From Clostridia bacterium (lineage in GTDB: Bacteria; Bacillota; Clostridia; Oscillospirales; CAG-272): 64,000 bases of DNA. A program made the position numbers and the translations under genes. This document shows, one piece after another, positions 1-64,000 of the stretch (positions are counted from its first letter, which is position 1; the number at the start of each line of letters is the position of its first letter). The stretch lies in contig JAFTQX010000027.1 in assembly GCA_017462545.1 (NCBI GenBank), positions 30,331 through 94,330 on the forward strand, read 5' to 3'. Below the pieces are notes generated by a model. That model was not told where the DNA came from and did no database searches. It was given only the letters and a program-made list of their open reading frames with translations.

Positions 1-1
1 T

Positions 2-655
2 CTTGCCGATCGTCAGCAGGCTTTTTTTGAAAAGTACGATGCGTATTATATTGACAAAAAGCACGGCGATACAGCAGAAGACAAGGTGATCTATCTGACC
101 TTTGATGCGGGATATGAGAATGGGAATGTGGTAAAAATTTTGGATGTTTTGCGAAAGGAAGAGGTGCCTGCCGCGTTTTTTGTTCTGAAAAACATTTTAC
201 TCAATGAGCGTTCGCTCGTTGAGCGAATGATAAACGAGGGGCATCTAGTTTGTAATCATACAAAAAATCATAAGGATATGTCTTGCTCGTCGCGTGAAGA
301 ATTTTCTGCCGAGCTAAATGGACTTGCTGATATATATCGCGAGCAAACGGGAAAGGATATGCCGCGCTATTACCGCCCGCCGGAGGGGAAGTATAGCGAG
401 GACAATCTGAAGTACGCGCAAGAGCTGGGTTATAAAACGATTTTTTGGAGCTTTGCCTATGCGGACTGGGATAATGATAAGCAGCCGAGCGCAGAAGAGG
501 CAAAGAAAAAAATCATAGACAATATGCATAACGGCGCGGTGCTGCTATTACACCCCACCTCGGCGACCAACGCTGCCATCCTTGGCGATCTCATCCAGCA
601 GTGGAAGGCGGAGGGGTATCGTTTTGGTACACTGGATGAGCTGGTGGCGAGGTGA
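2..655 (+). CDS. pdaA: PdaA-like delta-lactam-biosynthetic de-N-acetylase (polysaccharide deacetylase), 5' end cut by the window edge
   Basis: The frame is open from nt 2 (LADRQQAFFEKYDAYYIDKK...), so the GTG at 86 is internal. EKYDAYY...KVIYLTFDAGYENGN, VPAAFFV, GNH..NH and RPPEG blocks match my recollection of B. subtilis PdaA. Confidence 0.85.
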   Translation, partial: LADRQQAFFEKYDAYYIDKKHGDTAEDKVIYLTFDAGYENGNVVKILDVLRKEEVPAAFFVLKNILLNERSLVERMINEGHLVCNHTKNHKDMSCSSREEFSAELNGLADIYREQTGKDMPRYYRPPEGKYSEDNLKYAQELGYKTIFWSFAYADWDNDKQPSAEEAKKKIIDNMHNGAVLLLHPTSATNAAILGDLIQQWKAEGYRFGTLDELVAR

Positions 656-1362
656 ACATGAAACGTAGCATCCTGTTTCGCATGATTGCTGTGGTAATAG
701 TAATCGCTCTTGCTTTCGCACTCTGCCCGACTTTATATGCACAAAAACAGCTTGATGTATATTATCATGTCGCAACTACGGAAAAGGTGATCGCTCTTAC
801 GTTTGACGATGGGCCACACCCGCGTTTTACAGATGAGATCTTGAACATTCTAAAGGAAGAGAATGTTCGTGCAACCTTCTTTGCTATCGGTAGCAATGTT
901 GAGGCGTACCCGGATGTGATGCGGCGTGTAATTGCAGCGAATCACGAAATTGGAAATCACACCTATGGTCACCCCTTGATACAAACAGTTACCGATTTTC
1001 AGCTTGAGGAAGAGATAGAAAAGACAGATGCGATTTTAAGAGATATCGGATATCAGGGCAACGGCCTTTTTCGGCCGCCGCAGGGAAAATGCTCCAACGG
1101 CATGCCGGCGTTGCTGGAACGCACCAATAAAACGGCCATCCTCTGGAACATTGATACAAGAGACTGGGCACATCGGCCAAGCGAGGAAATCGTGCGAGAG
1201 ATTGAAAACCAGGTATGCGGTGGAGATATCATTTTGTTTCATGACTATGTCAGCGGTGAAAGCACGACCATTCCGGCATTAAAAAAACTGATACCCTTGC
1301 TCAAGGAGCGCGGATATCAGTTTGTGACCGTATCTGAGCTACTGTCACTAAAGGACAGTTAA
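652..1362 (+). CDS. NodB-domain polysaccharide deacetylase with N-terminal membrane anchor
   Basis: N-terminal hydrophobic helix (FRMIAVVIVIALAFALC), then IALTFDDGPHP, GNHTYGHP and LFRPPQG NodB motifs. GTG 652 overlaps the pdaA stop; ATG 658 is an alternative start. Confidence 0.85.
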   Translation: MNMKRSILFRMIAVVIVIALAFALCPTLYAQKQLDVYYHVATTEKVIALTFDDGPHPRFTDEILNILKEENVRATFFAIGSNVEAYPDVMRRVIAANHEIGNHTYGHPLIQTVTDFQLEEEIEKTDAILRDIGYQGNGLFRPPQGKCSNGMPALLERTNKTAILWNIDTRDWAHRPSEEIVREIENQVCGGDIILFHDYVSGESTTIPALKKLIPLLKERGYQFVTVSELLSLKDS

Positions 1363-2427
1363 TCAGGCATTTTCTGCATCCATTTCGTTTGCAAAGGGCT
1401 CATCGATCTCATCGATGGGCTCTTCTGTTTCTGCGCCATGCTCGGCCTCGTACGGATCAATCATGATTTCCTTGATCTTGAAATAAGCCGCGTAGGTAGA
1501 CATAAACGCGCCGTTAGAGAAGAGAAGAACAAAGGGAAGCAAAATAGCAGCCGCCATTAAAAATCCACCCGTTCCAAACGCAAGGAAAAGATTGATCACC
1601 ACCAAAAGAAGGATGCCCAGCGTTGCCATGAGATTGCGCTTAAAGCCAAGCAGCGCAAAGATCAGAGAGTTCTTCAGGATCTTGTACAGAGATAGATCAA
1701 AGGTAACCATCTGAATGTAGATATAAAATCTCATCCAACAGTAAATCAGAGCAACGGCCGCCGTGATGCCGAAGAACATGCTCATCATCAAGCCGCCATC
1801 TGCCGTGTAAAGATAAAAAAGGTCAAAGGTGATCAGCGCAAGGAAAAGTGAATCTAAAATACCAAAGGGGAGTGCTTGCTTCCAATTCCGTTTGATGGCA
1901 TAAAAGAAATCCGAAAAGATAAATACCGGTTCGCCCTTTACCATGTTGCGCAGAACGTACGTGCTGCCGACATTCACGATGCCAAAGGTAAAGAGCACCA
2001 GCAGAGAGAGTGCAAACAGCACATAGGTCGCTGTTGTCATCGCGTTTGCTTCAATTTGCATGCCGCCGGTTCCCATGGAAATGAGTGTAGAGGCAGAAAT
2101 TTCGCTTTCCTGCAAAAAGATGCCTCGTAAAACAGGGAAGAAGGATGAGGCCGGCGCCATGTACATGACACGGGTAAAGGTTGTCATAGCGATCAATGCG
2201 AAAATAAAGGGAAAATTCCCAAGCACCATGAGAAGGTTGACCGTCAGCAGATTGGGAAACCACTCTTTATATTTCAAAAAAAAGCCTTTGAGATCGGTTT
2301 TGGTATAAACGTCACCCTTTTCAATGCCGCGGCCTTCGCGTTGGGAATCAAATAATTTAAATCGTTTTTTCTTATTCTCCACGTTGAACCCTCTTTGCGT
2401 TTTGGATATGATAAAATATATTACCAC
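1363..2427 (-). CDS. multi-pass membrane protein (YesL/DUF624-like) with acidic C-terminal tail
   Basis: Many hydrophobic segments and an LLTVNLLMVLGNFPFIFAL-type first helix. The tail is DPYEAEHGAETEEPIDEIDEP. GTG at 2382, preceded by AGAGGG, is a plausible alternative start. Confidence 0.6.
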   Translation of the reverse strand: MVIYFIISKTQRGFNVENKKKRFKLFDSQREGRGIEKGDVYTKTDLKGFFLKYKEWFPNLLTVNLLMVLGNFPFIFALIAMTTFTRVMYMAPASSFFPVLRGIFLQESEISASTLISMGTGGMQIEANAMTTATYVLFALSLLVLFTFGIVNVGSTYVLRNMVKGEPVFIFSDFFYAIKRNWKQALPFGILDSLFLALITFDLFYLYTADGGLMMSMFFGITAAVALIYCWMRFYIYIQMVTFDLSLYKILKNSLIFALLGFKRNLMATLGILLLVVINLFLAFGTGGFLMAAAILLPFVLLFSNGAFMSTYAAYFKIKEIMIDPYEAEHGAETEEPIDEIDEPFANEMDAENA

Positions 2428-2535
2428 TTTTCAACAAAAAAATCAACTATAAATTATGAATTTCGCATTTTATCTCTACTTTTCTGTTGACAGCTGTGCT
2501 ATAATGAATATAGTCAAGCAAAGGAAAGTTTCTAT

Positions 2536-3099
2536 ATGAGAAAAAATGAGATCACACACCTATTTGCAAAAACAGAACAACTGGCATCCGAGCGGCTTTT
2601 GTTTCGCAAAATGCAGAAAAAAGATGCATCTGACATGTTCGACTATGCCAAAAGGCCGGAGGTAACGCGGTATCTTTTGTGGCATGAGCATCCGGATCTA
2701 ACTTATACCAAGCGGTATCTTGCCTTTGTTGAGGCCTGCTATCGAACGGGGAAGTTTTTTGATTTGGCCGTTATCCATCGTGAGAGCAACCGCATGATCG
2801 GTACTTGCGGCTTTGCCCACATTGATTTTTCTAACAATGCAGCTGAGCTTGGCTATGTACTGCATCCGGATTTTTGGAATTGCGGCATAGCAACCGAGGC
2901 GGCAAGCAGAATATTGCAATACGGATTTGAGGTTCTTGGTCTTCACCGCATTGAGGCGCGATACATGAAGGATAATTTAGCAAGTCGCCGTGTGATGGAA
3001 AAATGCGGGATGCGTTTTGAGGGCATTCAACGTGGCTTGATGCAAATCAAAGGACGATATGAGGATATCGGGGTTTTTGCCAAAACCGAAGAAGATTAG
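2536..3099 (+). CDS. GNAT family N-acetyltransferase (RimJ/RimL-like)
   Basis: 187 aa with LFRKM...D..DMF.Y...PEVTRYL.W and G.CGF....N..AELGY.L....WN.GIATEA and E.ENLASRRVMEKCGM blocks typical of the family. Confidence 0.85.
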   Translation: MRKNEITHLFAKTEQLASERLLFRKMQKKDASDMFDYAKRPEVTRYLLWHEHPDLTYTKRYLAFVEACYRTGKFFDLAVIHRESNRMIGTCGFAHIDFSNNAAELGYVLHPDFWNCGIATEAASRILQYGFEVLGLHRIEARYMKDNLASRRVMEKCGMRFEGIQRGLMQIKGRYEDIGVFAKTEED

Positions 3100-3127
3100 C
3101 CTGCTTTTGCAGGCTTTTTCTTTTTTT
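3098..3127 (+). terminator. intrinsic terminator after the GNAT gene
   Basis: agcctgc-tttt-gcaggct followed by a T-run. Confidence 0.75.
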
Positions 3128-3191
3128 CGTGATAATTACAGCAAAAGATTCATAACATGTGACGAAAGAATAAAACAAGGAGATCTTGTAT

Positions 3192-4364
3192 ATGAAAAAA
3201 CGTATGTTAGCCATTCTTCTTGCTTGCTGCTTGCTTTTGTGCATGATTCCTGTTGTATCGGCAGAGGATACTATGCCCGTCGGAGAAGATGCCGGCGTTA
3301 ATTTGCAGCTAAATGCTACCTCGGTTGTTTTGATGGAATATGAAACAGGGCGTGTGCTTTATGAGCAAAACGCGGATGAGCAGCTGCCTCCCGCCTCAAT
3401 CACCAAGATCATGACACTCCTTTTGGTGATGGAGGCGCTTGATCAGGGAAAATTAACCTGGGAAGAACAGGTCACCACCAGCGAGCGCGCGGCATCGATG
3501 GGCGGCTCGCAGATCTACTTAAAGGTTGGCGAGCAGATGTGTGTGCGTGATATGGTTAAGTCGGTTGTGATTGCCAGTGCCAATGATGCAGCCGCAGCAC
3601 TTGCCGAGCATTTATGCGGTTCGATTGAAGCCTTTGTCGAAAAAATGAACGAAAAGGCCGCCGCCCTCTCGATGAATAACACGCACTTTGAAAACACAAA
3701 CGGCTTAGATGACACGACAACAGCACATTATACCAGTGCACGAGATGTGGCGATCATGTCTCGCGCGCTCATCGCCTATCCCGATATTTTGACCTACAGC
3801 TCCACATGGATGGACAGCGTGCGGGAGGGTGCTTTCGGCTTGACTAACACCAATCGCCTTGTACGCTTTTATCCCGGCGCCACAGGGCTGAAAACGGGCT
3901 CTACGGCGAAAGCGAAATTCTGTATTAGCGCTACGGCTCTGCGTGATGGAATGCATTTGATTGCCGTGGTTATGGGATCACCCACAAGAGATATCCGTAA
4001 TGAAGAAGCAAAGAAGCTGCTTGACTACGGCTTTGCCAATTATGCGGTTTACACAGAAGAAGAAAGTAATCTGACAGAACTGACCGTGAAAGGCGGCACA
4101 ACTGATGTTTGTCGTGTAAAGAGCTTGAAATTTTCGACCTTGATCGATAAGGGCGCCAAAAGCCGCATAAGGAAAGAGGTGCACCTTCCGGAATATTTGG
4201 CAGCTCCCATCAAAACCGGTGAGAAGATAGGGACGGTTGCTTATTATGTAGATGATCGTTTAATTGGAGAAACAGACATCGTTACATGCGAGGATATTAT
4301 GAAAATTTCCTTTGGAGAGATCTTCGTTCGCCTTTTCAAAAGTTGTTTGGGGATAAAGTTATAA
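3192..4364 (+). CDS. serine-type D-Ala-D-Ala carboxypeptidase (PBP5/DacB/DacF-like)
   Basis: Signal peptide, SITKIMT (SxxK), SANDAA (SxN) and KTGST (KTG) motifs. ATG 3192 has AAGGAG 9 nt upstream; the listed TTG 3186 is too close to it. Confidence 0.9.
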   Translation: MKKRMLAILLACCLLLCMIPVVSAEDTMPVGEDAGVNLQLNATSVVLMEYETGRVLYEQNADEQLPPASITKIMTLLLVMEALDQGKLTWEEQVTTSERAASMGGSQIYLKVGEQMCVRDMVKSVVIASANDAAAALAEHLCGSIEAFVEKMNEKAAALSMNNTHFENTNGLDDTTTAHYTSARDVAIMSRALIAYPDILTYSSTWMDSVREGAFGLTNTNRLVRFYPGATGLKTGSTAKAKFCISATALRDGMHLIAVVMGSPTRDIRNEEAKKLLDYGFANYAVYTEEESNLTELTVKGGTTDVCRVKSLKFSTLIDKGAKSRIRKEVHLPEYLAAPIKTGEKIGTVAYYVDDRLIGETDIVTCEDIMKISFGEIFVRLFKSCLGIKL

Positions 4365-4454
4365 AAATTTCAAAAAACAGTTGAAAAGAAAGGGATTTCA
4401 TTATATAATATTGTTATCAAAAAAATCGTCTTCTGACGTATGCCGGAGGTTAAA

Positions 4455-5792
4455 ATGACTGTAAAACTTAATGACAAATTTGTCACACCCTTTGTTGCGG
4501 CGCATGAATTAGAGAACATTCGCCCCGCACTCTCGGCCGCTTACAAAACGCTGATGGATCGTAGCGGTGCAGGCAATGATTTTCTTGGCTGGATCGATCT
4601 GCCCGTAGAGTATGATAAGGAAGAGTTTTCCCGTATCAAGATCGCTGCTGAAAAGATCAAGAAGTCCTGCGATATTCTGGTTGTTCTCGGCATTGGTGGC
4701 TCTTATCTTGGTGCGCGTGCCGCTATCGAATTTGTAAAGTCCCCGCTTTACAACTCGCTGAAAAAGGATACTCCCGATATTTACTTTGCAGGCAACAACA
4801 TCAGCCCCAATGCGCTTTCTGAGCTGCTTTCCATTTGTGAGGGGAAGGATATCTGCCTGAACGTCATCAGCAAATCCGGCACTACCACCGAGCCTGCCGT
4901 TGCTTTCCGTGTATTCCGCGAGCTGCTTGTCAACAAGTATGGCGTAGATGGCGCGCGTGATCGCATTTTCGTAACCACCGATAAGTGCCGTGGTACGCTG
5001 AAGAAGTTCTCGGATGAGAGCGGATACGAGACCTTTGTTGTTCCGGATGATGTTGGCGGTCGTTTTTCGGTATTGACAGCTGTTGGTCTGCTGCCGATTG
5101 CCGCTGCCGGCATTGATATTGATGCATTGATGCAGGGGGCTGCTGATGCACGCAAGGAGCTTGCAAGCGATGACATTGAGAATAATGATGCAATGAAGTA
5201 TGCTGCGCTGCGTACCATTCTCTATCGCAAGGGCAAGGTAACCGAGATCATGGTTGGATACGAGCCTTATATGCTCATGTTCTGCGAGTGGTGGAAGCAG
5301 CTGTTCGGTGAAAGCGAAGGCAAGGACCAGAAGGGCATTTTGCCGGATTCCGTCAATTTCTCAACCGATCTGCATTCCCTTGGTCAATATATTCAGGATG
5401 GCACACGCAATCTCTTTGAGACCGTTTTGAACGTCAAGGATTGCGGCTGCAAGTTTATCATTCCGGATGATCCGTCCAATGTTGACGGGCTGAACTTCCT
5501 TTCCGGCAAGGAACTGGATTATGTAAACAAGACTGCCATGCTCGGCACATTGATGGCACATACGGATGGCGGCGTTCCCAACATTCTGTTGGAGATTGAT
5601 GATCGCTCTGCACACTCGCTTGGCTACCTGATTTATTTCTTTGAGCTGGCGTGCGCGGTAGACGGTTACATGCTTGGCGTTAACCCGTTTGACCAGCCCG
5701 GTGTAGAGGCATATAAAAAGAATATGTTTGCACTTTTGGGCAAGCCGGGATACGAGGAAGCGCAAAAAGAACTGCTTGCGCGTATGAAATAA
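4455..5792 (+). CDS. pgi: glucose-6-phosphate isomerase
   Basis: Firmicute-type 445-aa PGI: [46 protein letters not shown] lies 5 nt before ATG 4455. Confidence 0.95.
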
Positions 5793-5904
5793 GAAAATTT
5801 TAGAAAAATATTTGATTTTTCTATTGAAATTTCATAGTTTTTAGTGTATCATATAAATAGAAAGTGGTAAATTGCCACAAAACCATCGTAAAGGAGAAGG
5901 ATTC

Positions 5905-6306
5905 ATGGTAAAACTGATTGTCGGCGTAAGAGGAACTGGAAAGACCAAAACACTGATCAGTATGGTAAACGAGGCTGCTGAAAAGAGTAAGGGTTCCGTT
6001 ATCTGCATCGAAAAAGGAAATAAACTGAATTTTGATATCACTCACAAGGCTAGATTGGTCGATGCGGACGCTTATGCGATCAACGATGCACAGGCACTGT
6101 ACGGCTTTGTAGCAGGCATCGTGGCAAGCGATCATGATATCACCGATCTGTTTATTGATTCCACGCTGAAGATCTGCCAGGGTGATGTACCGGCATTTGA
6201 AAAGTTTGTTGAGGAGATTACTGCCTTGACACCTGATCTGAATGTTGTTTTAACAGCATCCATGCCCGTGGAAGATTGCAGTGATGCGTTGAAGAAATAC
6301 ATCTGA
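5905..6306 (+). CDS. small stand-alone P-loop NTPase-like protein, function unknown
   Basis: Walker A GVRGTGKT at residues 7-14 and a candidate Walker B DLFIDS. AAAGGAGAAGG RBS before ATG 5905 and its own terminator. Confidence 0.6.
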   Translation: MVKLIVGVRGTGKTKTLISMVNEAAEKSKGSVICIEKGNKLNFDITHKARLVDADAYAINDAQALYGFVAGIVASDHDITDLFIDSTLKICQGDVPAFEKFVEEITALTPDLNVVLTASMPVEDCSDALKKYI

Positions 6307-6341
6307 TTGTTGCTTTGTCAGTTTCCCTAAAATTGCATATG

Positions 6342-6382
6342 ATATTATCGAGGCGCGTAATGTGTCCTCGATAATATTTTTT
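6342..6382 (+). terminator. intrinsic terminator (12-bp perfect stem) directly abutting the next gene's RBS
   Basis: atattatcgagg (6342-6353) pairs with cctcgataatat (6366-6377), followed by ttttt. Confidence 0.8.
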
Positions 6383-6398
6383 AGGGGGAATAACATCA

Positions 6399-7235
6399 AT
6401 GTCAGAGAACAGATGCTCCTGCAGCTCAGGCGGCGCCTCCTCCGGTGGAAGAGAGACCATCTGCATCGATACCAATCGCGTATTGGATTCTTGCCGCGAC
6501 AGAGACTGCTATGAAAATGCCCGCGTTTATGTAAGCCAGGCCGGGCAGGAATTGCTTGACCATGTCGGCTGCACCGTGCGCGTCGTATGTGCCAAAATTC
6601 TTTGGACATATATCTCGGTTGACCCGATTCAGTTCAATCGCGGCTTTTATCAGATTACGGCACGCTTCTATATTCACGTGAAGCTGGAGGCATGTGTCGG
6701 AATGGGTAGATCCCAGTCGTTTGACGGCATTGCCGTGGTAGAGAAAACCGTCGTTCTGTTTGGCGGAGAAGGGAATGTCAGCATTTTCCGCAGCACCCCT
6801 GAGGCAAACCGCTGTGCGCCCTGGAATGGCTCTCATCGCTCCAACAATCTGCCTACCGCCGTGGTAGAAACGGTAGAGCCTGTTGTACTTGGCTCTACCG
6901 TTGTTGAGCCAAGTTCCTGCAATTGTGCCTGCTATACCTGTTGCTCCGCGAGCGACATCCCGCAGGACATTTTGGATCAGGGATGTCTTGATAACGTGTG
7001 TGACAACGACGATGGGAATAAGCTCTATGTTTCGCTTGGGATTTTCACCGTCTTCCGCATTGAGCGCCCGGCTCAATTCCTGATCTCGGCCTCGGATTAC
7101 TGTGTGCCGGATAAGGAATGTGTTTGCGACGAGCCGAGCAGCCCTTGCAACCTCTTCCGCAACATGGCCTTTCCGACGAGTGAATTCTCGGCCGGCTGCC
7201 GTTCGGCAGATGATACGTGCAACAGAAAGCATTAA
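6399..7235 (+). CDS. cysteine-rich protein of unknown function (possible spore coat/exosporium component)
   Basis: 278 aa with 22 Cys in clusters (RCSC, DSCRDRDC, SSCNCACYTCC, YCVPDKECVCDEPSSPC). No signal peptide. RBS AGGGGGA lies ahead of ATG 6399 and a + strand terminator sits at 7246-7276. Confidence 0.65.
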   Translation: MSENRCSCSSGGASSGGRETICIDTNRVLDSCRDRDCYENARVYVSQAGQELLDHVGCTVRVVCAKILWTYISVDPIQFNRGFYQITARFYIHVKLEACVGMGRSQSFDGIAVVEKTVVLFGGEGNVSIFRSTPEANRCAPWNGSHRSNNLPTAVVETVEPVVLGSTVVEPSSCNCACYTCCSASDIPQDILDQGCLDNVCDNDDGNKLYVSLGIFTVFRIERPAQFLISASDYCVPDKECVCDEPSSPCNLFRNMAFPTSEFSAGCRSADDTCNRKH

Positions 7236-7245
7236 AAACGCAACC

Positions 7246-7276
7246 AAAAGCGACACAGGTTCCTGTGTCGCTTTTG
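7246..7276 (+). terminator. intrinsic terminator after the Cys-rich gene
   Basis: gcgacacag/ctgtgtcgc stem with a gttc loop, then tttt. Confidence 0.8.
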
Positions 7277-7356
7277 GTTATGAAACCCGTATAAATACTG
7301 GATTTTTAGCAGTTTTTAATTGAACTCAATTTGCACAAAAACATAAGATACATAGC

Positions 7357-7388
7357 AAAAGCGAGGTGAAACTCACCTCGCTTTTATT
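7357..7388 (+). terminator. second, orphan terminator-like hairpin
   Basis: gcgaggtg-aaact-cacctcgc followed by ttttattatt. No ORF lies between it and the previous terminator. Confidence 0.55.
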
Positions 7389-7396
7389 ATTGACTA

Positions 7397-7425
7397 TTGA
7401 CAAAAACGCAATCTCGTGATATACT
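7397..7425 (+). promoter_or_regulatory. sigma-A-type promoter of the iclR-GRE-activase unit
   Basis: TTGACA (7397-7402), 17-nt spacer, TATACT (7420-7425). Confidence 0.65.
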
Positions 7426-7461
7426 TATAACATCGTAATATATAAGAAACGAGGAAAGAGT

Positions 7462-8217
7462 ATGTCAAATTTAGCACCTGCAGCCGAGGCATCCACAAAA
7501 ATAATCACCTTTCTTGCGGAATGTGAGCAAGAAACAGGCATTTCCGAAATCAGTCGCGGAACAGGAATTAATAAAAATATGGTGTTTCGCATACTTAACA
7601 CATTGGAAAATGAGGGGTGGGTATATTGTAACGGGCAAAAGTACAGCTTAACTCTTTTGCTTTTTGGGTTGGCATCAAAGCCGGTTGCAAGACTTTCCTT
7701 GAATACGGCGGCTACCCCTGTTCTTCATGATCTGTTAAATGAAACAGGTGAAAGTACATATCTTGGAATATTAAAAGACGATAAGGTAATGTATCTGCAG
7801 CATCTTGATGGTATAAAAGACGTACGGGTCGCCGGTAAGCTTGGCGGTGAATATGATCTATACTGCTCCGCTCCCGGCAAGGTATTGCTTGCATACGGCG
7901 ATGATGAGTTTATTGAAAGTTATGTTTCAAGGCAATTAGATAAACGCACCGAGAACAGCATAACAGAAAAAAGCGCTTTGCTGACAGAATTGGAAACGGT
8001 TCGTCAAAATAGTTACGCAACAGACCGCGAAGAATTTGGTAACGGTATCACCTGTGTTGCAGCGCCTATATATGATTATTCCGGTAAAGTAATTGCTGCT
8101 ATAGGATGCTCGGCATTTACGGTTAATGGAGAGTGTCAGGAAATTATAGATAAACTTTTACCAAAAGTATTATCAGCAGCAAAGAAAATTTCGCTCATTC
8201 TTGGCACAAAAAAATAA
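7462..8217 (+). CDS. IclR family transcriptional regulator
   Basis: N-terminal wHTH (ISEISRGTGINKNMVFRILNTLE..GWV) and a C-terminal IclR effector domain (..YATDREEFGNGITCVAAPI.D..G..IAAIG). Confidence 0.9.
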   Translation: MSNLAPAAEASTKIITFLAECEQETGISEISRGTGINKNMVFRILNTLENEGWVYCNGQKYSLTLLLFGLASKPVARLSLNTAATPVLHDLLNETGESTYLGILKDDKVMYLQHLDGIKDVRVAGKLGGEYDLYCSAPGKVLLAYGDDEFIESYVSRQLDKRTENSITEKSALLTELETVRQNSYATDREEFGNGITCVAAPIYDYSGKVIAAIGCSAFTVNGECQEIIDKLLPKVLSAAKKISLILGTKK

Positions 8218-8231
8218 TCGGAGGTTGGATT

Positions 8232-10346
8232 ATGTATTACAATATAATTGAGCATATAAAAAGCAAGTATTTTGATGACTTGGAAGGATATTCGCCATGT
8301 ATTCGCCAAGCTATGCTATTTAAGTACGTAACGGAAGAAATACCATTAAAGTTAATGGACACGGATCATATAGCGGGGTGGTATGGCTTTGAAAATAAAA
8401 GTGACGTGATGGAATTGGAAAGAAGATCTTTTACCCGCGTTTCTGTGTTAAACGATGAACAAAGGCAAAGGATCAAGCATCTTGATAATGATTTAAAAAC
8501 CAAGATTGCTTTTACATCCGCTCACACTTGTATTGACTATGAAACGATTGTTCAAAATGGATTGGCGTATTATATTACACGCGTAGAGCAAGCTATTTTA
8601 GAAAACCCTGATAATGATTATCTAAAAGCTATGAAAATCAGTCTTGAAGCCGCCTGTGAATATGCCCTTCGTTTTGCCGATGTAGCTAATGAAAAAGCAA
8701 AAAACTCAAAAACGTCAGAACAAAAGAGACGTTTTGAAAGCATATATTCTGCTCTTTGCCGTGTGCCGCGCAGTGGGGCGAATAATTTTCTTGAGGCGGT
8801 GCAATCGGTTTGGATAATGCACTCCCTTATTCCAATGGCAGAAATGAGTTGGGCAAGCATTTCCATAGGACGGATAGATCAATATTTATATCCGTTTTAC
8901 GAAAAACATATAACGGATGGCGGAAATAAAGAAGAGATCAAAGATATTTTAAAAAACCTATTCGTACTTCTGGACTCCTACGGCGACGGCGCTTGTGCCA
9001 TGAATATCGGCGGAATGGACGCTAAGGGCCAAGATATGATTAATGACCTTTCAAAAATATTGATCGAGGTTGAAAAAGAAATGTCACTGCGTGCACCGAT
9101 CTTTGCGGTGCGCGTAACTCCTGATATGCCCGAAGACGTTTTGGATTCACTCATTGATTTTGATTTGTTTAAAATAGGTCAGCCTACGTTTTATTCTGAA
9201 CTTCCGTGTCGCAAAGCTATCATGGGCAGAGGAGTATCGGAAAGCGAGGCGGTTGATTTTGCTGCCAACAGCTGTATGGGGCTTATTCTTGCGGGGCGAG
9301 AATTTGCAGATATGTGGGGGATCATGTTTAATTCCCATTTGCCGTTAGAGCTTGCCGTTAATCACGGAAAACCGCTCAACAGTAATTTGGATGTTGAGTT
9401 TGAGACTCGCCCCACAGAAATAAACGATTTTGAGGAGTTGTTGCAGAAATATAACAGCTATTTTTCAGAATTAATAGCGCTTTGCACTAATTTATATGAG
9501 GTGTTAGCCGTAGAAAAAGAGGCTAATTGCCCCGATCCGTTGCTTTCTGCAATAACTGAAGGGTGTATTGAAAACTGCGGAGACAGAGCAAACAGCGCAA
9601 CGTATAATACCGTAACCGTAGAAACCATGGGGCTTGTAAATACCTGTGATGCATTAGTGGCAATAAAAGAACTCGTGTACGAACAGAAAAAATATACTCT
9701 AAAAAATTTTATCACAGCAGCTAAAATGAATTTTGAGGGCTACGAAAAACTGTTGTCGGATATATCTGAATGTAAAAAATACGGAATGAACGATTTGGGT
9801 GTTAATGCAATTTTTGAGCGGATATGTAAAATGGTATCTGCTGCTTGTAAAAAGGTTTCTCACGATAACCGTTTGTTTATACCGTCCTTACATACTATTG
9901 ATGTCAACGTTGGTTATGGCAGAATTCTTTACGCTACGCTTGACGGCAGAAAAGCAGGCCAACCTGTTAATAAAAATGCAAATCCTTCAAATTTACTGAA
10001 AAAAACAGAGCATACAAGTCACGTTTTATCAGCTACAGCATTTGACCAAACCGAATTTTCAGGCGGTCAGCCTATTGATCTGTATTTTGACAAGAAATGG
10101 TTCGAAACAAAAGAATCAAGGGATAAAATAAAGGCACTTATCCGCACCTATTTTCAGCTTGGCGGATTACAGCTTCAGGTCAACAGCATCGATATCGAGT
10201 TGCTTGAAAAGGCACATAATAACCCTGAGGATTATCCGTTTGTGATAGTTCGAAAAGGAGGCTTTAGTGTACGCTTCAACGAAATGCGCAAAGATACTCG
10301 AGAAGAATTCATCGAGCTTGCAAAAAGGATGGAACAGAATGTGTAG
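8232..10346 (+). CDS. divergent glycyl-radical enzyme (PFL2/glycerol-dehydratase-like fold), substrate unknown
   Basis: FLEAVQSVWIMH, GRIDQYLYPFY and NIGGMDAKGQD..NDLS blocks. Candidate thiyl Cys348 is in AANSCMGL (nt 9273-9275). The glycyl loop is VIVRKGGFSVRF with Gly677 (nt 10260-10262). An activase gene follows and overlaps its 3' end. Confidence 0.9.
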   Translation: MYYNIIEHIKSKYFDDLEGYSPCIRQAMLFKYVTEEIPLKLMDTDHIAGWYGFENKSDVMELERRSFTRVSVLNDEQRQRIKHLDNDLKTKIAFTSAHTCIDYETIVQNGLAYYITRVEQAILENPDNDYLKAMKISLEAACEYALRFADVANEKAKNSKTSEQKRRFESIYSALCRVPRSGANNFLEAVQSVWIMHSLIPMAEMSWASISIGRIDQYLYPFYEKHITDGGNKEEIKDILKNLFVLLDSYGDGACAMNIGGMDAKGQDMINDLSKILIEVEKEMSLRAPIFAVRVTPDMPEDVLDSLIDFDLFKIGQPTFYSELPCRKAIMGRGVSESEAVDFAANSCMGLILAGREFADMWGIMFNSHLPLELAVNHGKPLNSNLDVEFETRPTEINDFEELLQKYNSYFSELIALCTNLYEVLAVEKEANCPDPLLSAITEGCIENCGDRANSATYNTVTVETMGLVNTCDALVAIKELVYEQKKYTLKNFITAAKMNFEGYEKLLSDISECKKYGMNDLGVNAIFERICKMVSAACKKVSHDNRLFIPSLHTIDVNVGYGRILYATLDGRKAGQPVNKNANPSNLLKKTEHTSHVLSATAFDQTEFSGGQPIDLYFDKKWFETKESRDKIKALIRTYFQLGGLQLQVNSIDIELLEKAHNNPEDYPFVIVRKGGFSVRFNEMRKDTREEFIELAKRMEQNV

Positions 10347-11241
10347 CGGTGTTGTTTTCAACATTCAAAAATTTTGCATAAATGACGGTCCCGGTATCAG
10401 AACAACGGTATTTCTTAAAGGCTGTCCGTTGCGATGCAAGTGGTGCCATAATCCCGAATCGCATTTTTACAAACGGGAGTTGCTTTATGATTCGGAAAAA
10501 TGTGTAGGTTGTGGACGCTGCGGTGATGTCTGCTCTCAAAACGCACATTCTTTTGAAGGCGGGCATAGTATAGACCGCAACCACTGTGTTTCCTGCGGTC
10601 GGTGTGTCAAAGAATGTGGCTTTGATGCGCTGGAATTTTCCGGTAAAGAGGTGTGCGTTCAAGAGGTTTTTAATGAAATTTTAAAGGATAAAGTCTTTTA
10701 TGATAATTCAGGTGGCGGATTGACACTGTCGGGTGGCGAACCGCTGATGCAGTTTGATTTTGCTTATGAGCTTTTAAGGCAAGCAAAAAAGAATGGGATA
10801 CATACCTGTATTGAAACCTGTGGATTTGCCAAAACAGAGGATATTTTGAAAATTGCGGAGTATACCGATATATTTCTTTATGATTGGAAGCTGACCGATG
10901 AAAAATTACATAAAGAATATACCGGTGTGAGTAATAGGTTGATACTTCAGAATTTAAAGTCGATCGATGCTGTTGGCTCCAAAATCATTTTAAGATGTCC
11001 TATCATTCCAAGTGTAAATGATACCGAGGAGCATCTTCTTGGTATTATTAGCGTTGCGAATTCTCTTAAAAATATTTTGGCTGTTGAAATTGAGCCGTAT
11101 CATTCGTTGGGCAACAGCAAATACAAAAAACTCGGAAAAACAGAAAAATGCCAAGCTTTCTGCCAACCCACAGAGCAGCAGGTTGAAGCTTGGATCACGA
11201 AAATTCAAAAGCACAGTAAAACCGTTGTAAAAAAAGCGTAG
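10339..11241 (+). CDS. glycyl-radical enzyme activating protein (radical SAM)
   Basis: N-terminus GVVFNIQKFCINDGPGIRTTVFLKGCPLRCKWCHNPES (CX3CX2C), plus two ferredoxin-like motifs CVGCGRCGDVC and CVSCGRCVKEC. ATG 10339 overlaps the GRE stop (ATGTGTAG); the listed 10267 start is an upstream extension. Confidence 0.9.
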   Translation: MCSGVVFNIQKFCINDGPGIRTTVFLKGCPLRCKWCHNPESHFYKRELLYDSEKCVGCGRCGDVCSQNAHSFEGGHSIDRNHCVSCGRCVKECGFDALEFSGKEVCVQEVFNEILKDKVFYDNSGGGLTLSGGEPLMQFDFAYELLRQAKKNGIHTCIETCGFAKTEDILKIAEYTDIFLYDWKLTDEKLHKEYTGVSNRLILQNLKSIDAVGSKIILRCPIIPSVNDTEEHLLGIISVANSLKNILAVEIEPYHSLGNSKYKKLGKTEKCQAFCQPTEQQVEAWITKIQKHSKTVVKKA

Positions 11242-11265
11242 CAAATCTATTTTTTAAATCAGTAT

Positions 11266-11321
11266 AAATCTCCTTGCTTTGCAGATACTAACAGTACAAA
11301 TCTGTAAAAACAAGGAGATTT
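11266..11321 (+). terminator. long hairpin ending the GRE unit; its 3' arm contains the spoVT Shine-Dalgarno
   Basis: aaatctccttg (11266-11276) pairs perfectly with caaggagattt (11311-11321). An inner extension tttgcagat/atctgtaaa has one G:U. The hairpin is followed by tttat. Confidence 0.55.
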
Positions 11322-11330
11322 TTATATATT

Positions 11331-11885
11331 ATGAAAGCCACAGGAATTGTACGTCGCATCGACGACCTCGGACGTGTCGTCATTCCCAAAGAAATAAGAA
11401 GAACAATGCGCATTCGCGAGGGTGACCCTCTTGAAATCTATACCGATCGGGAGGGGGAAGTAATCTTCAAAAAATATTCACCGATCGGTGAAATGGCATC
11501 CTTTGCGGCACAGTATGCAGAGACGCTGCAAAAGACCTGTTCCATGGCTGTTGTCATCTGTGACCGTGATGCCGTTATCGCGTCTGCCGGTGTGCCCAAA
11601 CGGGAATATGCAGACAAAAAGGTTTCATCCGCTTTTGAAGAGATCATTGAAGGCAGATCGATTTACACGCACAAGGAGAACGGAGAGCGCATTTCAGTCA
11701 TCGAAGATGGAGGCTCCTATTATGTTAGTTGTGCCATGCCGATCATTACAGAGGGAGACATTGTGGGCTGCGTAGCCTCTGTTTTACCTCACGATGGTGA
11801 GGGGGTTGATCGTATTCCCACCGATTTAGAAACCAAGCTGATTCAAACAGCAGCTGGCTTTCTTGGTAAGCAGCTTGAAAATTGA
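11331..11885 (+). CDS. spoVT: stage V sporulation protein T (AbrB-family regulator)
   Basis: MKATGIVRRIDDLGRVVIPKEIRRTMRIREGDPLEIY SpoVT/AbrB swapped-hairpin N-terminus plus a GAF-like C-terminal domain; 184 aa. Confidence 0.9.
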   Translation: MKATGIVRRIDDLGRVVIPKEIRRTMRIREGDPLEIYTDREGEVIFKKYSPIGEMASFAAQYAETLQKTCSMAVVICDRDAVIASAGVPKREYADKKVSSAFEEIIEGRSIYTHKENGERISVIEDGGSYYVSCAMPIITEGDIVGCVASVLPHDGEGVDRIPTDLETKLIQTAAGFLGKQLEN

Positions 11886-11890
11886 TAGAA

Positions 11891-11918
11891 AGAGAACCGA
11901 CAATGTCGGTTCTTTTTT
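11891..11918 (+). terminator. intrinsic terminator after spoVT
   Basis: gaaccga-caatg-tcggttc followed by tttttt. Confidence 0.8.
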
Positions 11919-11948
11919 ACTGGAAAGTGCGGAATTCATAAAAACAAC

Positions 11949-11977
11949 TTGCAATTCCTATAAAAGCCGTGTATAAT
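11949..11977 (+). promoter_or_regulatory. sigma-A-type promoter of the M16 peptidase pair
   Basis: TTGCAA, 17-nt spacer, TATAAT. The listed GTG 11969 start lies inside this promoter. Confidence 0.55.
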
Positions 11978-12004
11978 GGAATAAAAACAAAAAAGGAAAC
12001 AAGA

Positions 12005-13315
12005 ATGAGCCTTTATCGCTGTTCGTTGAAGCCGGGGATCTTTTTAAACCACTTAAAAAATGACCGGTTTAAGACGGGGTATTTTTCGCTGAACTTTATT
12101 CTTCCGCTCTCCATAGAAAACGTAGCGTACTATGCGCTGCTTCCTCGTGTTTTGCGTAGTGGATGCGAATCCTTGCCGAATCGACGTGCTATCGTCAAAC
12201 GGTTAGAGGAGCTATACGGGGCTGACATTTACGTCCGGCATTACGGACGGGGTGACAAGCAGATTATTTCCTTTGCTGCCGATTTTATTGATCGTGCATA
12301 TTTGCCGCAGGACGAACGAGCCGATGTGTTTTCAGAAACACTTGCCGTTTTACGAGATTTAATTTTTTCACCCATTCAGCAAAACGGTCTGTTTTTACAG
12401 GAATACGTCGATATGGAACGGCGCAATTGCGCAGATGCCGTTCGTGCAATGATAAACAACAAGCAACAGTACGCCATTCACCGCTGCACGATGCTGATGT
12501 GTGAGGGAGAGACGAGCGGCATTCCGATTTTGGGAACAGTTGAAGACTTTGAAAACCTCCTTCCTCAAAAGCTAATAGAATGCTACCGCCACATGCTTGC
12601 CCATGCTCAGGTAGAGATCTTTTATGTTGGTTCGTCGTCACCGGCTGCTTTGGAAACTGTTTCTGCCGAGTTTTTTTGCTCGAAAATGGACGGGCGTGAA
12701 CTTCCGCAAACACAATCAGCACGCATTCTTCATGCAAACACAGCAAAGCAATATGAAGAAACCGCCAACGCCGTACAGGGAAAACTAGTACTTGGTTTTC
12801 GTACGGGTGTCTTTTTGGGTGATACAACGCAATTTGCTTATTCGCTGTTCAACGAAATCTATGGTGGCTCGCCATCCTCCAAGTTGTTTTTAAATGTACG
12901 CGAGAAGAAGAGCCTTTGCTATTCTTGCTATGCACATGCCGATCTCTTGAATGGAATCATGTATGTGGCGGCCGGCATTGATCGCGAGCAGAAGGATGTT
13001 GCTATCAAAGAAATCTTGTTACAGCTAGATAAAACCCGGCAGAACGAGATTTCCCAAGAAGAACTCTATTATGCCAAGCAATCGCTTGCCAATGGCTATC
13101 GCAGCTTATATGATAGCCCTGAAGCATTGGAGGTCTGGTACCTGCGGCGCATCCTTGCAGGGAGTGTCCTTACACCGGAAGAGGTGATTGAGCGCATCAT
13201 GCAGGTAACTGCTCAAGATGTGGCTGCCATTGCCCAAAGGGTTTCGCTGGACACGATTTACTTTCTGCGCGGTGACGGCACATGCACAGATGAGGAAGGG
13301 GAAGAAGATGACTGA
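12005..13315 (+). CDS. M16 (pitrilysin/insulinase) family protein, non-catalytic subunit type
   Basis: M16 fold-length protein without an HxxEH zinc motif (the equivalent region reads YALLPRVLRSG). Its 8-nt overlap with the next M16 gene suggests coupling. Confidence 0.8.
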   Translation: MSLYRCSLKPGIFLNHLKNDRFKTGYFSLNFILPLSIENVAYYALLPRVLRSGCESLPNRRAIVKRLEELYGADIYVRHYGRGDKQIISFAADFIDRAYLPQDERADVFSETLAVLRDLIFSPIQQNGLFLQEYVDMERRNCADAVRAMINNKQQYAIHRCTMLMCEGETSGIPILGTVEDFENLLPQKLIECYRHMLAHAQVEIFYVGSSSPAALETVSAEFFCSKMDGRELPQTQSARILHANTAKQYEETANAVQGKLVLGFRTGVFLGDTTQFAYSLFNEIYGGSPSSKLFLNVREKKSLCYSCYAHADLLNGIMYVAAGIDREQKDVAIKEILLQLDKTRQNEISQEELYYAKQSLANGYRSLYDSPEALEVWYLRRILAGSVLTPEEVIERIMQVTAQDVAAIAQRVSLDTIYFLRGDGTCTDEEGEEDD

Positions 13316-14609
13316 TAAAATTGTCAAAGAAAACAATACCCTTCGTGAAAAATATTATTTGATCCGTCACAAAACCGGCTTGCAAATTTACGTATTTCCC
13401 AAAGAGATGTCCACGTTTTACGCCCTGTTTGCCACAAAATACGGAGCAATTGACAATTGCTTTCGTTTGCAAGGCGACAAGGAGTGGACACGCGTGCCGG
13501 ATGGCATTGCCCACTTTTTAGAGCACAAGCTCTTTGAAAATGAGGATGGAAGTGAGACGGATGCACGTTTTGCAGCACTAGGGGCCTCTTCGAATGCCTT
13601 TACCTCGTCAGACATGACTGCATACGAATTTTCCTGTACCGAAAATTTCTATGAATCTCTTGAAATCCTGCTTGACTTTGTTACGCATCCCTATTTTACA
13701 GAGGAAAACGTGAAAAAAGAGCAGGGGATCATTGGTCAGGAAATTGATATGTGTGACGATATGCCGATGCGCCGATTATATTACGAGCTGCTTGAGGCTT
13801 TGTATGTATGTAATCCAACGCGCATCAACGTATGCGGCACGCAAGCATCAATTGCGAAAATCACGCCCGAATACCTGTATACTTGTTATCATGTGTTTTA
13901 CAAACCATCCAACATGATGCTGGTTGTATGCGGTGATATCGATCCCGACCGCGTAGAAAAACTGGTTGATACCTATGTAACAACACAAAAAGAGGCAGAT
14001 ATCGAGCGATATTTCGAGGCAGAACCAACAAACATTGTTCAAAAACGTCGTTCTGTTTCTATGGATGTTTCACGACCGTTGTTCGCTGTCGGCATAAAAG
14101 ACACATCGCCTTTGATCGGAACATGCGAGGCAGTGCGCCGCGGCTTGTTGTTTCGCATTGTGTCGGATTGGATCTTCGGCACATCCTCCTCTTTCTACGA
14201 AAACGCGTATAACGAAGGACTCATCAATGCTCGTTTTTCGGCCGGATATGAAAACTATCGCACCTGCGGATTTTTTATGCTTTCCGGCGAGACGGATGAT
14301 CCCGAGGCTGTATATCAGCGCATTCTTAGTGAAATTGAGCAGGTATGCCTTACACCGCCGCTAAGAGAGGACTTCTTACGTGTCAAAAAAGCACTATACG
14401 CAGAATATATTCGCGATTTTGACTCTACCGAGGAAATTGCCAACAATCTGTTATCGTACAGGATGATGAATGTCGATTTGCTTGAGGTGGGCGATATCAT
14501 TAACGGCATCACATACGAAGAAACGATGGCTGCTATGCGTGAATTCTTTTGCATAGATCATTTTGCAATGGTTACTATTTTACCAAAAAACAAATCTGCT
14601 GAAAAATAA
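13308..14609 (+). CDS. M16 family zinc peptidase, catalytic subunit type
   Basis: GIAHFLEHKLFE contains the HxxEH motif. ATG 13308 overlaps the upstream stop (ATGACTGA); the listed 13218 start is an upstream extension. Confidence 0.85.
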   Translation: MTDKIVKENNTLREKYYLIRHKTGLQIYVFPKEMSTFYALFATKYGAIDNCFRLQGDKEWTRVPDGIAHFLEHKLFENEDGSETDARFAALGASSNAFTSSDMTAYEFSCTENFYESLEILLDFVTHPYFTEENVKKEQGIIGQEIDMCDDMPMRRLYYELLEALYVCNPTRINVCGTQASIAKITPEYLYTCYHVFYKPSNMMLVVCGDIDPDRVEKLVDTYVTTQKEADIERYFEAEPTNIVQKRRSVSMDVSRPLFAVGIKDTSPLIGTCEAVRRGLLFRIVSDWIFGTSSSFYENAYNEGLINARFSAGYENYRTCGFFMLSGETDDPEAVYQRILSEIEQVCLTPPLREDFLRVKKALYAEYIRDFDSTEEIANNLLSYRMMNVDLLEVGDIINGITYEETMAAMREFFCIDHFAMVTILPKNKSAEK

Positions 14610-14630
14610 ATAGCGAAAGAGGTGCATTTT

Positions 14631-15479
14631 ATGGCTACCATGATTGATGGAAAAGCAGTATCGGCTGCATTGCGCTCCGAGTTGAAAGAAAAAATAGCCG
14701 CGTTTGCCGCAGCGAGCGGCGCGGCGCCCGGCCTTGCGGTGGTGCTTGTGGGGGATGATCCGGCATCTTCGGTATATGTCCGCAACAAGCATCGCGCATG
14801 TGAGGAGGTTGGAATATATTCCGAGGTTTATCAGCTTCCTGCAGAAACAAGCGAAGAGGAGCTGCTCGCCTTGATCGACCGCTTGAATGCGGCAGCAAAC
14901 ATTCACGGAATTTTGGTGCAATTGCCTCTGCCGAAACATATCTCGGAAGAACGTATTGTTCTTGCGATCCATCCCGATAAGGATGTTGATGCGTTTCACC
15001 CTTCCAATGTTGGCAAAATCATGCTCGGAAATTATCGATTTTTACCTTGTACACCCGCCGGGGTCATGGCGCTGCTACAATATTACAACATCGAGGTAGC
15101 AGGGAAGGAGTGCGTGGTTGTCGGACGGAGCAACATTGTTGGCAAACCACAAGCTCTGCTTTTGTTGGAGAAAAACGGAACGGTTACCGTATGCCATTCA
15201 CGCACAAAAAACCTGGCAGATGTCACTCGACGTGCTGACATTTTGGTAGCAGCAGTTGGCAAAGCAAAGTTTATTACGGCAGACATGGTAAAAGAAGGCG
15301 CAGTTGTCATTGATGTGGGCATCAATCGCATGGAAAACGGAAAGCTTTGCGGGGATGTAGATTTTGAGGCTGTTTCGCAAAAAGCCTCCGCCATTACGCC
15401 GGTGCCGGGAGGTGTCGGCCCTATGACGATTACCATGCTGTTGCAAAATGCTTTGCGCGCTGCAGAGATGCAACAATAA
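14631..15479 (+). CDS. folD: bifunctional methylenetetrahydrofolate dehydrogenase/methenyl-THF cyclohydrolase
   Basis: MIDGKAVS......E....., PGLAVVLVGDDPAS.VYVRNK, GILVQLPLP, CTP.G, VVGRSNIVGKP, PVPGGVGPMT. Confidence 0.95.
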   Translation: MATMIDGKAVSAALRSELKEKIAAFAAASGAAPGLAVVLVGDDPASSVYVRNKHRACEEVGIYSEVYQLPAETSEEELLALIDRLNAAANIHGILVQLPLPKHISEERIVLAIHPDKDVDAFHPSNVGKIMLGNYRFLPCTPAGVMALLQYYNIEVAGKECVVVGRSNIVGKPQALLLLEKNGTVTVCHSRTKNLADVTRRADILVAAVGKAKFITADMVKEGAVVIDVGINRMENGKLCGDVDFEAVSQKASAITPVPGGVGPMTITMLLQNALRAAEMQQ

Positions 15480-15506
15480 AATTATCAAAAATTTATGGAA
15501 AAACTA

Positions 15507-15535
15507 TTGACAAATCAGAAACAATATGATAGAAT
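15507..15535 (+). promoter_or_regulatory. sigma-A promoter of the rplU-prp-rpmA operon
   Basis: TTGACA (15507-15512), 17-nt spacer, TGaTAGAAT extended -10 (15530-15535). Confidence 0.65.
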
Positions 15536-15542
15536 AATTTGA

Positions 15543-15616
15543 CGCTTATCCTAGGCTCCTAAAGGCATATGCCGCCTAAGTGGTAGCGATTATGTAAAGA
15601 AAGTGAGGTGCTTTTC
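15543..15616 (+). ncRNA. structured 5' leader of rplU (candidate L21-type ribosomal protein leader)
   Basis: A roughly 70-nt leader between promoter and start codon. It has nested pairings taggc...gccta enclosing the palindromic ggcatatgcc. An L21 leader is known at this position in Firmicutes; no covariance model was run. Confidence 0.35.
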
Positions 15617-15925
15617 GTGTACGCAGTTATTGAAACGGGTGGAAAGCAGTACAAAGTCAGCGAGGGCGATGAGATTTTCATTGAGAAGCTCGAGGTTGAA
15701 GACGGTGCTACCGTAACCTTTGATAAGGTTTTGGCCGTTGCCGGCGAAACTCTTTCTGTTGGCGCTCCCTATGTAGCAGGTGCTACTGTTGAGGCTTCTG
15801 TTGTGAAGTCCGGCAAGGGCAAGAAGATCTACGTTTTCAAGTACAAGGCTAAGAAGAACGAGAAAAAGAAGATCGGTCACAGACAGGCTTATACCAAGGT
15901 TCGCATTACCAAGATCGCAGGCTAA
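15617..15925 (+). CDS. rplU: 50S ribosomal protein L21
   Basis: (M)[13 protein letters not shown]...; GTG 15617 is preceded by GAGGTG at 7 nt. Confidence 0.95.
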
Positions 15926-15927
15926 TT

Positions 15928-16287
15928 ATGACAAAAGTCACATTTTATAAGTCCAACGGTGTTTTTTACGCCTTTGAGGAAACCGGGCATACCGGCTACG
16001 GTGAGGCGGGCGATGATGTGCTTTGTGCGGCACTTTCCGCAATGACCATGCTGATTATCAATGCGATAGAGATTTCTTACGCATCAGATGTGCAGTACAT
16101 CATTGATGAGAAGACGACCGACATCAAGGTGATCGCGCGTGGTGCACTTCCTGCTTATGAGGATGACGACGCCAAGCGTTATGCCGTTTCCGGACTTATA
16201 CAGGCTTACTTCTTCCAGTTAAACGATCTCGTTGAGGAGTATTATGACTATCTCAGCGTTGAAGAAGTAGAAGCATTGATCGTTTAA
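15928..16287 (+). CDS. prp: ribosomal-processing cysteine protease Prp
   Basis: GHTGYGEAGDDVLCAALSA motif (His/Cys dyad) and a position between rplU and rpmA. Confidence 0.9.
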   Translation: MTKVTFYKSNGVFYAFEETGHTGYGEAGDDVLCAALSAMTMLIINAIEISYASDVQYIIDEKTTDIKVIARGALPAYEDDDAKRYAVSGLIQAYFFQLNDLVEEYYDYLSVEEVEALIV

Positions 16288-16332
16288 GATCGTTTCGGCG
16301 AAGCCGATTATTCTGAATGGAGGTACTTGAGA

Positions 16333-16611
16333 ATGTTGAGACTCAGTTTGCAGTTCTTTGCTCACAAGAAGGGCGTAGGTTCTACGAAAAACGGTCGTGA
16401 CAGCGAATCCAAGCGTCTTGGCGTGAAGTGTGCTGATGGTCAGTTTGTTCTGGCAGGCAACATCATTGTTAGACAGCGCGGAACCAAGATTCATCCGGGC
16501 ACAGGCGTAGGTCTGGGCAGCGATGATACCTTGTATGCTCTCGTAAACGGCAAGGTTAAGTTTGAGCATATGACCAGAGATAAGAAGAAGGTCAGCGTAT
16601 ACGCAGACTAA
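16333..16611 (+). CDS. rpmA: 50S ribosomal protein L27 with Prp-cleavable N-terminal extension
   Basis: [37 protein letters not shown] lies before ATG 16333. Confidence 0.95.
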
Positions 16612-16617
16612 TTTGCA

Positions 16618-16646
16618 AGAGAGCAGAGTAATATCTGCTCTCTTTA
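16618..16646 (+). terminator. terminator after rpmA (weak T-run)
   Basis: agagagcaga (16618-16627) pairs with tctgctctct (16634-16643). Confidence 0.6.
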
Positions 16647-16673
16647 TACTATTACATAAAGGAGAACGATCTT

Positions 16674-17591
16674 ATGACACTTTTGGTTCTTGCAGCCGGC
16701 ATGGGTTCTCGTTACGGTGGATTGAAGCAGCTTGACCCTATGACGCCGCATGGTGAGTTTATTATTGACTTTTCTGTATATGACGCCATTCGCGCCGGTT
16801 ACAACAAGGTTGTATTCATTATTAAAGAAGAGAATTACGAGCTTTTTCGTTCTACCATCGGTAAGCGTATCGAAAAAGTGATTGATGTAGAATATGCGTT
16901 CCAGGGGATGGAAATTCCCGCAGGTACGGTTGTAATACCGCCTGAACGTGTAAAACCGCTTGGTACTGCACATGCGCTCCTGTGCGCAAGAAAGAACGTA
17001 ACTGAAAAGTTTTCGGTTATCAATGCTGATGACTATTACGGCCCCGAGGCGTATCGCCTGGCAGCTGAATACATGAATCAGTCTCCGGACTACGGTCATT
17101 TTTGCATGGTCGGTTATGTGCTGAAAAACACGCTCACCGAGCATGGTACAGTTTCTCGTGGTATTTGCGTTGCCAATGAAAATGGCATGCTCGACAGCAT
17201 CACCGAGCGCACAAAGATCCGCCATGCAGCCGATCATAACAACGCGGAGTATACAGAAAACGACCAATGGTATCCGCTTGCCTATGATAGCATCGCATCT
17301 ATGAATTTCTTCGGGTTTGATCCGTCGATCTTTGATTTTGCAGAAGAAGGATTCCGCAAATTCTTGACCGATCCGAACACCGATTTGTTAAAGGGCGAGT
17401 ATTTCCTGCCTTCTGTCGCTTCTGCCATGAACGCAGCAGGGAAGTGCGACCTGAAGGTTTTAAAAACGACCGATAAATGGCATGGGGTTACTTATCCTAA
17501 GGATAAGGCCGAGGTTGTTGATTGCATCCGCGAGATGATCGCAAAGGGCGTTTACCCCGACGGGCTTTGGAAATATTTTATTCATATATAA
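16674..17591 (+). CDS. NTP-transferase domain protein (putative sugar-1-phosphate nucleotidylyltransferase)
   Basis: N-terminal LVLAAGMGSRYGGLKQLD nucleotide-binding loop; 305 aa; immediately upstream of galE. Confidence 0.75.
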   Translation: MTLLVLAAGMGSRYGGLKQLDPMTPHGEFIIDFSVYDAIRAGYNKVVFIIKEENYELFRSTIGKRIEKVIDVEYAFQGMEIPAGTVVIPPERVKPLGTAHALLCARKNVTEKFSVINADDYYGPEAYRLAAEYMNQSPDYGHFCMVGYVLKNTLTEHGTVSRGICVANENGMLDSITERTKIRHAADHNNAEYTENDQWYPLAYDSIASMNFFGFDPSIFDFAEEGFRKFLTDPNTDLLKGEYFLPSVASAMNAAGKCDLKVLKTTDKWHGVTYPKDKAEVVDCIREMIAKGVYPDGLWKYFIHI

Positions 17592-17603
17592 GGAGGATCT
17601 ATT

Positions 17604-18620
17604 ATGGCAATTCTCGTAACAGGCGGTACCGGCTATATCGGTTCTCACACAGTGGTAGAGCTGCTGAAGGCAGGCGACGATGTTGTTATCGTTGACAATC
17701 TTTGTAACAGCAAGCTGTGCGTACTTGACCGCATTGAAAACATCACCGGCAAGCGCCCCACATTCTATCAGGTAGACCTTTTGGATGCTGACGCGTTGGA
17801 TGAGGTGTTTGCAAAGCACCCCGAGATCAACGCCGTTATTCACTTCGCAGGGCTGAAGGCTGTTGGCGAATCTTGTCAGTTGCCGCTGCTTTACTATCAC
17901 AACAACCTGACCGGCACCTTTATTCTTCTCGAAAAAATGCAGAAATACAACGTCAATCGCATTGTATTCAGCTCTTCTGCTACGGTATACGGCATGCCCA
18001 AGAGCGTTCCGATCCGCGAGGACTTCCCGCTGTCCACTACCAATCCGTATGGTGAGACCAAGCTGATGATCGAGCGTATTATGAAAGATGCTTGCACGGC
18101 AAATAAAAATCTGAGCGTATCCATTCTTCGTTACTTCAACCCCATCGGCGCACATGAGAGTGGTACCATCGGTGAAGATCCCAAGGGCATTCCGAACAAT
18201 CTGTTACCTTATGTTGCCAAGGTTGCCGCAGGCAAGCTGCCGCACCTGAACGTGTTTGGTAACGACTATCCTACGCCTGACGGCACTGGTGTACGCGACT
18301 ATATTCACGTTGTAGACTTGGCATTGGCGCATCTCAAGGCACTTACTCGCACAGAGAAGGTGCAGGGAATTGAGTATTTTAACATCGGCACCGGTGTTGG
18401 CTATTCCGTTCTGCAGATCGTAGCCGCATTTGAAAAGGCTTATGGTTCTGAGGTGAAGTATGTCATCGCAGATCGCCGCCCCGGTGATATTGCTGAATGC
18501 TACGCAGATCCGACCAAGGCAGCTGAGATTCTCGGTTGGCGCGCTGAGCGTGATCTGGCAAAAATGTGCGAGGATTCTGCAAGATGGCAGAAGATGAACC
18601 CCGACGGATACGGCGAATAA
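17604..18620 (+). CDS. galE: UDP-glucose 4-epimerase
   Basis: ILVTGGTGYIGSH, SSSATVYG and YGETK (YxxxK) motifs; 338 aa. Confidence 0.95.
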   Translation: MAILVTGGTGYIGSHTVVELLKAGDDVVIVDNLCNSKLCVLDRIENITGKRPTFYQVDLLDADALDEVFAKHPEINAVIHFAGLKAVGESCQLPLLYYHNNLTGTFILLEKMQKYNVNRIVFSSSATVYGMPKSVPIREDFPLSTTNPYGETKLMIERIMKDACTANKNLSVSILRYFNPIGAHESGTIGEDPKGIPNNLLPYVAKVAAGKLPHLNVFGNDYPTPDGTGVRDYIHVVDLALAHLKALTRTEKVQGIEYFNIGTGVGYSVLQIVAAFEKAYGSEVKYVIADRRPGDIAECYADPTKAAEILGWRAERDLAKMCEDSARWQKMNPDGYGE

Positions 18621-18663
18621 TTCCTCATATAAAATTCGGCAGATCTCATTTTTCTATAAAAAA

Positions 18664-18697
18664 TAAAAAAAGGCCTCCTGTTTGGGAGGCCTTTTTA
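18664..18697. terminator. bidirectional terminator between galE and the TrmH-family gene
   Basis: A-run, aggcctcc / ggaggcct stem, T-run. Confidence 0.8.
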
Positions 18698-18709
18698 GTG
18701 TTTAGCATA

Positions 18710-19486
18710 TTACTCGCAATTCTGTCTGAATATTTCATAAGCGAGCATTGTTGTAGCAGATGCGGCAGAAAGGGATGCCCTGAATTCACGACCGTACCCG
18801 ATTTTGACAAGCAAGTCGGCTTTGTCTAATAGAGCGCGAGAAATACCGCGACGTTCGCCACCAACAATTAACAGGATTGGTTTTTTCAAGGGTGTTTTAT
18901 GTAGTAAATGATCTGTTCGCTCGTCTGCACACACAACTGTGTAACCACGTTCGTGGAAGAAATCAGCCGCCTCAAGCGGTTCGGATACATAGACGGGGAG
19001 CATCTCGGAAGCACCGGCTGAGGAGCGCGCTACAACACCGGCCGCGCTTAACCAATTGCGCTCGGGTAGAATAATGCCATCTACACCGCAAGCATACAGC
19101 GAACGAATGGCATAACCAAAATTATAAGGATCCTCAATACCTTGTATCATCGCGTAAAATCCTGTTTTTTTGACATTGCCGGCCTCGGACAGCATCGGTA
19201 ATGTACGAGATCCGCACTCGGCGAGCAGGCCGCCATGCGAATTGCCAATGGCAAGCGTGTTGATCTCTTCTTCGCCGGTCGGCAGCAAAGGAAAACCGTA
19301 TTCTTTACTCATTGCGCGCAAATAGGAAAGCTCCTTATACAGCTTATCCTGCTTTTTTTCATCGTACAGCAGTCGCTCAACAGGTCGATCATTCGTTCCG
19401 GCCTTTCGCCCCGCAAAAAGAGCGCGCAGGGAAGTCATACCTTCCAAAATAGTAGAATTTTGAAATTTTATATCTTCTTTTTGCAT
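18710..19486 (-). CDS. TrmH/SpoU family RNA 2'-O-methyltransferase (RlmB-like)
   Basis: N-terminal substrate-binding region plus SpoU methylase motifs (GI.DPYNFG...RS, LIVGGERRGIS, IGYGREFRASLSAASA). Confidence 0.85.
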   Translation of the reverse strand: MQKEDIKFQNSTILEGMTSLRALFAGRKAGTNDRPVERLLYDEKKQDKLYKELSYLRAMSKEYGFPLLPTGEEEINTLAIGNSHGGLLAECGSRTLPMLSEAGNVKKTGFYAMIQGIEDPYNFGYAIRSLYACGVDGIILPERNWLSAAGVVARSSAGASEMLPVYVSEPLEAADFFHERGYTVVCADERTDHLLHKTPLKKPILLIVGGERRGISRALLDKADLLVKIGYGREFRASLSAASATTMLAYEIFRQNCE

Positions 19487-19565
19487 GTAAAAAACAAGCC
19501 TTTCATATATTGAAGTATCAAATATAGGGAGAGGCTGCTACCATTGGTGGCAACCGCAGAGAGTC

Positions 19566-19871
19566 ATGCTTTATCAAAACCAGGGTGAAAGATGTGAAAT
19601 GTTAGCGCAATATTTGATTGAACATCACGCAACAGTGCGACAAGCTGCACGGGTATTCGCAGTTAGTAAAAGTACCGTACATAAGGATGTGGCCGTGCGC
19701 TTAAAGCAGGTCAATCCAAGCTTATTTGAATGTGCCAAAAAAATTCTTGAAGAAAACAAATCAGAACGACATTTGCGAGGCGGCGAAGCAACCAAGCAAA
19801 AATATCTATACCTACAAAACACACTTAAGAAAGCCGCGAACGAAGAAACTCAACCGTTTGTGACGAAGTAA
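19566..19871 (+). CDS. spoIIID: sporulation transcriptional regulator SpoIIID
   Basis: ERCEMLAQYLIEHHATVRQAARVFAVSKSTVHKDV......NP.L.......L..NK.ERHLRGGEATK.KY matches my recollection of B. subtilis SpoIIID almost motif for motif. Confidence 0.9.
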   Translation: MLYQNQGERCEMLAQYLIEHHATVRQAARVFAVSKSTVHKDVAVRLKQVNPSLFECAKKILEENKSERHLRGGEATKQKYLYLQNTLKKAANEETQPFVTK

Positions 19872-20535
19872 TACGATAGGCAGTTTCGCCACGCATGTTT
19901 GTTATTTTATTAACAAGCGATGTGGTAATAGGCGGACGATCAATCGCATTATGCGCATTGGAGCCGAGAAGAACGTTTTTTTCGGCAAGAGACAGCTTGA
20001 TGACAGTTTGCGCAATTTCAGAATAAATCAACGCATTGGCACCAACCTGGAAAATGGTATTAGGTAAGCCGCAAAGACGTGCAAAGTCGGCCGCGCTATA
20101 CATAAAATAGTACCGTTCCAAATGACAAATAACCAGTCTGAGTTGTCTCTTATGCAGAAGTGCTGATATTTCGCGCATCATCCAATCTTCAAATTTGCCA
20201 AGTGGTAACGCAATCGGTAAATAGGGTGTGCCGGGTATGCACAATTTTTGTAACTGCGCAACACTACCGAGCCCGGGCAGCAGAAGCACTTCAGCAGAAA
20301 GAAACAACCGAAAACGATTAAACGTATCACCAAGAGCCAAGCGCAATGCTTGATGACTTTCGCGCCGTCGGCGCAAAAAGATATCGACAGTTTCACGATC
20401 CGCGTAAAAATGTGGGGTAGCGATAGCCAACCGACAATCTTCATGCTTTAAATAGCGAAACATCTGTACGGCGGCATCTAAGCAAGGACCGTTATCCATG
20501 TTCGGCAAAAGATGGATATGCGCATCGTAATACAT
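19825..20535 (-). CDS. PHP-domain protein, CpsB/YwqE-like tyrosine phosphatase family
   Basis: MYYDAHIHLLPNMDNGP N-terminus, later ATPH and GSNAHN motifs. GGAG lies 6 nt before ATG 20535. The 3' end overlaps spoIIID convergently by 47 nt. Confidence 0.7.
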   Translation of the reverse strand: MYYDAHIHLLPNMDNGPCLDAAVQMFRYLKHEDCRLAIATPHFYADRETVDIFLRRRRESHQALRLALGDTFNRFRLFLSAEVLLLPGLGSVAQLQKLCIPGTPYLPIALPLGKFEDWMMREISALLHKRQLRLVICHLERYYFMYSAADFARLCGLPNTIFQVGANALIYSEIAQTVIKLSLAEKNVLLGSNAHNAIDRPPITTSLVNKITNMRGETAYRITSSQTVEFLRSRLS

Positions 20536-20737
20536 AGAAAACTCCATTCATCATCCCATGGGTATATCATAACAGATTTTACCTTAAATTACAAGATGGA
20601 ATAAGAAAGTTTCTTGTTATGCCATGATTGCAAACCATAAAATAAGCTAACAAAAAACATGCTCGCTGCATCCAAACGCAAAACACCCCCTCAAAAATGC
20701 CGTACCGAGCACCATTTATGGCAAAAGCCCTCCCCTT

Positions 20738-20767
20738 GATTATACAAAATTTACATTTTGTATAATC
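20738..20767. repeat. perfect 13-bp inverted repeat with 4-nt spacer (operator-like palindrome)
   Basis: gattatacaaaat-ttac-attttgtataatc. No flanking T-run on either strand. Confidence 0.8.
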
Positions 20768-20831
20768 AGCACGCTCGCTATACATTGTAGCACATCTATG
20801 CTACTCTGTCAAGGGGTGTTTTTCTTTTTGC

Positions 20832-21041
20832 CTATTTGAGTATATCGCGTAATGCCTGTAACGCTGTTTGCTCGTCTACGTGGAGCACGTGAGCGATCAA
20901 CCAAAATTCTGCCGCGGAGATCTCGCGGACGCCCATTTCGATGGTTGTATACCGTCGATTGATATCATAACCGACCGACATTTAGCCAGTTATGCTTTTT
21001 GTGAGATGCATTTTTTGTAAAGCAACAATTTCCTCCGGCAT
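20832..21041 (-). pseudogene. XRE-family HTH gene interrupted by an in-frame TAA
   Basis: My hand translation gives MPEEIVALQKMHLTKSITG*MSVGYDINRRYTTIEMGVREISAAEFWLIAHVLHVDEQTALQALRDILK*. It reads as one HTH_3-type domain split by a stop (complement of 20982-20984). No Shine-Dalgarno is visible upstream. Confidence 0.4.
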
Positions 21042-21209
21042 AGATAGAAAAACGCTATTTTATTATCGTTTCTAGGTTTTAAACCAATTTTTATATATAT
21101 CCAAAAACTAAATTTGCGTTTTTTCAAAAAAACTCTTCCATTTTTGCTAGATGTATGTTATAATATATAAAAATACACAGGCCATGCCTGCCTACGGAGG
21201 ATATTGATT

Positions 21210-21632
21210 ATGAAATTGCGCGTTCTTACTGCTACCAACAAAGGTAAACTGATTTCTATTGCTGAAATGCTTGCCAAGAAAGGTGAAGCTGAATACGCTG
21301 TAGATGTAATTCCCCCCGCATATTCTTGTGACCGCGAAAGACTGGTTATTCTTGTTGTATCTGCAGCGGCAAAAATGCCCAATGCATTCTCTATCTTCTG
21401 TAAGGATCTTGGCCGTGGCAGAACGCAGCATGTCGCTCTGTTGGTAGACGGTACTCCCGAAAATGCCGCCCCGATCATCGAGTGGATCAAGGGCGCAGGC
21501 TCGCACGTTTGTGATGAGGTGCTTTATATGAAGGGCGGTCTTCCCTTCAAGTTCTTGCGCGGCGTTTCTGAAGAAGAGACCGCTACCGCTGCTGCTTGGC
21601 TTGATAGAATCATGGCCGACATTCAGAAATAA
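21210..21632 (+). CDS. hypothetical protein (141 aa)
   Basis: GGAGGA lies 8 nt before ATG 21210, a terminator follows, and I recognise no family motif. Confidence 0.55.
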   Translation: MKLRVLTATNKGKLISIAEMLAKKGEAEYAVDVIPPAYSCDRERLVILVVSAAAKMPNAFSIFCKDLGRGRTQHVALLVDGTPENAAPIIEWIKGAGSHVCDEVLYMKGGLPFKFLRGVSEEETATAAAWLDRIMADIQK

Positions 21633-21645
21633 TTTTCGTTCAATC

Positions 21646-21677
21646 CCCACCGCAAAAACGGTGGGAATTGTTTTTTT
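21646..21677 (+). terminator. intrinsic terminator
   Basis: cccaccg-caaaaa-cggtggg followed by aattgttttttt. Confidence 0.75.
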
Positions 21678-21712
21678 CTTTTAAAAAACTTAAAAAAATT
21701 CTTTATAACCTA

Positions 21713-21741
21713 TTGCATTTTTGGAAAAAATATGTTATACT
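21713..21741 (+). promoter_or_regulatory. sigma-A promoter of tRNA-Ser
   Basis: TTGCAT, 17-nt spacer, TGtTATACT. The tRNA starts about 12 nt downstream. Confidence 0.65.
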
Positions 21742-21752
21742 ATTGGAGTCGT

Positions 21753-21844
21753 GGAGAGATGGCTGAGCTGGTCTAAGGCGCACGACTGGAAATCGTGTAA
21801 CCGTTGATAGCGGTTCAAGGGTTCGAATCCCTTTCTCTCCGCCA
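21753..21844 (+). tRNA. tRNA-Ser (anticodon GGA), CCA encoded
   Basis: Acceptor ggagaga/tctctcc, anticodon loop ct-gga-aa, long variable arm (gtaaccgttgatagcggttc), T-loop gttcgaatc; 92 nt. Confidence 0.9.
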
Positions 21845-21846
21845 GA

Positions 21847-21878
21847 AAACCTCCATCGCAAACGCGATGGAGGTTTTT
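21847..21878 (+). terminator. terminator after tRNA-Ser
   Basis: aaacctccatcgc-aaac-gcgatggaggttt followed by tt. Confidence 0.85.
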
Positions 21879-21909
21879 CTCTTCCATATCTTGTAAAAAG
21901 AGGTATATT

Positions 21910-22845
21910 ATGATTGCCGAAGCATTGATCTATCAAGTAGGCTTGCTGTTCTTGATGCTGATACCCGGTATAATACTGGCCAAATGCGGCCTTTCTACTG
22001 AAGGGCTTGGAAAAGGGCTTGCTAACCTTGTTCTGTACATCGCGCAGCCGGCCTTAATCGTGGTCGCCTATGTGCGTGCGTTCGACCAAGAGATCCTATG
22101 GAACGCCATATGGGTATTTATTTTTTCCATTCTCTCTCACTTCCTTTTTGCCGGTGTAGCCTTCCTTTGCTTCAAAAATGCTGAGGAAGGAAAACAAAAA
22201 ATCCTACGCTTTGCGACTATTTTTTCCAACGCCGCTTATATGGGCATCCCGTTGATCGTGGCAGTATTGGATGACGAGGCTGCCATCTATGCCTCGATTT
22301 ACAACATCACATTTAATCTGTTCCTTTGGTCGCTTGGCGTCATCATTTGTACGGGAGATAAAAAGCAAGCTTCCGTCAAGAAGGTTTTGCTGCATCCTGT
22401 AACCATTTCTGCCGCAATTGGTCTTGCCATCTTCCTGCTGCCGATTGATACCTATATTCCCAAGATTTTGGTTGATGGCATGGACATGCTGAAGAATTTG
22501 GTCGCGCCACTATCCATGATCATCATTGGCTTGCGACTGGCAGACCTGAAATTTCGTGGAATCTTTCGTGATCGATATCTCTATGAGTTTTTATTCATTC
22601 GCATGCTTTTGCTGCCCGCGGTAATCTTTGTCATAATGAAAGGACTATCCTTTATTTTGCCCGGCATTAACGAAACGGTCATGACAGTAATTTTGGTAAC
22701 TGCCGCAACGCCTGCGGCAACCGCAACCTCGATGTTTGCTGAAAAATATGATGGGGACGCCACTTACGCCGGCACACTTGTTTCGCTCTCTACCCTGCTC
22801 TCCGTGTTGACAATGCCGCTGATTTCCCTACTTCTCAATGTTTAA
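21910..22845 (+). CDS. AEC (auxin efflux carrier) family transporter
   Basis: 311 aa with about 10 hydrophobic helices in a two-half architecture typical of the AEC/malate permease family. Confidence 0.8.
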   Translation: MIAEALIYQVGLLFLMLIPGIILAKCGLSTEGLGKGLANLVLYIAQPALIVVAYVRAFDQEILWNAIWVFIFSILSHFLFAGVAFLCFKNAEEGKQKILRFATIFSNAAYMGIPLIVAVLDDEAAIYASIYNITFNLFLWSLGVIICTGDKKQASVKKVLLHPVTISAAIGLAIFLLPIDTYIPKILVDGMDMLKNLVAPLSMIIIGLRLADLKFRGIFRDRYLYEFLFIRMLLLPAVIFVIMKGLSFILPGINETVMTVILVTAATPAATATSMFAEKYDGDATYAGTLVSLSTLLSVLTMPLISLLLNV

Positions 22846-22850
22846 ATTTT

Positions 22851-22885
22851 AAAATGCCGAAGTCCATAAGACTTCGGCATTTTTT
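22851..22885. terminator. bidirectional terminator
   Basis: atgccgaagtc-cataa-gacttcggcat flanked by an A-run and a T-run. Confidence 0.85.
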
Positions 22886-23720
22886 ATCCTTTGACAGCTC
22901 CGGCAACGACACCGCGTATAATATGCTTTTGCATCAACGCATAGAACAGAACAATCGGAATGATGGCGAGCACCAGCATGGCCATCAATGCCCCCATATC
23001 ACGCGAACCGTATCCCCCTTGTAGATATTGCACCGCCACCGGAATGGTTCTGTATTTGGAGCCAATAACAAGGAGCGGCAGCAAATAATCGTTCCAAACC
23101 CACATGGCATTCAGCACGGCTACGGTAATCGAAATGGGTTTCAAAATCGGTAGAATGACATAAAAGAAACGCTGGGGCGGCGTGCATCCATCAATTTCTG
23201 CCGCCTCTTCAATTGCCAACGGAATGCTACGAATAAAGCCATAGAACATAAATACAGAGAGCCCGGCGCCGAATCCAAGATAGATCAAAATGATACCAAT
23301 CGGGTTTTCCAAGTGAAGAACATTGGCTATCTTGGACATCGTAAACATGACCATCTGAAATGGGACGATCATGCTGAAGATCAACACATAGTAGATGATT
23401 TTTGTCGTCCGTGTTCTTACACGCGCTAAATACCAGGATGCCATGGAGGTAAACAACAGGATAGTCAACACAGAAAACACCGTAATAAACAAGGAATATC
23501 CAAGCGCACTGAAAAAGCCGATCTTTTGAATGCCGCTGATATAGTTCTCAAGTCCGACAAACGTATCGGGCGATGGGAGTTTAAATGGCTCTGCCGAGAT
23601 ATAAAACTGCCCTTTGAAGGAGTTCATCAGAACGATTATGATAGGCAGAATGAATAATGCTGTTAGGGCGGCCAATAGAATCACAAGAAGTGTGTTCGTA
23701 ACTCTTTTGGAGATTCTCAT
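22884..23720 (-). CDS. carbohydrate ABC transporter permease (MalG-like)
   Basis: Six TM helices and an EAAEIDGCTPPQRFFYVILP EAA loop. Confidence 0.9.
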   Translation of the reverse strand: MRISKRVTNTLLVILLAALTALFILPIIIVLMNSFKGQFYISAEPFKLPSPDTFVGLENYISGIQKIGFFSALGYSLFITVFSVLTILLFTSMASWYLARVRTRTTKIIYYVLIFSMIVPFQMVMFTMSKIANVLHLENPIGIILIYLGFGAGLSVFMFYGFIRSIPLAIEEAAEIDGCTPPQRFFYVILPILKPISITVAVLNAMWVWNDYLLPLLVIGSKYRTIPVAVQYLQGGYGSRDMGALMAMLVLAIIPIVLFYALMQKHIIRGVVAGAVKG

Positions 23721-24562
23721 ACATCAGCCTCCTTGCGGCGTGTCAGGCGCATCTGAAGCAATGCCAGCAACGCCACCAGGATAAAGAAAACGACCGCTTT
23801 GGCCTGCCCCACTCCCTCTTGTCCGATGCTGCCGTAAAAGGTATTATAAATATCCAAAGCCATCATTTGTGTTTGTTTGCCGGGGGCACCTGCGGTTAAG
23901 GCATAGTTCTGATCAAACATTTTGAATGAGTTGCTGAGCGTAAGAAATGTGCAGATCGTAACCGATGGCATTACAAGCGGGAGTGTAATGTTTTTTAATG
24001 TTTGCCAGCCGCTCGCACCATCAATAGCTGCTACCTCGTGCAGCTCATGCGGAATGTTTTGCAAACCGGCGACATAGATAATCATCATATAGCCAATCAT
24101 CTGCCAATTCATCAACACAACCAATCCCCAAAAGCCATATTGTGCGCTATAGGTTAGATCTACACCGCGTGCAGCGAGAATGCCGTTGATAATCAGCTGC
24201 CAGATATATCCCAACACAATGCCGCCGATCAGATTTGGCATAAAAAACGCGGTTCTGAAAAAGTTCGTGCCGCGCAGTCCTTTCGTTAGCAAAAGCGCGA
24301 GGATAAAAGCCAGCAGATTTACAGAAAGAACAGAAACCACCGTAAACTTTGCGGTAAAGCGAAATGCATTTAAAAAGTCACTGTTTGCTGCAAAGGCCTT
24401 TATATAGTTTGAAATGCCCACAAATTTCGCGTCGGTAACCGTAGTAAACTCGGTAAAGGATAACCCAACGCCCATGACAAACGGCACAAGAAAGGCAATC
24501 ACAAACGCAATGAGCGTAGGCAAAAGAAAGAGCCAAGCATATTTTCGCAGACTTCTCTGCAT
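23717..24562 (-). CDS. sugar ABC transporter permease (MalF-like)
   Basis: EVAAIDGASGWQTLKNITLPL EAA loop and a 4-nt overlap with the next permease. Confidence 0.9.
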   Translation of the reverse strand: MQRSLRKYAWLFLLPTLIAFVIAFLVPFVMGVGLSFTEFTTVTDAKFVGISNYIKAFAANSDFLNAFRFTAKFTVVSVLSVNLLAFILALLLTKGLRGTNFFRTAFFMPNLIGGIVLGYIWQLIINGILAARGVDLTYSAQYGFWGLVVLMNWQMIGYMMIIYVAGLQNIPHELHEVAAIDGASGWQTLKNITLPLVMPSVTICTFLTLSNSFKMFDQNYALTAGAPGKQTQMMALDIYNTFYGSIGQEGVGQAKAVVFFILVALLALLQMRLTRRKEADV

Positions 24563-25878
24563 CAGGCGATTTCATCCTTCCAGCGGGTGACAAAGAGTGA
24601 GACGACGTCCTCCCATGTCTTTGTTCCCTGTGCGTACTGCAAAAGTGCCGCGCCGAAATCTGTCTTGAAATTCTGGCTCGGGAATATCGAGAAGATCCAC
24701 GGAACGGTCTGTACGCCTTCTTTATTCATCCATTGATAAACTTCCTTGCCAAGAGGATCGGATGGCTCCTCTACCTCCTCAAACGTGTCGTAAGGGGCAA
24801 TAAAGTTCAGCTTGTTGGTAACAAAATCCTTCCCGCTATCGCTGGTGTACAGCCATGTGAGAAAATCCTCAGCCATTTTTTGCTTTTCGGCACTGACTTG
24901 CGAATTGATGGCAAAAAAGTTTTCTGTACCTACACAAAGCCCTTGATTTTCTTCTCCGGCCATGCCGGTATACAGCGGTAAAAATTTAATGTTCTCTGCC
25001 TTTACACGGTTGCCGCTTACCTCGTTGATCTGACTCCATGCCCAGTTGCCGTTTTGCACCATTGCGCATTGACCAAGAGCGAATTCTGCCATAGAATCGG
25101 CTACTTGCTTGCTGCCGAGCAGTTTGGGATCTGTTGTGGAATGATTGATATAAAGATCAAACAAATTCTTATACTTATCCTGGTAGATGAAACTGATATT
25201 GCTCAAATCATCTTTACTGATATCAATGTTTTTGTCTTTTAATTCATAATAGATCGGCATATTGGCCAGATGCGTTTGATAACGCCAGTCCTCGCCGGAT
25301 TTGAGTGATGTGGAAGCAAACACACCATTGATGCCCAACTCACTTTTTCGTGCTGTCATATCACGAACAAGTGCAGACAGCTTTTCAAAATTGTTGACCT
25401 CATCCATAGAGGAAAAGCTTGTAGCCCGCCCGGAAAGCGCAAAATACCGATCGGTGATCTCTTTGTTATAAATGATACCATATCCCTCTACAACGGCAGG
25501 CAGGCCATAAACACCATCGCCGGATGTGATTGCCAATGAGGGGTCGGTCAAGTGTTGGTACAGTTTTGTACCGGAAAGATCCTTGCAGTAATTCTTCCAA
25601 GCGGCATAACCGATCACGCCGTTGATCTGGAATAAGACAGGTGCATCGCTTTTACTGATTTCGGATTTCAGCGTCTGCTCATACGTGCCCGATGCAGCAG
25701 TTACAACCCGCAGCGTCACCCCGGTTTCTTCTTTATATTTTGTTGCGATCTCTTGATAGGCCGCTGCAGATTCCGGTTTGAAATTCAAAAAGTAAAGTGT
25801 ATTTTCATCATTCTGCGCACAAGAGACAAGCGGCAACATCAACACGCACAGAATGCAACATAGTAGTATCCTTTTCAT
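24562..25878 (-). CDS. ABC transporter extracellular sugar-binding lipoprotein
   Basis: Lipoprotein signal LMLPLVSC and family-1 SBP length (438 aa). First gene of the three-gene importer; no ATPase gene is adjacent. Confidence 0.9.
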   Translation of the reverse strand: MKRILLCCILCVLMLPLVSCAQNDENTLYFLNFKPESAAAYQEIATKYKEETGVTLRVVTAASGTYEQTLKSEISKSDAPVLFQINGVIGYAAWKNYCKDLSGTKLYQHLTDPSLAITSGDGVYGLPAVVEGYGIIYNKEITDRYFALSGRATSFSSMDEVNNFEKLSALVRDMTARKSELGINGVFASTSLKSGEDWRYQTHLANMPIYYELKDKNIDISKDDLSNISFIYQDKYKNLFDLYINHSTTDPKLLGSKQVADSMAEFALGQCAMVQNGNWAWSQINEVSGNRVKAENIKFLPLYTGMAGEENQGLCVGTENFFAINSQVSAEKQKMAEDFLTWLYTSDSGKDFVTNKLNFIAPYDTFEEVEEPSDPLGKEVYQWMNKEGVQTVPWIFSIFPSQNFKTDFGAALLQYAQGTKTWEDVVSLFVTRWKDEIA

Positions 25879-25936
25879 GGTTTTCTCCTTCCTTTTTCAT
25901 GCATGATTAGTGTATCACCAATTGAAGGACACATGC

Positions 25937-25976
25937 AAAAAAGCGCCCTGCCAAATATCGGCAAGGCGCTTTTTTT
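25937..25976. terminator. bidirectional terminator between the parC-like gene and the ABC operon
   Basis: agcgccctgcc / ggcaaggcgct (one mismatch) flanked by an A-run and a T-run. Confidence 0.7.
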
Positions 25977-25977
25977 A

Positions 25978-28209
25978 TTATTCAAATTTGATCTGCTGCA
26001 GTTTAATGTCTTTTTCCGCGAGAAGAATGCCGGTTGCCGGAATTTTCTTTTTGCGATATCTGTCCGGTGTTTCATATTTTTCCGTAAAATCGCGCGTGGC
26101 AAAGGCGAGATTGGTTTTTCCTTTTTTCATGGTAAACAAGGTCACACCACCTGCAGTTTTTGTTGCCATCTCGGGTATAATCGAGGAAGAAAGCAAAATG
26201 GCACGATGAAGATTATCTACCATCAAAATATCAAACGGCTCTTCCTCATAGAATGCAGCAACAACCGGTGAGGCCTTTGAAAAGGCAGAGGTCAGCTTTT
26301 TACGTTCGGCACTATAATTATCTACCGAAACGCGCACACCCTTACCATTTTCAAAGAGAAAGACAATGTGGTGCTTTGAAGAATATCCGGTCAACGCCTT
26401 AGCAAGAATCGGTCGCTCCCCTTCGTTCATATTGAACCGAGCGGGCAAAAAGTCACCCAGCGCGGATGCCTTGGTAACATCAAAATCCGCAACCTTGGCC
26501 TTGAATACGCGCGCTTGATTGGTAAAGACGACCAACTCGCCGAGATTGTCGGTTTCCTCTTCGGAAAGGATGTAGTCCCCATCCTTGAGGTTTTGTTCGT
26601 CGTTGCCGCGCAGCGATTGCAGCGTGATCTTCTTGAAATAGCCGTCATGCGTCAAAACAAGACGGACATTATAATTTTCAATCAGGTCCTCTTCGGCTAC
26701 TGTAACGATATCCTCCGTACCGATCAGCTGCGTTTTACGAGGCATGCCGTACTTTTTCTTGATTTCCTTCAGCTGCTCGGCGATTAAAGCCTTTTGCTTT
26801 AGCTCATCGGCCAATATTTCTTCCAGCTTGGCAATATCTGCCTGTAAATTCTCAATTTCTTGTACGCGGTTGAGAATGTATTCGCGGTTAAGATGGCGCA
26901 GTTTGATCTCCGCAATATATTCCGCCTGGATCTCATCGATTGAAAAGGCCACCATAAGATTGGGGACAACGTCCTCTTCCTTTTCGGTGTTGCGAACAAT
27001 GCGCACCGCCTTGTCAATATCCAACAAAATGGTGGCAAGACCAAGCAAAAGATGGAGCTTATCCTTTTTCTTATCCAGATCGTACGTCAACTCACGACGC
27101 AAACAACCAAGGCGGAAGCGAATCCACTCCCGCAAGATCTCTACAACACCGATCTGACGAGGTGTGCCATCAATCAGTACGTTAAAGTTGCAGCTAAAGT
27201 TATCCTCAAGCGAGGTCAGCTTGTACAACTTGGCCATCAAGCGATCGGGATCTGTTCCACGACGAAGCTCGATCGTCATCAGCTTGGAGCCGTTGAGGTC
27301 GATCGAGTCACGAACATCGGTAACTTCCTTCAATTTGCCGCTCTTAATCAGCTCGGTGATCTTCTCAATGATGTCCTCCACCGTTGTACTGTACGGAATC
27401 TGAAGAACCTCTATACTATTTTCTTTGGCGTTGTATTGATACCGCGCGCGCACCTTGATGGTGCCATCTCCATTTTCAAACACGCGCTGCATAGCATCAC
27501 GGTCGTAGATCAAAAGACCGCCACCCGGAAAATCCGGTGCTTTGATGAGATCCATCATTCTCTCGGTGGTGGTATTGGGATTCTTTAGCAACGCAATGGT
27601 ACCGTCACAAATCTCGCCCAGGTTAAACGAGCAAATGCGGCACGCCATGCCAACGGCAATGCCTAAGTTCGGAGAGATCAGAATGTTCGGAAAAGTTGTT
27701 GGCAACAAAGTCGGCTCTGTTGTGGTATTATCATAGTTCGGTACCATATCAACAGCATTTTTATCAATACCGCTGAATAATTCATGGCAGATCGGCGCCA
27801 GTTTCACCTCCGTATACCGCGAAGCGGCGTACGCCATATTACTGTACTGCTTACCAAAGCTACCCTTTGAGTCAACAAATGGATGCAAAAGAGCCTCACA
27901 TCCACTCGTCAAACGCACAAGCGTTTCATAGATGGCAGCATCGCCATGGGGATTGAGATGCATCGTCTGTCCCACAACGTTGGCACTTTTTGTACGGGCA
28001 CCGGTCAAAAGCCCCATCTTGTACATGGTATAAAGCAGCTTACGATGGGAGGGCTTAAAGCCATCAATATCCGGCAGTGCACGCGAAACGATAACACTCA
28101 TGACATATGGCATGTAGTTTTTTTCAATCGTTTCGGTGATCGGCTGCAATGTGATTTCTGCAGTTATCTTTTGTGCAGGAGTCGCATCTGCCTTCTTTTT
28201 TCTTGCCAT
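25978..28209 (-). CDS. type IIA topoisomerase subunit A (ParC-like; no GyrA-box seen)
   Basis: MPYVMSVIVSRALPDIDGFKPSHRKLLY, HPHGD-type LNPHGDAAIYETLVRL, and catalytic Tyr context AASRYTE. Start MARKKK at 28209 lies just after the tsaC stop; the listed 28257 start is an extension. Confidence 0.85.
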   Translation of the reverse strand: MARKKKADATPAQKITAEITLQPITETIEKNYMPYVMSVIVSRALPDIDGFKPSHRKLLYTMYKMGLLTGARTKSANVVGQTMHLNPHGDAAIYETLVRLTSGCEALLHPFVDSKGSFGKQYSNMAYAASRYTEVKLAPICHELFSGIDKNAVDMVPNYDNTTTEPTLLPTTFPNILISPNLGIAVGMACRICSFNLGEICDGTIALLKNPNTTTERMMDLIKAPDFPGGGLLIYDRDAMQRVFENGDGTIKVRARYQYNAKENSIEVLQIPYSTTVEDIIEKITELIKSGKLKEVTDVRDSIDLNGSKLMTIELRRGTDPDRLMAKLYKLTSLEDNFSCNFNVLIDGTPRQIGVVEILREWIRFRLGCLRRELTYDLDKKKDKLHLLLGLATILLDIDKAVRIVRNTEKEEDVVPNLMVAFSIDEIQAEYIAEIKLRHLNREYILNRVQEIENLQADIAKLEEILADELKQKALIAEQLKEIKKKYGMPRKTQLIGTEDIVTVAEEDLIENYNVRLVLTHDGYFKKITLQSLRGNDEQNLKDGDYILSEEETDNLGELVVFTNQARVFKAKVADFDVTKASALGDFLPARFNMNEGERPILAKALTGYSSKHHIVFLFENGKGVRVSVDNYSAERKKLTSAFSKASPVVAAFYEEEPFDILMVDNLHRAILLSSSIIPEMATKTAGGVTLFTMKKGKTNLAFATRDFTEKYETPDRYRKKKIPATGILLAEKDIKLQQIKFE

Positions 28210-28213
28210 AATT

Positions 28214-29275
28214 TTACATTCCTTCTTGTAAATGCACAATATGATGCGCCGCTGCACGAATCATACGATTGTACAATGCCATGCCGATATCATCGGTTGG
28301 CGGTAGTGGTGCATATATTGCATCAAAATTCAATTTGTCTATTTCACGCAGTAAAAAGAACAACCTTTGCGCTTGACGTTTCCTGTTCTTTCGCTCGCCG
28401 AGAGAAAAGCAGCGATCTGCCTTTAAAAAAGTCTCAAAAATTGTTCTTTCTTCTTCATAGCAAAGCATTGCCACGCGTCCCGTCTGTTGTTTGATGTAGT
28501 CGGCCATTTGCGCTGCAGTTCCATCTAACAGGAACAGCGGCGCACGCGGCGCATAATGCCGATATTTCATGCCGGGAGAAAGAGCAACAGCCCCTTCCGG
28601 CAAGCTACCAAGCACCGCTTCTGCGATCTGTATCTTCCCTGCTACCGCCTCCAACATTTCCTGGGTAATGCCTCCCGGTCGAAGAAGTGTGAGAGTTTCG
28701 TCCGGTTCGATTTTCACAATGGTGGATTCCACGCCGATGTCGCAATCTCCGCCGTCTAAAATCATATCCACGCGGCCATTCATGTCGTCAATCACATGAG
28801 CGGCACAGGTTGGCGAGGGACTTCCTGAAAGGTTCGCAGAGGGCGCAGCAATCGGCACGCCTGCTGCAAGCAGCAGCGCGTGTGCAACGGGGTGTGAGGG
28901 GCAACGAATGGCAACGGTAGAAAGCCCTGCCGTCACCGTTTTCGGAATACTCTCCTTAACGGGCATGATGACCGTCAAAGGCCCCGGCATGAACGTCTCT
29001 GCCAAGCGCCAATATAGCGGCGGTACTGAGGCATACTGTTCAGCATCTTCAGGTGCGGCAACATGCACGATCAACGGATTATCCGATGGACGCCCCTTGG
29101 CGGCATAAATCTTTTTCGCCGCATTGGCATCGGTGGCATCCGCTCCCAAGCCATACACCGTCTCGGTCGGAAAAACCACCAAGCCGCCCTGGCGCAACAG
29201 AATACCTGCGCGCTGTAACGCCGCCCGCTCTCTTTCGGCCTCTATGTTTTCAATTTTGACGATCTCAGTTTTCAT
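28214..29275 (-). CDS. tsaC: L-threonylcarbamoyladenylate synthase (Sua5/YwlC type, with C-terminal Sua5 domain)
   Basis: GGLVVFPTETVYGLGADA, KGRPSDNPLIVH, SANLSG.PSPT. Confidence 0.9.
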   Translation of the reverse strand: MKTEIVKIENIEAERERAALQRAGILLRQGGLVVFPTETVYGLGADATDANAAKKIYAAKGRPSDNPLIVHVAAPEDAEQYASVPPLYWRLAETFMPGPLTVIMPVKESIPKTVTAGLSTVAIRCPSHPVAHALLLAAGVPIAAPSANLSGSPSPTCAAHVIDDMNGRVDMILDGGDCDIGVESTIVKIEPDETLTLLRPGGITQEMLEAVAGKIQIAEAVLGSLPEGAVALSPGMKYRHYAPRAPLFLLDGTAAQMADYIKQQTGRVAMLCYEEERTIFETFLKADRCFSLGERKNRKRQAQRLFFLLREIDKLNFDAIYAPLPPTDDIGMALYNRMIRAAAHHIVHLQEGM

Positions 29276-30344
29276 GCTCGCCAGCCTTCATTTTTTCAGC
29301 AGTATCCGCCGTAATCAACGCCTCGATAATCGCCCCGATATTGCCGTTCATAATGCTATCCAGTTGATACAGCGTCAGACCGATACGATGATCGGTCATG
29401 CGACTTTGTGGGTAGTTGTAGGTACGAATCTTTTCACTACGGTCTCCCGTGCCAACCTGGCTGCGACGGGTTGCGGTCAAATGATCCGTCTGCTTTTGTT
29501 GCTCGATCTCATACAGCTTGGCACGCAGCATGCGCATCGCCTTGTCGCGGTTTTTCATTTGGCTGCGCTCTTCCTGGCAAAAAACAACAATGCCGGTCGG
29601 CTTGTGATAAATGCGGATTGCCGACTCGGTTTTGTTAATGTGCTGACCGCCGGCACCGCTACTCTTAAGCGTTTCAACCTCAAGGTCGGACGGATGAATG
29701 GTAATCTGCACATCCTCCACCTCAGGAAGAACCGCAACCGTAACGGTGGAGGTTTGAATGCGACCTTGCGACTCTGTTTTGGGAACGCGCTGTACACGGT
29801 GTACACCGCTTTCAAATTTCAGTTGCGCATAGGCCCCTTCTCCTACTACCATAAACGAGATTTCACGGTAGCCGCCAAGCTCTGTTTCGTTTTGGTTAAT
29901 GGGCTCCAGCTTCCAGCCGACGCTTGCGGCATACATGGTGTACATACGGTAAAGGTCGCCCGCAAACAGGGCTGCCTCTTCCCCACCCGCGCCGGCTCGA
30001 ATTTCCATAATGACGTTTTTATCATCATTTTCATCACGCGGCAAAAGAAGCTTTTTTAGCTCAATTTGCATATCTGCAATGGACGCACGCAAAGCAGCAC
30101 ACTCTTCCTCGGCCATTTCGCGCAGCGCGCTGTCAGAGGTATCGTCGCTTGCCAGCTCCTCTGCCTCCTGCAGCTCGCACTCCATTCTCCGAAAGGCACG
30201 AAATGCCTCTACCACAGGCTCCAGCATTTTGTGCTCTTTCATCAAATGGCGCAGTTTTTCAGGATCGGAAAGCACATCCTCCGCTCCGAGATTTTGCTCA
30301 ATCTCCTCAAATCGGGTCTCAATCCCGATCAGTTTGTCACGCAT
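29265..30344 (-). CDS. prfA: peptide chain release factor 1
   Basis: PEV tripeptide context (LPEVEDV) and SGAGGQHINKTESA GGQ motif; 359 aa. Confidence 0.95.
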   Translation of the reverse strand: MRDKLIGIETRFEEIEQNLGAEDVLSDPEKLRHLMKEHKMLEPVVEAFRAFRRMECELQEAEELASDDTSDSALREMAEEECAALRASIADMQIELKKLLLPRDENDDKNVIMEIRAGAGGEEAALFAGDLYRMYTMYAASVGWKLEPINQNETELGGYREISFMVVGEGAYAQLKFESGVHRVQRVPKTESQGRIQTSTVTVAVLPEVEDVQITIHPSDLEVETLKSSGAGGQHINKTESAIRIYHKPTGIVVFCQEERSQMKNRDKAMRMLRAKLYEIEQQKQTDHLTATRRSQVGTGDRSEKIRTYNYPQSRMTDHRIGLTLYQLDSIMNGNIGAIIEALITADTAEKMKAGEHEN

Positions 30345-30347
30345 AAA

Positions 30348-31745
30348 TTATTTCAAGAAAGCGCAGAAGGCTTCGTGTGTGGTATAAACATCAGCCTTGG
30401 AAACGACCTCATACGGCGCGTGCATGGAGATAACCGGAACACCCATATCAACCGTATCAATATTCATGTTGGCCAAGAACATTGCTACCGTTCCACCTCC
30501 GCCTGCATCTACCTTACCAAGCTCGGAGGTCTGCCACACAATACCGTTTTCCTCGAACATGCGGCGAACGCGCGCCACAAACTCAGCGGAGGCATCACTT
30601 GTGCCGCTCTTGCCACGGGCACCGGTATATTTGGACATGGTAGTTCCGCAAGAAATCATAGCGCTGTTGCGGCGCTCATAAACCTCGGCAAAATTGGGGT
30701 CATAGGCTGCGTTAACATCTGCCGACAGGCACAGCGAATTGGCGCGAACCAACACAGGATTAGCACCGCGCGCGGCGCAGATCAGCTCGATCATATCCTT
30801 CAGGAAGCAGTTCTGCATGCCGGTAACGCCTGCACTGCCAACCTCTTCCTTATCTGCCAAAATAGACATGACAGTGTGCTTCGACTCGGTCTCAAAAATT
30901 GCCGTCATCTCGGGGTAAGCACAAACGCGATCATCGTGACCATAAGCACCGATAAAGGCGCGATCAAAGCCGATATCACGCGCACGGAAGGCAGGAACAG
31001 CGCTCAGCTCGGCACTCATAAAATCTGCCTCGGTAATGCCGTATTTTTCATTCAGAATGTTCAGGACATTGAGCTTGATCTTATTATCGACCTTGTCATC
31101 GGCAAAAGGAACGCCGCCAACCAGAATATTCAGCGTCTCACCCGCAATGGCACTTGCCATGGGCTTGGTCATCTGATCGTGTGCTAGGTGAGGCAGTAGA
31201 TCGTTAACATAAAATACAGGATCACTCTCATCCTCGCCAATTACGACATCAACCGTCTTGCCGTCAGCCGTTACAACAACGCCATGCAGCGCAAGAGGAA
31301 TTGCCGTCCATTGATACTTTTTGATACCGCCATAATAGTGCGTCTTCAAAAAGCTCATGCCGCTATCCTCATAAAGCGGATGCTGCTTCAGATCAAGACG
31401 CGGAGAATCGATGTGTGCGGCAAGAATGCGAATACCGTCCTTTTCCAAATCCTCTTCGCCAATGCGGAAAATAAAGAGGTTTTTATCGCGGTTATTGTAA
31501 TAACGGCAATCACCCGGCTTCAAAGCCTCGCCGAGCGTATAAGCAGTAAAGCCGGCAGCCTCTGCCAGAGCAATGCCGCGGCGAACAGCTTCTCTTTCGG
31601 TCTTGGCGGCATCCAAAAACGCCTTGTACCCTTCTGCGTATGCAAAGATCTTTTCAATCTTCTCTGCATCATACACCTCAAACACATTTTTCTTTGAATA
31701 GGCAAGAGCCTCCATACGCTCCTGACCAACTGTCTTTTCGCTCAT
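30348..31745 (-). CDS. M18 family aminopeptidase
   Basis: AAHIDSPRLDLK, GAYGHDDRVC, DKEEVGS, DMGVPVISMHAP. Confidence 0.85.
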   Translation of the reverse strand: MSEKTVGQERMEALAYSKKNVFEVYDAEKIEKIFAYAEGYKAFLDAAKTEREAVRRGIALAEAAGFTAYTLGEALKPGDCRYYNNRDKNLFIFRIGEEDLEKDGIRILAAHIDSPRLDLKQHPLYEDSGMSFLKTHYYGGIKKYQWTAIPLALHGVVVTADGKTVDVVIGEDESDPVFYVNDLLPHLAHDQMTKPMASAIAGETLNILVGGVPFADDKVDNKIKLNVLNILNEKYGITEADFMSAELSAVPAFRARDIGFDRAFIGAYGHDDRVCAYPEMTAIFETESKHTVMSILADKEEVGSAGVTGMQNCFLKDMIELICAARGANPVLVRANSLCLSADVNAAYDPNFAEVYERRNSAMISCGTTMSKYTGARGKSGTSDASAEFVARVRRMFEENGIVWQTSELGKVDAGGGGTVAMFLANMNIDTVDMGVPVISMHAPYEVVSKADVYTTHEAFCAFLK

Positions 31746-31776
31746 GTTTTTTCTCCTTTATGTGAAATATTTTTTA

Positions 31777-32394
31777 TTATGATAACAGCAAACCAAGCTG
31801 ACTCGCAATCTGCTCGGCTTCTTTTTTCAATGTGACCGTTTCGCCATGATTATATACAACCGCGTTGCATCGTTTTTTATAAAAATCATCATCCGGTTGT
31901 GCCGCAAGACGGCGACTTGCCGCCTCTGCTGTCAAGCAATCCCGCGCCATAATGCGCGCAAGGCGCGCTTTGTATGTAGCAAGAACACCGACTGTATAAT
32001 CGCACATGGCATCAAAGCCGGATTCAAACAAAAGGGGAACATCCAATATGACAACAGGCTCTTCTTTTTTTTGATATTCTGCCAACCGTTCTTCAAACGC
32101 CAAGCGAACAAATTGATGGGTAATGCTGTTTAATTGTGCCAATTTCGCCTTCGCAGAATCATCCTCACAAAAAACCACTGAAGCAAGCCTAGGACGATTT
32201 AGAGAGCCATCTTCGCACAAAACGCCAGCACCAAAAGCGTCAGCCAAAGCCTCTGTACAGGGAGAGGGGGCTACGATTAGTGAATGGTACACCGCATCGG
32301 CATCAATCACCGGGGCATGGCATAAATCCCGGAGCTGTTGACAAAAGCAGCTTTTTCCGCTTCCGCTGCCACCCGTGACACCGATTACGATCAT
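31777..32394 (-). CDS. coaE: dephospho-CoA kinase
   Basis: MIVIGVTGGSGSGKS P-loop, DADAV.H and LDVPLLFESG. Confidence 0.9.
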   Translation of the reverse strand: MIVIGVTGGSGSGKSCFCQQLRDLCHAPVIDADAVYHSLIVAPSPCTEALADAFGAGVLCEDGSLNRPRLASVVFCEDDSAKAKLAQLNSITHQFVRLAFEERLAEYQKKEEPVVILDVPLLFESGFDAMCDYTVGVLATYKARLARIMARDCLTAEAASRRLAAQPDDDFYKKRCNAVVYNHGETVTLKKEAEQIASQLGLLLS

Positions 32395-32530
32395 GTCTTT
32401 TCCTTCCTCTCAAAGAAAATACTTACAATATATTATATTATATCCCATCTCTTTTGTCAAGGCAAGAAATAACCAAAGATGAGAAAAAAGCATACAATGA
32501 CATTGAATTTTCAAAAAAGGAGGCAAACCA

Positions 32531-33646
32531 TTGAAACAAGTAAAGAAACCGACGACAGTACTCCCGCATCGTGAAAACAAAAATACATATTTCATCGCCG
32601 CAAACGGGTATAGTGGCTTTCGTTCACGGTACGATGTGGTGTTCCATTCTCTTTCTTATACGCGCGTTTACATCATCAAAGGCGGCCCGGGGACAGGAAA
32701 GAGCCGCATGATGGCCGAAATTGCGAAAGAGATCGAAAAGCGCGGCGGAAACGTTCAATACATCTACTGCTCATCCGACCCTGATTCACTTGACGGTGTG
32801 ATTTTAACAAACCACGAGCGACGAATCGCCATATTAGACGGCACGGCGCCGCACACGCGATGCACAGACTATCCGGGCGTGATTGACGAAATCATCAACC
32901 TGGGCGAATTTTGGGATGATACATGTCTTTCTGACCAAAAAGACGAGATCGTGAGGCTCTGCCACAAAAAATCTGCGGATTATCAAATGGCGTATCGCTA
33001 TCTTGCTCTTGCCGGATCGGTGGACGAAATAGCGACAGAGCTATTGACACAATGCCTAGATCAAGAAAAGCTCAAGAAAGCCGTCTCGCGTTTTGTTTGC
33101 AAGTGCAGGACCTCCTCCGCCCCTCAAGAAACCATTCAATATTGGAGCGCGTGCAGCATGAAGGGAAAGGTTTCTTTTTCGCCGGTTCCTGATGATGCTG
33201 CCGTGATTTATGTGAACGATTATCTTGGCAGCGGACGTTTTTATCTCAATGCTCTGCGGGATGCCTTACGAAAAGCCGAACGCTACACATACCTTCTCAT
33301 TCCCTCCTGTTATACCGACGAACGAACAGAAGGCATCTATCTGCCGGATGATAATCTTCTTTTTGTTATAGGAGAAGGAAAAACAACCGATAGCGTGATC
33401 AACATGCGTCGTTTCTTGCTTCATGACCGATTAGTGGCATTACGCCCGCAATTGCGTAGTCTTTCCTCTCTTCACAACACTGCAACCGATACTGCGGTTT
33501 CCTATCTGCGCGAGGCGGGCTCTTATCACTTTGCGTTGGAAGAAATCTACGGTTCTGCCATGGATTTTGCGGCGAAGGAAAAATATGTCAAAGACCTCTT
33601 GGTCCGTATACAGGAACAGCTCTTCCCTCTCGAAAATATAGATTAA
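32531..33646 (+). CDS. P-loop ATPase of unknown function
   Basis: Walker A IIKGGPGTGKSRMM and candidate Walker B IAILDGTAPH. TTG start has AGGAGG 7 nt upstream. Confidence 0.6.
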   Translation: MKQVKKPTTVLPHRENKNTYFIAANGYSGFRSRYDVVFHSLSYTRVYIIKGGPGTGKSRMMAEIAKEIEKRGGNVQYIYCSSDPDSLDGVILTNHERRIAILDGTAPHTRCTDYPGVIDEIINLGEFWDDTCLSDQKDEIVRLCHKKSADYQMAYRYLALAGSVDEIATELLTQCLDQEKLKKAVSRFVCKCRTSSAPQETIQYWSACSMKGKVSFSPVPDDAAVIYVNDYLGSGRFYLNALRDALRKAERYTYLLIPSCYTDERTEGIYLPDDNLLFVIGEGKTTDSVINMRRFLLHDRLVALRPQLRSLSSLHNTATDTAVSYLREAGSYHFALEEIYGSAMDFAAKEKYVKDLLVRIQEQLFPLENID

Positions 33647-33738
33647 GTTGACAATCGCGCCGTTTTGTGATATGATATCCACGGCGTTTTCATAAAAAGA
33701 AAATGCCGGCGAGTATCATCGCCGACATTTCTTTTGTT

Positions 33739-34965
33739 TTATTTTTGAAGTGTTTTTACCAGCTTTTCAGTATCCGATGCGATAACAAGCTCCTCGTTGG
33801 TAGGAATGATGTATACCTTGACGCGGGATCCATCCTTGCTCAAGCAGGTGGTCTTAACAGGGCGAGCAACCGAGTTGTTGGCCTCTTTGTCAAACTCAAC
33901 CCCCAGATACTCCAGATCCTGGCACGCCAGCTCACGAATGGAAGCCGTATTCTCACCAATACCGGCAGTAAATACGATCGCATCCAGGCCGCCCATAGCT
34001 GCGGTGTAGGAACCGATGTACTTCTTGATCTGGTAGCCCAGCATGTTCATTGCCAGCTTGGCACGCTCGTTGCCTGCCTCAATCGCGGCAGTAACATCGC
34101 GGCAGTCAGAAGAAACGCCCGAAACACCGAGAAGACCGCACTTCTTATTCAGATACGCATTGACCTCATCGGGTGTCATGTTTTCCTTGCTCATAATAAA
34201 CGGAACAACGGCAGGATCCATATCACCGCAGCGGGTGCCCATCAGTACACCGGCAAGAGGGGTAAAGCCCATGGTGGTATCCATCACCTTGCCATCCTTA
34301 ATGGCAGAAATAGAAGAGCCGTTTCCAAGGTGACAGGTTACAATCTTCGTCCCCTCGGTCTTGCCGAGGATTTTCAGCATCTCACCTGCTACATAGCGAT
34401 GCGATGTGCCGTGGAAACCGTAGCGACGAAGAGCGTATTTCTCATAGAGATCATAAGAAATACCGTACATATACGCCTCAGGAGCCATCGTCTGATGGAA
34501 AGCGGTATCGAATACCAAAACCTGCGGGGTATCGGGCATAACCTCTAAGCAGCCCTGAATGCCCTGAATGTGAGCGGGAGTGTGCAGCGGTGCCAAATCA
34601 CGGCAAAGCTCAAGCTTGGCAAGCACATCGTCATTCAGCAGTACAGATTCCGAGAAATAAGCGCCGCCGTGCACGATACGATGACCAACCGCTTCAATCT
34701 CTGCCATGCTCTTTACGCAACCATACTCGGCATGCAGCAACGCGTCTACAACATACTTCGTAGCCACCGTGTGGTTGGCCATGGGAAGCTCTGCCTTATA
34801 TTCCTTCTTGTTCAGCAGATTGGTGTGCGAGATTGCGCCAATGGTGCTTTCCCCATTGATGCCGATTCTTTCGCAAAGCCCCTTTGCGACGACCACATTA
34901 TTCGCGGTATCAAACAGCTGATATTTGAGAGAGCTGCTGCCCGCATTAACGACCAAAACGTTCAT
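33739..34965 (-). CDS. ackA: acetate kinase
   Basis: MNVLVVNAGSSSLKYQLF, HRIVHGG, RYGFHGTSH, CHLGNGSS, FTAGIGEN. TCCTCC (GGAGGA) lies upstream of ATG 34965; the listed 35262 start is a 99-codon extension. Confidence 0.95.
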   Translation of the reverse strand: MNVLVVNAGSSSLKYQLFDTANNVVVAKGLCERIGINGESTIGAISHTNLLNKKEYKAELPMANHTVATKYVVDALLHAEYGCVKSMAEIEAVGHRIVHGGAYFSESVLLNDDVLAKLELCRDLAPLHTPAHIQGIQGCLEVMPDTPQVLVFDTAFHQTMAPEAYMYGISYDLYEKYALRRYGFHGTSHRYVAGEMLKILGKTEGTKIVTCHLGNGSSISAIKDGKVMDTTMGFTPLAGVLMGTRCGDMDPAVVPFIMSKENMTPDEVNAYLNKKCGLLGVSGVSSDCRDVTAAIEAGNERAKLAMNMLGYQIKKYIGSYTAAMGGLDAIVFTAGIGENTASIRELACQDLEYLGVEFDKEANNSVARPVKTTCLSKDGSRVKVYIIPTNEELVIASDTEKLVKTLQK

Positions 34966-35067
34966 ACAAATCCTCCGGTATTGAATATTTCTTACCGTAA
35001 TATTATAAAACATTTGTTGCACAATTGCAAGATTTTTTTCAAAAAAAGGACATATTAGGTAAAAAAC

Positions 35068-36297
35068 ATGAAGAAACGAAAAATTGCTGCCGTAATTTGT
35101 GAATACAATCCATTTCACGCGGGGCACGCATCCCTCCTTACGCAGCTGCGGCAGGCGGAGGGAGAAGAAACTGCCATTGTCGCCATTATGAGCGGAAACT
35201 ACACGCAGCGCGGTGAGCCGGCTCTCTTTCCCAAGCACATACGGGCAGCCTGTGCCATTCACGGTGGCGCGGACTTGGTATTAGAGCTGCCGTTTCCCTA
35301 CTCCTGCTCTGGCGCGGAACGTTTTGCCAACGCGGGCGTGCACATCGCCCACGCGCTTGGCGGAGTAGATCTGCTCTTTTTTGGCAGCGAGTGTGGTGAC
35401 ACAGAGGCGCTCACACATCTTGCCGAGAAGCTGGAAAATCCCGCATTCCTAGATGCCTTTTTCGCAGCATCCGAAAGCACCAATATCGGTTGCGCCCAAA
35501 AGACCGAGGTGATATACCGTTCCGTATACGGAGAAAAGGATGCATATCTTTCTCTTTTACGAGAGCCAAACAATCTGTTGGGGGTAGAATATATTCGTGC
35601 CCTAATGCGAAAAAACAGCAGCATACGCCCTCTCGCTCTTTCACGAATCGGCATGCGCCATGATACGCAGGACACACCATGTCGTGATGCCTTTACCGCA
35701 GCAAGTGCGGCGCGAGCTGCTCTCTTGCAAGAGCAAGAATGCGAGTGCCATGATGCGCTTTCCCGGCTGCCGCAAGCCACCGTGCCGATCCTGCGCCAAG
35801 CCATGGAAAATGGGCAAATTCTTTCTTCTGACAACAAATGGCTCTCCTATTGCCTGTTATACTACCGTCATTGTGATCGCGAAAAATTACGTCTGTGTGA
35901 CAGTATGAGCGGCGGTCTTGGTGATCGTATCTGCCATGCAGCCATGACATGTCGCACGCCAAGCGATTTTTTTGCCGCATTGCGATCCAAAAAGCATACC
36001 GATGCATATCTACGACGCGCACTGCTTTACGGCGTATTTAACATAGAGCGCGCAAGCTTGAACGCGCCGCCTACATACACGCAAATCCTCGCCATGAACG
36101 CCCGCGGGCGGGAGGTGCTCGCCTATGCCAGAAAGCATCGTGCCATCCCCATCTTTAATCGTCCATCCGAAATCAACCACTTACCGGATCATGAAAAAGT
36201 TTCTCTTCGTGCAGATTCGGTGTATTGTGCGCTTTTAGAACAGCCTTCTCTCCCCTCCGACCTGCTTCGCTATCAGCCCTACCGTGAAAATACATGA
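35068..36297 (+). CDS. tmcAL: tRNA(Met) cytidine acetate ligase (TmcAL/YlbM family nucleotidyltransferase)
   Basis: AAVICEYNPFHAGHASLL HIGH-like motif and IMSGNYTQRGEPA; 409 aa. Confidence 0.8.
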   Translation: MKKRKIAAVICEYNPFHAGHASLLTQLRQAEGEETAIVAIMSGNYTQRGEPALFPKHIRAACAIHGGADLVLELPFPYSCSGAERFANAGVHIAHALGGVDLLFFGSECGDTEALTHLAEKLENPAFLDAFFAASESTNIGCAQKTEVIYRSVYGEKDAYLSLLREPNNLLGVEYIRALMRKNSSIRPLALSRIGMRHDTQDTPCRDAFTAASAARAALLQEQECECHDALSRLPQATVPILRQAMENGQILSSDNKWLSYCLLYYRHCDREKLRLCDSMSGGLGDRICHAAMTCRTPSDFFAALRSKKHTDAYLRRALLYGVFNIERASLNAPPTYTQILAMNARGREVLAYARKHRAIPIFNRPSEINHLPDHEKVSLRADSVYCALLEQPSLPSDLLRYQPYRENT

Positions 36298-36399
36298 AAG
36301 ATGACGACATCTTCTCGTGGACAAACCCTTGACATTTTCGGAAAAATATAGTATCATATTCTCACAAACGTTTGAAGCCACTTTGAAAGGAGTACTCAT

Positions 36400-36696
36400 A
36401 TGGCAGAGACTACGATCGGTATCAAGGGCAAATTCCTTGAATATAAAGGAAAGCCTCTTGTTCGACAGGATGACGAGTTGTATTACGGCAACATGTCTGA
36501 CAAATTTATTCTTTTTCTCATGATTATGAACTACAAGGAGGATGCCAAGCTTCACGCAAAGGTTCCCGGCAAGGTAATGGTACAGATCATCCCGACTGAC
36601 GGAAGCCAGAAGATTGAAAAGCAAGGCATGGCAGACGGACTTTACGAGGCGCTGGATCTCGGCAGCGCATGGCTTGAGCGCGCAAATCGCGTATAA
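36400..36696 (+). CDS. hypothetical protein (98 aa)
   Basis: AAAGGAG RBS before ATG 36400. No recognisable motif. Confidence 0.5.
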   Translation: MAETTIGIKGKFLEYKGKPLVRQDDELYYGNMSDKFILFLMIMNYKEDAKLHAKVPGKVMVQIIPTDGSQKIEKQGMADGLYEALDLGSAWLERANRV

Positions 36697-36752
36697 CCAT
36701 ACCGAGAGGAAAAATAAAATAGCGGTTTATATAACCCAAGGAGGTATCCGTA

Positions 36753-37883
36753 TTGAAGTCGCATCAAAAAAACGCGGCTTACAGATGCGCGACGGTTATA
36801 TTGTCTGCAATTTTAGTCATAGCATCTCTAAGCATGACCGGTTGTTCTTCTTGTCAATCACTCATTCCCAACCGTGACCCACAGCCTGACGACACTACCA
36901 TTATTCAGCCTGAAAACACGGACCAGAACAATTCCCAAGAGCCAAAGCCTGAGGATGAGCCTAAAGAAGACAAGCCTGTTTTGCCGAGTTACTATAACCC
37001 GCTTACAGGGCTGGCGTCCGAGACGGATTTGTCTCTCGTCCGCCCTGTTGCTATTTGTATTGGTAACACGGCATCTGCTTTATCCCCATTCGGTTTACAC
37101 ACGGCCGAAATTGTTATTGAAGCCCCGGTTGAAGGCGGTGCTACAAAATTAACGATACTGACCAGTACGTATACCCATGCAGCTCAGCTTGGTGCTGTAG
37201 GGGTAACACGCAGATATCTGCAATCCTTTGCGGCGGCATTCGGTGCTGTCAATGTTTGCGCGGGGACCAGCGATATTCTCCAAAGCGCGGGAAGCTCACC
37301 TTTTCCTGCTATTGATTACGCAGAGGGGGGACTTTCTACCGTTTTCTTCCGCAACGAAGAAATACCGGATGCGCTCTTCACCTCTGGCACAAGGTTGATC
37401 GGCGCTCTTGAAAACTTTGAAAAGTTTGGAGCCAAGCTTCCCTTTTCGTTTTTGCCGTACGGTACTGCAGCTGCCGTCAGCGACCAAACAGCCACGGGTG
37501 TTGTCATTCCCTATTCTGACACGCATGTCACGCAATTTGCCTATGATAAAGACGGGCAGAGATACATTTGCTCGCAAAACGCAGCAATGCAAGCCAACGG
37601 AACAAACGAGGCGCTCGCGTTTACCAATCTTCTGCTGCTGACATGTGAAAGCTCTATTCATCACAAGACAACAGGCACAGAGTTTGAATTGAATACCGAA
37701 AACGGCGGCACAGGCTATTATGTCTCGCACGGCAGTTATATCGAAATTTCTTGGTCGATTGATGAAAATGGTGCTCTGCAAATCACCGACAAAGATGGCG
37801 CAACGATTGTATGCAATCGCGGCAACACCTATATCGGACTGATCGATTTAGCAGAAAGCAGTTCCCTGCTAATTATTAAATGA
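36753..37883 (+). CDS. DUF3048 (YerB-like) lipoprotein
   Basis: Lipobox LSMTGC, a Pro/Glu/Asp-rich linker, then NPLTGL......RPVAICIGN typical of DUF3048. The TTG start has GGAGGT upstream. Confidence 0.75.
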   Translation: MKSHQKNAAYRCATVILSAILVIASLSMTGCSSCQSLIPNRDPQPDDTTIIQPENTDQNNSQEPKPEDEPKEDKPVLPSYYNPLTGLASETDLSLVRPVAICIGNTASALSPFGLHTAEIVIEAPVEGGATKLTILTSTYTHAAQLGAVGVTRRYLQSFAAAFGAVNVCAGTSDILQSAGSSPFPAIDYAEGGLSTVFFRNEEIPDALFTSGTRLIGALENFEKFGAKLPFSFLPYGTAAAVSDQTATGVVIPYSDTHVTQFAYDKDGQRYICSQNAAMQANGTNEALAFTNLLLLTCESSIHHKTTGTEFELNTENGGTGYYVSHGSYIEISWSIDENGALQITDKDGATIVCNRGNTYIGLIDLAESSSLLIIK

Positions 37884-37884
37884 T

Positions 37885-37915
37885 AAAAACGGTCTCCCAT
37901 AGGGAGACCGTTTTT
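37885..37915. terminator. bidirectional terminator
   Basis: aaaaacggtctccc-ata-gggagaccgttttt. Confidence 0.85.
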
Positions 37916-37929
37916 ATTATAATTAAAAA

Positions 37930-40173
37930 TTAAATAAGATGATATTCCTTACCGGCGATTGTTTCTTGCTCAACAAGCTTATCGGCAAAGCGAAGCGCAA
38001 GGCGATTGCCAAGCAAGGAACGAACGGTCAGCTTTGTCAGTGTACCATTTTTCCAAGCCGCATCAATAACAAAGCCCCCGCGCGCACGGAAACCACGGAA
38101 AGAACCTTCCTTCCATGCTGCAGGACAAGCGGGCAAGACGCAAATGGCATCCTCATGGCTTTGCAGCAGCATTTCTGCGATTCCTGCAGTTGCACCATGA
38201 TTTCCATCCATTTGGAAAAAGACGGTTGGATGATGATCGAACAGATTTCGATACGTGCCATGCTGAAAGAGGTTCTTCAGCATTTCATAAGCACGATCAC
38301 CCTTTAAAAATCTGGCAAAGAAGCAAATGATCCAGGCATTGCTCCAACCTGTGTGCCCACCACCGTTTTCCAGGCGACGGTTGATGGACACTTGTGCTGC
38401 CTCAAACAGATTGGGCGTTTTCTCTTTTGTGATCAAGGCTGCAGGATACACCCCATACAGATGCGACATATGGCGGTGGCCCGGTTCGATCTCGTCATAA
38501 TCCTCTTGCCATTCAAGCAGCTGACCATGCTTACCGATCTGGAAAGGCGGCAGCTTTGCGCGGGCAGCACGCCATTTCTCTGCCAGATCAGCATCCTGGC
38601 CCAATATTTCAGCACAAGAGATCGCGTTATCAAACAGCTCAGCAATGATGGAATTGTCCATCGTTGGGCCGGCACACATCGCAATGGCCTCTCCGCTTAC
38701 AGGATCGATATAACGGTTTTCGGGAGAATTGGAAGGTGCCGTCACCAGACACCCGTTGTGCGGATCGGTAACCAAGAAATCCAAGAAGAAGATCGCACTG
38801 TCTCGAATGAGCGGATAATATTTTTGCAAGAACGCAGCATCGCCTGTATACAAATAATGTTCATATATATCGCGGCAGCACCATGCCCCCGCGCAAGCAA
38901 AGGCGCCCCATGAGGGGTGATTGCCGGGAGCGGTAAAGCCCCAGGGATTAGCAATGGTATGGGCTACCCACCCACGGCAGCCATACTGAACCTTGGCTGT
39001 TTTTTCGCCGTGCTCGGCCAGGTCTTCGATATAATGAAAATAAGGCTCCATATATTCTGTAAGACCCAGGATTTCCGCATGCCAGTACATCATCTGTAAA
39101 TTGATATTGATGTGAAAATCCGCGCTCCATGGCGGCGTGCAGTCCTTCACCCAGATTCCCTGTATGTTGGCAGGCAGCTTTCCGCGAGACGAAGACATCA
39201 GCAGGTATTTTCCAAAGTGGAAATACAAGGCGGCAAAGGAAACATCTTCTTCTCCACGGCAAATCGCTTCCAAGCGTTCATCAGTCGGAACGGCAGAACG
39301 ATCCGCGCCACCGAGATCAAGCACAGCACGCTCCATTACCTCGCGGTGTGCGGCAACATGCTCCTCATAGATCTTATCAAACCCCGCCTCACGAGCCAAA
39401 CGAATACGCTCACGGCATTCTTCTTCCGGCGATTTTGTGGTTTTATAAGAGGTTGCAGTAGTAGTGTAGATATAAAAACGTGTGGTAGCATGGGTAAAAA
39501 TACCGGCAGCTTCAGAATCTGCCCCTCCCTCTGCTACACTTTCGGGTGCTACAACAGAAACGACGGTACAATAGGAGCTCGCCCCCTCACCGACAAATGC
39601 GCCGCGCGCTACGATATTCCCCTGCGATTCATACATGACATCCGCATTGGGCCGATCAAAACGAACCTTCAACCGTTCGGGTGCTTTGCAGACGATCTCG
39701 GTAGCCGTAACTCCATATTTTTCCGAGACGAGATGTCGACGTGTATGCGTGCCGAAGTGTACGGTTGCTACACCATCAAATATGTCCAACTCACGCCGAT
39801 AGTGACTGCTGTCAACAACAGGCTTGCCGATCATCTGAATGGTGACATCTCCCGCCGTTTGATAGGTGCCATACGGTGCATCCGGCGTTTTCCAATTATC
39901 GCTTCCTTTTTTGCAAACAAGATATTTGATGCAAAGTGCTTCTGCCTCTTTGGCTTTGCCGGCAAACAGCAGCCTTCGCATTTCCTCCAAATACTCAAGA
40001 CATTCGGGATTATCATTGTCGTGGGGGCGGCCTGACCACATCGTCTCTTCAGATAACTGCAACCGTTCTGTCTCGACACCGCCAAACACCATCATGCCCA
40101 AAGCGCCGTTGCCGAGTGGAAGTGCCTCCTCCCATGCAGCTGCAGGCCGACGATACCAAACCTTTCTTTCCAT
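37930..40173 (-). CDS. GH95 family alpha-L-fucosidase, cytoplasmic
   Basis: N-terminus W.EALPLGNGALGMMVFGGVETERLQLSEETMWSG and NINLQMMYW block; 747 aa; no signal peptide. Confidence 0.85.
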   Translation of the reverse strand: MERKVWYRRPAAAWEEALPLGNGALGMMVFGGVETERLQLSEETMWSGRPHDNDNPECLEYLEEMRRLLFAGKAKEAEALCIKYLVCKKGSDNWKTPDAPYGTYQTAGDVTIQMIGKPVVDSSHYRRELDIFDGVATVHFGTHTRRHLVSEKYGVTATEIVCKAPERLKVRFDRPNADVMYESQGNIVARGAFVGEGASSYCTVVSVVAPESVAEGGADSEAAGIFTHATTRFYIYTTTATSYKTTKSPEEECRERIRLAREAGFDKIYEEHVAAHREVMERAVLDLGGADRSAVPTDERLEAICRGEEDVSFAALYFHFGKYLLMSSSRGKLPANIQGIWVKDCTPPWSADFHININLQMMYWHAEILGLTEYMEPYFHYIEDLAEHGEKTAKVQYGCRGWVAHTIANPWGFTAPGNHPSWGAFACAGAWCCRDIYEHYLYTGDAAFLQKYYPLIRDSAIFFLDFLVTDPHNGCLVTAPSNSPENRYIDPVSGEAIAMCAGPTMDNSIIAELFDNAISCAEILGQDADLAEKWRAARAKLPPFQIGKHGQLLEWQEDYDEIEPGHRHMSHLYGVYPAALITKEKTPNLFEAAQVSINRRLENGGGHTGWSNAWIICFFARFLKGDRAYEMLKNLFQHGTYRNLFDHHPTVFFQMDGNHGATAGIAEMLLQSHEDAICVLPACPAAWKEGSFRGFRARGGFVIDAAWKNGTLTKLTVRSLLGNRLALRFADKLVEQETIAGKEYHLI

Positions 40174-40177
40174 TACA

Positions 40178-43100
40178 TTATCCTTTCTTTATACGAAGCG
40201 TTACAATCTCGAAGGGCTTGATGGTTATATCGACACTATTGTTACAAATCGCAATAGGTGCGCCTTTCTCTTCCATCAAATTGCAAATCTCTACCGACGC
40301 AACCGCAAAGCCAAATGTAATATGGCAGACCGAACGCATATTCTTGGCGTCATACATACGAACGATCAGATCCTCGCCATCCTCGCTTTCCTTCACCGTT
40401 TCCATGATTACATTTTCACGATTGCACGAAATCGTGGAGTAAATTTCGGGCAGATTACCATCACCATCCATGCCCTTGCACACCGTCATGGGGAGATTGA
40501 GGTTATAGGCATGGCGCAAGGTATCGGCTGCTGTCAAATTGCCGGCATGTGGATAGATCGAATAGGTAAAATCATGTGCCCCCTGATCTGCAACAGGATT
40601 GGGGTAAGTCGCGCACTTAAGCAGCGTCAATTTCATCACACCATCATGAATGTTGTGCCCATATTTACAATCATTCAGTAAGCTGACACCGTAGCCGTTA
40701 TCCGAAAGATCGGCATATTTATGGCCGCACACCTCAAACTTCATAGCATCCCACGATGTATTGGAATGGGTGGGGCGTTCTACCGTGCCAAACTGCACCT
40801 CATAGGTAGCATGATCGGCGTTTACATCCACCGGGAACTCAGCTTTGAGGAATTGGTGCTGCTCATGCCAATCAAGATGTGTTTCAAAATCAATTCTGTC
40901 TAGATCTTGATAGAACCAAATCGTTTGCGTTACGGTACTGGAAAGATGAGGTCGAACAAGGCGAATACCAACGCGTGCTCCTTCATCAACCGTCTCATGC
41001 GATGTATATGCCGTCAACGGGTAGCCCTTATCCTCGTGATAAGCACTCATTTCCCATCCATCCCAATTGTAGGGATAGTCCTGATAAATCATCAATCGGT
41101 TGCCGATCGATCCATCCGTCAGCACCTCGCGCGCGTTTTTCTTATCAAACAAGCGGACAATCTCATAGTTCTCATTAAACGAGACCGAGAAAAATGGTGT
41201 CTCAATGTTTCTGCCGCTGATTAAGATGCTGTTTTTCTGTTCCTTGAGATCGATCACCTTGTAGCCCTTGGCGGGAATACCAGTTACATAGTATGCTTGA
41301 CCGTCTACTACCACAATATCGTTGTTTTCAAAGGAGTGTGGATTGAAAACAATGTATCTGCCTTCTGCCTTGATTTTTTCTGCAATTGAAGATGCTGCGG
41401 CGCTTATGGCATTCTCGCCAATCGCGCGGATTCTTTTATACATTTGATCGCAATCATCATACACCTCGCGAATAGAAGAACCGGGAATGATATCGTGAAA
41501 TTGATTGGTCAGAATGTCCTCCCAGCCTTCGTGCAGCTCCTCCTTCGGGTATGGCAGACCGGTCAGCAGCTTGGCCATAGAAGAAAGCCATTCAGCGCTT
41601 TGATATAACTGCTCGCTCTTACGATTGTTACGTTTGTTTTTGCCAATGCCTGTCAGCGTGCCGCGGTGCAGCTCAAGGTACAATTCCCCGCGCCATTTCG
41701 GTACGCTCGGATTGTTTTCCATCTTTCGTGCCAACCGCGCCAACGCGTTGCTTGGAAATTCACTCTTGCCATTCGGGCAGCCGGGAATGCCGTAGGCTGT
41801 GCGGCGCAGCATCTCAATATGCTCCTTGGTAGGGCCACCACCGCCGTCACCATAACCGTAGGTCAGGATGGCTTCATTATTGATATCCTTTTGCTGGTAA
41901 CGGTGATAGGTGCCGGCAATCATTTTGGCATCGGTCGTTCCCACATAGGTCGTATATCGCTCCGGCCCGCGACCGCGATACTGCATTTGCGGCGTAAGGA
42001 AATACGCATTGATTTCCGTACCGTCAATGCCCTGCCAACGGAAGGTATCGTAGGGCATCTGGTTGCATTCATTCCAGCTGATCTTGGAGGTGACAAACCA
42101 ATCGACCTCGCTCTTGCGCAAGATCTGTGGTAAGGCAGCCGAATAACCGAACACATCGGGCAGCCAAAGGATGTGGCTGTCCACACCAAATTCCTGCTTG
42201 AAGAAACGCTTACCGTACATCACCTGACGTACAAGGCTTTCACCACTTGTCAGGTTGCAGTCCGCCTCTACCCACATGGCGCCTTCGACTTCCCAACGCC
42301 CGGCAGCAACCATCTTTTTTATTTCTTCATAAAGCTCAGGTGCCTCTTCCTTGGCATCCTTATAAAGAAGCGCTTGGGAGGACATGAATTTGTATTCCGG
42401 ATACCGCTTCATCAGCTCGACGACGGTAGAAAAGGAGCGTTGTACCTTCTCCTTCGTCTGTGCCAATGTCCAAAGCCAAGCACAGTCAATATGCGTGTGA
42501 CCAATACAGATCGTGCTGGCCTCTTGTTTTTTGCAGTATTTTTCATAAAATTCCTTCTGCATATACCGCTCGGCAGCCTCTACGGATGCGTAGAACGCAT
42601 CCGACGGCACGCAAAGCAGATCTAGCAGATCGACAGCCTTGCTCAAATGCTCGAGCGTGGTGGCATACGCCAAGGAATTGGTATCGAGAAACTCAAGAAC
42701 CTGCAGCGGTACCAGTAGATCGTAATACAGTTTTTCCACCAAAGGATTAGGCGTATAAAGCGAAACGTGAAGCTCTACCGTCGGGATGTTTTGGCCGGTG
42801 TACGCATAAATGTATACATCGAAATCATCCTTCCCATCTAACAAAAGGTCAGTGTGATTCGTATCCAGCCCCTGCTGCATTTTGCCATCTACATACGCAA
42901 GAAACTGTGGATTGAGACAGGCGCGATCCGTATGCTCACTGGCAATGCTGAGGTGTAGCTCCTCTCCCTTCATCGCTTCGGGTCTTGTCACATGAACATA
43001 AAACCAGGCATGGCTATCGTTTCCTGTGCCCCAAGTGCCGTTCATATCGTACGGCACAAATTCTGAAAGCGGAGGCGGCGTGTTGCCCTGCTTATAGCCA

Positions 43101-43207
43101 CAGGGGCAGATAAGCACCTCACCAACCGACGCGCGGCGACGCACACATTGCGGCTGCAGCACCTTCAACAGGGTTTTGACCTTTTCGTAAGTAAATTTGT
43201 ACTTCAC
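40178..43207 (-). CDS. GH38 family alpha-mannosidase, cytoplasmic
   Basis: GHTHIDCAWLW, LWLPDVFGYS and LHRGT motifs; 1009 aa; no signal peptide. Confidence 0.9.
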   Translation of the reverse strand: MKYKFTYEKVKTLLKVLQPQCVRRRASVGEVLICPCGYKQGNTPPPLSEFVPYDMNGTWGTGNDSHAWFYVHVTRPEAMKGEELHLSIASEHTDRACLNPQFLAYVDGKMQQGLDTNHTDLLLDGKDDFDVYIYAYTGQNIPTVELHVSLYTPNPLVEKLYYDLLVPLQVLEFLDTNSLAYATTLEHLSKAVDLLDLLCVPSDAFYASVEAAERYMQKEFYEKYCKKQEASTICIGHTHIDCAWLWTLAQTKEKVQRSFSTVVELMKRYPEYKFMSSQALLYKDAKEEAPELYEEIKKMVAAGRWEVEGAMWVEADCNLTSGESLVRQVMYGKRFFKQEFGVDSHILWLPDVFGYSAALPQILRKSEVDWFVTSKISWNECNQMPYDTFRWQGIDGTEINAYFLTPQMQYRGRGPERYTTYVGTTDAKMIAGTYHRYQQKDINNEAILTYGYGDGGGGPTKEHIEMLRRTAYGIPGCPNGKSEFPSNALARLARKMENNPSVPKWRGELYLELHRGTLTGIGKNKRNNRKSEQLYQSAEWLSSMAKLLTGLPYPKEELHEGWEDILTNQFHDIIPGSSIREVYDDCDQMYKRIRAIGENAISAAASSIAEKIKAEGRYIVFNPHSFENNDIVVVDGQAYYVTGIPAKGYKVIDLKEQKNSILISGRNIETPFFSVSFNENYEIVRLFDKKNAREVLTDGSIGNRLMIYQDYPYNWDGWEMSAYHEDKGYPLTAYTSHETVDEGARVGIRLVRPHLSSTVTQTIWFYQDLDRIDFETHLDWHEQHQFLKAEFPVDVNADHATYEVQFGTVERPTHSNTSWDAMKFEVCGHKYADLSDNGYGVSLLNDCKYGHNIHDGVMKLTLLKCATYPNPVADQGAHDFTYSIYPHAGNLTAADTLRHAYNLNLPMTVCKGMDGDGNLPEIYSTISCNRENVIMETVKESEDGEDLIVRMYDAKNMRSVCHITFGFAVASVEICNLMEEKGAPIAICNNSVDITIKPFEIVTLRIKKG

Positions 43208-43225
43208 GCTTCTTTCTCCAATCCT

Positions 43226-45019
43226 TTATAAAACGTTTACAGTAGCAACCGAGGACCAAACGCGGGGATTATGCCCCTTGTACGGCAAAATCTCCTCCTC
43301 CAGCTCGGGGATGCCAGGCACCTCTCCATCTAAATATTCGCGCAATATTTTACGGCAGGAAACGATTCTTTGCCGCAAAGCACCCAATCGAATATCCTGT
43401 ACGTCAAACCCGTGCGGCTTGTTTTCCGCCATCCACTGTGCACGAAAATCCTCCCACAAGCGATCAAGCCGTCGCACTAGCTTATCGCAATCGGCAAGGC
43501 AAGCGGCAAGTGCATCCTGATCCTGATTTTGATATGCCGTTCGCAGACGGAGACCGAAATTGTATTTGATCTGTAAGAAGAGTACAAGCGAGCGATACAT
43601 ACGGAAAATATAACCATACTTCTCATTTTTGGCGCACCTTGTTACAACAGGAAGAACGGCATTCAAGCCGTCCTTGGTTCTTTGGTCGTCAAAGCGAGCA
43701 TATCTGTCCAAAATTCCAAGAAGCGGATCGTTATAGATCAAATTCGTAGCAGGATTTATGGTGTCGTTTAAATGATTTAATGTGTTAAGGGCCATGAAAT
43801 CATTGTAGTACATGTTCGTCAATGCACCAAAAAAGTCAGCAACCTTTTCTCCATCCGTCTGTTCATATGCGGCAGAAGCGGTATAGACCAAACCGGGCAA
43901 CAGCGCATATAGCGAGCACTCGCTGCCGTTATCTCCCCAAACCGTAGCGATCATGTGCTTTACGCCATGCTGAATGCAGGACCGAACGGCGGGCGCGGTT
44001 GTCAGGATAGATTTATCATTGGTCGGAGCAAAGCCATAGGTACGAGACGAGCTGCTTGCGAACCAAATCTCACGATGAAACTTTTGATGGGAACGGATCA
44101 TGGCATCATAGGACTCTTGCTTGCTATGATAATAATCCCAATAAACCAGCTCAATATCTTCAGGCAGATTCTCAAATATGCGTTCCGGAATCTCACAGGT
44201 CCCCGTATTCAAATAATACTCTCCGTGGTTGGCAAGGCGGAAAAACATATCGCTCCACATGCTTGGCTGATAGCCATATTTCCGCGCGATCTCACATACA
44301 CGAGCAAGATGCTTGGCAAGGATCTCAAACCGATCGTGGTAACCGTTTTGATCTAAATACTTACCAAGTCCGACCATATGTGCCTCGTCCATGCCGATGT
44401 GGATGCGCCGAGACCGCAGACATTCCGAAAGAGATGCAAACATCCGATCAATCAGCTCATAGGTCTTCTCTTCCTCGCACAGCATGATATCATTACAATC
44501 ATGCACGGGCGAATACACGCCCCAATGGAAGATGGAATTGAGGTGTGCAAGCGTTTGCATGCAGGGCATCAGCTCAATACCGAGTTCAGCAGCATAAGCA
44601 TCTAGCTCCTTTAGCTCTGCCTTACTGTATCTGCCACGCAAGTAGCCAAAGTACGGCTCTCCGTCAATCTCATAGGTATCCTCGGTATAGAGCTGCAGCA
44701 TGTTATAGCCCATCAGTGCAAGCATACGAAGCAAGCGTTTGGTATTTTCAACTGTGAGAACCGCATTGCGCGAGCAATCGATCATGACACCAAGCGTTTC
44801 AAAGCGACAAAACTCCTTGTGCGTATAAGCACTTGTCGTTCCAAGCTGCTTTACCAGCACCAAGCCTCTTGCCAGATCAACGGGTGCTTGATAGGTCAGC
44901 GTCGCATGGGTACCGTCGCAATGGATCTCAATACCGTCCCCCCCTTGCAGGATGGTAAGATTGTTCGGCATTTGCCAGTTAATTTCTTCCAACAGGCTCC
45001 GGATCATTTCTTGTTTCAT
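43226..45019 (-). CDS. GH20 family beta-N-acetylhexosaminidase (paralog A), cytoplasmic
   Basis: MIDCSRN, RIHIGMDEA (Asp-Glu catalytic pair), WSDMF. AGGAGGA RBS precedes ATG 45019; the listed 45061 start is an extension. Confidence 0.85.
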   Translation of the reverse strand: MKQEMIRSLLEEINWQMPNNLTILQGGDGIEIHCDGTHATLTYQAPVDLARGLVLVKQLGTTSAYTHKEFCRFETLGVMIDCSRNAVLTVENTKRLLRMLALMGYNMLQLYTEDTYEIDGEPYFGYLRGRYSKAELKELDAYAAELGIELMPCMQTLAHLNSIFHWGVYSPVHDCNDIMLCEEEKTYELIDRMFASLSECLRSRRIHIGMDEAHMVGLGKYLDQNGYHDRFEILAKHLARVCEIARKYGYQPSMWSDMFFRLANHGEYYLNTGTCEIPERIFENLPEDIELVYWDYYHSKQESYDAMIRSHQKFHREIWFASSSSRTYGFAPTNDKSILTTAPAVRSCIQHGVKHMIATVWGDNGSECSLYALLPGLVYTASAAYEQTDGEKVADFFGALTNMYYNDFMALNTLNHLNDTINPATNLIYNDPLLGILDRYARFDDQRTKDGLNAVLPVVTRCAKNEKYGYIFRMYRSLVLFLQIKYNFGLRLRTAYQNQDQDALAACLADCDKLVRRLDRLWEDFRAQWMAENKPHGFDVQDIRLGALRQRIVSCRKILREYLDGEVPGIPELEEEILPYKGHNPRVWSSVATVNVL

Positions 45020-45034
45020 ACAAATTCCTCCTAT

Positions 45035-45051
45035 AAACGGTAGTACCGTTT
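45035..45051. promoter_or_regulatory. 17-bp perfect palindrome between the GH20 paralogs (operator-like, GGT-N3-ACC core)
   Basis: aaacggt-agt-accgttt sits immediately upstream of the paralog A RBS on the minus strand, with no T-run. Confidence 0.4.
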
Positions 45052-45123
45052 CAGACATCATACCACAAAGTCAGATGTCCGCGCCGTCTCATTTTCTCTT
45101 TTGCTTGCAGAATTTTATCTATA

Positions 45124-46929
45124 TTAAATCGGGTTAACAGAGGCGATCTTATTCCATACACCGGTATACGGGCAAACCTCGGGGAGGATTTCTTCTTCCA
45201 ATTCAGCAATTTTATTCAGTTTTCCAGCCAAATATTGGCGCAATATTTCGCGGCAGCTCTTAATTCTCTGCGCAAGTGCCCCTAGGCGAATATCCTGCAC
45301 ATCAAACCCGTGCGGCTTTCTTTCACATACCCACTGCTCACGGAAGGTAACAATAAACCGATCAAGCAGCCGAAGCATTTTATCACACTCGTCAAGGCAG
45401 GTTTCAAGGCCAACGCGATCGTTTTTCTGATACGCAGCCCGCAGGCGGATTCCAAAGTCAAACTTGATCTGCAGTAGCAGACCAAGTGCCTTTTGCGTAC
45501 GGAACAGATACCCAAACCGTTTGTTCTTCGCAACACGATTGAGCAACGGAATGGCCGCGGCCAGTTTTTCCGTCACGACTGCCCTGTTCTTTTCAATCAT
45601 ATCATCATACTGCCCAAGCAGTACGTCGTTATAGAGGAAGTATTTCGCAGGAGCAGAGCCGCGCTCGTTATGTAGGTAAAGCTTATTCAGCGATTCAATC
45701 GCCATGTAGTCATCAAAACGCACACCGGTTAAGGTACGGAAGAACCGCTTGGCCCCCTTCATGCCATAATGGCCGTAAGCGATAGAGGCGGTATAGGCAA
45801 GCGTCGGCAGCACGGAAAGCAGCGAGCATTCGCCGCCGTTATCCCCCCAGGCAGTTGTAAAGAAGTTACGAATATCGTTGCGAATGCAGGATTTTGTCGC
45901 CTCTGCCGTTGCACCAAGCGAATTGGTATTATCCGGTGCAAATCCACACCAGCACCAAGCACCGCCTGCAAACCACACATCACGACCAAACAGCTTATGC
46001 GCGTTGTTCATTTCGTCGTAATCCTTGCGGTTATCATGATAATAATCCCAATAAACAAGAGCAATATCTTCAGGCAGATTCGCAAATACGCGTTCCGGGA
46101 TCTCACATTTTCTGCCATCCAGATAATAATCACCATGGTTGGAAAGACGGAAGAACATATCGCTCCACATCATGGGGTGGAAACCATATTTCGCAGCCAG
46201 CTCACATACGCGAGACAAATGCTTGGCAATAATATCAAACCGATCATAGAAGCCGTTTCTATCCAAATACTTACCAAGGCCGACCATGTGCGCCTCATCC
46301 ATACCAATGTGAATACGGCGGCTGCGGAAGCTATCGGCAAGGGAGGCAAACATGCGATCAATCAAATCGTAGGTCTTCTCTTCCTCGCACAGCATAATGT
46401 CATTACAATCGTGAACGGGTGCATAGGCATTCCAATGGAAGATAGCAGCAAGGTGCGCAAGCGTTTGTATACAGGGGATCATTTCGATCCCCAGCTCTGC
46501 TGCATAGGCATCAATTTCACGCAACTCGGCGCGCGAATAACGGCCACGCAGATAGCCAAAATACGGCTCGCCATCTACCTCATAGGTATCTTCGGTGTAA
46601 AGCTGCACCATGTTATAGCCCATCAATGCCAACAGGCGCAGAACGCGCTTAAGCCCGTCTACGGTAAGGATCGCATTGCGAGAGCAATCGATCATGATAC
46701 CAAAGGTATCAAATGCGCACTTCTCTTCATATGTATACGACCGATTGGATCCGTACTGCTTAGCCAGCACAAGACCGCGTGCAAGGTCAACGGGAGTCTT
46801 ATAGGTCAAGGTCAGACCCTTTCCGTCCGACATGAGATGAATGCCATCTCCCCCTTCCTTGATGGTGATGTTTGCGGGCATTTGCCAGTCCAGCTCTTCC
46901 AGCAATTGGTTTAAGAGAATGTTGTTCAT
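45124..46929 (-). CDS. GH20 family beta-N-acetylhexosaminidase (paralog B), cytoplasmic
   Basis: Same motifs as paralog A. About 82% identity over a 121-aa core stretch counted by hand. GGAGAAAAC lies before ATG 46929. Confidence 0.85.
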   Translation of the reverse strand: MNNILLNQLLEELDWQMPANITIKEGGDGIHLMSDGKGLTLTYKTPVDLARGLVLAKQYGSNRSYTYEEKCAFDTFGIMIDCSRNAILTVDGLKRVLRLLALMGYNMVQLYTEDTYEVDGEPYFGYLRGRYSRAELREIDAYAAELGIEMIPCIQTLAHLAAIFHWNAYAPVHDCNDIMLCEEEKTYDLIDRMFASLADSFRSRRIHIGMDEAHMVGLGKYLDRNGFYDRFDIIAKHLSRVCELAAKYGFHPMMWSDMFFRLSNHGDYYLDGRKCEIPERVFANLPEDIALVYWDYYHDNRKDYDEMNNAHKLFGRDVWFAGGAWCWCGFAPDNTNSLGATAEATKSCIRNDIRNFFTTAWGDNGGECSLLSVLPTLAYTASIAYGHYGMKGAKRFFRTLTGVRFDDYMAIESLNKLYLHNERGSAPAKYFLYNDVLLGQYDDMIEKNRAVVTEKLAAAIPLLNRVAKNKRFGYLFRTQKALGLLLQIKFDFGIRLRAAYQKNDRVGLETCLDECDKMLRLLDRFIVTFREQWVCERKPHGFDVQDIRLGALAQRIKSCREILRQYLAGKLNKIAELEEEILPEVCPYTGVWNKIASVNPI

Positions 46930-46963
46930 AGTTTTCTCCGTTTCAAAAAAATTCATCACCTGT

Positions 46964-46992
46964 AGTTTACAATATTTATCAGTAAATGTCAA
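46964..46992 (-). promoter_or_regulatory. sigma-A promoter of the GH20-GH20-GH38-GH95 operon
   Basis: On the minus strand: TTGACA (46987-46992), 17-nt spacer, TAAACT (46964-46969). Confidence 0.6.
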
Positions 46993-47100
46993 TAAATTTC
47001 GATTATTTTGACATCTTTTTTCTGTTGATTTTTTCATACTTTTCAGGCGCGAAACATATATTGTGACAAAGAACAAGAAAAAGAAACGAGAGGTAAAAGC

Positions 47101-48033
47101 ATGTCATACAAACCGGAGGGATATTTGATCGGTGAAACCGAAAATCTTGAGTACCTTTCCAACATGGCCGGGCTTGAGAGGGCGTTAGAAAAGCAAAAGA
47201 TTTTAGAGTCAACCGCACTACTGTGTGATAATACCTTTACGCTACACTTTGATTTGTGCGGGATACACGGCATCATGCCAAGGAATGAGGTGCAATACAA
47301 CCCGGGCGGTGAAGAAACAAAGGACATCGCCATTTTAACACGCGTGGGAAAGCCCACTTGCTTCAAGATTATCGGATTTCGACGAGAAAAGGACGGTTCC
47401 CTGTGCGCCATGCTCTCTCGCCGCGCCGCGCAAATGGAGTGCCGCTATCAATTTATCAGCGCTTTGATGCCGGGGGATATATTACCCGCCCGCGTCACAC
47501 ATCTTGAAAATTTTGGTGCATTTGTGGATATCGGCTGCGGGATCGTCTCCTTACTTTCGATTGACACCATATCGGTTTCTCACATCACCCACCCCAAAGA
47601 CCGTTTTCAGGCAGGTGACCGCATCAATGTTATTGTCAAAACGATCGATAAGGAAGGACGCATCTACGTCACCCAGCGAGAATTGTTTGGCACATGGTTA
47701 GAAAACGCCTCGCGTTTTTCTGTTGGGCAAACGGTCGCAGGCATTGTGCGCAGCATTGAGACATACGGCATATTTATTGAGCTAGCCCCCAATTTAGCCG
47801 GGCTTGCCGAATGGAAAAGCGGCATAGAGGTCGGTACACAAGCCGCTGTGTATATCAAAAGCATCATTCCCGAAAAAATGAAGCTGAAGCTGGTATTGAT
47901 CGATGCGCACAACGGTGCGGCTCCACGCATGCCCCTGCGCTACTTTATCGACCCCAAAAAGGAAAATCATATTTCATATTGGCGATATTCCCCGGAGGTT
48001 TGCAGCAAAGTGATAGAAAGCAGCTTTACATAA
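47101..48033 (+). CDS. S1 RNA-binding domain protein
   Basis: Two clear S1 motifs (GDILPARVTHLENFGAFVDIG and GQTVAGIVRSIETYGIFIELAP); 310 aa. Confidence 0.75.
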   Translation: MSYKPEGYLIGETENLEYLSNMAGLERALEKQKILESTALLCDNTFTLHFDLCGIHGIMPRNEVQYNPGGEETKDIAILTRVGKPTCFKIIGFRREKDGSLCAMLSRRAAQMECRYQFISALMPGDILPARVTHLENFGAFVDIGCGIVSLLSIDTISVSHITHPKDRFQAGDRINVIVKTIDKEGRIYVTQRELFGTWLENASRFSVGQTVAGIVRSIETYGIFIELAPNLAGLAEWKSGIEVGTQAAVYIKSIIPEKMKLKLVLIDAHNGAAPRMPLRYFIDPKKENHISYWRYSPEVCSKVIESSFT

Positions 48034-48034
48034 G

Positions 48035-48061
48035 AAAAAAGCGGTGTTACACCGCTTTTTC
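48035..48061. terminator. bidirectional terminator
   Basis: aaaaaa-gcggtg-tta-caccgc-tttttc. Confidence 0.8.
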
Positions 48062-48928
48062 TTATACGAATATTCCAAAATAGAGGAGGACCAACACGCC
48101 AAGCACAATGCGATACCATCCAAAGGCCTCAAAGCTATGGCGGCGAACAAAGTCCATCAAGAAACGAATACAAACGAGTGAAACGACAAACGCGATCACC
48201 GAGCCAAAGATCAGCATGCCGATCTCATCGCCTGTGCAAGCATACCCTTCTACCCCTGCCATTGCAGAGAGGGCGTATTTTCCAACCTTGAGCAGAGACA
48301 CACCCGCCATAATGGGAATCGCCATAAAGAAGGAGTATTCTGCTGATGCGCCACGTGAGATGCCAAGAACCATACCGCCTAAAATGGTAGAGCCGGAGCG
48401 CGAGGTACCGGGAATGATAGAAAGGCATTGAAACAAACCAATCAGCAACGCATCCTTCCACGTAAACTGATCTATCGAACAAACACGGAAGTGGTCACGC
48501 TTTTTGCGTCTCTCGATCAAAACATAGAGAATGCCATACACAATCAGCATGGCTGCCACAATGTAAGTCCCGAAATTGGATTTTACAACATGCTCGTCAA
48601 CCCAGTCATCCAGCAAAAGACCAATCACCGCAGCAGGAACAACACCAACCAGCACCAGCATCCACGTCCGCCAGGTCGACTTTTTCTCTTGACTACTCTT
48701 TTTTGGTGAAAACGGATTCAGGCGACCAAAGAAATACACGATAACCGCCAAAATCGCCGCAAGCTGAATCACATAAAGAAACATCGAATAGAACGCATCG
48801 CTCATCGCCTTTAGCGGTAGAATGTTTTCCAAAAGGATCATATGACCTGTACTGCTGACGGGCAACCACTCGGTAATTCCCTCTACGATTGCGATCAATA
48901 GCACCTTTAAGTATTCAAAAAGAATCAT
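48062..48928 (-). CDS. uppP: undecaprenyl-diphosphate phosphatase
   Basis: GITEWLPVSSTGHM and PGTSRSGSTI BacA/UppP motifs; 288 aa; multi-TM. Confidence 0.9.
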   Translation of the reverse strand: MILFEYLKVLLIAIVEGITEWLPVSSTGHMILLENILPLKAMSDAFYSMFLYVIQLAAILAVIVYFFGRLNPFSPKKSSQEKKSTWRTWMLVLVGVVPAAVIGLLLDDWVDEHVVKSNFGTYIVAAMLIVYGILYVLIERRKKRDHFRVCSIDQFTWKDALLIGLFQCLSIIPGTSRSGSTILGGMVLGISRGASAEYSFFMAIPIMAGVSLLKVGKYALSAMAGVEGYACTGDEIGMLIFGSVIAFVVSLVCIRFLMDFVRRHSFEAFGWYRIVLGVLVLLYFGIFV

Positions 48929-48939
48929 GTTCCCCTCCT

Positions 48940-50169
48940 TTAATCAACTGCCGCGCGAAGAATATCGCCCGGCTTTACAGGAAACGGCATCTTCATATAG
49001 TATTTCATCTGCGGATGTGGAACCGCCTCAATCGGCTCATGCTCTTCATTCCACATCTCGCCCGCAACAAACGGTCTACCGATGCTTCCCGGTGTCAACA
49101 GCTCGACAGCATCGCCGCATGAATACTTGTTTCTTTGTTGTAACAGTGCCACGCCTGTTTCTTCATCATATGAGCGCACAATGGCCAGATATGCATTTTC
49201 TCGCAAATAGCCCGGATATTCGGTCACATTGGCCTGTTCGGTCGGTTGATCAAAATAATATCCTGTGTGATACGGGCGGTGGCTGACGCTGTCCAGTTCT
49301 CTTTCCCACGCCGGATCGTATACATAATTCCCAGCAGCATATGCATCCATGGCCATGCGATAGGTGTTTGTCACAACCGCAGCATAATAGGCACTTTTCA
49401 TACGCCCTTCAATCTTGAAACTGTCAATACCGGATTCCATCAATGCAGGAACATGCTCGATCATACAGGTATCACGTGAGCTCATAAAGAAGGCCTCGCC
49501 ATGAACCTCCTCAATCGAAATCGGCATATCCGGCCGTTTTTCCTCTATCAGCTCATAATGCCCACGCAAGCTGTAATTCCAACGGCAAGGCTGGGTACAC
49601 ATCCCGCGATTGGCATCGCGCCCGGTAAAGAAGTTGGATAGTAAGCACCTGCCGCTGTAGGAAATGCACATAGAGCCGTGTATAAAAGCCTCCAGCTCCA
49701 CATCCGGCACGGCATCACGAATGCGTTTGATCTCCTCCATCGTCAATTCTCTTGCGAGTACAATGCGGCTTGCACCAAGCGCCTTATATGCGCGACAGGT
49801 TTCCGCGGAAACAACATTTGCCTGTGTGGAAATGTGAATCGCTACATGGGGCAGCATCTCCTTTGCCAAAGCAAGCACACCAAGGTCAGCAATAATCAAA
49901 GCATCGATCGAAATGCTTTTCAGTTCCGAAAAATATTCGCGCAAAAGTGGATATTCATGCTCACGCGGCATGACGTTGACGGTGAGATAGACCCGCACAT
50001 GATGCTCATGCGCATAGTCTACCGCCAGGCGCAGCTCATCTATAGAAAAGTTGTCGGCCGCAGCACGCATGCCGAACATTCTGCCGGAAAGATATACGGC
50101 ATCGGCGCCATACAAAACAGCAGCCTGCAGCTTTTCAAAATTTCCGGCGGGAGCTAACAATTCCGGCAT
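48940..50169 (-). CDS. U32 family protein (peptidase U32 / Fe-S hydroxylase family)
   Basis: ELLAPAGN.E.L.AA...GADAVY N-terminus and four-Cys cluster SMCISYSGRC....GRDANRGMCTQPCRW. Confidence 0.9.
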   Translation of the reverse strand: MPELLAPAGNFEKLQAAVLYGADAVYLSGRMFGMRAAADNFSIDELRLAVDYAHEHHVRVYLTVNVMPREHEYPLLREYFSELKSISIDALIIADLGVLALAKEMLPHVAIHISTQANVVSAETCRAYKALGASRIVLARELTMEEIKRIRDAVPDVELEAFIHGSMCISYSGRCLLSNFFTGRDANRGMCTQPCRWNYSLRGHYELIEEKRPDMPISIEEVHGEAFFMSSRDTCMIEHVPALMESGIDSFKIEGRMKSAYYAAVVTNTYRMAMDAYAAGNYVYDPAWERELDSVSHRPYHTGYYFDQPTEQANVTEYPGYLRENAYLAIVRSYDEETGVALLQQRNKYSCGDAVELLTPGSIGRPFVAGEMWNEEHEPIEAVPHPQMKYYMKMPFPVKPGDILRAAVD

Positions 50170-50181
50170 AACAATCTCCTC

Positions 50182-51276
50182 TCAAACAGCATATAGTGTA
50201 ATTTCCCAAGCAGGAAGGCAATTAACGCGGCGAAGATAAAACCGATAATTTGGACAAATTTCGCGGATAAGAAGCGGCAGATCATACAAGTCCTCACTAC
50301 GATGATACAGCGAAACAGCAAGTGCGGGATGATCTCGCCGGATAACGGCTTTGCTGCCAAGCAAGGCCTCGCGCTCTGCCCCCTCGACATCATATTTGAT
50401 ATAATCAATTCTTTCCTCTCCGACAAGCGCATCGATTGCCACAAGAGGAACAGTTACGTCTTTATGTTCGTAAGAAGATGCCATCAGAGAAGAATTGCGA
50501 TTGCCACCGGCGGCAAAGCATCCGTCTCCCATTTCGCTCCATAACGCCGCATGAACGGGAATGATTTCAACTTCGTTTTGGAAGTCTGCTGCAAATTTAG
50601 TCAACTTTTTGAAGTTTTTTGCATCTGGCTCAATCGCATATATCTTTTCAAGGGAGGAAAAATGTCGACACATCTGCTCGGCGGTATCTCCATTGTATGC
50701 ACCACCATCAATCGCCCTTTTGATTGTATGGCCGCCAAGACATGCGTAGTCCTCGTCCTCGGAAGAGTGAGCATCTTTCAGATATCGAATATCTCCTGTC
50801 AGCTTGTATTGCAAAACGGAGGTATAGATCCTTTTGGACAGATCATCTGCAAGCAGATTGTAAACCATCTCTATGCTATCTTGATGTTCTTGATACAAGG
50901 CGGTAGTAAAATCCCGCTCTCCCACAACAGGCATATCCGGCAAAAAGAGCGGGTATTGCTCCGCCATGTGGAACAACGTGCTCATCACGGCAGGCAATCG
51001 GCTGCCAAAGGAAACAAGAATCACAAAATCAGAAAAACGCTCACAAATTTCAGAAAATCGGCACACCCGAAAGCCATGGAAGGACTGGCCTCTCACAAAA
51101 TCATCGCTAGCAAAGACGGCAGCAGGAGTCTTTCCAATACGTGCCAGACGCTCAATCAGTTTATCAGCACCATTCCCCATGCCGTAGATCACAAGCGGCC
51201 GTTCTTCCTTGGCAAGAGTTTGCCAAATATCACCGTTTGCCAAAAAAAGCGGTTCGTTCTTTTGCATTTTCACCAC
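50182..51276 (-). CDS. FkbM family methyltransferase with N-terminal extra domain
   Basis: IDGGAYNGDTA SAM-binding loop and IDYIKYDVEGAE motif; 364 aa. Confidence 0.75.
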   Translation of the reverse strand: MVKMQKNEPLFLANGDIWQTLAKEERPLVIYGMGNGADKLIERLARIGKTPAAVFASDDFVRGQSFHGFRVCRFSEICERFSDFVILVSFGSRLPAVMSTLFHMAEQYPLFLPDMPVVGERDFTTALYQEHQDSIEMVYNLLADDLSKRIYTSVLQYKLTGDIRYLKDAHSSEDEDYACLGGHTIKRAIDGGAYNGDTAEQMCRHFSSLEKIYAIEPDAKNFKKLTKFAADFQNEVEIIPVHAALWSEMGDGCFAAGGNRNSSLMASSYEHKDVTVPLVAIDALVGEERIDYIKYDVEGAEREALLGSKAVIRRDHPALAVSLYHRSEDLYDLPLLIREICPNYRFYLRRVNCLPAWEITLYAV

Positions 51277-51336
51277 TCCGTGTCTTGTAATTTCGCCCGC
51301 ATTCTGTTATAATAAAAGAAAAAAGGAGTTTTTACT

Positions 51337-51675
51337 ATGGATTGCTTATTCTGTAAGATCGCTGCCGGCGACATCCCATCTGATAAAGTGTACGAGGACA
51401 ATCAAATCCTCGCATTCCGCGATATCAACCCGCAAGCGCCTGTGCACGTGCTGGTCATTCCGCGCACACATATTGCATCGGCAGACGAGGTAACGGCAGA
51501 CAACAGCGCTCTCGTTGCTCGCATCTTTGCTTGCATTCCGCAAATTGCAAAAAAAGTAGGGCTGGCAAACGGTTATCGCGTCATCACCAATTGCGGAGAG
51601 GACGGCTGCCAATCTGTCAAGCATTTGCATTTTCACATTCTTGGCGGAAAGAAGCTGACTGAGAATATGGGATAA
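51337..51675 (+). CDS. HIT family (histidine triad) nucleotide hydrolase
   Basis: CLFCKI and HLHFHILGG motifs. Confidence 0.9.
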   Translation: MDCLFCKIAAGDIPSDKVYEDNQILAFRDINPQAPVHVLVIPRTHIASADEVTADNSALVARIFACIPQIAKKVGLANGYRVITNCGEDGCQSVKHLHFHILGGKKLTENMG

Positions 51676-51679
51676 TGAA

Positions 51680-51713
51680 AAAAACAGCCGTTATGAAATA
51701 ACGGCGTTTTTTT
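51680..51713. terminator. bidirectional terminator between the HIT gene and rplS
   Basis: gccgttat-gaa-ataacggc flanked by an A-run and a T-run. Confidence 0.8.
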
Positions 51714-51732
51714 CTTTTTGGGAGCAACCGAC

Positions 51733-52074
51733 TTAGATCTTCTCTTTGGTCTTTGCTGCCTTACCAACCCTGTCACGCAGATAGTAGAGCTTTGCGCGGC
51801 GAACCTTACCAACGCGGATAACATCTACCTTTACTACGTTAGGAGAATGAATCGGGAAGGTCTTCTCAACACCTACACCGTAAGCAATGCGTCTTACAGT
51901 AAAGGTCTCAGAAATACCGCCATTGCGCTTAGCAATTACGGTGCCCTCGAACATCTGGATTCTCTCCTTCTCGCCTTCCTTGATCTTGTTGTGTACCCGT
52001 ACGGTATCACCAATTTCGAACTTAGGAAGCTCGGGTTTCAACTGCTCATTTACAAAAGCCTGAATCATATCCAT
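51733..52074 (-). CDS. rplS: 50S ribosomal protein L19
   Basis: LP.F..GDTV.V...I.EG.KERIQ.FEG.VI, and RRAKLYYLR. Confidence 0.95.
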
Positions 52075-52289
52075 GAAATGATTCCTCCTTTAACACCGAA
52101 CATTCGTGCAGAGCAATGCAGAGGACTGTTCTAATATTATGCCTATACAGACACCAATGTATTATACCATCTCTTTTTCAAAAAATCAAGTGTTTTTTCA
52201 AAAAAATGTTCTTGTATATTCATCTTTTTCATGTTATAATAATGTAGATACATATTTTCATTTCAAAATATAGAAAGAAGGCAGAAAAC

Positions 52290-53015
52290 ATGGCACAAGA
52301 TATGCACCCGGAAGATAAAGCAGAGATTCTCTCCACCGGTTCGCCCGACGAGATTGACGGCTCTGACCTTGGCGACGATGAGATCGCCCCCGGCGAGATC
52401 CAAACAAAAACCAAGCCGGCTATTGAAATTTTTGAATTTTTGGAAATGTTGATCCTTGCCGCCTGCGTCATTATGCTGATTTTCAGCTTTGTGGCAAGAA
52501 TATGCACGGTAGACGGCCCTTCGATGAACAACACGCTTACGCACGGCGACAAGCTGATCGTCTCCAATCTTTTTTACACGCCGTCACAGGGAGATATCGT
52601 TGTCTTCCAGGATCTTGATCTGCGTGACGACAAAACCGGCAAGCCGCTTTATGAAAACGCAATCATCAAGCGTGTTATTGCTACTGCCGGGCAAACCGTA
52701 GTGCTGAACTACGAAACACAAGGTGATCTCTATATCGTTACTGTAACCATTGATGGCGTACCACTAGAGGAGCCTTATCGTTATTATGATGCTTCGTCTT
52801 CCCCTTCCAAGATTGACGGGATCACCTCAAAAACCGAGACATATATCGTTCCCGAGGGATGCCTGTTCGTCATGGGGGATAACACCTACCACTCCGAGGA
52901 TAGCCGTGGCAGATTTGGCTATGTAGAAACAAGCAAGGTTCTCGGGCGTGCGATTTTCCGCCTTGGCGGCAAGGATCTTTCCAGCCTGTTCAGCAAATTT
53001 GGTTTTATTGAGTAA
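52290..53015 (+). CDS. lepB: signal peptidase I
   Basis: GPSMNNTL (Ser), KRVIA (Lys) and GDN...S.DSR boxes, with an acidic N-terminal extension. Confidence 0.85.
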   Translation: MAQDMHPEDKAEILSTGSPDEIDGSDLGDDEIAPGEIQTKTKPAIEIFEFLEMLILAACVIMLIFSFVARICTVDGPSMNNTLTHGDKLIVSNLFYTPSQGDIVVFQDLDLRDDKTGKPLYENAIIKRVIATAGQTVVLNYETQGDLYIVTVTIDGVPLEEPYRYYDASSSPSKIDGITSKTETYIVPEGCLFVMGDNTYHSEDSRGRFGYVETSKVLGRAIFRLGGKDLSSLFSKFGFIE

Positions 53016-53024
53016 GGAGCACAC

Positions 53025-53894
53025 ATGCCATCACAAGTCATACAATGGTTCCCGGGGCACATGGCAAAGACACGCCGCCTGATGCAGGAAAACCTCTCCA
53101 AGGTGGATGTGCTGATTGAGGTACTGGACGCACGCATACCGCGCAGCTCGCGCAATCCGGAAATCCATCGCATTGCAGGGCAAAAGCCAATGCTGACGCT
53201 GCTTAACAAAGCAGGACTCGCCTCTCAAGCGGCAACCGACCTTTGGGTTGCGCATTTCAAAAGCAACGGCGATTACGTCCTCCCGATCGATTGCGTCAGC
53301 GGCGACGGAATCAAAAAAATCCCCGATGCCATTCGCGAGGTGCTTGCCGAAAAGGTTGAGCGTTATCGCGAAAAAGGCATGGAGGGGCGACGCTTGCGCG
53401 CGATGATCGTCGGCATTCCCAATGTAGGAAAATCCTCGCTGATCAACCGTCTCTGCGGTTCCGGGAAAACAAAGGTCGAAAACCGCCCCGGCGTAACCAT
53501 GACCAAGCAATGGGTCGGCACAGACATCGGCCTCGATCTGATGGACATGCCCGGCGTTCTTTGGCCGAAATTTGATGATGCCAAGGTGGGAGAAAACCTC
53601 GCCTTTACCGGCGCGATCAAGGATCAGATTTTAGACACCGAGGAGCTTGCTATGCTGCTATGCGCACGGCTGAATCGGCTATGTCCCGCACTGCTTGCCG
53701 CGCGCTACAAATTAAACGAAGAGGACCTCCGGGATTTGGACGGATATGACCTGCTTGCCCTTATTGGTAAAAAGCGCGGCATGCTCGTCTCCGGCGGAGA
53801 AACAGACTTTGCTCGCACAGCAAACATGCTGCTTGATGAATTCCGCCACGCCGTTATCGGGCGTATCACGCTTGAAAAACCGACGAAGGATTAA
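53025..53894 (+). CDS. rbgA: ribosome biogenesis GTPase YlqF/RbgA
   Basis: IQWFPGHMAK, circularly permuted G motifs (LNKAGL, GIPNVGKSSLINR, DMPG). Confidence 0.9.
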   Translation: MPSQVIQWFPGHMAKTRRLMQENLSKVDVLIEVLDARIPRSSRNPEIHRIAGQKPMLTLLNKAGLASQAATDLWVAHFKSNGDYVLPIDCVSGDGIKKIPDAIREVLAEKVERYREKGMEGRRLRAMIVGIPNVGKSSLINRLCGSGKTKVENRPGVTMTKQWVGTDIGLDLMDMPGVLWPKFDDAKVGENLAFTGAIKDQILDTEELAMLLCARLNRLCPALLAARYKLNEEDLRDLDGYDLLALIGKKRGMLVSGGETDFARTANMLLDEFRHAVIGRITLEKPTKD

Positions 53895-53897
53895 GCT

Positions 53898-54503
53898 ATG
53901 CCAACATACGAACTCGAAAGAAAATTCAAAGCAGACGGCTATTCCGTTATTTGCGGTGTTGATGAAGCAGGCCGAGGCCCGCTTTCCGGTCCCGTTTTTG
54001 CCGCAGCTTGCATCCTGCCGGACGGATTGGAAATCCTCGGGCTCAATGATTCAAAAAAACTGACCGCAAAAAAGCGCGAGGCCTTGTTTGATATCATTTG
54101 CCACGAAGCGATTGCCTACGCCATCGCATCTGCCTCTCCTGCAGAAATCGACGAGATGAACATTCTAAATGCCGACATGCTTGCCATGCGTCGCGCCATT
54201 GAAATGCTCTCCCCCGCCGCTGATTTTGCTTTGATTGACGGAAATATCGCACGCGATATGCCCATTCCTGCATATCCTGTCATCAAAGGAGATGCCATTT
54301 CCTGCTCCATTGCAGCGGCCAGCATTCTTGCCAAGGTTTCACGAGACCGCATGTGCCTTGAGGATGACCGTCTCTACCCACAATACGGCTTTGCCAAGCA
54401 CAAGGGCTATGGAACGAAAGCACACATGGATGCATTGCGTGCATACGGCCCATGCCCCATACATAGAAAATCCTTTTTGAAATTTCTAAATTCAGAAAAA
54501 TGA
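53898..54503 (+). CDS. rnhB: ribonuclease HII
   Basis: GVDEAGRGPL.GPV, DSKKL and KGD...SIAAASILAKV motifs. Confidence 0.95.
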   Translation: MPTYELERKFKADGYSVICGVDEAGRGPLSGPVFAAACILPDGLEILGLNDSKKLTAKKREALFDIICHEAIAYAIASASPAEIDEMNILNADMLAMRRAIEMLSPAADFALIDGNIARDMPIPAYPVIKGDAISCSIAAASILAKVSRDRMCLEDDRLYPQYGFAKHKGYGTKAHMDALRAYGPCPIHRKSFLKFLNSEK

Positions 54504-54889
54504 AAACAGAAAAACGACGTCTCGGCGATCTTGGAGAGGATGCTGCCGCAAAATATCTGCGCAAAAACAAGATAAAGATTCTTGAACGCAACTTCACATA
54601 CGGCCCGCATGAGATTGACATCATCGCTGCCAATCGAGAGTTTTTGATTTTTGTAGAAGTAAAAACACGCACCCATCGCGAGGAAACCATCGCGCAATAC
54701 GGTCGCGCATGCGAAGCAGTCGACCATCGAAAGCGGCACAGTATGCTGTGTGCTGTACGCGGATACTGCAAATCCACCCCACCAAAGAAAAAGATCCGCT
54801 TGGATGTTGTCGAGGTTTACTTTGAAAACACAGATCCCCCCAAACTGCACGCCATTCACCACATGCCTGATGCATTTCGCATAGAATAG
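54500..54889 (+). CDS. YraN family (UPF0102) endonuclease-like protein
   Basis: GE..A..YL......I...N......EIDIIA......FVEVKTR motif and a 4-nt overlap with rnhB. Confidence 0.85.
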   Translation: MKTEKRRLGDLGEDAAAKYLRKNKIKILERNFTYGPHEIDIIAANREFLIFVEVKTRTHREETIAQYGRACEAVDHRKRHSMLCAVRGYCKSTPPKKKIRLDVVEVYFENTDPPKLHAIHHMPDAFRIE

Positions 54890-54897
54890 GAGAACAT

Positions 54898-55788
54898 ATG
54901 AATCTGGTAGATCTGCATTGTGATACCCCTTACCGCATTTACGATCAGAAGCTCCCTTTTGATGACGACAAATTACAGGTCTCCTCGCGCAAATTGTTTG
55001 CCTTTGATAACATTACGCAGGTTTTTGCCTTCTGGTGTGACAAGCGCTTGTCCGACCAGGATGCCTATGCTGCTTTTTGGGATATGCGTCGTTCTTTTTT
55101 GGAAGCCCTTGACGAGGCGCATCTGCCGCCGCAGTTTACCTATCACTTGGCCGTTGAGGATGCACGCCTTCTTTGCGGTAACATCGAGCGCCTTGATATT
55201 TTACACGGCGCAGGCGTTCGCATCCTGACCCTTATGTGGCACGGCTCTACATTAATTGGCGGTGCATGTGATACCGATGATCCTTTGATGCCCTTTGGGC
55301 ATCAGGTTGTGCGAAGATGCTTTGAAATCGGTGTTATTCCCGATGTTTCACACGCATCTCGCCGCTGCATTGAGGAAATTGCCGATATTGCAGCAAAATA
55401 TAATAAGCCCTTTATCGCCTCCCATTCCAACGCCTATGCCGTCACGCCACACAACCGCAACCTCACCGACTGGCACTTCAGCCTGATCAAAAATGCCGGC
55501 GGCCTGGTTGGTATCAGCATGGCGCCCCGCCACCTTTCCTCCGGTGACCGCTGCAGCATTGCCGATGTGATTGCGCACATTGAGCATTTTTGTGCACTGG
55601 GCGGCGAAAATCACATTTGTCTTGGTTGTGATTTTGATGGGATCGACGCAACGCCTGCGGGTCTCGAATCGGTTGATCGCCTCCCCCGCCTTGCCTCTGA
55701 AATGTCACGTCTTGGCTACCGTGACGAGCTGATCAATAAGATTTTTTACGATAACGCACAGCAGTTTTTGTTTAAATATATCAAATAA
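54898..55788 (+). CDS. M19 family (renal-type) dipeptidase
   Basis: DLHCDTP, the SH..R block (DVSHASRR) and the D.DG block (GCDFDGI). Confidence 0.8.
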   Translation: MNLVDLHCDTPYRIYDQKLPFDDDKLQVSSRKLFAFDNITQVFAFWCDKRLSDQDAYAAFWDMRRSFLEALDEAHLPPQFTYHLAVEDARLLCGNIERLDILHGAGVRILTLMWHGSTLIGGACDTDDPLMPFGHQVVRRCFEIGVIPDVSHASRRCIEEIADIAAKYNKPFIASHSNAYAVTPHNRNLTDWHFSLIKNAGGLVGISMAPRHLSSGDRCSIADVIAHIEHFCALGGENHICLGCDFDGIDATPAGLESVDRLPRLASEMSRLGYRDELINKIFYDNAQQFLFKYIK

Positions 55789-55817
55789 AAAAGGCAGACC
55801 GAGAAACCCGGTCTGCC
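55787..55817 (-). terminator. terminator of the DUF1540 gene (hairpin also closes the dipeptidase gene)
   Basis: ggcagaccg / cggtctgcc stem with the T-run on the minus strand only. Confidence 0.7.
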
Positions 55818-55827
55818 ACGGTTTACA

Positions 55828-56010
55828 TTACGACTCTTTCGGTTTAAAGGTCGCGCAAACCGTCTCGCTGCTGGAGAGTGCGTAGCTGGGGCCAACGGCA
55901 ATCTGTTCTGCCATGCAGCAGTTCCCCCCCTCGTGATAAACGCAATTGCGCACATCACAAACAATACCCTTGTTGGGCTTGTTTCCGCAGTCTTTTCTTT
56001 CGTTTTCCAT
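55828..56010 (-). CDS. DUF1540 domain protein (small Cys-rich sporulation-associated family)
   Basis: VCDVRNCVYHEGGNCCMAEQIAVG repeat signature. GAGGAGGAAAG RBS precedes ATG 56010. Confidence 0.7.
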   Translation of the reverse strand: MENERKDCGNKPNKGIVCDVRNCVYHEGGNCCMAEQIAVGPSYALSSSETVCATFKPKES

Positions 56011-56089
56011 TTTCTTTCCTCCTCTATTCGGGTCTGTCATTATTCTTGCCATCCGTAGAAGGAATTATTCTGTATTTCGGAGAATTCTC

Positions 56090-56827
56090 ATGCTATATGT
56101 AATCGCGGATTTGCATCTCTCCACCATGGAGGGAATGAACAAATCCATGGAAATATTCGGCCGCCGATGGAGCGGATATGTCGACAAGCTGCGCAGAAAT
56201 TGGACAGCAGTCGTAGAACCGGAGGATAGTGTTGTCGTTCCCGGTGATATTTCATGGGCGCTCTCGTTGCGCGATGCTGTGTGTGACCTGCACTTTTTAG
56301 ACGATCTGCCCGGGCACAAATATATTGGCAAGGGCAATCACGATTTTTGGTGGTCAACAGCAGCAAAAATGGAAAAGCTGTTTGCAGAGGAAGGAATTGC
56401 CTCCATTTCCCTGCTCAATAACAACGCCTGGCTTTGCGAAAACGATTTTATTTTATGCGGCACGCGTGGCTGGTATCAAGATGAAAGCTGCGACAACATG
56501 CCAAAGGACACAGATTTTGACAAGCTGGTGACTCGCGAGGCCATGCGGTTAAAGCTCAGCTTGGAAAGCGGACATTCGCTTGCGGCAGAAAACCCGGGGC
56601 GCGAAATGCTGGCCTTTTTACACTTTCCCCCCATTTGGAACGGCCTGCATTGTCAACCGATTCTTGATCTTTTACAGGAGTATGGCATTCGCCGGTGTTT
56701 TTTTGGGCACATCCATAGCAACTACACCGCCCCTGCCAGTTTTGTGGAGGATGGCATTCGTTTCTCCCTGATTTCGGCCGACTTCTTGAATTTCTCTCCT
56801 CGTCCCATTTTACCGGATATTCTATAA
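56090..56827 (+). CDS. metallophosphoesterase (calcineurin-like)
   Basis: MLYVIADLHLS, PGDISW, GNHDFWW, FLHFPP and GHIH motifs. The listed 55946 start is an extension. Confidence 0.8.
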   Translation: MLYVIADLHLSTMEGMNKSMEIFGRRWSGYVDKLRRNWTAVVEPEDSVVVPGDISWALSLRDAVCDLHFLDDLPGHKYIGKGNHDFWWSTAAKMEKLFAEEGIASISLLNNNAWLCENDFILCGTRGWYQDESCDNMPKDTDFDKLVTREAMRLKLSLESGHSLAAENPGREMLAFLHFPPIWNGLHCQPILDLLQEYGIRRCFFGHIHSNYTAPASFVEDGIRFSLISADFLNFSPRPILPDIL

Positions 56828-56828
56828 G

Positions 56829-56855
56829 AAAAAAGAGGCACATGCCTCTTTTTTG
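56829..56855 (+). terminator. intrinsic terminator
   Basis: gaggc-acat-gcctc followed by tttttt. Confidence 0.75.
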
Positions 56856-56900
56856 TTTGTAAATAAAAAATCACACATATTCTTACGAATACATGTGATT

Positions 56901-56976
56901 TGGTGCTCCATCGGAGACTCGAACTCCGGACACCATGATTAAAAGTCATGTGCTCTACCATCTGAGCTAATGGGGC
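56901..56976 (-). tRNA. tRNA-Lys (anticodon UUU), CCA encoded
   Basis: The reverse complement folds as a cloverleaf. D arm gctc/gagc, anticodon stem catga/tcatg with loop cttttaa, T arm cggag-ttcgagt-ctccg. The acceptor stem has one C3:A70 mismatch. Confidence 0.85.
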
Positions 56977-57008
56977 GTATGTAGCCGATGCATTGCATCG
57001 ACTTGAAT

Positions 57009-57037
57009 ATGATACCATATTTTTTCATATTTGTCAA
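57009..57037 (-). promoter_or_regulatory. sigma-A promoter of tRNA-Lys
   Basis: On the minus strand: TTGACA (57032-57037), 17-nt spacer, TATCAT (57009-57014). Confidence 0.55.
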
Positions 57038-57061
57038 GGCATTCAGCAAATTTTTTCTGAA

Positions 57062-58345
<1,284 letters not shown>

Positions 58346-58387
58346 TCAGAATAGTGATAGTATACCCCGCGCTTACCAAATCCATAC

Positions 58388-58414
58388 AAAAAGCGATGCC
58401 GCACTCGGCATCGC
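58388..58414 (-). terminator. terminator of the metG-tatD-rSAM unit
   Basis: agcgatgccg-cact-cggcatcgct with the T-run on the minus strand. Confidence 0.8.
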
Positions 58415-58421
58415 TTTTGCG

Positions 58422-59027
58422 TCAAGAGATATATTCGCGAATCTTTAAGGTAACACCAACCGTATCACAAAGGCGGCGACATTCCTCCAGCGCCGTTTGT
58501 GAAAGAAATTGACGAACGACCGAAAACATCACGCACGGCACATAAGGCTTCACGGCCTTGGCAAAGGAAAACATCCCGTCAAAGGCTGCCAAACCATATT
58601 TTGAATGACAAATGGCATCATATTCTTCGGCAGACGGCGCATTCAGACTAATAGAAACGGTATCAAAGCACCCGGCAAAGCGAGAGGCAACATCCTCGCC
58701 ATAGATAAGAGAGGCATGACCATTAGTGTTGAGACGGATTTTCAGAGCGGGATATGTCGCGCGAATTTGACCACATACCCAAAGCATATCATCAAGGCGA
58801 CAGGTAGGCTCTCCGTAACCGCAAAACACGATCTCGCAATAGGAGGTGGGCTCTGCAGCGACAATCGCCTCCCAAACCTCTTCCTTGCTCGGTTCGCGCT
58901 CCAACCACAGGCTGTCACTACCGTAAGCGCCATCACCATTCTTGCGAATGCAAAAGTCACAGCGGTTGGTACAGCGGTTGGTCATGTTAATATACAGGCC
59001 GTTTTCTACCACATAAGTAATCGTCAT
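58422..59027 (-). CDS. TatD-associated radical SAM protein
   Basis: NMTNRCTNRCDFCIR (CX3CX2C) near the N-terminus; 201 aa. The start codon abuts the tatD stop with no gap. Confidence 0.85.
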   Translation of the reverse strand: MTITYVVENGLYINMTNRCTNRCDFCIRKNGDGAYGSDSLWLEREPSKEEVWEAIVAAEPTSYCEIVFCGYGEPTCRLDDMLWVCGQIRATYPALKIRLNTNGHASLIYGEDVASRFAGCFDTVSISLNAPSAEEYDAICHSKYGLAAFDGMFSFAKAVKPYVPCVMFSVVRQFLSQTALEECRRLCDTVGVTLKIREYIS

Positions 59028-59834
59028 TTATAGATCCCTCCCCAAGCGAAACAAACGCTTTGCGTTTTGCATGGTAAGCTCGGCAGCCGCCTCATATCCA
59101 ACACCCCAAAGCTCACCCAATTTTTCCGCAGTATGGGTCATCAACCCGGAATGGTTTAAATGCCCCCGAAAGGGGTGCGGGGCTAGATAGGGGCAATCTG
59201 TTTCGATTAAAACACGGTCGTGTGGCAGAGATGCCGCAACTGCCGCGATTTTTGTTGCATTTTTGAAGGTGATGGTTCCCGAAAAGGAGATATAAAAGCC
59301 GCGACGAATCAAGTCCTGCGCCATCTCTGCGCTACCACTATAACTGTGAAACACGCCAAACACACCGGGATGGCGGCAGATTGCATCAAAGCAATCTCCA
59401 TGCGCTTCACGATCATGAATAATCACAGGCATATCATACCGCACAGCTAACGCAAGTTGGGCATCAAGATATTCTGCCTGGAATTTTTTATCGGTTTCCG
59501 GATAATGATAATCCAGACCAATCTCACCAAGCGCTACAATCTTGTTCTCTTTTGCGTGTTGCAAAAGCGTCTCCAGCTTGGTAAGCTCCGATGCCATATC
59601 CGGATAACGCTGCGCGTCAGACGGGTGAATACCAGCAGCAGCATACATCGCAGGATACCGCTTTGCCTGTGCAATGGCAGCATGCGAGGACGGAATATCC
59701 GTCCCTACATTCACAATACCGCCAATGTCGCCCATAGCAGTCAGCGTATCCAAAAGACGGTCAACACCGCCGGGGCATTCCTCAGACGCAAAGCGCGCAT
59801 CAAAATAGTGCGCGTGTGAATCAAATAGTGCCAT
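59028..59834 (-). CDS. tatD: TatD family metal-dependent hydrolase/DNase
   Basis: LFDSHAHY, GEIGLDY, IHDREAH, FHSYSG and ETDCPYL motifs. Confidence 0.9.
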   Translation of the reverse strand: MALFDSHAHYFDARFASEECPGGVDRLLDTLTAMGDIGGIVNVGTDIPSSHAAIAQAKRYPAMYAAAGIHPSDAQRYPDMASELTKLETLLQHAKENKIVALGEIGLDYHYPETDKKFQAEYLDAQLALAVRYDMPVIIHDREAHGDCFDAICRHPGVFGVFHSYSGSAEMAQDLIRRGFYISFSGTITFKNATKIAAVAASLPHDRVLIETDCPYLAPHPFRGHLNHSGLMTHTAEKLGELWGVGYEAAAELTMQNAKRLFRLGRDL

Positions 59835-61789
59835 TAGCGAATGCGACTGCCAAGCGGCGTTTCATCATCCAGGAAGGCAACGCGAATGCGATCGCCGCCG
59901 GAAGCGAGGATCATGCCGTTGCTCTCTACACCGCACAGCTTGGCAGGAGCAAGATTGGCAACAATAATCACCTTTTTGCCGATCAATTCTTCGGGCGTGT
60001 AATCCTTGGCAATGCCGGAGACGATCTGTCTTGTTTCATAACCAAGATCCACCTCTAGGCGAAGCAGCTTTTTCGACTTCGGCAGCTTTTCGCACACCAA
60101 AACCTTAGCAGCACGCAGATCTACATGGAAGAAATCATCAATGGTGATCTCTGCGGGATGCTCGTCATCCTCGTCGTTCGCAACAGGCTCCTTCGGCTTG
60201 GCTGCCTCTTCAGCGGCCTTGCGCTCTGCCTCACGGTCTGCAAGGAACTTGGCCTCGTCAATACGGGCAAAGAGCACACAGCTCTCGCCAAGCTTCTCTC
60301 CGCTCTTAAGAGCACCAAAGGCTTCGATGGTTGCATAATCAGTCTTGTCGGTTCCGATAATTGAGAAGATCTTCTCCGCCGTGGCGGGGATAAAGGGAGT
60401 CAGCAGAACGGCCGCAGAGCGAATGACCTCCAGCAGGTTGTAAAGCACCGTACCAAGGCGTTCACGCTTGCTCTCGTCCTTGGCGAGTGCCCAAGGCATG
60501 GTTTCGTCAATATACTTATTGGCGCGACGCAGCATCGAGAAGATCTCATCCAGCGCATCTGCAATGTGGTAATCCTCCATCAAGCGACGAGATTCCGCCT
60601 TTGCCTTGGCAACAGCAGCCTTCAGCTCGCCATCTGTTCCCTCTTCTGCGCCGGGTGCGGGAATCACACCATCAAAATACTTGGTGGTCATGGCATGAGT
60701 ACGGCTGACAAGGTTGCCAAGATTGTTCGCAAGATCGGTATTGTAGCGATTGATGACATTTTCATAGGTGATGCTGCCATCAGCGGCATACGGCATCTCA
60801 GACAGGGCGTAATAACGCACACCGTCTACCGAGATCAGATCGGCAAGCTCGTCAGCATAAACCACGTTGCCGCGGGATTTGGACATCTTATCAACACCCG
60901 AATTGAACCACGGGTGACCGAATACCTTTTTTGGCAACGGCAGTCCCAATGCCATCAAGAAGATGGGCCAGTAGATGGTATGGAAACGAAGGATATCCTT
61001 ACCAATGATATGCACGTCAGCCGGCCAGTTGTGATTGAAAAGCGCAGGCTGCTCGGCATTGTCAGGATCGTAGCCCAGTGCAGTGATATAGTTGGAAAGC
61101 GCATCCACCCATACATAGATGACATGCTTTTCATCAAACGGGACAGGAATACCCCACTTGAAGGAGGTGCGGGATACGCAAAGATCCTGCAGGCCTGCCT
61201 TGAGGAAATTGTTGACCATTTCCTTCTTGCGCAGCTCCGGCTCAATAAACTCCGGGTTCTCCTCAATGTGCTTGATCAGGCGGTCAACATACTTGCTCAT
61301 ACGGAAGAAGTAGGCTTCCTCCTTGGCTCTTTGCACAGGACGACCGCAGTCGGGGCAAACGCCGTTCGTTACCTGGGTATCCGTAAAAAAGGACTCATCC
61401 GGCACACAGTACCAGCCCTCATACTCGCTCTTATAGATATCGCCCTGATCGTAGAACTTCTTGAAGATGTGCTGTACGCTCTTAACGTGCTTTTCATCCG
61501 TCGTGCGGATAAACTGATCGTAGCTGGCATTCATCAGATCCCAAATGCGGCGAACCTCACCCGAGACCTTATCTACATATGCCTGCGGCGTAATACCGGC
61601 ATCCTTGGCACAGTCTTCGATCTTTTGACCGTGCTCGTCTGTACCGGTCAGGAAATACACATCCTTCCCCATCTGGCGCTGAAAACGCGCAATCGCATCC
61701 GACATGATGATCTCATACGTATTGCCGAAGTGAGGCTTGCGTGAGCTGTACGCGATGGCGGTTGTGATATAAAACTTTTCTTTTCCCAT
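59834..61789 (-). CDS. metG: methionine--tRNA ligase with C-terminal tRNA-binding (EMAP/Trbp111-like) domain
   Basis: YITTAIAYSSRKPHFGNTYE (HIGH-like), Zn knuckle CPDCG, KMSKS, C-terminal LRAAKVL..EK....KLL.L.VD.G. GAGGAG RBS precedes ATG 61789. Confidence 0.95.
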   Translation of the reverse strand: MGKEKFYITTAIAYSSRKPHFGNTYEIIMSDAIARFQRQMGKDVYFLTGTDEHGQKIEDCAKDAGITPQAYVDKVSGEVRRIWDLMNASYDQFIRTTDEKHVKSVQHIFKKFYDQGDIYKSEYEGWYCVPDESFFTDTQVTNGVCPDCGRPVQRAKEEAYFFRMSKYVDRLIKHIEENPEFIEPELRKKEMVNNFLKAGLQDLCVSRTSFKWGIPVPFDEKHVIYVWVDALSNYITALGYDPDNAEQPALFNHNWPADVHIIGKDILRFHTIYWPIFLMALGLPLPKKVFGHPWFNSGVDKMSKSRGNVVYADELADLISVDGVRYYALSEMPYAADGSITYENVINRYNTDLANNLGNLVSRTHAMTTKYFDGVIPAPGAEEGTDGELKAAVAKAKAESRRLMEDYHIADALDEIFSMLRRANKYIDETMPWALAKDESKRERLGTVLYNLLEVIRSAAVLLTPFIPATAEKIFSIIGTDKTDYATIEAFGALKSGEKLGESCVLFARIDEAKFLADREAERKAAEEAAKPKEPVANDEDDEHPAEITIDDFFHVDLRAAKVLVCEKLPKSKKLLRLEVDLGYETRQIVSGIAKDYTPEELIGKKVIIVANLAPAKLCGVESNGMILASGGDRIRVAFLDDETPLGSRIR

Positions 61790-61960
61790 TTGCTTTATCT
61801 CCTCTGCAGTCTTTCTGCGATTATACAATTCTATTATCATATTTTAGCACAACCGACAGAAAAATTCAATACGGTTTTTCTTTTTTCACCGTTCTTTTGT
61901 GCATTCTATTGATTTTTTTGTTTTTTCATGCTATACTGAAGAAAAAAGGAGGTAGACGAT

Positions 61961-62170
61961 ATGCCAAAGAACAAGGAGCTTGCTTATGAAAAGTGCTGCT
62001 TTTATTGCGAAAACGGCAAAGTAAGCGAGGATGGTGACACCGTTTTTTGTAAGAAGAAAAAGAAAGAAGTCTCACCTGATGGCGTATGCCGCGCCTTCTT
62101 TTACGACCTACTGCGGCGCGTACCCGCATTGCCAAAATTACCGGAGGTAGAGTTGCCTACCCTAGATTAA
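61961..62170 (+). CDS. small Cys-containing hypothetical protein (69 aa, zinc-ribbon-like)
   Basis: AAGGAGG lies 7 nt before the ATG, TGcTATACT extended -10 is at 61929-61937, and a terminator follows at 62175-62206. CCxxC...C...C pattern. Confidence 0.5.
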   Translation: MPKNKELAYEKCCFYCENGKVSEDGDTVFCKKKKKEVSPDGVCRAFFYDLLRRVPALPKLPEVELPTLD

Positions 62171-62174
62171 ATAC

Positions 62175-62206
62175 AAAAAGCAGACGGTAAAAACCGTCTG
62201 CTTTTT
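62175..62206. terminator. bidirectional terminator
   Basis: aaaaa-gcagacggt-aaaa-accgtctgc-ttttt. Confidence 0.85.
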
Positions 62207-62218
62207 GTTCGCATTGGC

Positions 62219-63997
62219 TTAGCCAAGGTTTGCCTTAAGGGTTGCCAGCTGATTCTTGAGCTCTGCGGGAAGCTTGTCGCCAAACTTCTTGTAATGCTCC
62301 TCGATCTCGGCAGCCTCCTTCTTCCAGGTCTCGGCATCTACCGTGAGGATGGACTTGAGGGTATCCATATCCATATCGAGATCGGTCAAGTCGATATCCT
62401 CTGCCTTCGGTACATAGCCGATCGCCGTCTCGGTTGCGTCTGCCTTGCCCTCGCAACGATCGATGATCCAGTTCAGGACACGCATATTATCACCAAAGCC
62501 GGGCCACAGGAAGTTACCCTCGTCATCGGTGCGGAACCAGTTAACATTGAAGATCTTCGGTGCCTTATCACCCAGCTTCTTACCCATATCGAGCCAGTGC
62601 TGGAAGTAGTCACCCATGTGGTAGCCGCAGAACGGCAGCATAGCCATCGGATCACGACGAACAACACCAACAGCACCTGCAGCGGCAGCGGTGGTCTCGG
62701 AGGCCATAGCAGAGCCTACGAATACACCGTTCTCCCAGTTCTTGGACTGGTAAACCAGAGGCGTGCACTTTGCGCGACGACCGCCGAAAATGATTGCAGA
62801 GATCGGAACGCCCGCGCCCTTATCAAACTCCTCGGAGATGCAGGGGCAGTTGACTGCCGGTGCAGTGAAACGAGAGTTCGGGTGAGCGGCATAGGTGCTC
62901 TTATCAGCCTTTACGAACATCGAAGGATTCCAAGGATTGCCCTTCCAGTCGATGGCGTTCTCGGGCGGATTCTTATCAAGACCTTCCCACCAAACGGTGT
63001 TGTTGTCGGTATTCAGAGCCACGTTGGTGAAGATGGTATTCTTCTTGGTGGACTCAAGAGCGTTGAAGTTGGACTTCTCGTTGGTACCGGGGGCAACGCC
63101 GAAGAAGCCGTTCTCGGGGTTGATAGCGTAGAGACGGCCGTCAGCGCCGATGCGCATCCAAGCAATATCGTCGCCAACCGTCCAAATCTTGTAGCCCTTC
63201 TCCTGCAGATACTTCGGAGGAATGAGCATAGCCAGGTTGGTCTTACCGCAAGCAGACGGGAATGCTGCTGCCACATACTTCACCTCACCCTTCGGGTTCT
63301 GGAGACCGAGGATCAGCATGTGCTCTGCCATCCAGCCTTCCTTCCAGCCCTGGTAGGAGGCAATACGCAGCGCAAAGCACTTCTTGCCGAGCAGTACGTT
63401 ACCACCGTATGCGGAGTTTACAGAGATAATGGTATTATCTTCCGGGAACTGGCAGATATAGCGATTCTCGGGATCGATATCACAGGAAGCATGGAAACCA
63501 CGTACCCAGTCATTGGAATCGCCAAGGGTGTCCAGCACCTTCTGGCCAACGCGGGTCATGATTGCCATGTTGAGTACAACGTAGATCGAATCGGTAATCT
63601 CTAAGCCGATCTTGGCAAGAGGAGAGCCGATCGGACCCATGGAGAACGGGATGATATACATCGTTCTGCCCTGATAGGTGCCGCGCGCGATATTGTACAG
63701 CTTCTTATACATTTCGGCGGGATCATACCAGTGGTTGGTAGGACCTGCGTCCTCTTCCTTGGTGGTGCAGATGAAGGTTCTGTCCTCTACACGAGCAACG
63801 TCGTTCTGACGCGTTCTGTGCAGATAGCAGCCGGGAAGCAGCTCTTCATTCAGCTTGGTCAGCTCGCCACTCTTTACGGCGATGGCACGCAGTTCGTCCA
63901 GCTGTGCTTCGCTGCCGTCGATCCACATAACCTTGTCGGGGTTTACGAGATTCTTCATCTCTTCTACCCAGGCCAATACTTGCTTGTTGTTGGTCAT
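62219..63997 (-). CDS. pckG: phosphoenolpyruvate carboxykinase (GTP)
   Basis: 592 aa with FPSACGKTN kinase-1a loop and WMRIG, GFFGVAPGT, NWFR blocks typical of GTP-PEPCK. It is complete in the window (ATG at 63997). Confidence 0.95.
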   Translation of the reverse strand: MTNNKQVLAWVEEMKNLVNPDKVMWIDGSEAQLDELRAIAVKSGELTKLNEELLPGCYLHRTRQNDVARVEDRTFICTTKEEDAGPTNHWYDPAEMYKKLYNIARGTYQGRTMYIIPFSMGPIGSPLAKIGLEITDSIYVVLNMAIMTRVGQKVLDTLGDSNDWVRGFHASCDIDPENRYICQFPEDNTIISVNSAYGGNVLLGKKCFALRIASYQGWKEGWMAEHMLILGLQNPKGEVKYVAAAFPSACGKTNLAMLIPPKYLQEKGYKIWTVGDDIAWMRIGADGRLYAINPENGFFGVAPGTNEKSNFNALESTKKNTIFTNVALNTDNNTVWWEGLDKNPPENAIDWKGNPWNPSMFVKADKSTYAAHPNSRFTAPAVNCPCISEEFDKGAGVPISAIIFGGRRAKCTPLVYQSKNWENGVFVGSAMASETTAAAAGAVGVVRRDPMAMLPFCGYHMGDYFQHWLDMGKKLGDKAPKIFNVNWFRTDDEGNFLWPGFGDNMRVLNWIIDRCEGKADATETAIGYVPKAEDIDLTDLDMDMDTLKSILTVDAETWKKEAAEIEEHYKKFGDKLPAELKNQLATLKANLG

Positions 63998-64000
63998 TTT

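Follow-up and report, generated by a model that had tools for sequence, protein, structure and literature searches.

A low-GC iclR-glycyl radical enzyme-activase module beside spoVT in a Clostridia bacterium: probable recent horizontal acquisition of an enzyme from an uncharacterised clade

Upstream of spoVT, a Clostridia bacterium (CAG-272; contig JAFTQX010000027.1) carries a compact AT-rich unit of three genes, which raises the question of how the unit came to lie there and what kind of reaction its enzyme might catalyse. We analysed it within a window, i.e. the whole stretch of 64,000 nucleotides to which all positions refer. The genes lie in an islet (7237-11261; delimited by collinear blastn, junction alignments and GC) that lacks a counterpart in syntenic relatives; all stranded features given below are on the forward strand. 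The first gene, iclR (7462-8217, 251 aa), encodes an IclR-family transcription regulator with HTH_IclR (PF09339) and IclR_C (PF01614) domains, which scores below all NCBIfam equivalog cut-offs and has PcaR/PcaU and KdgR as top matches. It is followed by the genes for an oxygen-sensitive glycyl radical enzyme (GRE; 8232-10346, 704 aa; PFL-like PF02901 and Gly_radical PF01228) and a GRE-activating radical SAM enzyme (10339-11241, 300 aa; Pfam Radical_SAM, Fer4_12 and Fer4). The tight spacing given in the initial annotation is exact, with 14 nt between iclR and the GRE gene and an 8-nt overlap between the latter (TAG at 10344-10346) and the activase gene (ATG at 10339). The activase has a C29-x3-C33-x2-C36 motif and two ferredoxin-like Cys motifs and scores 340.6 bits against TIGR02494 (cut-off 174); motifs and score show the predicted protein to be a bona fide, cognate GRE activase. 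The ORFs and domain searches of the islet revealed no transporter, shell or pathway gene, as had been noted before. The unit had also been described as lying between sporulation genes, which holds for the right neighbour, SpoVT, but the Cys-rich protein on the left has no Pfam or NCBIfam match.

The unit has a GC content of 39.2% compared to 47.9% for the remainder of the window, and represents the minimum among all 4-kb windows of the stretch, approximately 3.2 SD under their mean. GC at third codon positions is 0.337, 0.374 and 0.382 for the three genes vs 0.515 ± 0.056 for the 55 other ORFs. Hence, the composition deviates at the window, gene and third-codon-position level, and the hand counts from which the deviation had originally been noticed were reproduced for nine out of nine 60-nt lines. 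The gene family as such is not low in GC, since in L143 and L147-L151 homologous modules share the GC content of their hosts.

Collinearity (blastn) with L002, L003, L004, L006 and L008, to which the flanks show approximately 70-84% nucleotide identity, ends at 7187-7236 and restarts at 11250-11262 (at 11330 in L006), and junction alignments agree with these boundaries. The gene order dacB-pgi-ATPase-CysRich...spoVT-M16-M16-folD is kept in six relatives, all without the cassette and with other cargo in the gap; the closest syntenic references are approximately 76% identical in the flanks and none is conspecific. The cargo consists of a URO-D-like gene (L003 and L004), AraC, EamA, MBL, deacetylase and 639-aa ORFs (L002; roles predicted from translations), 412- and 217-aa ORFs (L006), 844-, 383-, 292- and 359-aa ORFs (L008), or a mini-spoVT gene and a gene for a 253-aa protein (L015). 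The site being a variable hotspot, the Cys-rich gene and spoVT are not directly adjacent in any of the relatives. Moreover, iclR, GRE and activase genes were absent within 10 kb at all 80 related loci, which all derive from metagenome-assembled genomes. The locus resembles chromosomal integration hotspots, or "islets", in having a small accessory block between conserved core genes, different cargo at the same site in closely related genomes, and a deviating composition with no mobility genes. Unlike at other hotspots, the promoter and 5' end of a gene for a sporulation regulator serve here as one anchor, and the same module recurs beside spoVT in several lineages. The module lies beside or near spoVT in four lineages (the window, L140, L142 and L143), an arrangement which alone could suggest an old association.

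A search for the cassette in other genomes identified a copy with approximately 98.5% nucleotide identity in another organism and context (contig L140) as well as more distant versions in unrelated contexts; the same three-gene module is present in L140, L142 and L150. Compared in 50-nt steps, window positions 7392-11293 are approximately 98-100% identical to L140, and beyond them identity is 60-84% in spoVT and at noise level on the left. At the protein level the identities are 98.8% (IclR), 98.2% (GRE) and 97.0% (activase), vs 68% for SpoVT; the window SpoVT is 92-93% identical to those of L002 and L003. For the cassette dS is 0.02-0.07, whereas it is saturated for spoVT, and the cassette dN/dS of 0.18-0.22, estimated for this one pair, shows purifying selection on all three genes. 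Horizontal acquisition, as suggested in the initial annotation, is thus strongly supported by composition, cassette-free syntenic relatives and a near-identical distant copy. Our main reading, to which we assign a probability of roughly 0.8, is a recent horizontal transfer of an insulated three-gene module, with a GRE of an uncharacterised clade, from a lower-GC Clostridia lineage; the donor would best be explained as a lower-GC gut bacterium.

At the left edge, a perfect 18-bp hairpin (7241-7280; folded as 7238-7290, -28.7 kcal/mol, z -7.6), the predicted terminator of the Cys-rich gene, lies on the host side of the junction, and relatives have another hairpin in its place. A second, terminator-like hairpin (7352-7390; folded as 7350-7398, -20.4 kcal/mol, z -7.2) lies at the 5' end of the module, and in L140 and L143, too, it precedes iclR. 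It occurs once in the window, once in L142 and five times in 22 kb of L143 (36% GC), where some copies show compensatory variants. Being a repeat of donor type, it argues against the cassette as an old vertical neighbour of spoVT which the sampled relatives lost or exchanged and whose low GC is due to gene-specific constraints. Such a history would agree with the position of iclR-GRE, which immediately precedes spoVT in the window and L140 and lies 4-7 kb ahead of it in L142 and L143, where later insertions separate the two. However, the low cassette dS next to a saturated spoVT dS and a 68% identical SpoVT, the host-like GC of homologous modules elsewhere, and the lack of the cassette in six of six syntenic relatives and 80 of 80 loci make this history disfavoured and very unlikely.

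At the right edge, 11262-11330 constitutes an upstream element of the host spoVT outside the cassette and is kept in relatives without it; the element includes a promoter, GTATA-17-GATACTA, which by its consensus we take to be sigma-G/F-like. It folds into a long hairpin (as 11262-11325, -23.9 kcal/mol, z -5.2), in which the ribosome-binding site of spoVT (CAAGGAG) is paired by the left arm (CTCCTTG). Of 11 related sequences, 8 form the hairpin, with differing inner stems. We rejected the hairpin at 11266-11321 as a cassette terminator and assign it to spoVT because it is present in cassette-free relatives. All three hairpins reported earlier are real as judged by folding, but the right one belongs to spoVT (11331-11885; SpoVT_C and AbrB/MazE N-terminal domain), the host gene of the right flank. 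The right junction lies in sequence conserved between species, and the DNA evidently comes from a metagenome, as an identical GRE was found in metagenome assemblies only and the related loci are likewise metagenomic. Both speak for a chimeric assembly in which a foreign 4-kb fragment was joined at the conserved spoVT promoter. Such a chimera would, however, require perfect synteny to be restored at both of its junctions, and an independent contig from the Logan assemblies (L001) has an identical left junction (CysRich-iclR-GRE-activase). At the left joint there is no sequence in common with L140 by which an assembler could have been misled; we consider an artefact exceedingly improbable.

In the case of a transfer, the self-contained, insulated module (7344-11261), comprising terminator hairpin, strong promoter with operator-like leader, IclR, GRE and activase, would have entered a hypervariable gap between the conserved Cys-rich gene and spoVT. 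Insertion was most likely by recombination, which would have crossed over on the right within the conserved promoter region of spoVT (11261-11276) and joined non-homologous sequence on the left. Mobility genes, direct repeats and target duplications that would explain the insertion are lacking at the locus. Alternatively, a site-specific mobile element (an integron-like cassette, an integrative element or a transposon) that targets the spoVT 5' region could have carried the unit as cargo, given that the site is a multi-cargo hotspot with a structured hairpin and that extra copies of the spoVT promoter and first ~100 nt flank cargo in L015, L142 and L143. These copies have a common non-spoVT tail of their own and are for this reason paralogous mini-genes rather than insertion scars. 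Integrase, transposase and recombinase genes are absent from the window locus and the related gaps, the cassette ends have no significant repeats, and junction positions vary between loci, all of which renders such an element unlikely.

The near-consensus sigma-70-type promoter of the operon (7397-7425; TTGACA-17-(TG)TATACT) was correctly recognised in the initial annotation: with 11 of 12 matches and a TG-extended -10 it is the top sigma-70-like site in 6300-12000, and the -35 and extended -10 are kept in nine of ten divergent iclR-GRE loci. Downstream of the -10 box and ahead of the ribosome-binding site, a cross-locus footprint reveals two leader boxes, TATAACA (7426-7432) and ATATATAAG (7438-7446). 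Their consensus, TATAACA-N5-6-ATAAATATATAACA, extends over loci with IclR proteins 37-74% identical, and in L093 they form an inverted repeat, TTGTTAT-N14-ATAACAA. We suggest that 7426-7446 is a putative IclR operator, at which bound IclR would keep the operon repressed as long as a small-molecule effector is absent; the earlier description of the cassette as substrate-inducible is consistent with the iclR gene and this conserved operator-like motif. The activase, with S-adenosylmethionine and a [4Fe-4S] cluster, would then place the radical on Gly677 of the GRE.

The GRE model (AlphaFold2, pLDDT 92.9) shows the canonical fold with the predicted catalytic Cys (Cys348, nt 9273-9275) and radical Gly (Gly677, nt 10260-10262). 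Query-normalised Foldseek TM-scores are 0.85-0.88 to glycerol dehydratase (1r8w), PFL2 and CutC at ≤25% identity. The B12-independent glycerol dehydratase of Clostridium butyricum and PFL2 of Archaeoglobus fulgidus (2f3o) have the same 10-stranded barrel (TM-score 0.85) and are the top sequence matches (E 1e-60 to 1e-70; 23-25% identity), with catalytic Cys and radical Gly aligned, H164 and S282 retained as H98 and S209, and likewise an activase with two auxiliary clusters. The window enzyme is approximately 80 aa shorter, chiefly in the N-terminal helical region, its Cys loop reads S-C-M-G instead of G-C-V-E, and its Gly fingerprint deviates (R-K-G-G-F, Q to R). In a pairwise HMMER alignment at ~23% identity, i.e. 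not from coordinates, the working residues of diol dehydratases, E435, D447, H281, Y339 and Y640, are replaced by G350, W362, A208, A256 and H554, respectively; as some of the new side chains are small, the pocket may be more spacious.

All of 38 family members have S347-C348-M349 and G676-G677 unchanged. By the motif rules of a 2026 review (PMC13450708), eliminases and isomerases carry CXE and formate lyases Cys-Cys; the S-C-M-G loop, invariant in the clade, has neither, and no solved GRE has a local match to it. CXE is kept in each of the GRE 1,2-eliminases and isomerases CutC, HypD, propanediol dehydratase, IslA, HpsG, PflD, YbiW and HplG, and its glutamate binds the substrate hydroxyl (PMC13450708). 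The window clade shares with these the pairing of GRE and activase genes and the occurrence in gut anaerobes, but lacks CXE and falls far under every NCBIfam equivalog cut-off. The enzyme scores 312 bits against the PFL2-3 subfamily (cut-off 678) and 58-254 bits against full-length named enzymes (cut-offs 994-1150), below the cut-off of every named enzyme. Given the loop and the replaced dehydratase residues, the reaction is probably other than the glutamate-assisted 1,2-elimination or isomerisation of characterised relatives. A divergent member of a characterised class (glycerol/propanediol dehydratase, anhydro-sugar-phosphate isomerase such as PflD and YbiW, or pyruvate formate-lyase) would account for the top sequence and fold matches, which include propanediol dehydratase and PflD, and for several homologues lying amid sugar kinase, aldolase and isomerase genes. 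The invariant loop with neither motif and no solved counterpart, the low bit scores and the replaced key residues make this improbable, and on sequence grounds we place the GRE in an uncharacterised clade. Some clade members carry a precomputed PF11230 match and the NCBI name "DUF3029 family protein", as for the putative GRE YjjI of E. coli, a short GRE-like protein (~516 aa) with its own activase, YjjW. In contrast, the window GRE has no PF11230 match at E ≤ 0.01 and its activase scores 151 bits against the YjjW model (cut-off 250).

Homologue contexts are heterogeneous, and over 30 loci the only recurrent neighbours are an activase, a second short GRE and IclR. In L145 the GRE lies within a sugar operon (ABC transporter, DeoC, Zn-ADH, FGGY kinase and GH36), FGGY adjoins it in L148 also, AP_endonuc_2 is nearby in L147, L149 and L150, and PflD and YbiW, like some clade homologues, belong to sugar-catabolic loci. 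The initial statement that context gives no hint of the substrate is correct for the islet itself, which has no pathway genes, but slightly too strong, as the homologue contexts point weakly to carbohydrate metabolism. A carbohydrate-derived metabolite is the leading, still tentative, candidate substrate, and the product may enter central metabolism or be excreted without dedicated partner genes. The transfer as such would be ordinary; what it appears to have brought to this bacterium is a GRE from an uncharacterised branch of the superfamily.

The three genes of the module are all oriented in the same direction and comprise iclR (7462-8217; 251 aa, HTH_IclR and IclR_C domains), the gene for a glycyl radical enzyme (GRE; 8232-10346; 704 aa, PFL-like and Gly_radical domains) and the gene for a GRE-activating radical SAM enzyme (activase; 10339-11241, with ATG at 10339 as the best start). 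The 14-nt gap and the 8-nt overlap separating them in the initial annotation are exact, and no other site in the region 6300-12000 resembles a promoter as closely as the one proposed there, TTGACA-17-TATACT (7397-7425), whose -10 is TG-extended. Likewise, the three hairpins described around the genes fold far more strongly than shuffled sequence and all nine hand GC counts could be reproduced; the observation as a whole was confirmed. The IclR protein matches PF09339 (2e-10) and PF01614 (4e-44), i.e. the N-terminal IclR-type helix-turn-helix and the C-terminal effector-binding domain, and no equivalog was assigned among the NCBIfam models. An Rfam scan of positions 6900-12000 gave no credible match.

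The suspected compositional drop is real: the GC content of the unit is 39.2% compared with 47.9% for the rest of the window, and it represents the minimum among all 4-kb windows, approximately 3.2 SD below their mean. The GC3 values of the three genes are 0.337, 0.374 and 0.382, while that of 55 other ORFs is 0.515 +/- 0.056. The gene family is not inherently low in GC, since homologous modules match the GC content of their hosts in L143 (0.359 vs 0.361; a 36%-GC lineage with a version of the cassette near spoVT) and in L147-L151 (loci of more distant GRE homologues). A deficit relative to the host was detected only in the window and in L142, another lineage with the cassette near spoVT, and a slight one in L140, a contig of another organism, and in the homologue locus L145. 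Elsewhere in the window, the second-lowest GC zone (0.41-0.42) lies at 20.5-22 kb and contains a tRNA-Ser gene (21753-21844), while several stretches (28500-31500, 52500-54500 and 59500-64000) have a GC content of 0.51-0.55 compared with the window mean of 0.47. At approximately 18000-22000 the GC skew changes sign, the cumulative skew peaks and the predominant gene orientation switches from plus to minus (convergent); this could be a replication terminus or just the orientation switch, and a search around it for the dif sequence of Bacillus was negative.

The gene order dacB-pgi-ATPase-CysRich-gap-spoVT, where CysRich is the Cys-rich gene left of the islet and spoVT (11331-11885) the host gene to its right, is kept in six relatives lacking the cassette, followed by M16-M16-folD where the contig is long enough. 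The collinear alignment with five of these six stops at window positions 7187-7236 and restarts at 11250-11262 (11330 in L006). In the relatives the gap spans 1.3-6.1 kb and its cargo differs each time: a URO-D-like gene in L003 and L004; AraC, EamA, MBL, deacetylase and 639-aa ORFs in L002 (roles from translations); ORFs of 412 and 217 aa in L006; ORFs of 844, 383, 292 and 359 aa in L008; and a mini-spoVT gene together with a 253-aa protein gene in L015. The site between CysRich and spoVT is therefore a variable hotspot, and the GRE module is the window's own cargo. With CysRich as query over species-representative genomes we retrieved 80 loci, every one of them belonging to uncultured Clostridia of the gut or rumen, and at none of the 80 was iclR, GRE or activase present within 10 kb of CysRich. 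The CysRich protein itself (6399-7235; 278 aa) is conserved at 42-86% identity across these 80 species-level genomes, and in most loci having upstream sequence its gene follows dacB-pgi and a gene for a 144-aa P-loop protein. It has no Pfam or NCBIfam match, and the earlier description of the left neighbour as a sporulation gene was not borne out. A literature search on the spoVT hotspot returned nothing relevant.

A near-identical copy of the module is present in L140, a JGI contig. Over window positions 7392-11293 the identity to L140 is 96-100% in 50-nt steps, except for two steps of 88% and one of 94%; to the left the likeness fades to noise by 7340, and to the right it is 60-84% within spoVT. 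At the protein level, the identities are 98.8% for IclR, 98.2% for GRE and 97.0% for the activase, compared with only 68% for SpoVT, and the L140 flanking genes other than spoVT are unrelated to those of the window. Relative to L140 the cassette has dS values of 0.02-0.07 and dN/dS of 0.18-0.22, whereas dS for spoVT is saturated; the cassette must therefore have passed recently between distant lineages, and it is under purifying selection. The proposed horizontal acquisition of the islet is supported by its atypical composition, by its lack of counterparts in syntenic relatives and by the copy that a distant genome carries at 98.5% identity. The islet has no integrase or transposase gene and does not qualify as a classical mobile genomic island, an integrative element or a transposon; the nearest tRNA gene lies at 21753.

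The blastn match to L140 (96% over 4257 nt) runs 270 nt into spoVT; the 50-nt identity scan identifies this as an extension through a conserved gene, the high-identity tract in fact ending at approximately 11293. Host-like sequence is back by 11277, and from this position on the window is closer to its own relative L003 than to L140, which places the right joint at 11261-11276, within the conserved -35 region of the promoter of spoVT. No homology is seen at the left joint. A search at the left junction for direct or inverted repeats or a spoVT promoter remnant gave only three 8-mers, which are not significant (shared 8-mers at the cassette ends: P 0.07 by shuffling and 0.2 against AT-rich control windows). 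That the junction is an assembly chimera is argued against by the independent Logan contig L001, in which the left junction is identical.

The right-hand hairpin (11262-11330), previously counted as part of the cassette, belongs to spoVT and is kept upstream of this gene in relatives without the cassette (L003 12050-12127 and L015 12069-12145; see also L143 18691-18764 and L011 12079-12155 on the minus strand). Folded one at a time, 8 of 11 related sequences form the hairpin, with differing inner stems and the outer pairing retained. RNAalifold applied to 15 spoVT leaders gave no consensus structure because indels shift the hairpin arms. The ribosome-binding site of spoVT pairs with the left arm of the hairpin, CTCCTTG, and the hairpin is overlapped by GTATA-17-GATACTA, which we take to fit the consensus for forespore sigma-G/F promoters. 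The left arm would be missing from a transcript of this sigma-G/F-like promoter and present in read-through RNA that comes from upstream. We infer that the hairpin would insulate spoVT from upstream transcription and may silence read-through transcripts; such insulation could make the site tolerant to foreign operons.

Several relatives have mini-SpoVT genes of 49-62 aa upstream of the full spoVT (L015 11010-11159; L142 15933-16121; L143 ~15145-15300 and 16709-16891), and none is present in the window. Each encodes only the AbrB/MazE-type N-terminal domain, comes with a spoVT promoter and hairpin copy of its own and shares with the others a tail unrelated to spoVT. We considered whether these additional spoVT promoters and 5' ends (L015, L142, L143) are scars of serial site-specific insertions; after approximately codon 33 they share a tail of their own, and this common tail together with the 49-62-aa AbrB-domain products instead identifies them as paralogous mini-genes. 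A separate recombination trace is an 85-nt remnant in L142 (13039-13123), comprising spoVT promoter and first codons, immediately after the broken activase gene: it is 97.6% identical to the true L143 spoVT upstream region, while the L142 and L143 cassettes are only 72% identical.

At the left edge, the hairpin at 7352-7390 occurs once in the 64-kb window, while five copies with compensatory variants are present in 22 kb of L143 and one in L142. It contains a 29-nt palindrome, AAAAGCGAGGTG-N5-CACCTCGCTTTT, located at 7357-7385 in the window and, as an intergenic repeat with compensatory stem variants, at 326-354, 6179-6207, 9125-9153, 12118-12146 and 14672-14700 in L143. The palindrome behaves like a REP-type repeated terminator, and the left-edge hairpin looks like a terminator-type repeat of the donor lineage carried in with the module; the window's lone copy marks the cassette edge.

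Ten iclR-GRE loci, including those where IclR is only 37-74% identical, have a common upstream layout: TTGACA, a 17-nt spacer, an extended -10, TATAACA, 5-6 nt, ATAAATATATAACA, then the ribosome-binding site. The putative operator of the window consists of TATAACA (7426-7432) and ATATATAAG, a shortened second box (7438-7446); in the homologue locus L093 the two leader boxes form an inverted repeat. The boxes fit a candidate IclR operator at the predicted transcription start, and their position there implies, as a prediction, repression that would be relieved by an effector.

The GRE has the domains of the PFL-like division of the superfamily (PF02901 at 3e-94; PF01228 at 6e-16). Its AlphaFold2 model (pLDDT 92.9, pTM 0.91) gave TM-scores, normalised to the query, of 0.85-0.88 against glycerol dehydratase, PFL2, CutC, propanediol dehydratase, HypD and PflD at ≤25% identity. 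G677-F678 aligns with the glycine of RVxG[FWY] and C348 with C433 of glycerol dehydratase (1r8w); neither Cys348 nor Gly677 varies among 38 homologues with identities as low as 42%. The full GRE fingerprint, RVxG[FWY]x6-8[FL]x4Qx2[IV]x2R (PMC13450708), is departed from in the window, which has R-K-G-G-F-SVRFNEM-RKDT-R-EE-F: the glycine is kept, K stands in place of V, R in place of Q and F in place of [IV], and M occupies the [FL] position, where the clade consensus, VRxGGYSVRFxELxxxxRxEFIE, has L. The adjacent, overlapping activase gene encodes the CX3CX2C motif (C29-x3-C33-x2-C36), and its product scores 340.6 bits with TIGR02494 (cut-off 174).

The enzyme scores far under every NCBIfam named-enzyme cut-off. 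Its Cys loop reads S-C-M-G (C348-M349-G350), with S-C-M invariant in the clade, and has neither the CXE retained by all GRE eliminases and isomerases nor the Cys-Cys present only in PFL and TdcE (PMC13450708). By its loop it is thus probably not a 1,2-eliminase or isomerase, nor, having a single Cys and a TIGR01255 score of 58.7 bits (cut-off 994), a formate lyase. In the alignment with glycerol dehydratase, E435, D447, H281, Y339 and Y640 correspond to G350, W362, A208, A256 and H554, and a local search of the PDB with the Cys-loop peptide matched no GRE. The decarboxylases (HPAD, IAD, PAD, AAD) are disfavoured by the IAD and HPAD model scores (161.7 vs 1100 and 141.6 vs 1150); moreover, the Glu that HPAD has two residues after the Cys is lacking, as is an ORF for a small subunit within the islet. 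The absence from the islet of small-subunit ORFs (accessory beta and gamma) speaks against an X-succinate synthase, and few PDB matches are weaker than those to BSS and MASS (E 1e-28 to 1e-33, 19% identity). AAREs are defined by Ala, Ser or Thr instead of Gly as the radical-storage residue (PMC13450708), and Gly677 is invariant. With respect to the YjjI/DUF3029 family, the window GRE has no PF11230 match at E ≤ 0.01 and the YjjW-type activase model scores 151 bits (cut-off 250); some homologues have a precomputed PF11230 match. Well over 100 sequence clusters of approximately 700 aa from gut and rumen Clostridia make up the clade, whose members appear in the sources as unnamed, "hypothetical", "DUF3029 family protein" or "formate C-acetyltransferase", and literature searches on GRE with IclR and on GRE with DUF3029 returned nothing relevant.

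The iclR-GRE-activase module is also present in L140, L142 (activase broken) and L150 (61% identity, no spoVT nearby), while L143 has iclR-GRE without an activase gene. In L145 (62% identity) GRE and activase lie inside a sugar operon that also encodes an ABC transporter, DeoC aldolase, Zn-dehydrogenase, FGGY kinase and GH36; FGGY adjoins the GRE in L148, and L147, L149 and L150 have AP_endonuc_2 in the vicinity. Neighbour clustering of 30 homologue loci gave only the activase (11), a second short GRE paralogue (11) and IclR (8) as recurrent neighbours, with no conserved pathway partner beyond these. Our best guess, judged from gene neighbourhoods, is that the substrate may be a carbohydrate-derived metabolite. 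Extra short GRE paralogues (650-750 aa) stand beside the clade member in L140 (3507-5645), L085, L093, L100, L103, L124, L128 and L151, with three or four in a row in L100 and L124; the paralogues have one activase between them, and their Cys loops vary (GCTE, GCYE, GCWE, ACCT).

A wider reading, which we offer tentatively and consider less likely than not, is that the ~700-aa S-C-M-G clade represents a functionally new GRE class. Its thiyl-radical chemistry would dispense with the glutamate of the Cys loop and would take place in a larger pocket lined by Ala, Gly, Trp and His, the substrate being a metabolite that the IclR partner senses; the class would be spreading among gut Clostridia as an insulated plug-and-play module with no need of partner pathway genes.

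GREs in gut microbes catalyse difficult anaerobic chemistry, e.g. the formation of trimethylamine, p-cresol and H2S. Entire GRE clades are still without experimental function according to a 2026 review (PMC13450708), and the present locus is a compact and evidently functional example of such a clade. The locus is practical for substrate finding because of the purifying selection, its own activase and regulator, and the conserved operator-like motif. The transfer itself is ordinary; its clean borders and the 98.5%-identical distant copy make it a well-resolved case of recent gene flow, and the hotspot receiving it is anchored on a conserved sporulation regulator gene. The interest lies in an uncharacterised GRE clade with a non-canonical catalytic loop.

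Follow-up and report, generated by a model that had tools for sequence, protein, structure and literature searches.

A clade of glycyl radical enzymes from uncultured gut and rumen Clostridia that largely lacks the Cys-x-Glu glutamate and probably acts on a sugar or sugar alcohol

Introduction

The PFL2-type glycyl radical enzymes (GREs) include two B12-independent dehydratases with the same 10-stranded barrel, glycerol dehydratase (GDH) of C. butyricum (PDB 1R8W/1R9D) and 1,2-propanediol dehydratase (PD) of R. inulinivorans (5I2G). In GDH, His164, which lies in the loop after beta-1, is the acid catalyst that protonates the leaving hydroxyl (PMC13450708). According to a 2026 review, all known GRE eliminases and isomerases use a CXE motif in which the Glu is hydrogen-bonded to a substrate hydroxyl, and whole GRE clades remain unvalidated. 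Around the radical glycine, the published GRE motif is RVxG[FWY], with a longer fingerprint of RVxG[FWY]x6-8[FL]x4Qx2[IV]x2R. Carbohydrates are the substrates of the GRE isomerases YbiW and PflD, which open the rings of 1,5-anhydroglucitol-6-P and 1,5-anhydromannitol-6-P in "anhydroglycolysis" and send the product to an aldolase. PFL2 of Archaeoglobus fulgidus (PDB 2F3O) is a solved GRE whose function is debated.

Here we describe a GRE encoded in a 64-kb stretch of Clostridia DNA (the window), together with the clade to which it belongs. This GRE probably performs an as yet undescribed reaction on a sugar or sugar alcohol.

The GRE gene and its relation to characterized enzymes

The GRE gene (8232..10346, + strand) encodes a 704-aa product identical to GenBank MBQ8351023.1, a "hypothetical protein" of a Clostridia bacterium MAG, and domain, fold, and alignment matches all identify it as a PFL2-type GRE. 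It has the domain architecture of the superfamily, with a PFL-like barrel (PF02901, 3e-94) and a C-terminal glycine-radical domain (PF01228, 6e-16). The AF2 model (pLDDT 93.2, pTM 0.92) was matched by Foldseek to GDH, PD, CutC, and HypD at TM 0.85-0.87; the protein has the full PFL2-type barrel, with Cys348 and Gly677 placed on the two finger loops.

The first-pass annotation had assigned the protein to an uncharacterized clade, and comparison with known enzymes supports this. The closest solved or characterized GREs are 20-24% identical and none exceeds 24%. The protein also scores below the cutoff of every NCBIfam model, with 311.9 bits against a cutoff of 678.2 for TIGR01774 (the PFL2/glycerol dehydratase subfamily) and 142-254 bits against cutoffs of 1000-1150 for the HypD, CutC, HpfG, HpsG, IAD, and HPAD equivalogs. 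Its best single-sequence match is A. fulgidus PFL2 (242 bits, 24% identity), an archaeal protein of 776 aa which differs in having retained C-V-E and R-V-A-G-W. A profile of the clade scores highest against GDH (362 bits) and PD (355 bits), followed by YbiW and PflD at only 280-310 bits, decarboxylases at 276 and 166 bits, and X-succinate synthases at 212 and 189 bits. GDH and PD are thus the best profile matches and share the activase type, but identity to them is only 22-23%.

Two other names can be set aside. YjjI/DUF3029 membership is not supported, as hhalign of the window GRE against E. coli YjjI gave a probability of 10.7% over 114 columns and PF11230 was not matched at E<=0.01; this Pfam family does match some clade members faintly, and yjjI adjoins deoC in E. 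coli. The activase encoded beside the window GRE likewise scores 151 bits with the model of YjjW, the YjjI activase, against a cutoff of 250. Pyruvate formate-lyase (PFL), the name given by JGI, does not fit either, since the protein has a single Cys (S-C-M-G) instead of a Cys-Cys pair and reaches 58.7 bits with TIGR01255 against a cutoff of 994.2.

Active-site residues

The window GRE and a profile built from 49 clade members were aligned with A. fulgidus PFL2, GDH, PD, CutC, and HypD, the single sequences with phmmer, and hmmalign was used for E. coli YbiW (C441/E443) and PflD. The first-pass annotation had proposed an intact radical core, with the thiyl Cys at Cys348 (AANS-C-MGL, nt 9273-9275) and the radical Gly at Gly677 (VRK-G-G-FS, nt 10260-10262), 329 residues apart. 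Translation bears out these positions and their spacing, both residues fall on their catalytic counterparts in GDH, PFL2, PD, CutC, HypD, YbiW, and PflD, and the GDH spacing it had given, 330 residues from C433 to G763, can be read directly from the profile alignment.

The tip of the Cys loop, S347-C348-M349-G350 (9270..9281, +), carries the thiyl-radical Cys and a Gly at the site of the CXE glutamate. The absence of this Glu, also claimed at first pass, is real: the protein reads C-M-G where the GRE 1,2-eliminases and isomerases have CXE, Gly350 falls on the Glu of seven reference GREs (E443 of YbiW among them) with no gap within ~20 residues, and none of the rigorous alignments puts an acidic residue at C+2. 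The accompanying statement that eliminase and decarboxylase GREs alike have Glu at C+2 holds for the eliminases but not for all decarboxylase-type enzymes, as PDB 7e7l reads C-V-L.

The Gly loop, R674-K-G-G677-F-S679 (10251..10268, +), was located by alignments and by the Pfam Gly_radical domain, with Gly677 as the predicted radical site. It departs from the R-V-A-G-Y of GDH and PD, and the departure is a signature of the clade. To say that the loop lacks the GRE fingerprint was an overstatement, since the first Gly occupies the x of RVxG[FWY] and the departure is from V to K. Across the longer fingerprint the protein reads R-K-G-G-F-x6-M-x4-R-x2-F-x2-L, in which R, G, and the aromatic residue are kept while V is replaced by K, [FL] by M, Q by R, [IV] by F, and the final R by L; some other clade members fit this fingerprint at more positions. 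The protein is also shorter at its N terminus, as had been noted: of the 83 aa by which it falls short of GDH, 66 precede the conserved His (H98 vs H164), among them a 36-residue GDH stretch that the profile alignment shows to be missing from the clade.

His98 (codon 8523..8525, +) aligns with the acid-catalyst His164 of GDH and with the corresponding His of PD and HypD, so the residue expected of C-O-cleaving eliminases is present, and its retention speaks for a chemistry still akin to that of the dehydratases. His554 (codon 9891..9893, +), in an S-L-H-T strand, lies opposite the Tyr in the GDH strand G-L-Y-P-S-S in the alignments (Tyr640 by our own residue count). Invariant throughout the clade, it is a candidate replacement for the missing general base.

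The pocket appears to be altered as well. Among the aligned residues that we take to line the GDH and HypD pockets, Ser209 matches GDH Ser282, while Glu435 and His281 of GDH would be replaced by Gly350 and Ala208, and Gly253-Ala256 would lie around the site of Tyr339. Such small residues at bulky GDH positions suggest, as far as an alignment can indicate, room for a C4-C6 sugar or polyol. These replacements bear on whether the protein could be just another dehydratase of glycerol or small diols, with the substrate and chemistry of GDH or PD and a trivially rewired base. The top profile and fold matches and the conservation of His98 and Ser209 would fit such an enzyme, but the identity of only 22-24%, the TIGR01774 score, and the presence of Gly or Ala at three GDH pocket residues make it improbable.

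A second alternative is that the protein is a working GRE whose reaction belongs to another class and requires no base at C+2. It might be a radical isomerase or epimerase, a lyase of C-C bonds, or an enzyme resembling the decarboxylases with a sugar-derived acid as its substrate; His554 and His98 would then bind the substrate. The first-pass annotation had raised a different reaction type, and this is possible. Absence across the clade of a motif that is universal in eliminases and isomerases favors it, as do the decarboxylase-type 7e7l with its own lack of the C+2 Glu and a Gly loop and N-terminal region unlike those of eliminases. We nevertheless regard it as somewhat unlikely: the profile matches dehydratases better than decarboxylases or X-succinate synthases, the clade strictly preserves the acid-catalyst His found in dehydratases, and the alignment places no arginine at what would be the anion-binding positions of the sulfonate lyases.

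Conservation across the clade

Searching metagenome contigs with a clade-specific sub-alignment yielded 13 loci, and a pattern search of genome contigs, dominated by a generic GRE pattern (GRxDQY...), yielded at least 5 in-clade loci. Among 261 aligned sequences, 161 have C-M together with His554, and the features in which the window GRE deviates are conserved in these relatives. The clade signature consists of a [NS]-S-C-M-G Cys loop, the invariant His554 (Tyr/Phe in relatives), and an R-[K/I]-G-G-[Y/F/H]-S Gly loop. Cys348 and Gly677 are kept in all 161 sequences, as is His98 in all 151 that cover the position. At C+2 the clade has Gly in 156 sequences, Ala in 2, Glu in 2, and Gln in 1, whereas Glu occupies this position in 84 of the 100 sequences outside the clade, of which only 2 have His at 554. 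Position 675 is K in 73 members, I in 60, R in 11, V in 6, and L in 6, compared with V in 88 of the 100 neighboring GREs; at the next position, 676, 152 of the 161 members have G, and sequences outside the clade have A or S. Because two members still read C-M-E, the clade is better defined by C-M plus His554 than by the loss of Glu. The occurrence of Glu, Ala, or Gln in some members may also mean that C+2 is unimportant here, instead of being functionally replaced, which would count against a substitute base.

Cys255 was considered as a second catalytic Cys and rejected: it is near-invariant in the 49 closest members, but is I, S, G, or N in the wider clade.

Beyond Cys348 and Gly677, ~65 further positions are invariant among 49 aligned members. 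dN/dS between the window GRE and its 98% ortholog is 0.175, indicating purifying selection. Public databases name clade members "hypothetical protein," "DUF3029 family protein," or "formate C-acetyltransferase."

It could be asked whether these proteins are degenerate or non-catalytic GRE paralogs with a radical-storage or regulatory role, or misannotated DUF3029/YjjI or pyruvate formate-lyase. Their public names, the many copies without an adjacent activase, and the several GRE paralogs per genome are in keeping with this. We consider it highly improbable given the invariance of the radical residues and of so many other positions, the dN/dS value, the activase that travels with the GRE in its cassette, and the poor matches to YjjI and PFL described above. 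The clade is conserved, coherent, and under purifying selection, it belongs to uncultured gut and rumen Clostridia, and it is a widespread unstudied branch of the GREs. A search of the GRE literature, including papers from 2025-2026, found nothing on it; the polyol part of this search was loosely framed, and its silence is weak evidence of absence.

An IclR-GRE-activase cassette

Positions 7462-11241 form a self-contained three-gene unit of an IclR regulator, the GRE, and a dedicated radical-SAM activase with three [4Fe-4S] clusters. The IclR-family regulator (251 aa; 7462..8217, +) has the N-terminal HTH (PF09339, 2e-10) and C-terminal effector domain (PF01614, 4e-44) of its family, and its stop codon lies 14 nt before the GRE start. 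A promoter-like site on the + strand, TTGACA-17-TATACT with a TG extension (7397..7425), is a consensus match only (11/12 in a consensus scan); 37 nt separate it from the IclR start downstream, and a bidirectional hairpin terminator (7241-7280) precedes it.

The activase (300 aa; 10339..11241, +) overlaps the GRE stop by 8 nt and is translationally coupled to it. Its start is most likely 10339 and not the GTG at 10267, and the same start is called in a second contig, L007. The activase had been described as the type with two extra ferredoxin clusters, and it proves to carry all three Cys motifs, the radical-SAM CX3CX2C at residues 29-36 and two ferredoxin-type CX2CX2CX3C motifs at 55-65 and 83-93, scoring 340.6 bits with TIGR02494 (PFLE_PFLC) against a cutoff of 174.35.

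Contig L007 comes from a second Clostridia lineage. In blastn and tblastx comparisons the shared stretch (4.2 kb; 7344..11527, +) has 96.75% nucleotide identity and stops ~200 nt inside spoVT; beyond it, on either side, the sequences do not match. Protein identity is 98.8% for IclR, 98.2% for the GRE, and 97.0% for the activase, but only 68% for the adjoining SpoVT. The cassette has apparently been exchanged between lineages. More widely, an activase adjoins the GRE in 13 of 25 loci, and an IclR gene flanks it in ~11 of 25 clade loci.

Organic or sugar acids are the more frequent effectors of IclR regulators. The one in the window falls under all NCBIfam equivalog cutoffs, with the PcaR/PcaU subfamily (148 bits) and KdgR (144 bits) as its best matches. 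Since regulators that score in this KdgR/PcaR-like way typically answer to organic acids, this observation favors a GRE of a different class, and the effector preference would point to an acidic and not a neutral substrate.

Gene neighborhoods

The homologous loci are carbohydrate loci, unlike the diol or microcompartment loci of GDH and PD. They contain ABC sugar transporters, glycoside hydrolases (GH36/GH20/GH5), GFO_IDH_MocA and ROK proteins, and LacI/DeoR/AraC regulators. In the window, the cassette is surrounded by housekeeping genes together with GH95, GH38, and an ABC sugar transporter. The listed contexts of the GRE loci showed no gene for a microcompartment shell, which fits a product other than a free volatile aldehyde. 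Genes for 1,3-propanediol dehydrogenase and aldehyde dehydrogenase are also missing from these listed loci, which have sugar contexts instead; this again argues against an ordinary diol dehydratase.

In three loci (L001, L014, and L015) the gene next to the GRE encodes DeoC, a bona fide deoxyribose-phosphate aldolase, with scores of 223, 216, and 178 bits against a cutoff of 117 for the TIGR00126 equivalog. Two of the three also have a xylulokinase-type FGGY kinase and a Zn-ADH, and the L001 kinase passes the XylB model (405 vs 380 bits). This GRE-DeoC-kinase module is found with GREs from 62% down to 37% identical to the query GRE. Its pathway logic is similar to that of YbiW and PflD, with the difference that those enzymes keep CXE and act on PTS-delivered sugar phosphates. 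Adjacency of DeoC to a clade GRE is limited to 3 of the ~22 loci that belong to the clade; L013 encodes a fourth homolog that is not next to the GRE. FGGY kinases of one cluster occur at 4 loci, and the one in L003 is an ordinary ribulokinase. Neither DeoC, an FGGY kinase, nor a second GRE copy was found within the window.

The neighborhoods also bear on a GRE of a different class. In L007, a DHDPS/NAL-type aldolase and an MFS transporter, encoded no more than ~3 kb upstream of the close GRE ortholog and beside a different GRE paralog, would fit it, but the recurrent DeoC and kinase neighbors suit a deoxy-sugar product.

Proposed reaction

The reading we prefer, tentatively and at rather less than even confidence, is that the protein is an active GRE that acts on a neutral sugar or polyol by cleaving a C-O bond and uses His554 in place of the missing Glu, possibly converting a polyol to a 2-deoxy-aldose. 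The activase would place the radical on Gly677, from which it would pass to Cys348. The Cys348 thiyl would then take hydrogen from a carbon that bears a hydroxyl in the neutral carbohydrate-derived substrate, His554 may act as the general base, and His98 would protonate the neighboring leaving oxygen as His164 does in GDH. The outcome would be C-O cleavage, that is, dehydration or ring opening. The association of the clade with ABC transporters and a kinase implies that the substrate is probably unphosphorylated.

The gene neighborhoods allow a more specific guess, in which a free pentitol-like polyol would undergo 1,2-dehydration to a 2-deoxy-aldose, the FGGY kinase would phosphorylate this product, and deoxyribose-phosphate aldolase would then yield glyceraldehyde-3-phosphate and acetaldehyde. 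The boldest form of the proposal is that this reaction is new to GREs and that the clade as a whole turns free sugar alcohols into 2-deoxy-aldoses by radical dehydration, using a His/His pair instead of Cys-x-Glu; this we consider doubtful. More radical versions are possible, among them the isomerization or epimerization of a sugar, or C-C cleavage, without the need for a base.

Significance

A conserved clade that lacks CXE but has the acid-catalyst His and a further invariant His would show a second route to radical C-O chemistry on the GRE scaffold; alternatively, the clade could reveal a new reaction class. The compact IclR-GRE-activase cassette is a ready-made unit for heterologous testing. 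Assigning a function to the clade would correct its annotation as "hypothetical," "DUF3029," or "PFL" and would supply a missing piece of anaerobic sugar and polyol metabolism. If the dehydration of free sugar alcohols is true, the resulting 2-deoxy-aldoses would feed a kinase and deoxyribose-phosphate aldolase, giving a redox-neutral anaerobic fermentation of polyols.

An intact radical relay in a shortened protein

The gene at 8232-10346 on the forward strand is an uninterrupted ORF of 704 codons, and its product, a glycyl radical enzyme (GRE), is deposited in GenBank as a "hypothetical protein" from a Clostridia bacterium MAG (MBQ8351023.1). It matches the Pfam families PFL-like (3e-94) and Gly_radical (6e-16). 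The radical relay is intact: translation places Cys348 in AANS-C-MGL (nt 9273-9275) and Gly677 as the second glycine of VRK-G-G-FS (nt 10260-10262), a distance of 329 residues versus 330 in B12-independent glycerol dehydratase (GDH). An AlphaFold2 model built with 49 homologs has very high confidence (pLDDT 93.2, pTM 0.92) and superposes on every solved PFL2-type GRE at TM 0.85-0.87, with a sequence identity of only 20-24%. In the profile alignment GDH is longer by 83 aa, and 66 of the residues missing from the window protein lie N-terminal to a conserved histidine, including a 36-residue GDH block without counterpart in the whole clade. Since the GRE dimer interface is formed by N-terminal helices (2026 GRE review, PMC13450708), one may speculate that the quaternary structure differs from that of GDH.

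Loss of the Cys-loop glutamate

The first-pass annotation had claimed that the glutamate two residues after the catalytic cysteine (C+2) is absent, a claim sensitive to alignment register. Three alignments were made: the single sequence against the PDB with phmmer, a 49-member clade profile against the PDB, and E. coli YbiW and PflD fitted to the same profile with hmmalign. In all three, Cys348 aligns with the catalytic cysteine of A. fulgidus PFL2, GDH (C433), propanediol dehydratase (PD), CutC, HypD, YbiW (C441), and PflD, and the C+2 glutamate column of these seven reference GREs falls on Gly350 in a gap-free stretch. No method moved an acid into C+2, and the claim therefore stands. The register is validated by YbiW C441/E443, which hmmalign recovers with the numbering of the 2026 GRE review.

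All six C-O eliminases keep the Cys-Glu pair (CXE), as do CutC, the C-S lyases, and the three isomerases, the glutamate being hydrogen-bonded to substrate (PMC13450708). In its mode of action the window GRE is closest to the B12-independent dehydratases, and in pathway logic it resembles the YbiW/PflD "anhydroglycolysis" isomerases, yet it lacks the CXE motif that defines both groups and falls short of every curated family threshold. We therefore regard it as a variant within the known GRE superfamily rather than as categorically new; that it is an ordinary small-diol dehydratase is unlikely. Quite possibly the enzyme catalyzes another class of reaction, one that works without a base (isomerase, epimerase, lyase, or decarboxylase-like); the solved decarboxylase-type GRE 7e7l has no such glutamate either.

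A clade with a conserved signature

Among 5.8 billion proteins searched, 555 relatives turned up. The top 120 are ~700 aa long, 44-98% identical, and essentially all from Clostridia metagenome bins; those with a name are labeled "hypothetical protein", "DUF3029 family protein", or "formate C-acetyltransferase". With a profile run against 1.84 billion representatives clustered at 50% identity, 2168 GRE-like clusters passed E<=1e-30. The clade accounts for about 40 of them, scoring between 1079 and ~420 bits; below that, the scores level off on C-V-E enzymes of the ordinary kind. No publication describing the clade was found in the GRE literature searched, and entire GRE clades lack experimental validation (2026 GRE review, PMC13450708).

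When 261 collected sequences were aligned to the clade profile, 161 carried C-M together with His at position 554, leaving 100 non-clade neighbors. C+2 in the clade is Gly in 156 sequences, Ala in 2, Glu in 2, and Gln in 1, while 84 of the 100 neighbors have Glu. His554 recurs in only 2 neighbors, the rest having Tyr, Phe, Leu, or another residue. Gly677 is invariant in the clade, preceded by Gly at 676 (152/161) and by K73/I60/R11/V6/L6 at 675; in the neighbors, Val predominates at 675 (88) and Ala or Ser at 676 (75). These column counts show that glutamate loss, His554 gain, and the R-[K/I]-G-G loop occur as a set, and that the missing glutamate is a property of the clade, not of a single odd sequence. 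The deviant glycyl loop noted in the first pass is thus a real clade signature, but "lacks the fingerprint" was too strong: the published motif, RVxG[FWY] (2026 GRE review), leaves the first Gly position free, and within this stretch only the Val position truly departs.

One sub-branch (P0135, P0136, P0140, P0151, P0162, P0169, and L015:6367-8526) has His directly after the radical glycine (R-x-G-G-H-S/T) in place of the usual aromatic, some members with a C-M-E or C-M-Q Cys loop. Among the 100 neighbors (P0168-P0275 set), the radical-Gly column holds Thr in 4 and Ala in 1, reminiscent of recently described aminoacyl radical enzymes.

Retained and replaced active-site residues

In the profile alignment, His98 corresponds to GDH His164 and to its counterparts in PD and HypD, both His, with Asp216 in CutC; it is present in every clade sequence covering that position. 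GDH His164 protonates the leaving C2 hydroxyl (PMC13450708). Ser209 aligns with GDH Ser282. Among further residues that we take to line the GDH pocket, His281 becomes Ala208, Tyr339 lies in a two-residue GDH insertion beside Gly253-Ala256, and the Tyr of the G-L-Y-P-S-S strand (Tyr640 by manual count) becomes His554. With small residues replacing those of GDH and His replacing Tyr, we infer that the pocket is probably larger, neutral, and hydrogen-bonding, with two histidines.

A cassette probably exchanged recently

A strong promoter-like site (7397-7425, +) precedes an IclR-family regulator (7462-8217, +); the GRE starts 14 nt downstream, and its stop is overlapped by 8 nt by a dedicated activase (10339-11241, +). 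A longer activase start, GTG at 10267, is unused in the gene call of the ortholog. The activase scores 340.6 against TIGR02494 (cutoff 174) and has CX3CX2C plus two ferredoxin-type motifs, bearing out its earlier assignment to the two-ferredoxin-cluster type.

Window 7344-11527 and L007:9121-13288, on a JGI contig, share 96.75% DNA identity, and the three cassette proteins are 97-99% identical, while the adjoining SpoVT is only 68% identical and the rest of the 22 kb of L007 has no further match to the window. This suggests that the cassette was recently exchanged between two lineages, by horizontal exchange or by recombination beside spoVT, and it looks like an autonomous unit. Between the two GREs, dN/dS is 0.175. 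Family cutoffs, invariant positions, the YjjI comparison, and dN/dS effectively exclude that the GRE is a degenerate paralog, a member of the YjjI family, or PFL.

Upstream, at 6399-7235 (+), a candidate 278-aa ORF rich in Cys (CSCSSGG..., with numerous CxxC-like spacings) matches nothing in Pfam or NCBIfam; a rival candidate, a 276-aa opposite-strand ORF, overlaps it, and a strong bidirectional terminator (7241-7280) follows. The host, a Clostridia bacterium, degrades glycans and forms spores (SpoVT, YfmF/YfmH); GH95 (alpha-fucosidase-type) and GH38 (alpha-mannosidase) genes and a CUT1 ABC sugar transporter lie at 37930-43207 (-) and 22884-25878 (-).

Carbohydrate neighborhoods and a possible reaction

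Across 25 loci of relatives, the GRE has an activase as direct neighbor in 13 and an IclR gene beside it in about 11. Carbohydrate genes consistently make up the neighborhood: CUT1 and CUT2 ABC sugar transporters (YtfQ/RbsB-like binding protein), GH36, GH20, GH5, GH28, GFO_IDH_MocA oxidoreductases, ROK kinase, and LacI/DeoR/AraC regulators. Divergent GRE paralogs (~22-26% identity) lie close by in at least 8 of the 25, often in tandem, their Cys loops mostly CXE (GCWEV, GCHEI, NCVEI, GCYEASPQGDC) but also GCWGI, likewise without Glu, and GCCEV, a Cys-Cys pair. Short ones (630-790 aa) occur at L007:3507-5645, L093:10274-12523, L095:3037-5277 and 10196-12364, L104:3264-5228, L108:4526-6415, and L015:3381-5390; none exceeds ~26% identity to the query, and all are apparently uncharacterized.

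The most telling recurrence is a DeoC gene adjoining the GRE in L001, L014, and L015 (GREs 62%, 41%, and 37% identical to the query); the three DeoC proteins score 223, 216, and 178 bits, all passing the deoxyribose-phosphate aldolase equivalog cutoff of 117. L001 and L014 share DeoC, Zn-ADH, FGGY kinase, and a 327-aa NHL/SGL-like protein; L015 instead has FGGY kinase and Fe-ADH. The L001 kinase passes XylB (405 vs 380). The 327-aa beta-propeller-like protein (L001:6981-7964, L014:15309-16292) is conserved, with a weak ScyE-family match. In E. coli K-12 (L096, 4614680-4618102), yjjW-yjjI, an uncharacterized GRE-like pair, lies directly beside deoC-deoA-deoB, which echoes this linkage; YjjI is not demonstrably related to the clade.

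Our leading, still tentative, reading from sequence is His-assisted C-O cleavage. The thiyl radical would abstract H from the carbinol carbon of a neutral sugar or polyol, with His554 as base in place of the missing Glu and His98 protonating the vicinal leaving oxygen; the resulting alpha-carbonyl radical would regain H from Cys348. More specifically, and rather doubtfully, the terminal diol of a pentitol would become a 2-deoxy-pentose, in parallel to glycerol to 3-hydroxypropanal. Unlike 3-hydroxypropanal, this product would cyclize, so that a microcompartment would not be needed; the listed contexts of clade loci contain no shell genes. FGGY kinase would phosphorylate the deoxy-sugar, DeoC would cleave it to glyceraldehyde-3-phosphate and acetaldehyde, and alcohol dehydrogenase would handle the acetaldehyde. 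Against the deoxy-sugar route, the DeoC module occurs in a minority of loci and is absent from the window, and IclR regulators often sense acids; the few clade members that retain Glu at C+2 also count against the proposal. With the compact cassette the enzyme can be tested directly, and it is of interest to those who study GREs and gut-microbiome enzymes; the polyol-to-deoxy-sugar route, if true, would provide a redox-economical fermentation of reduced polyols.
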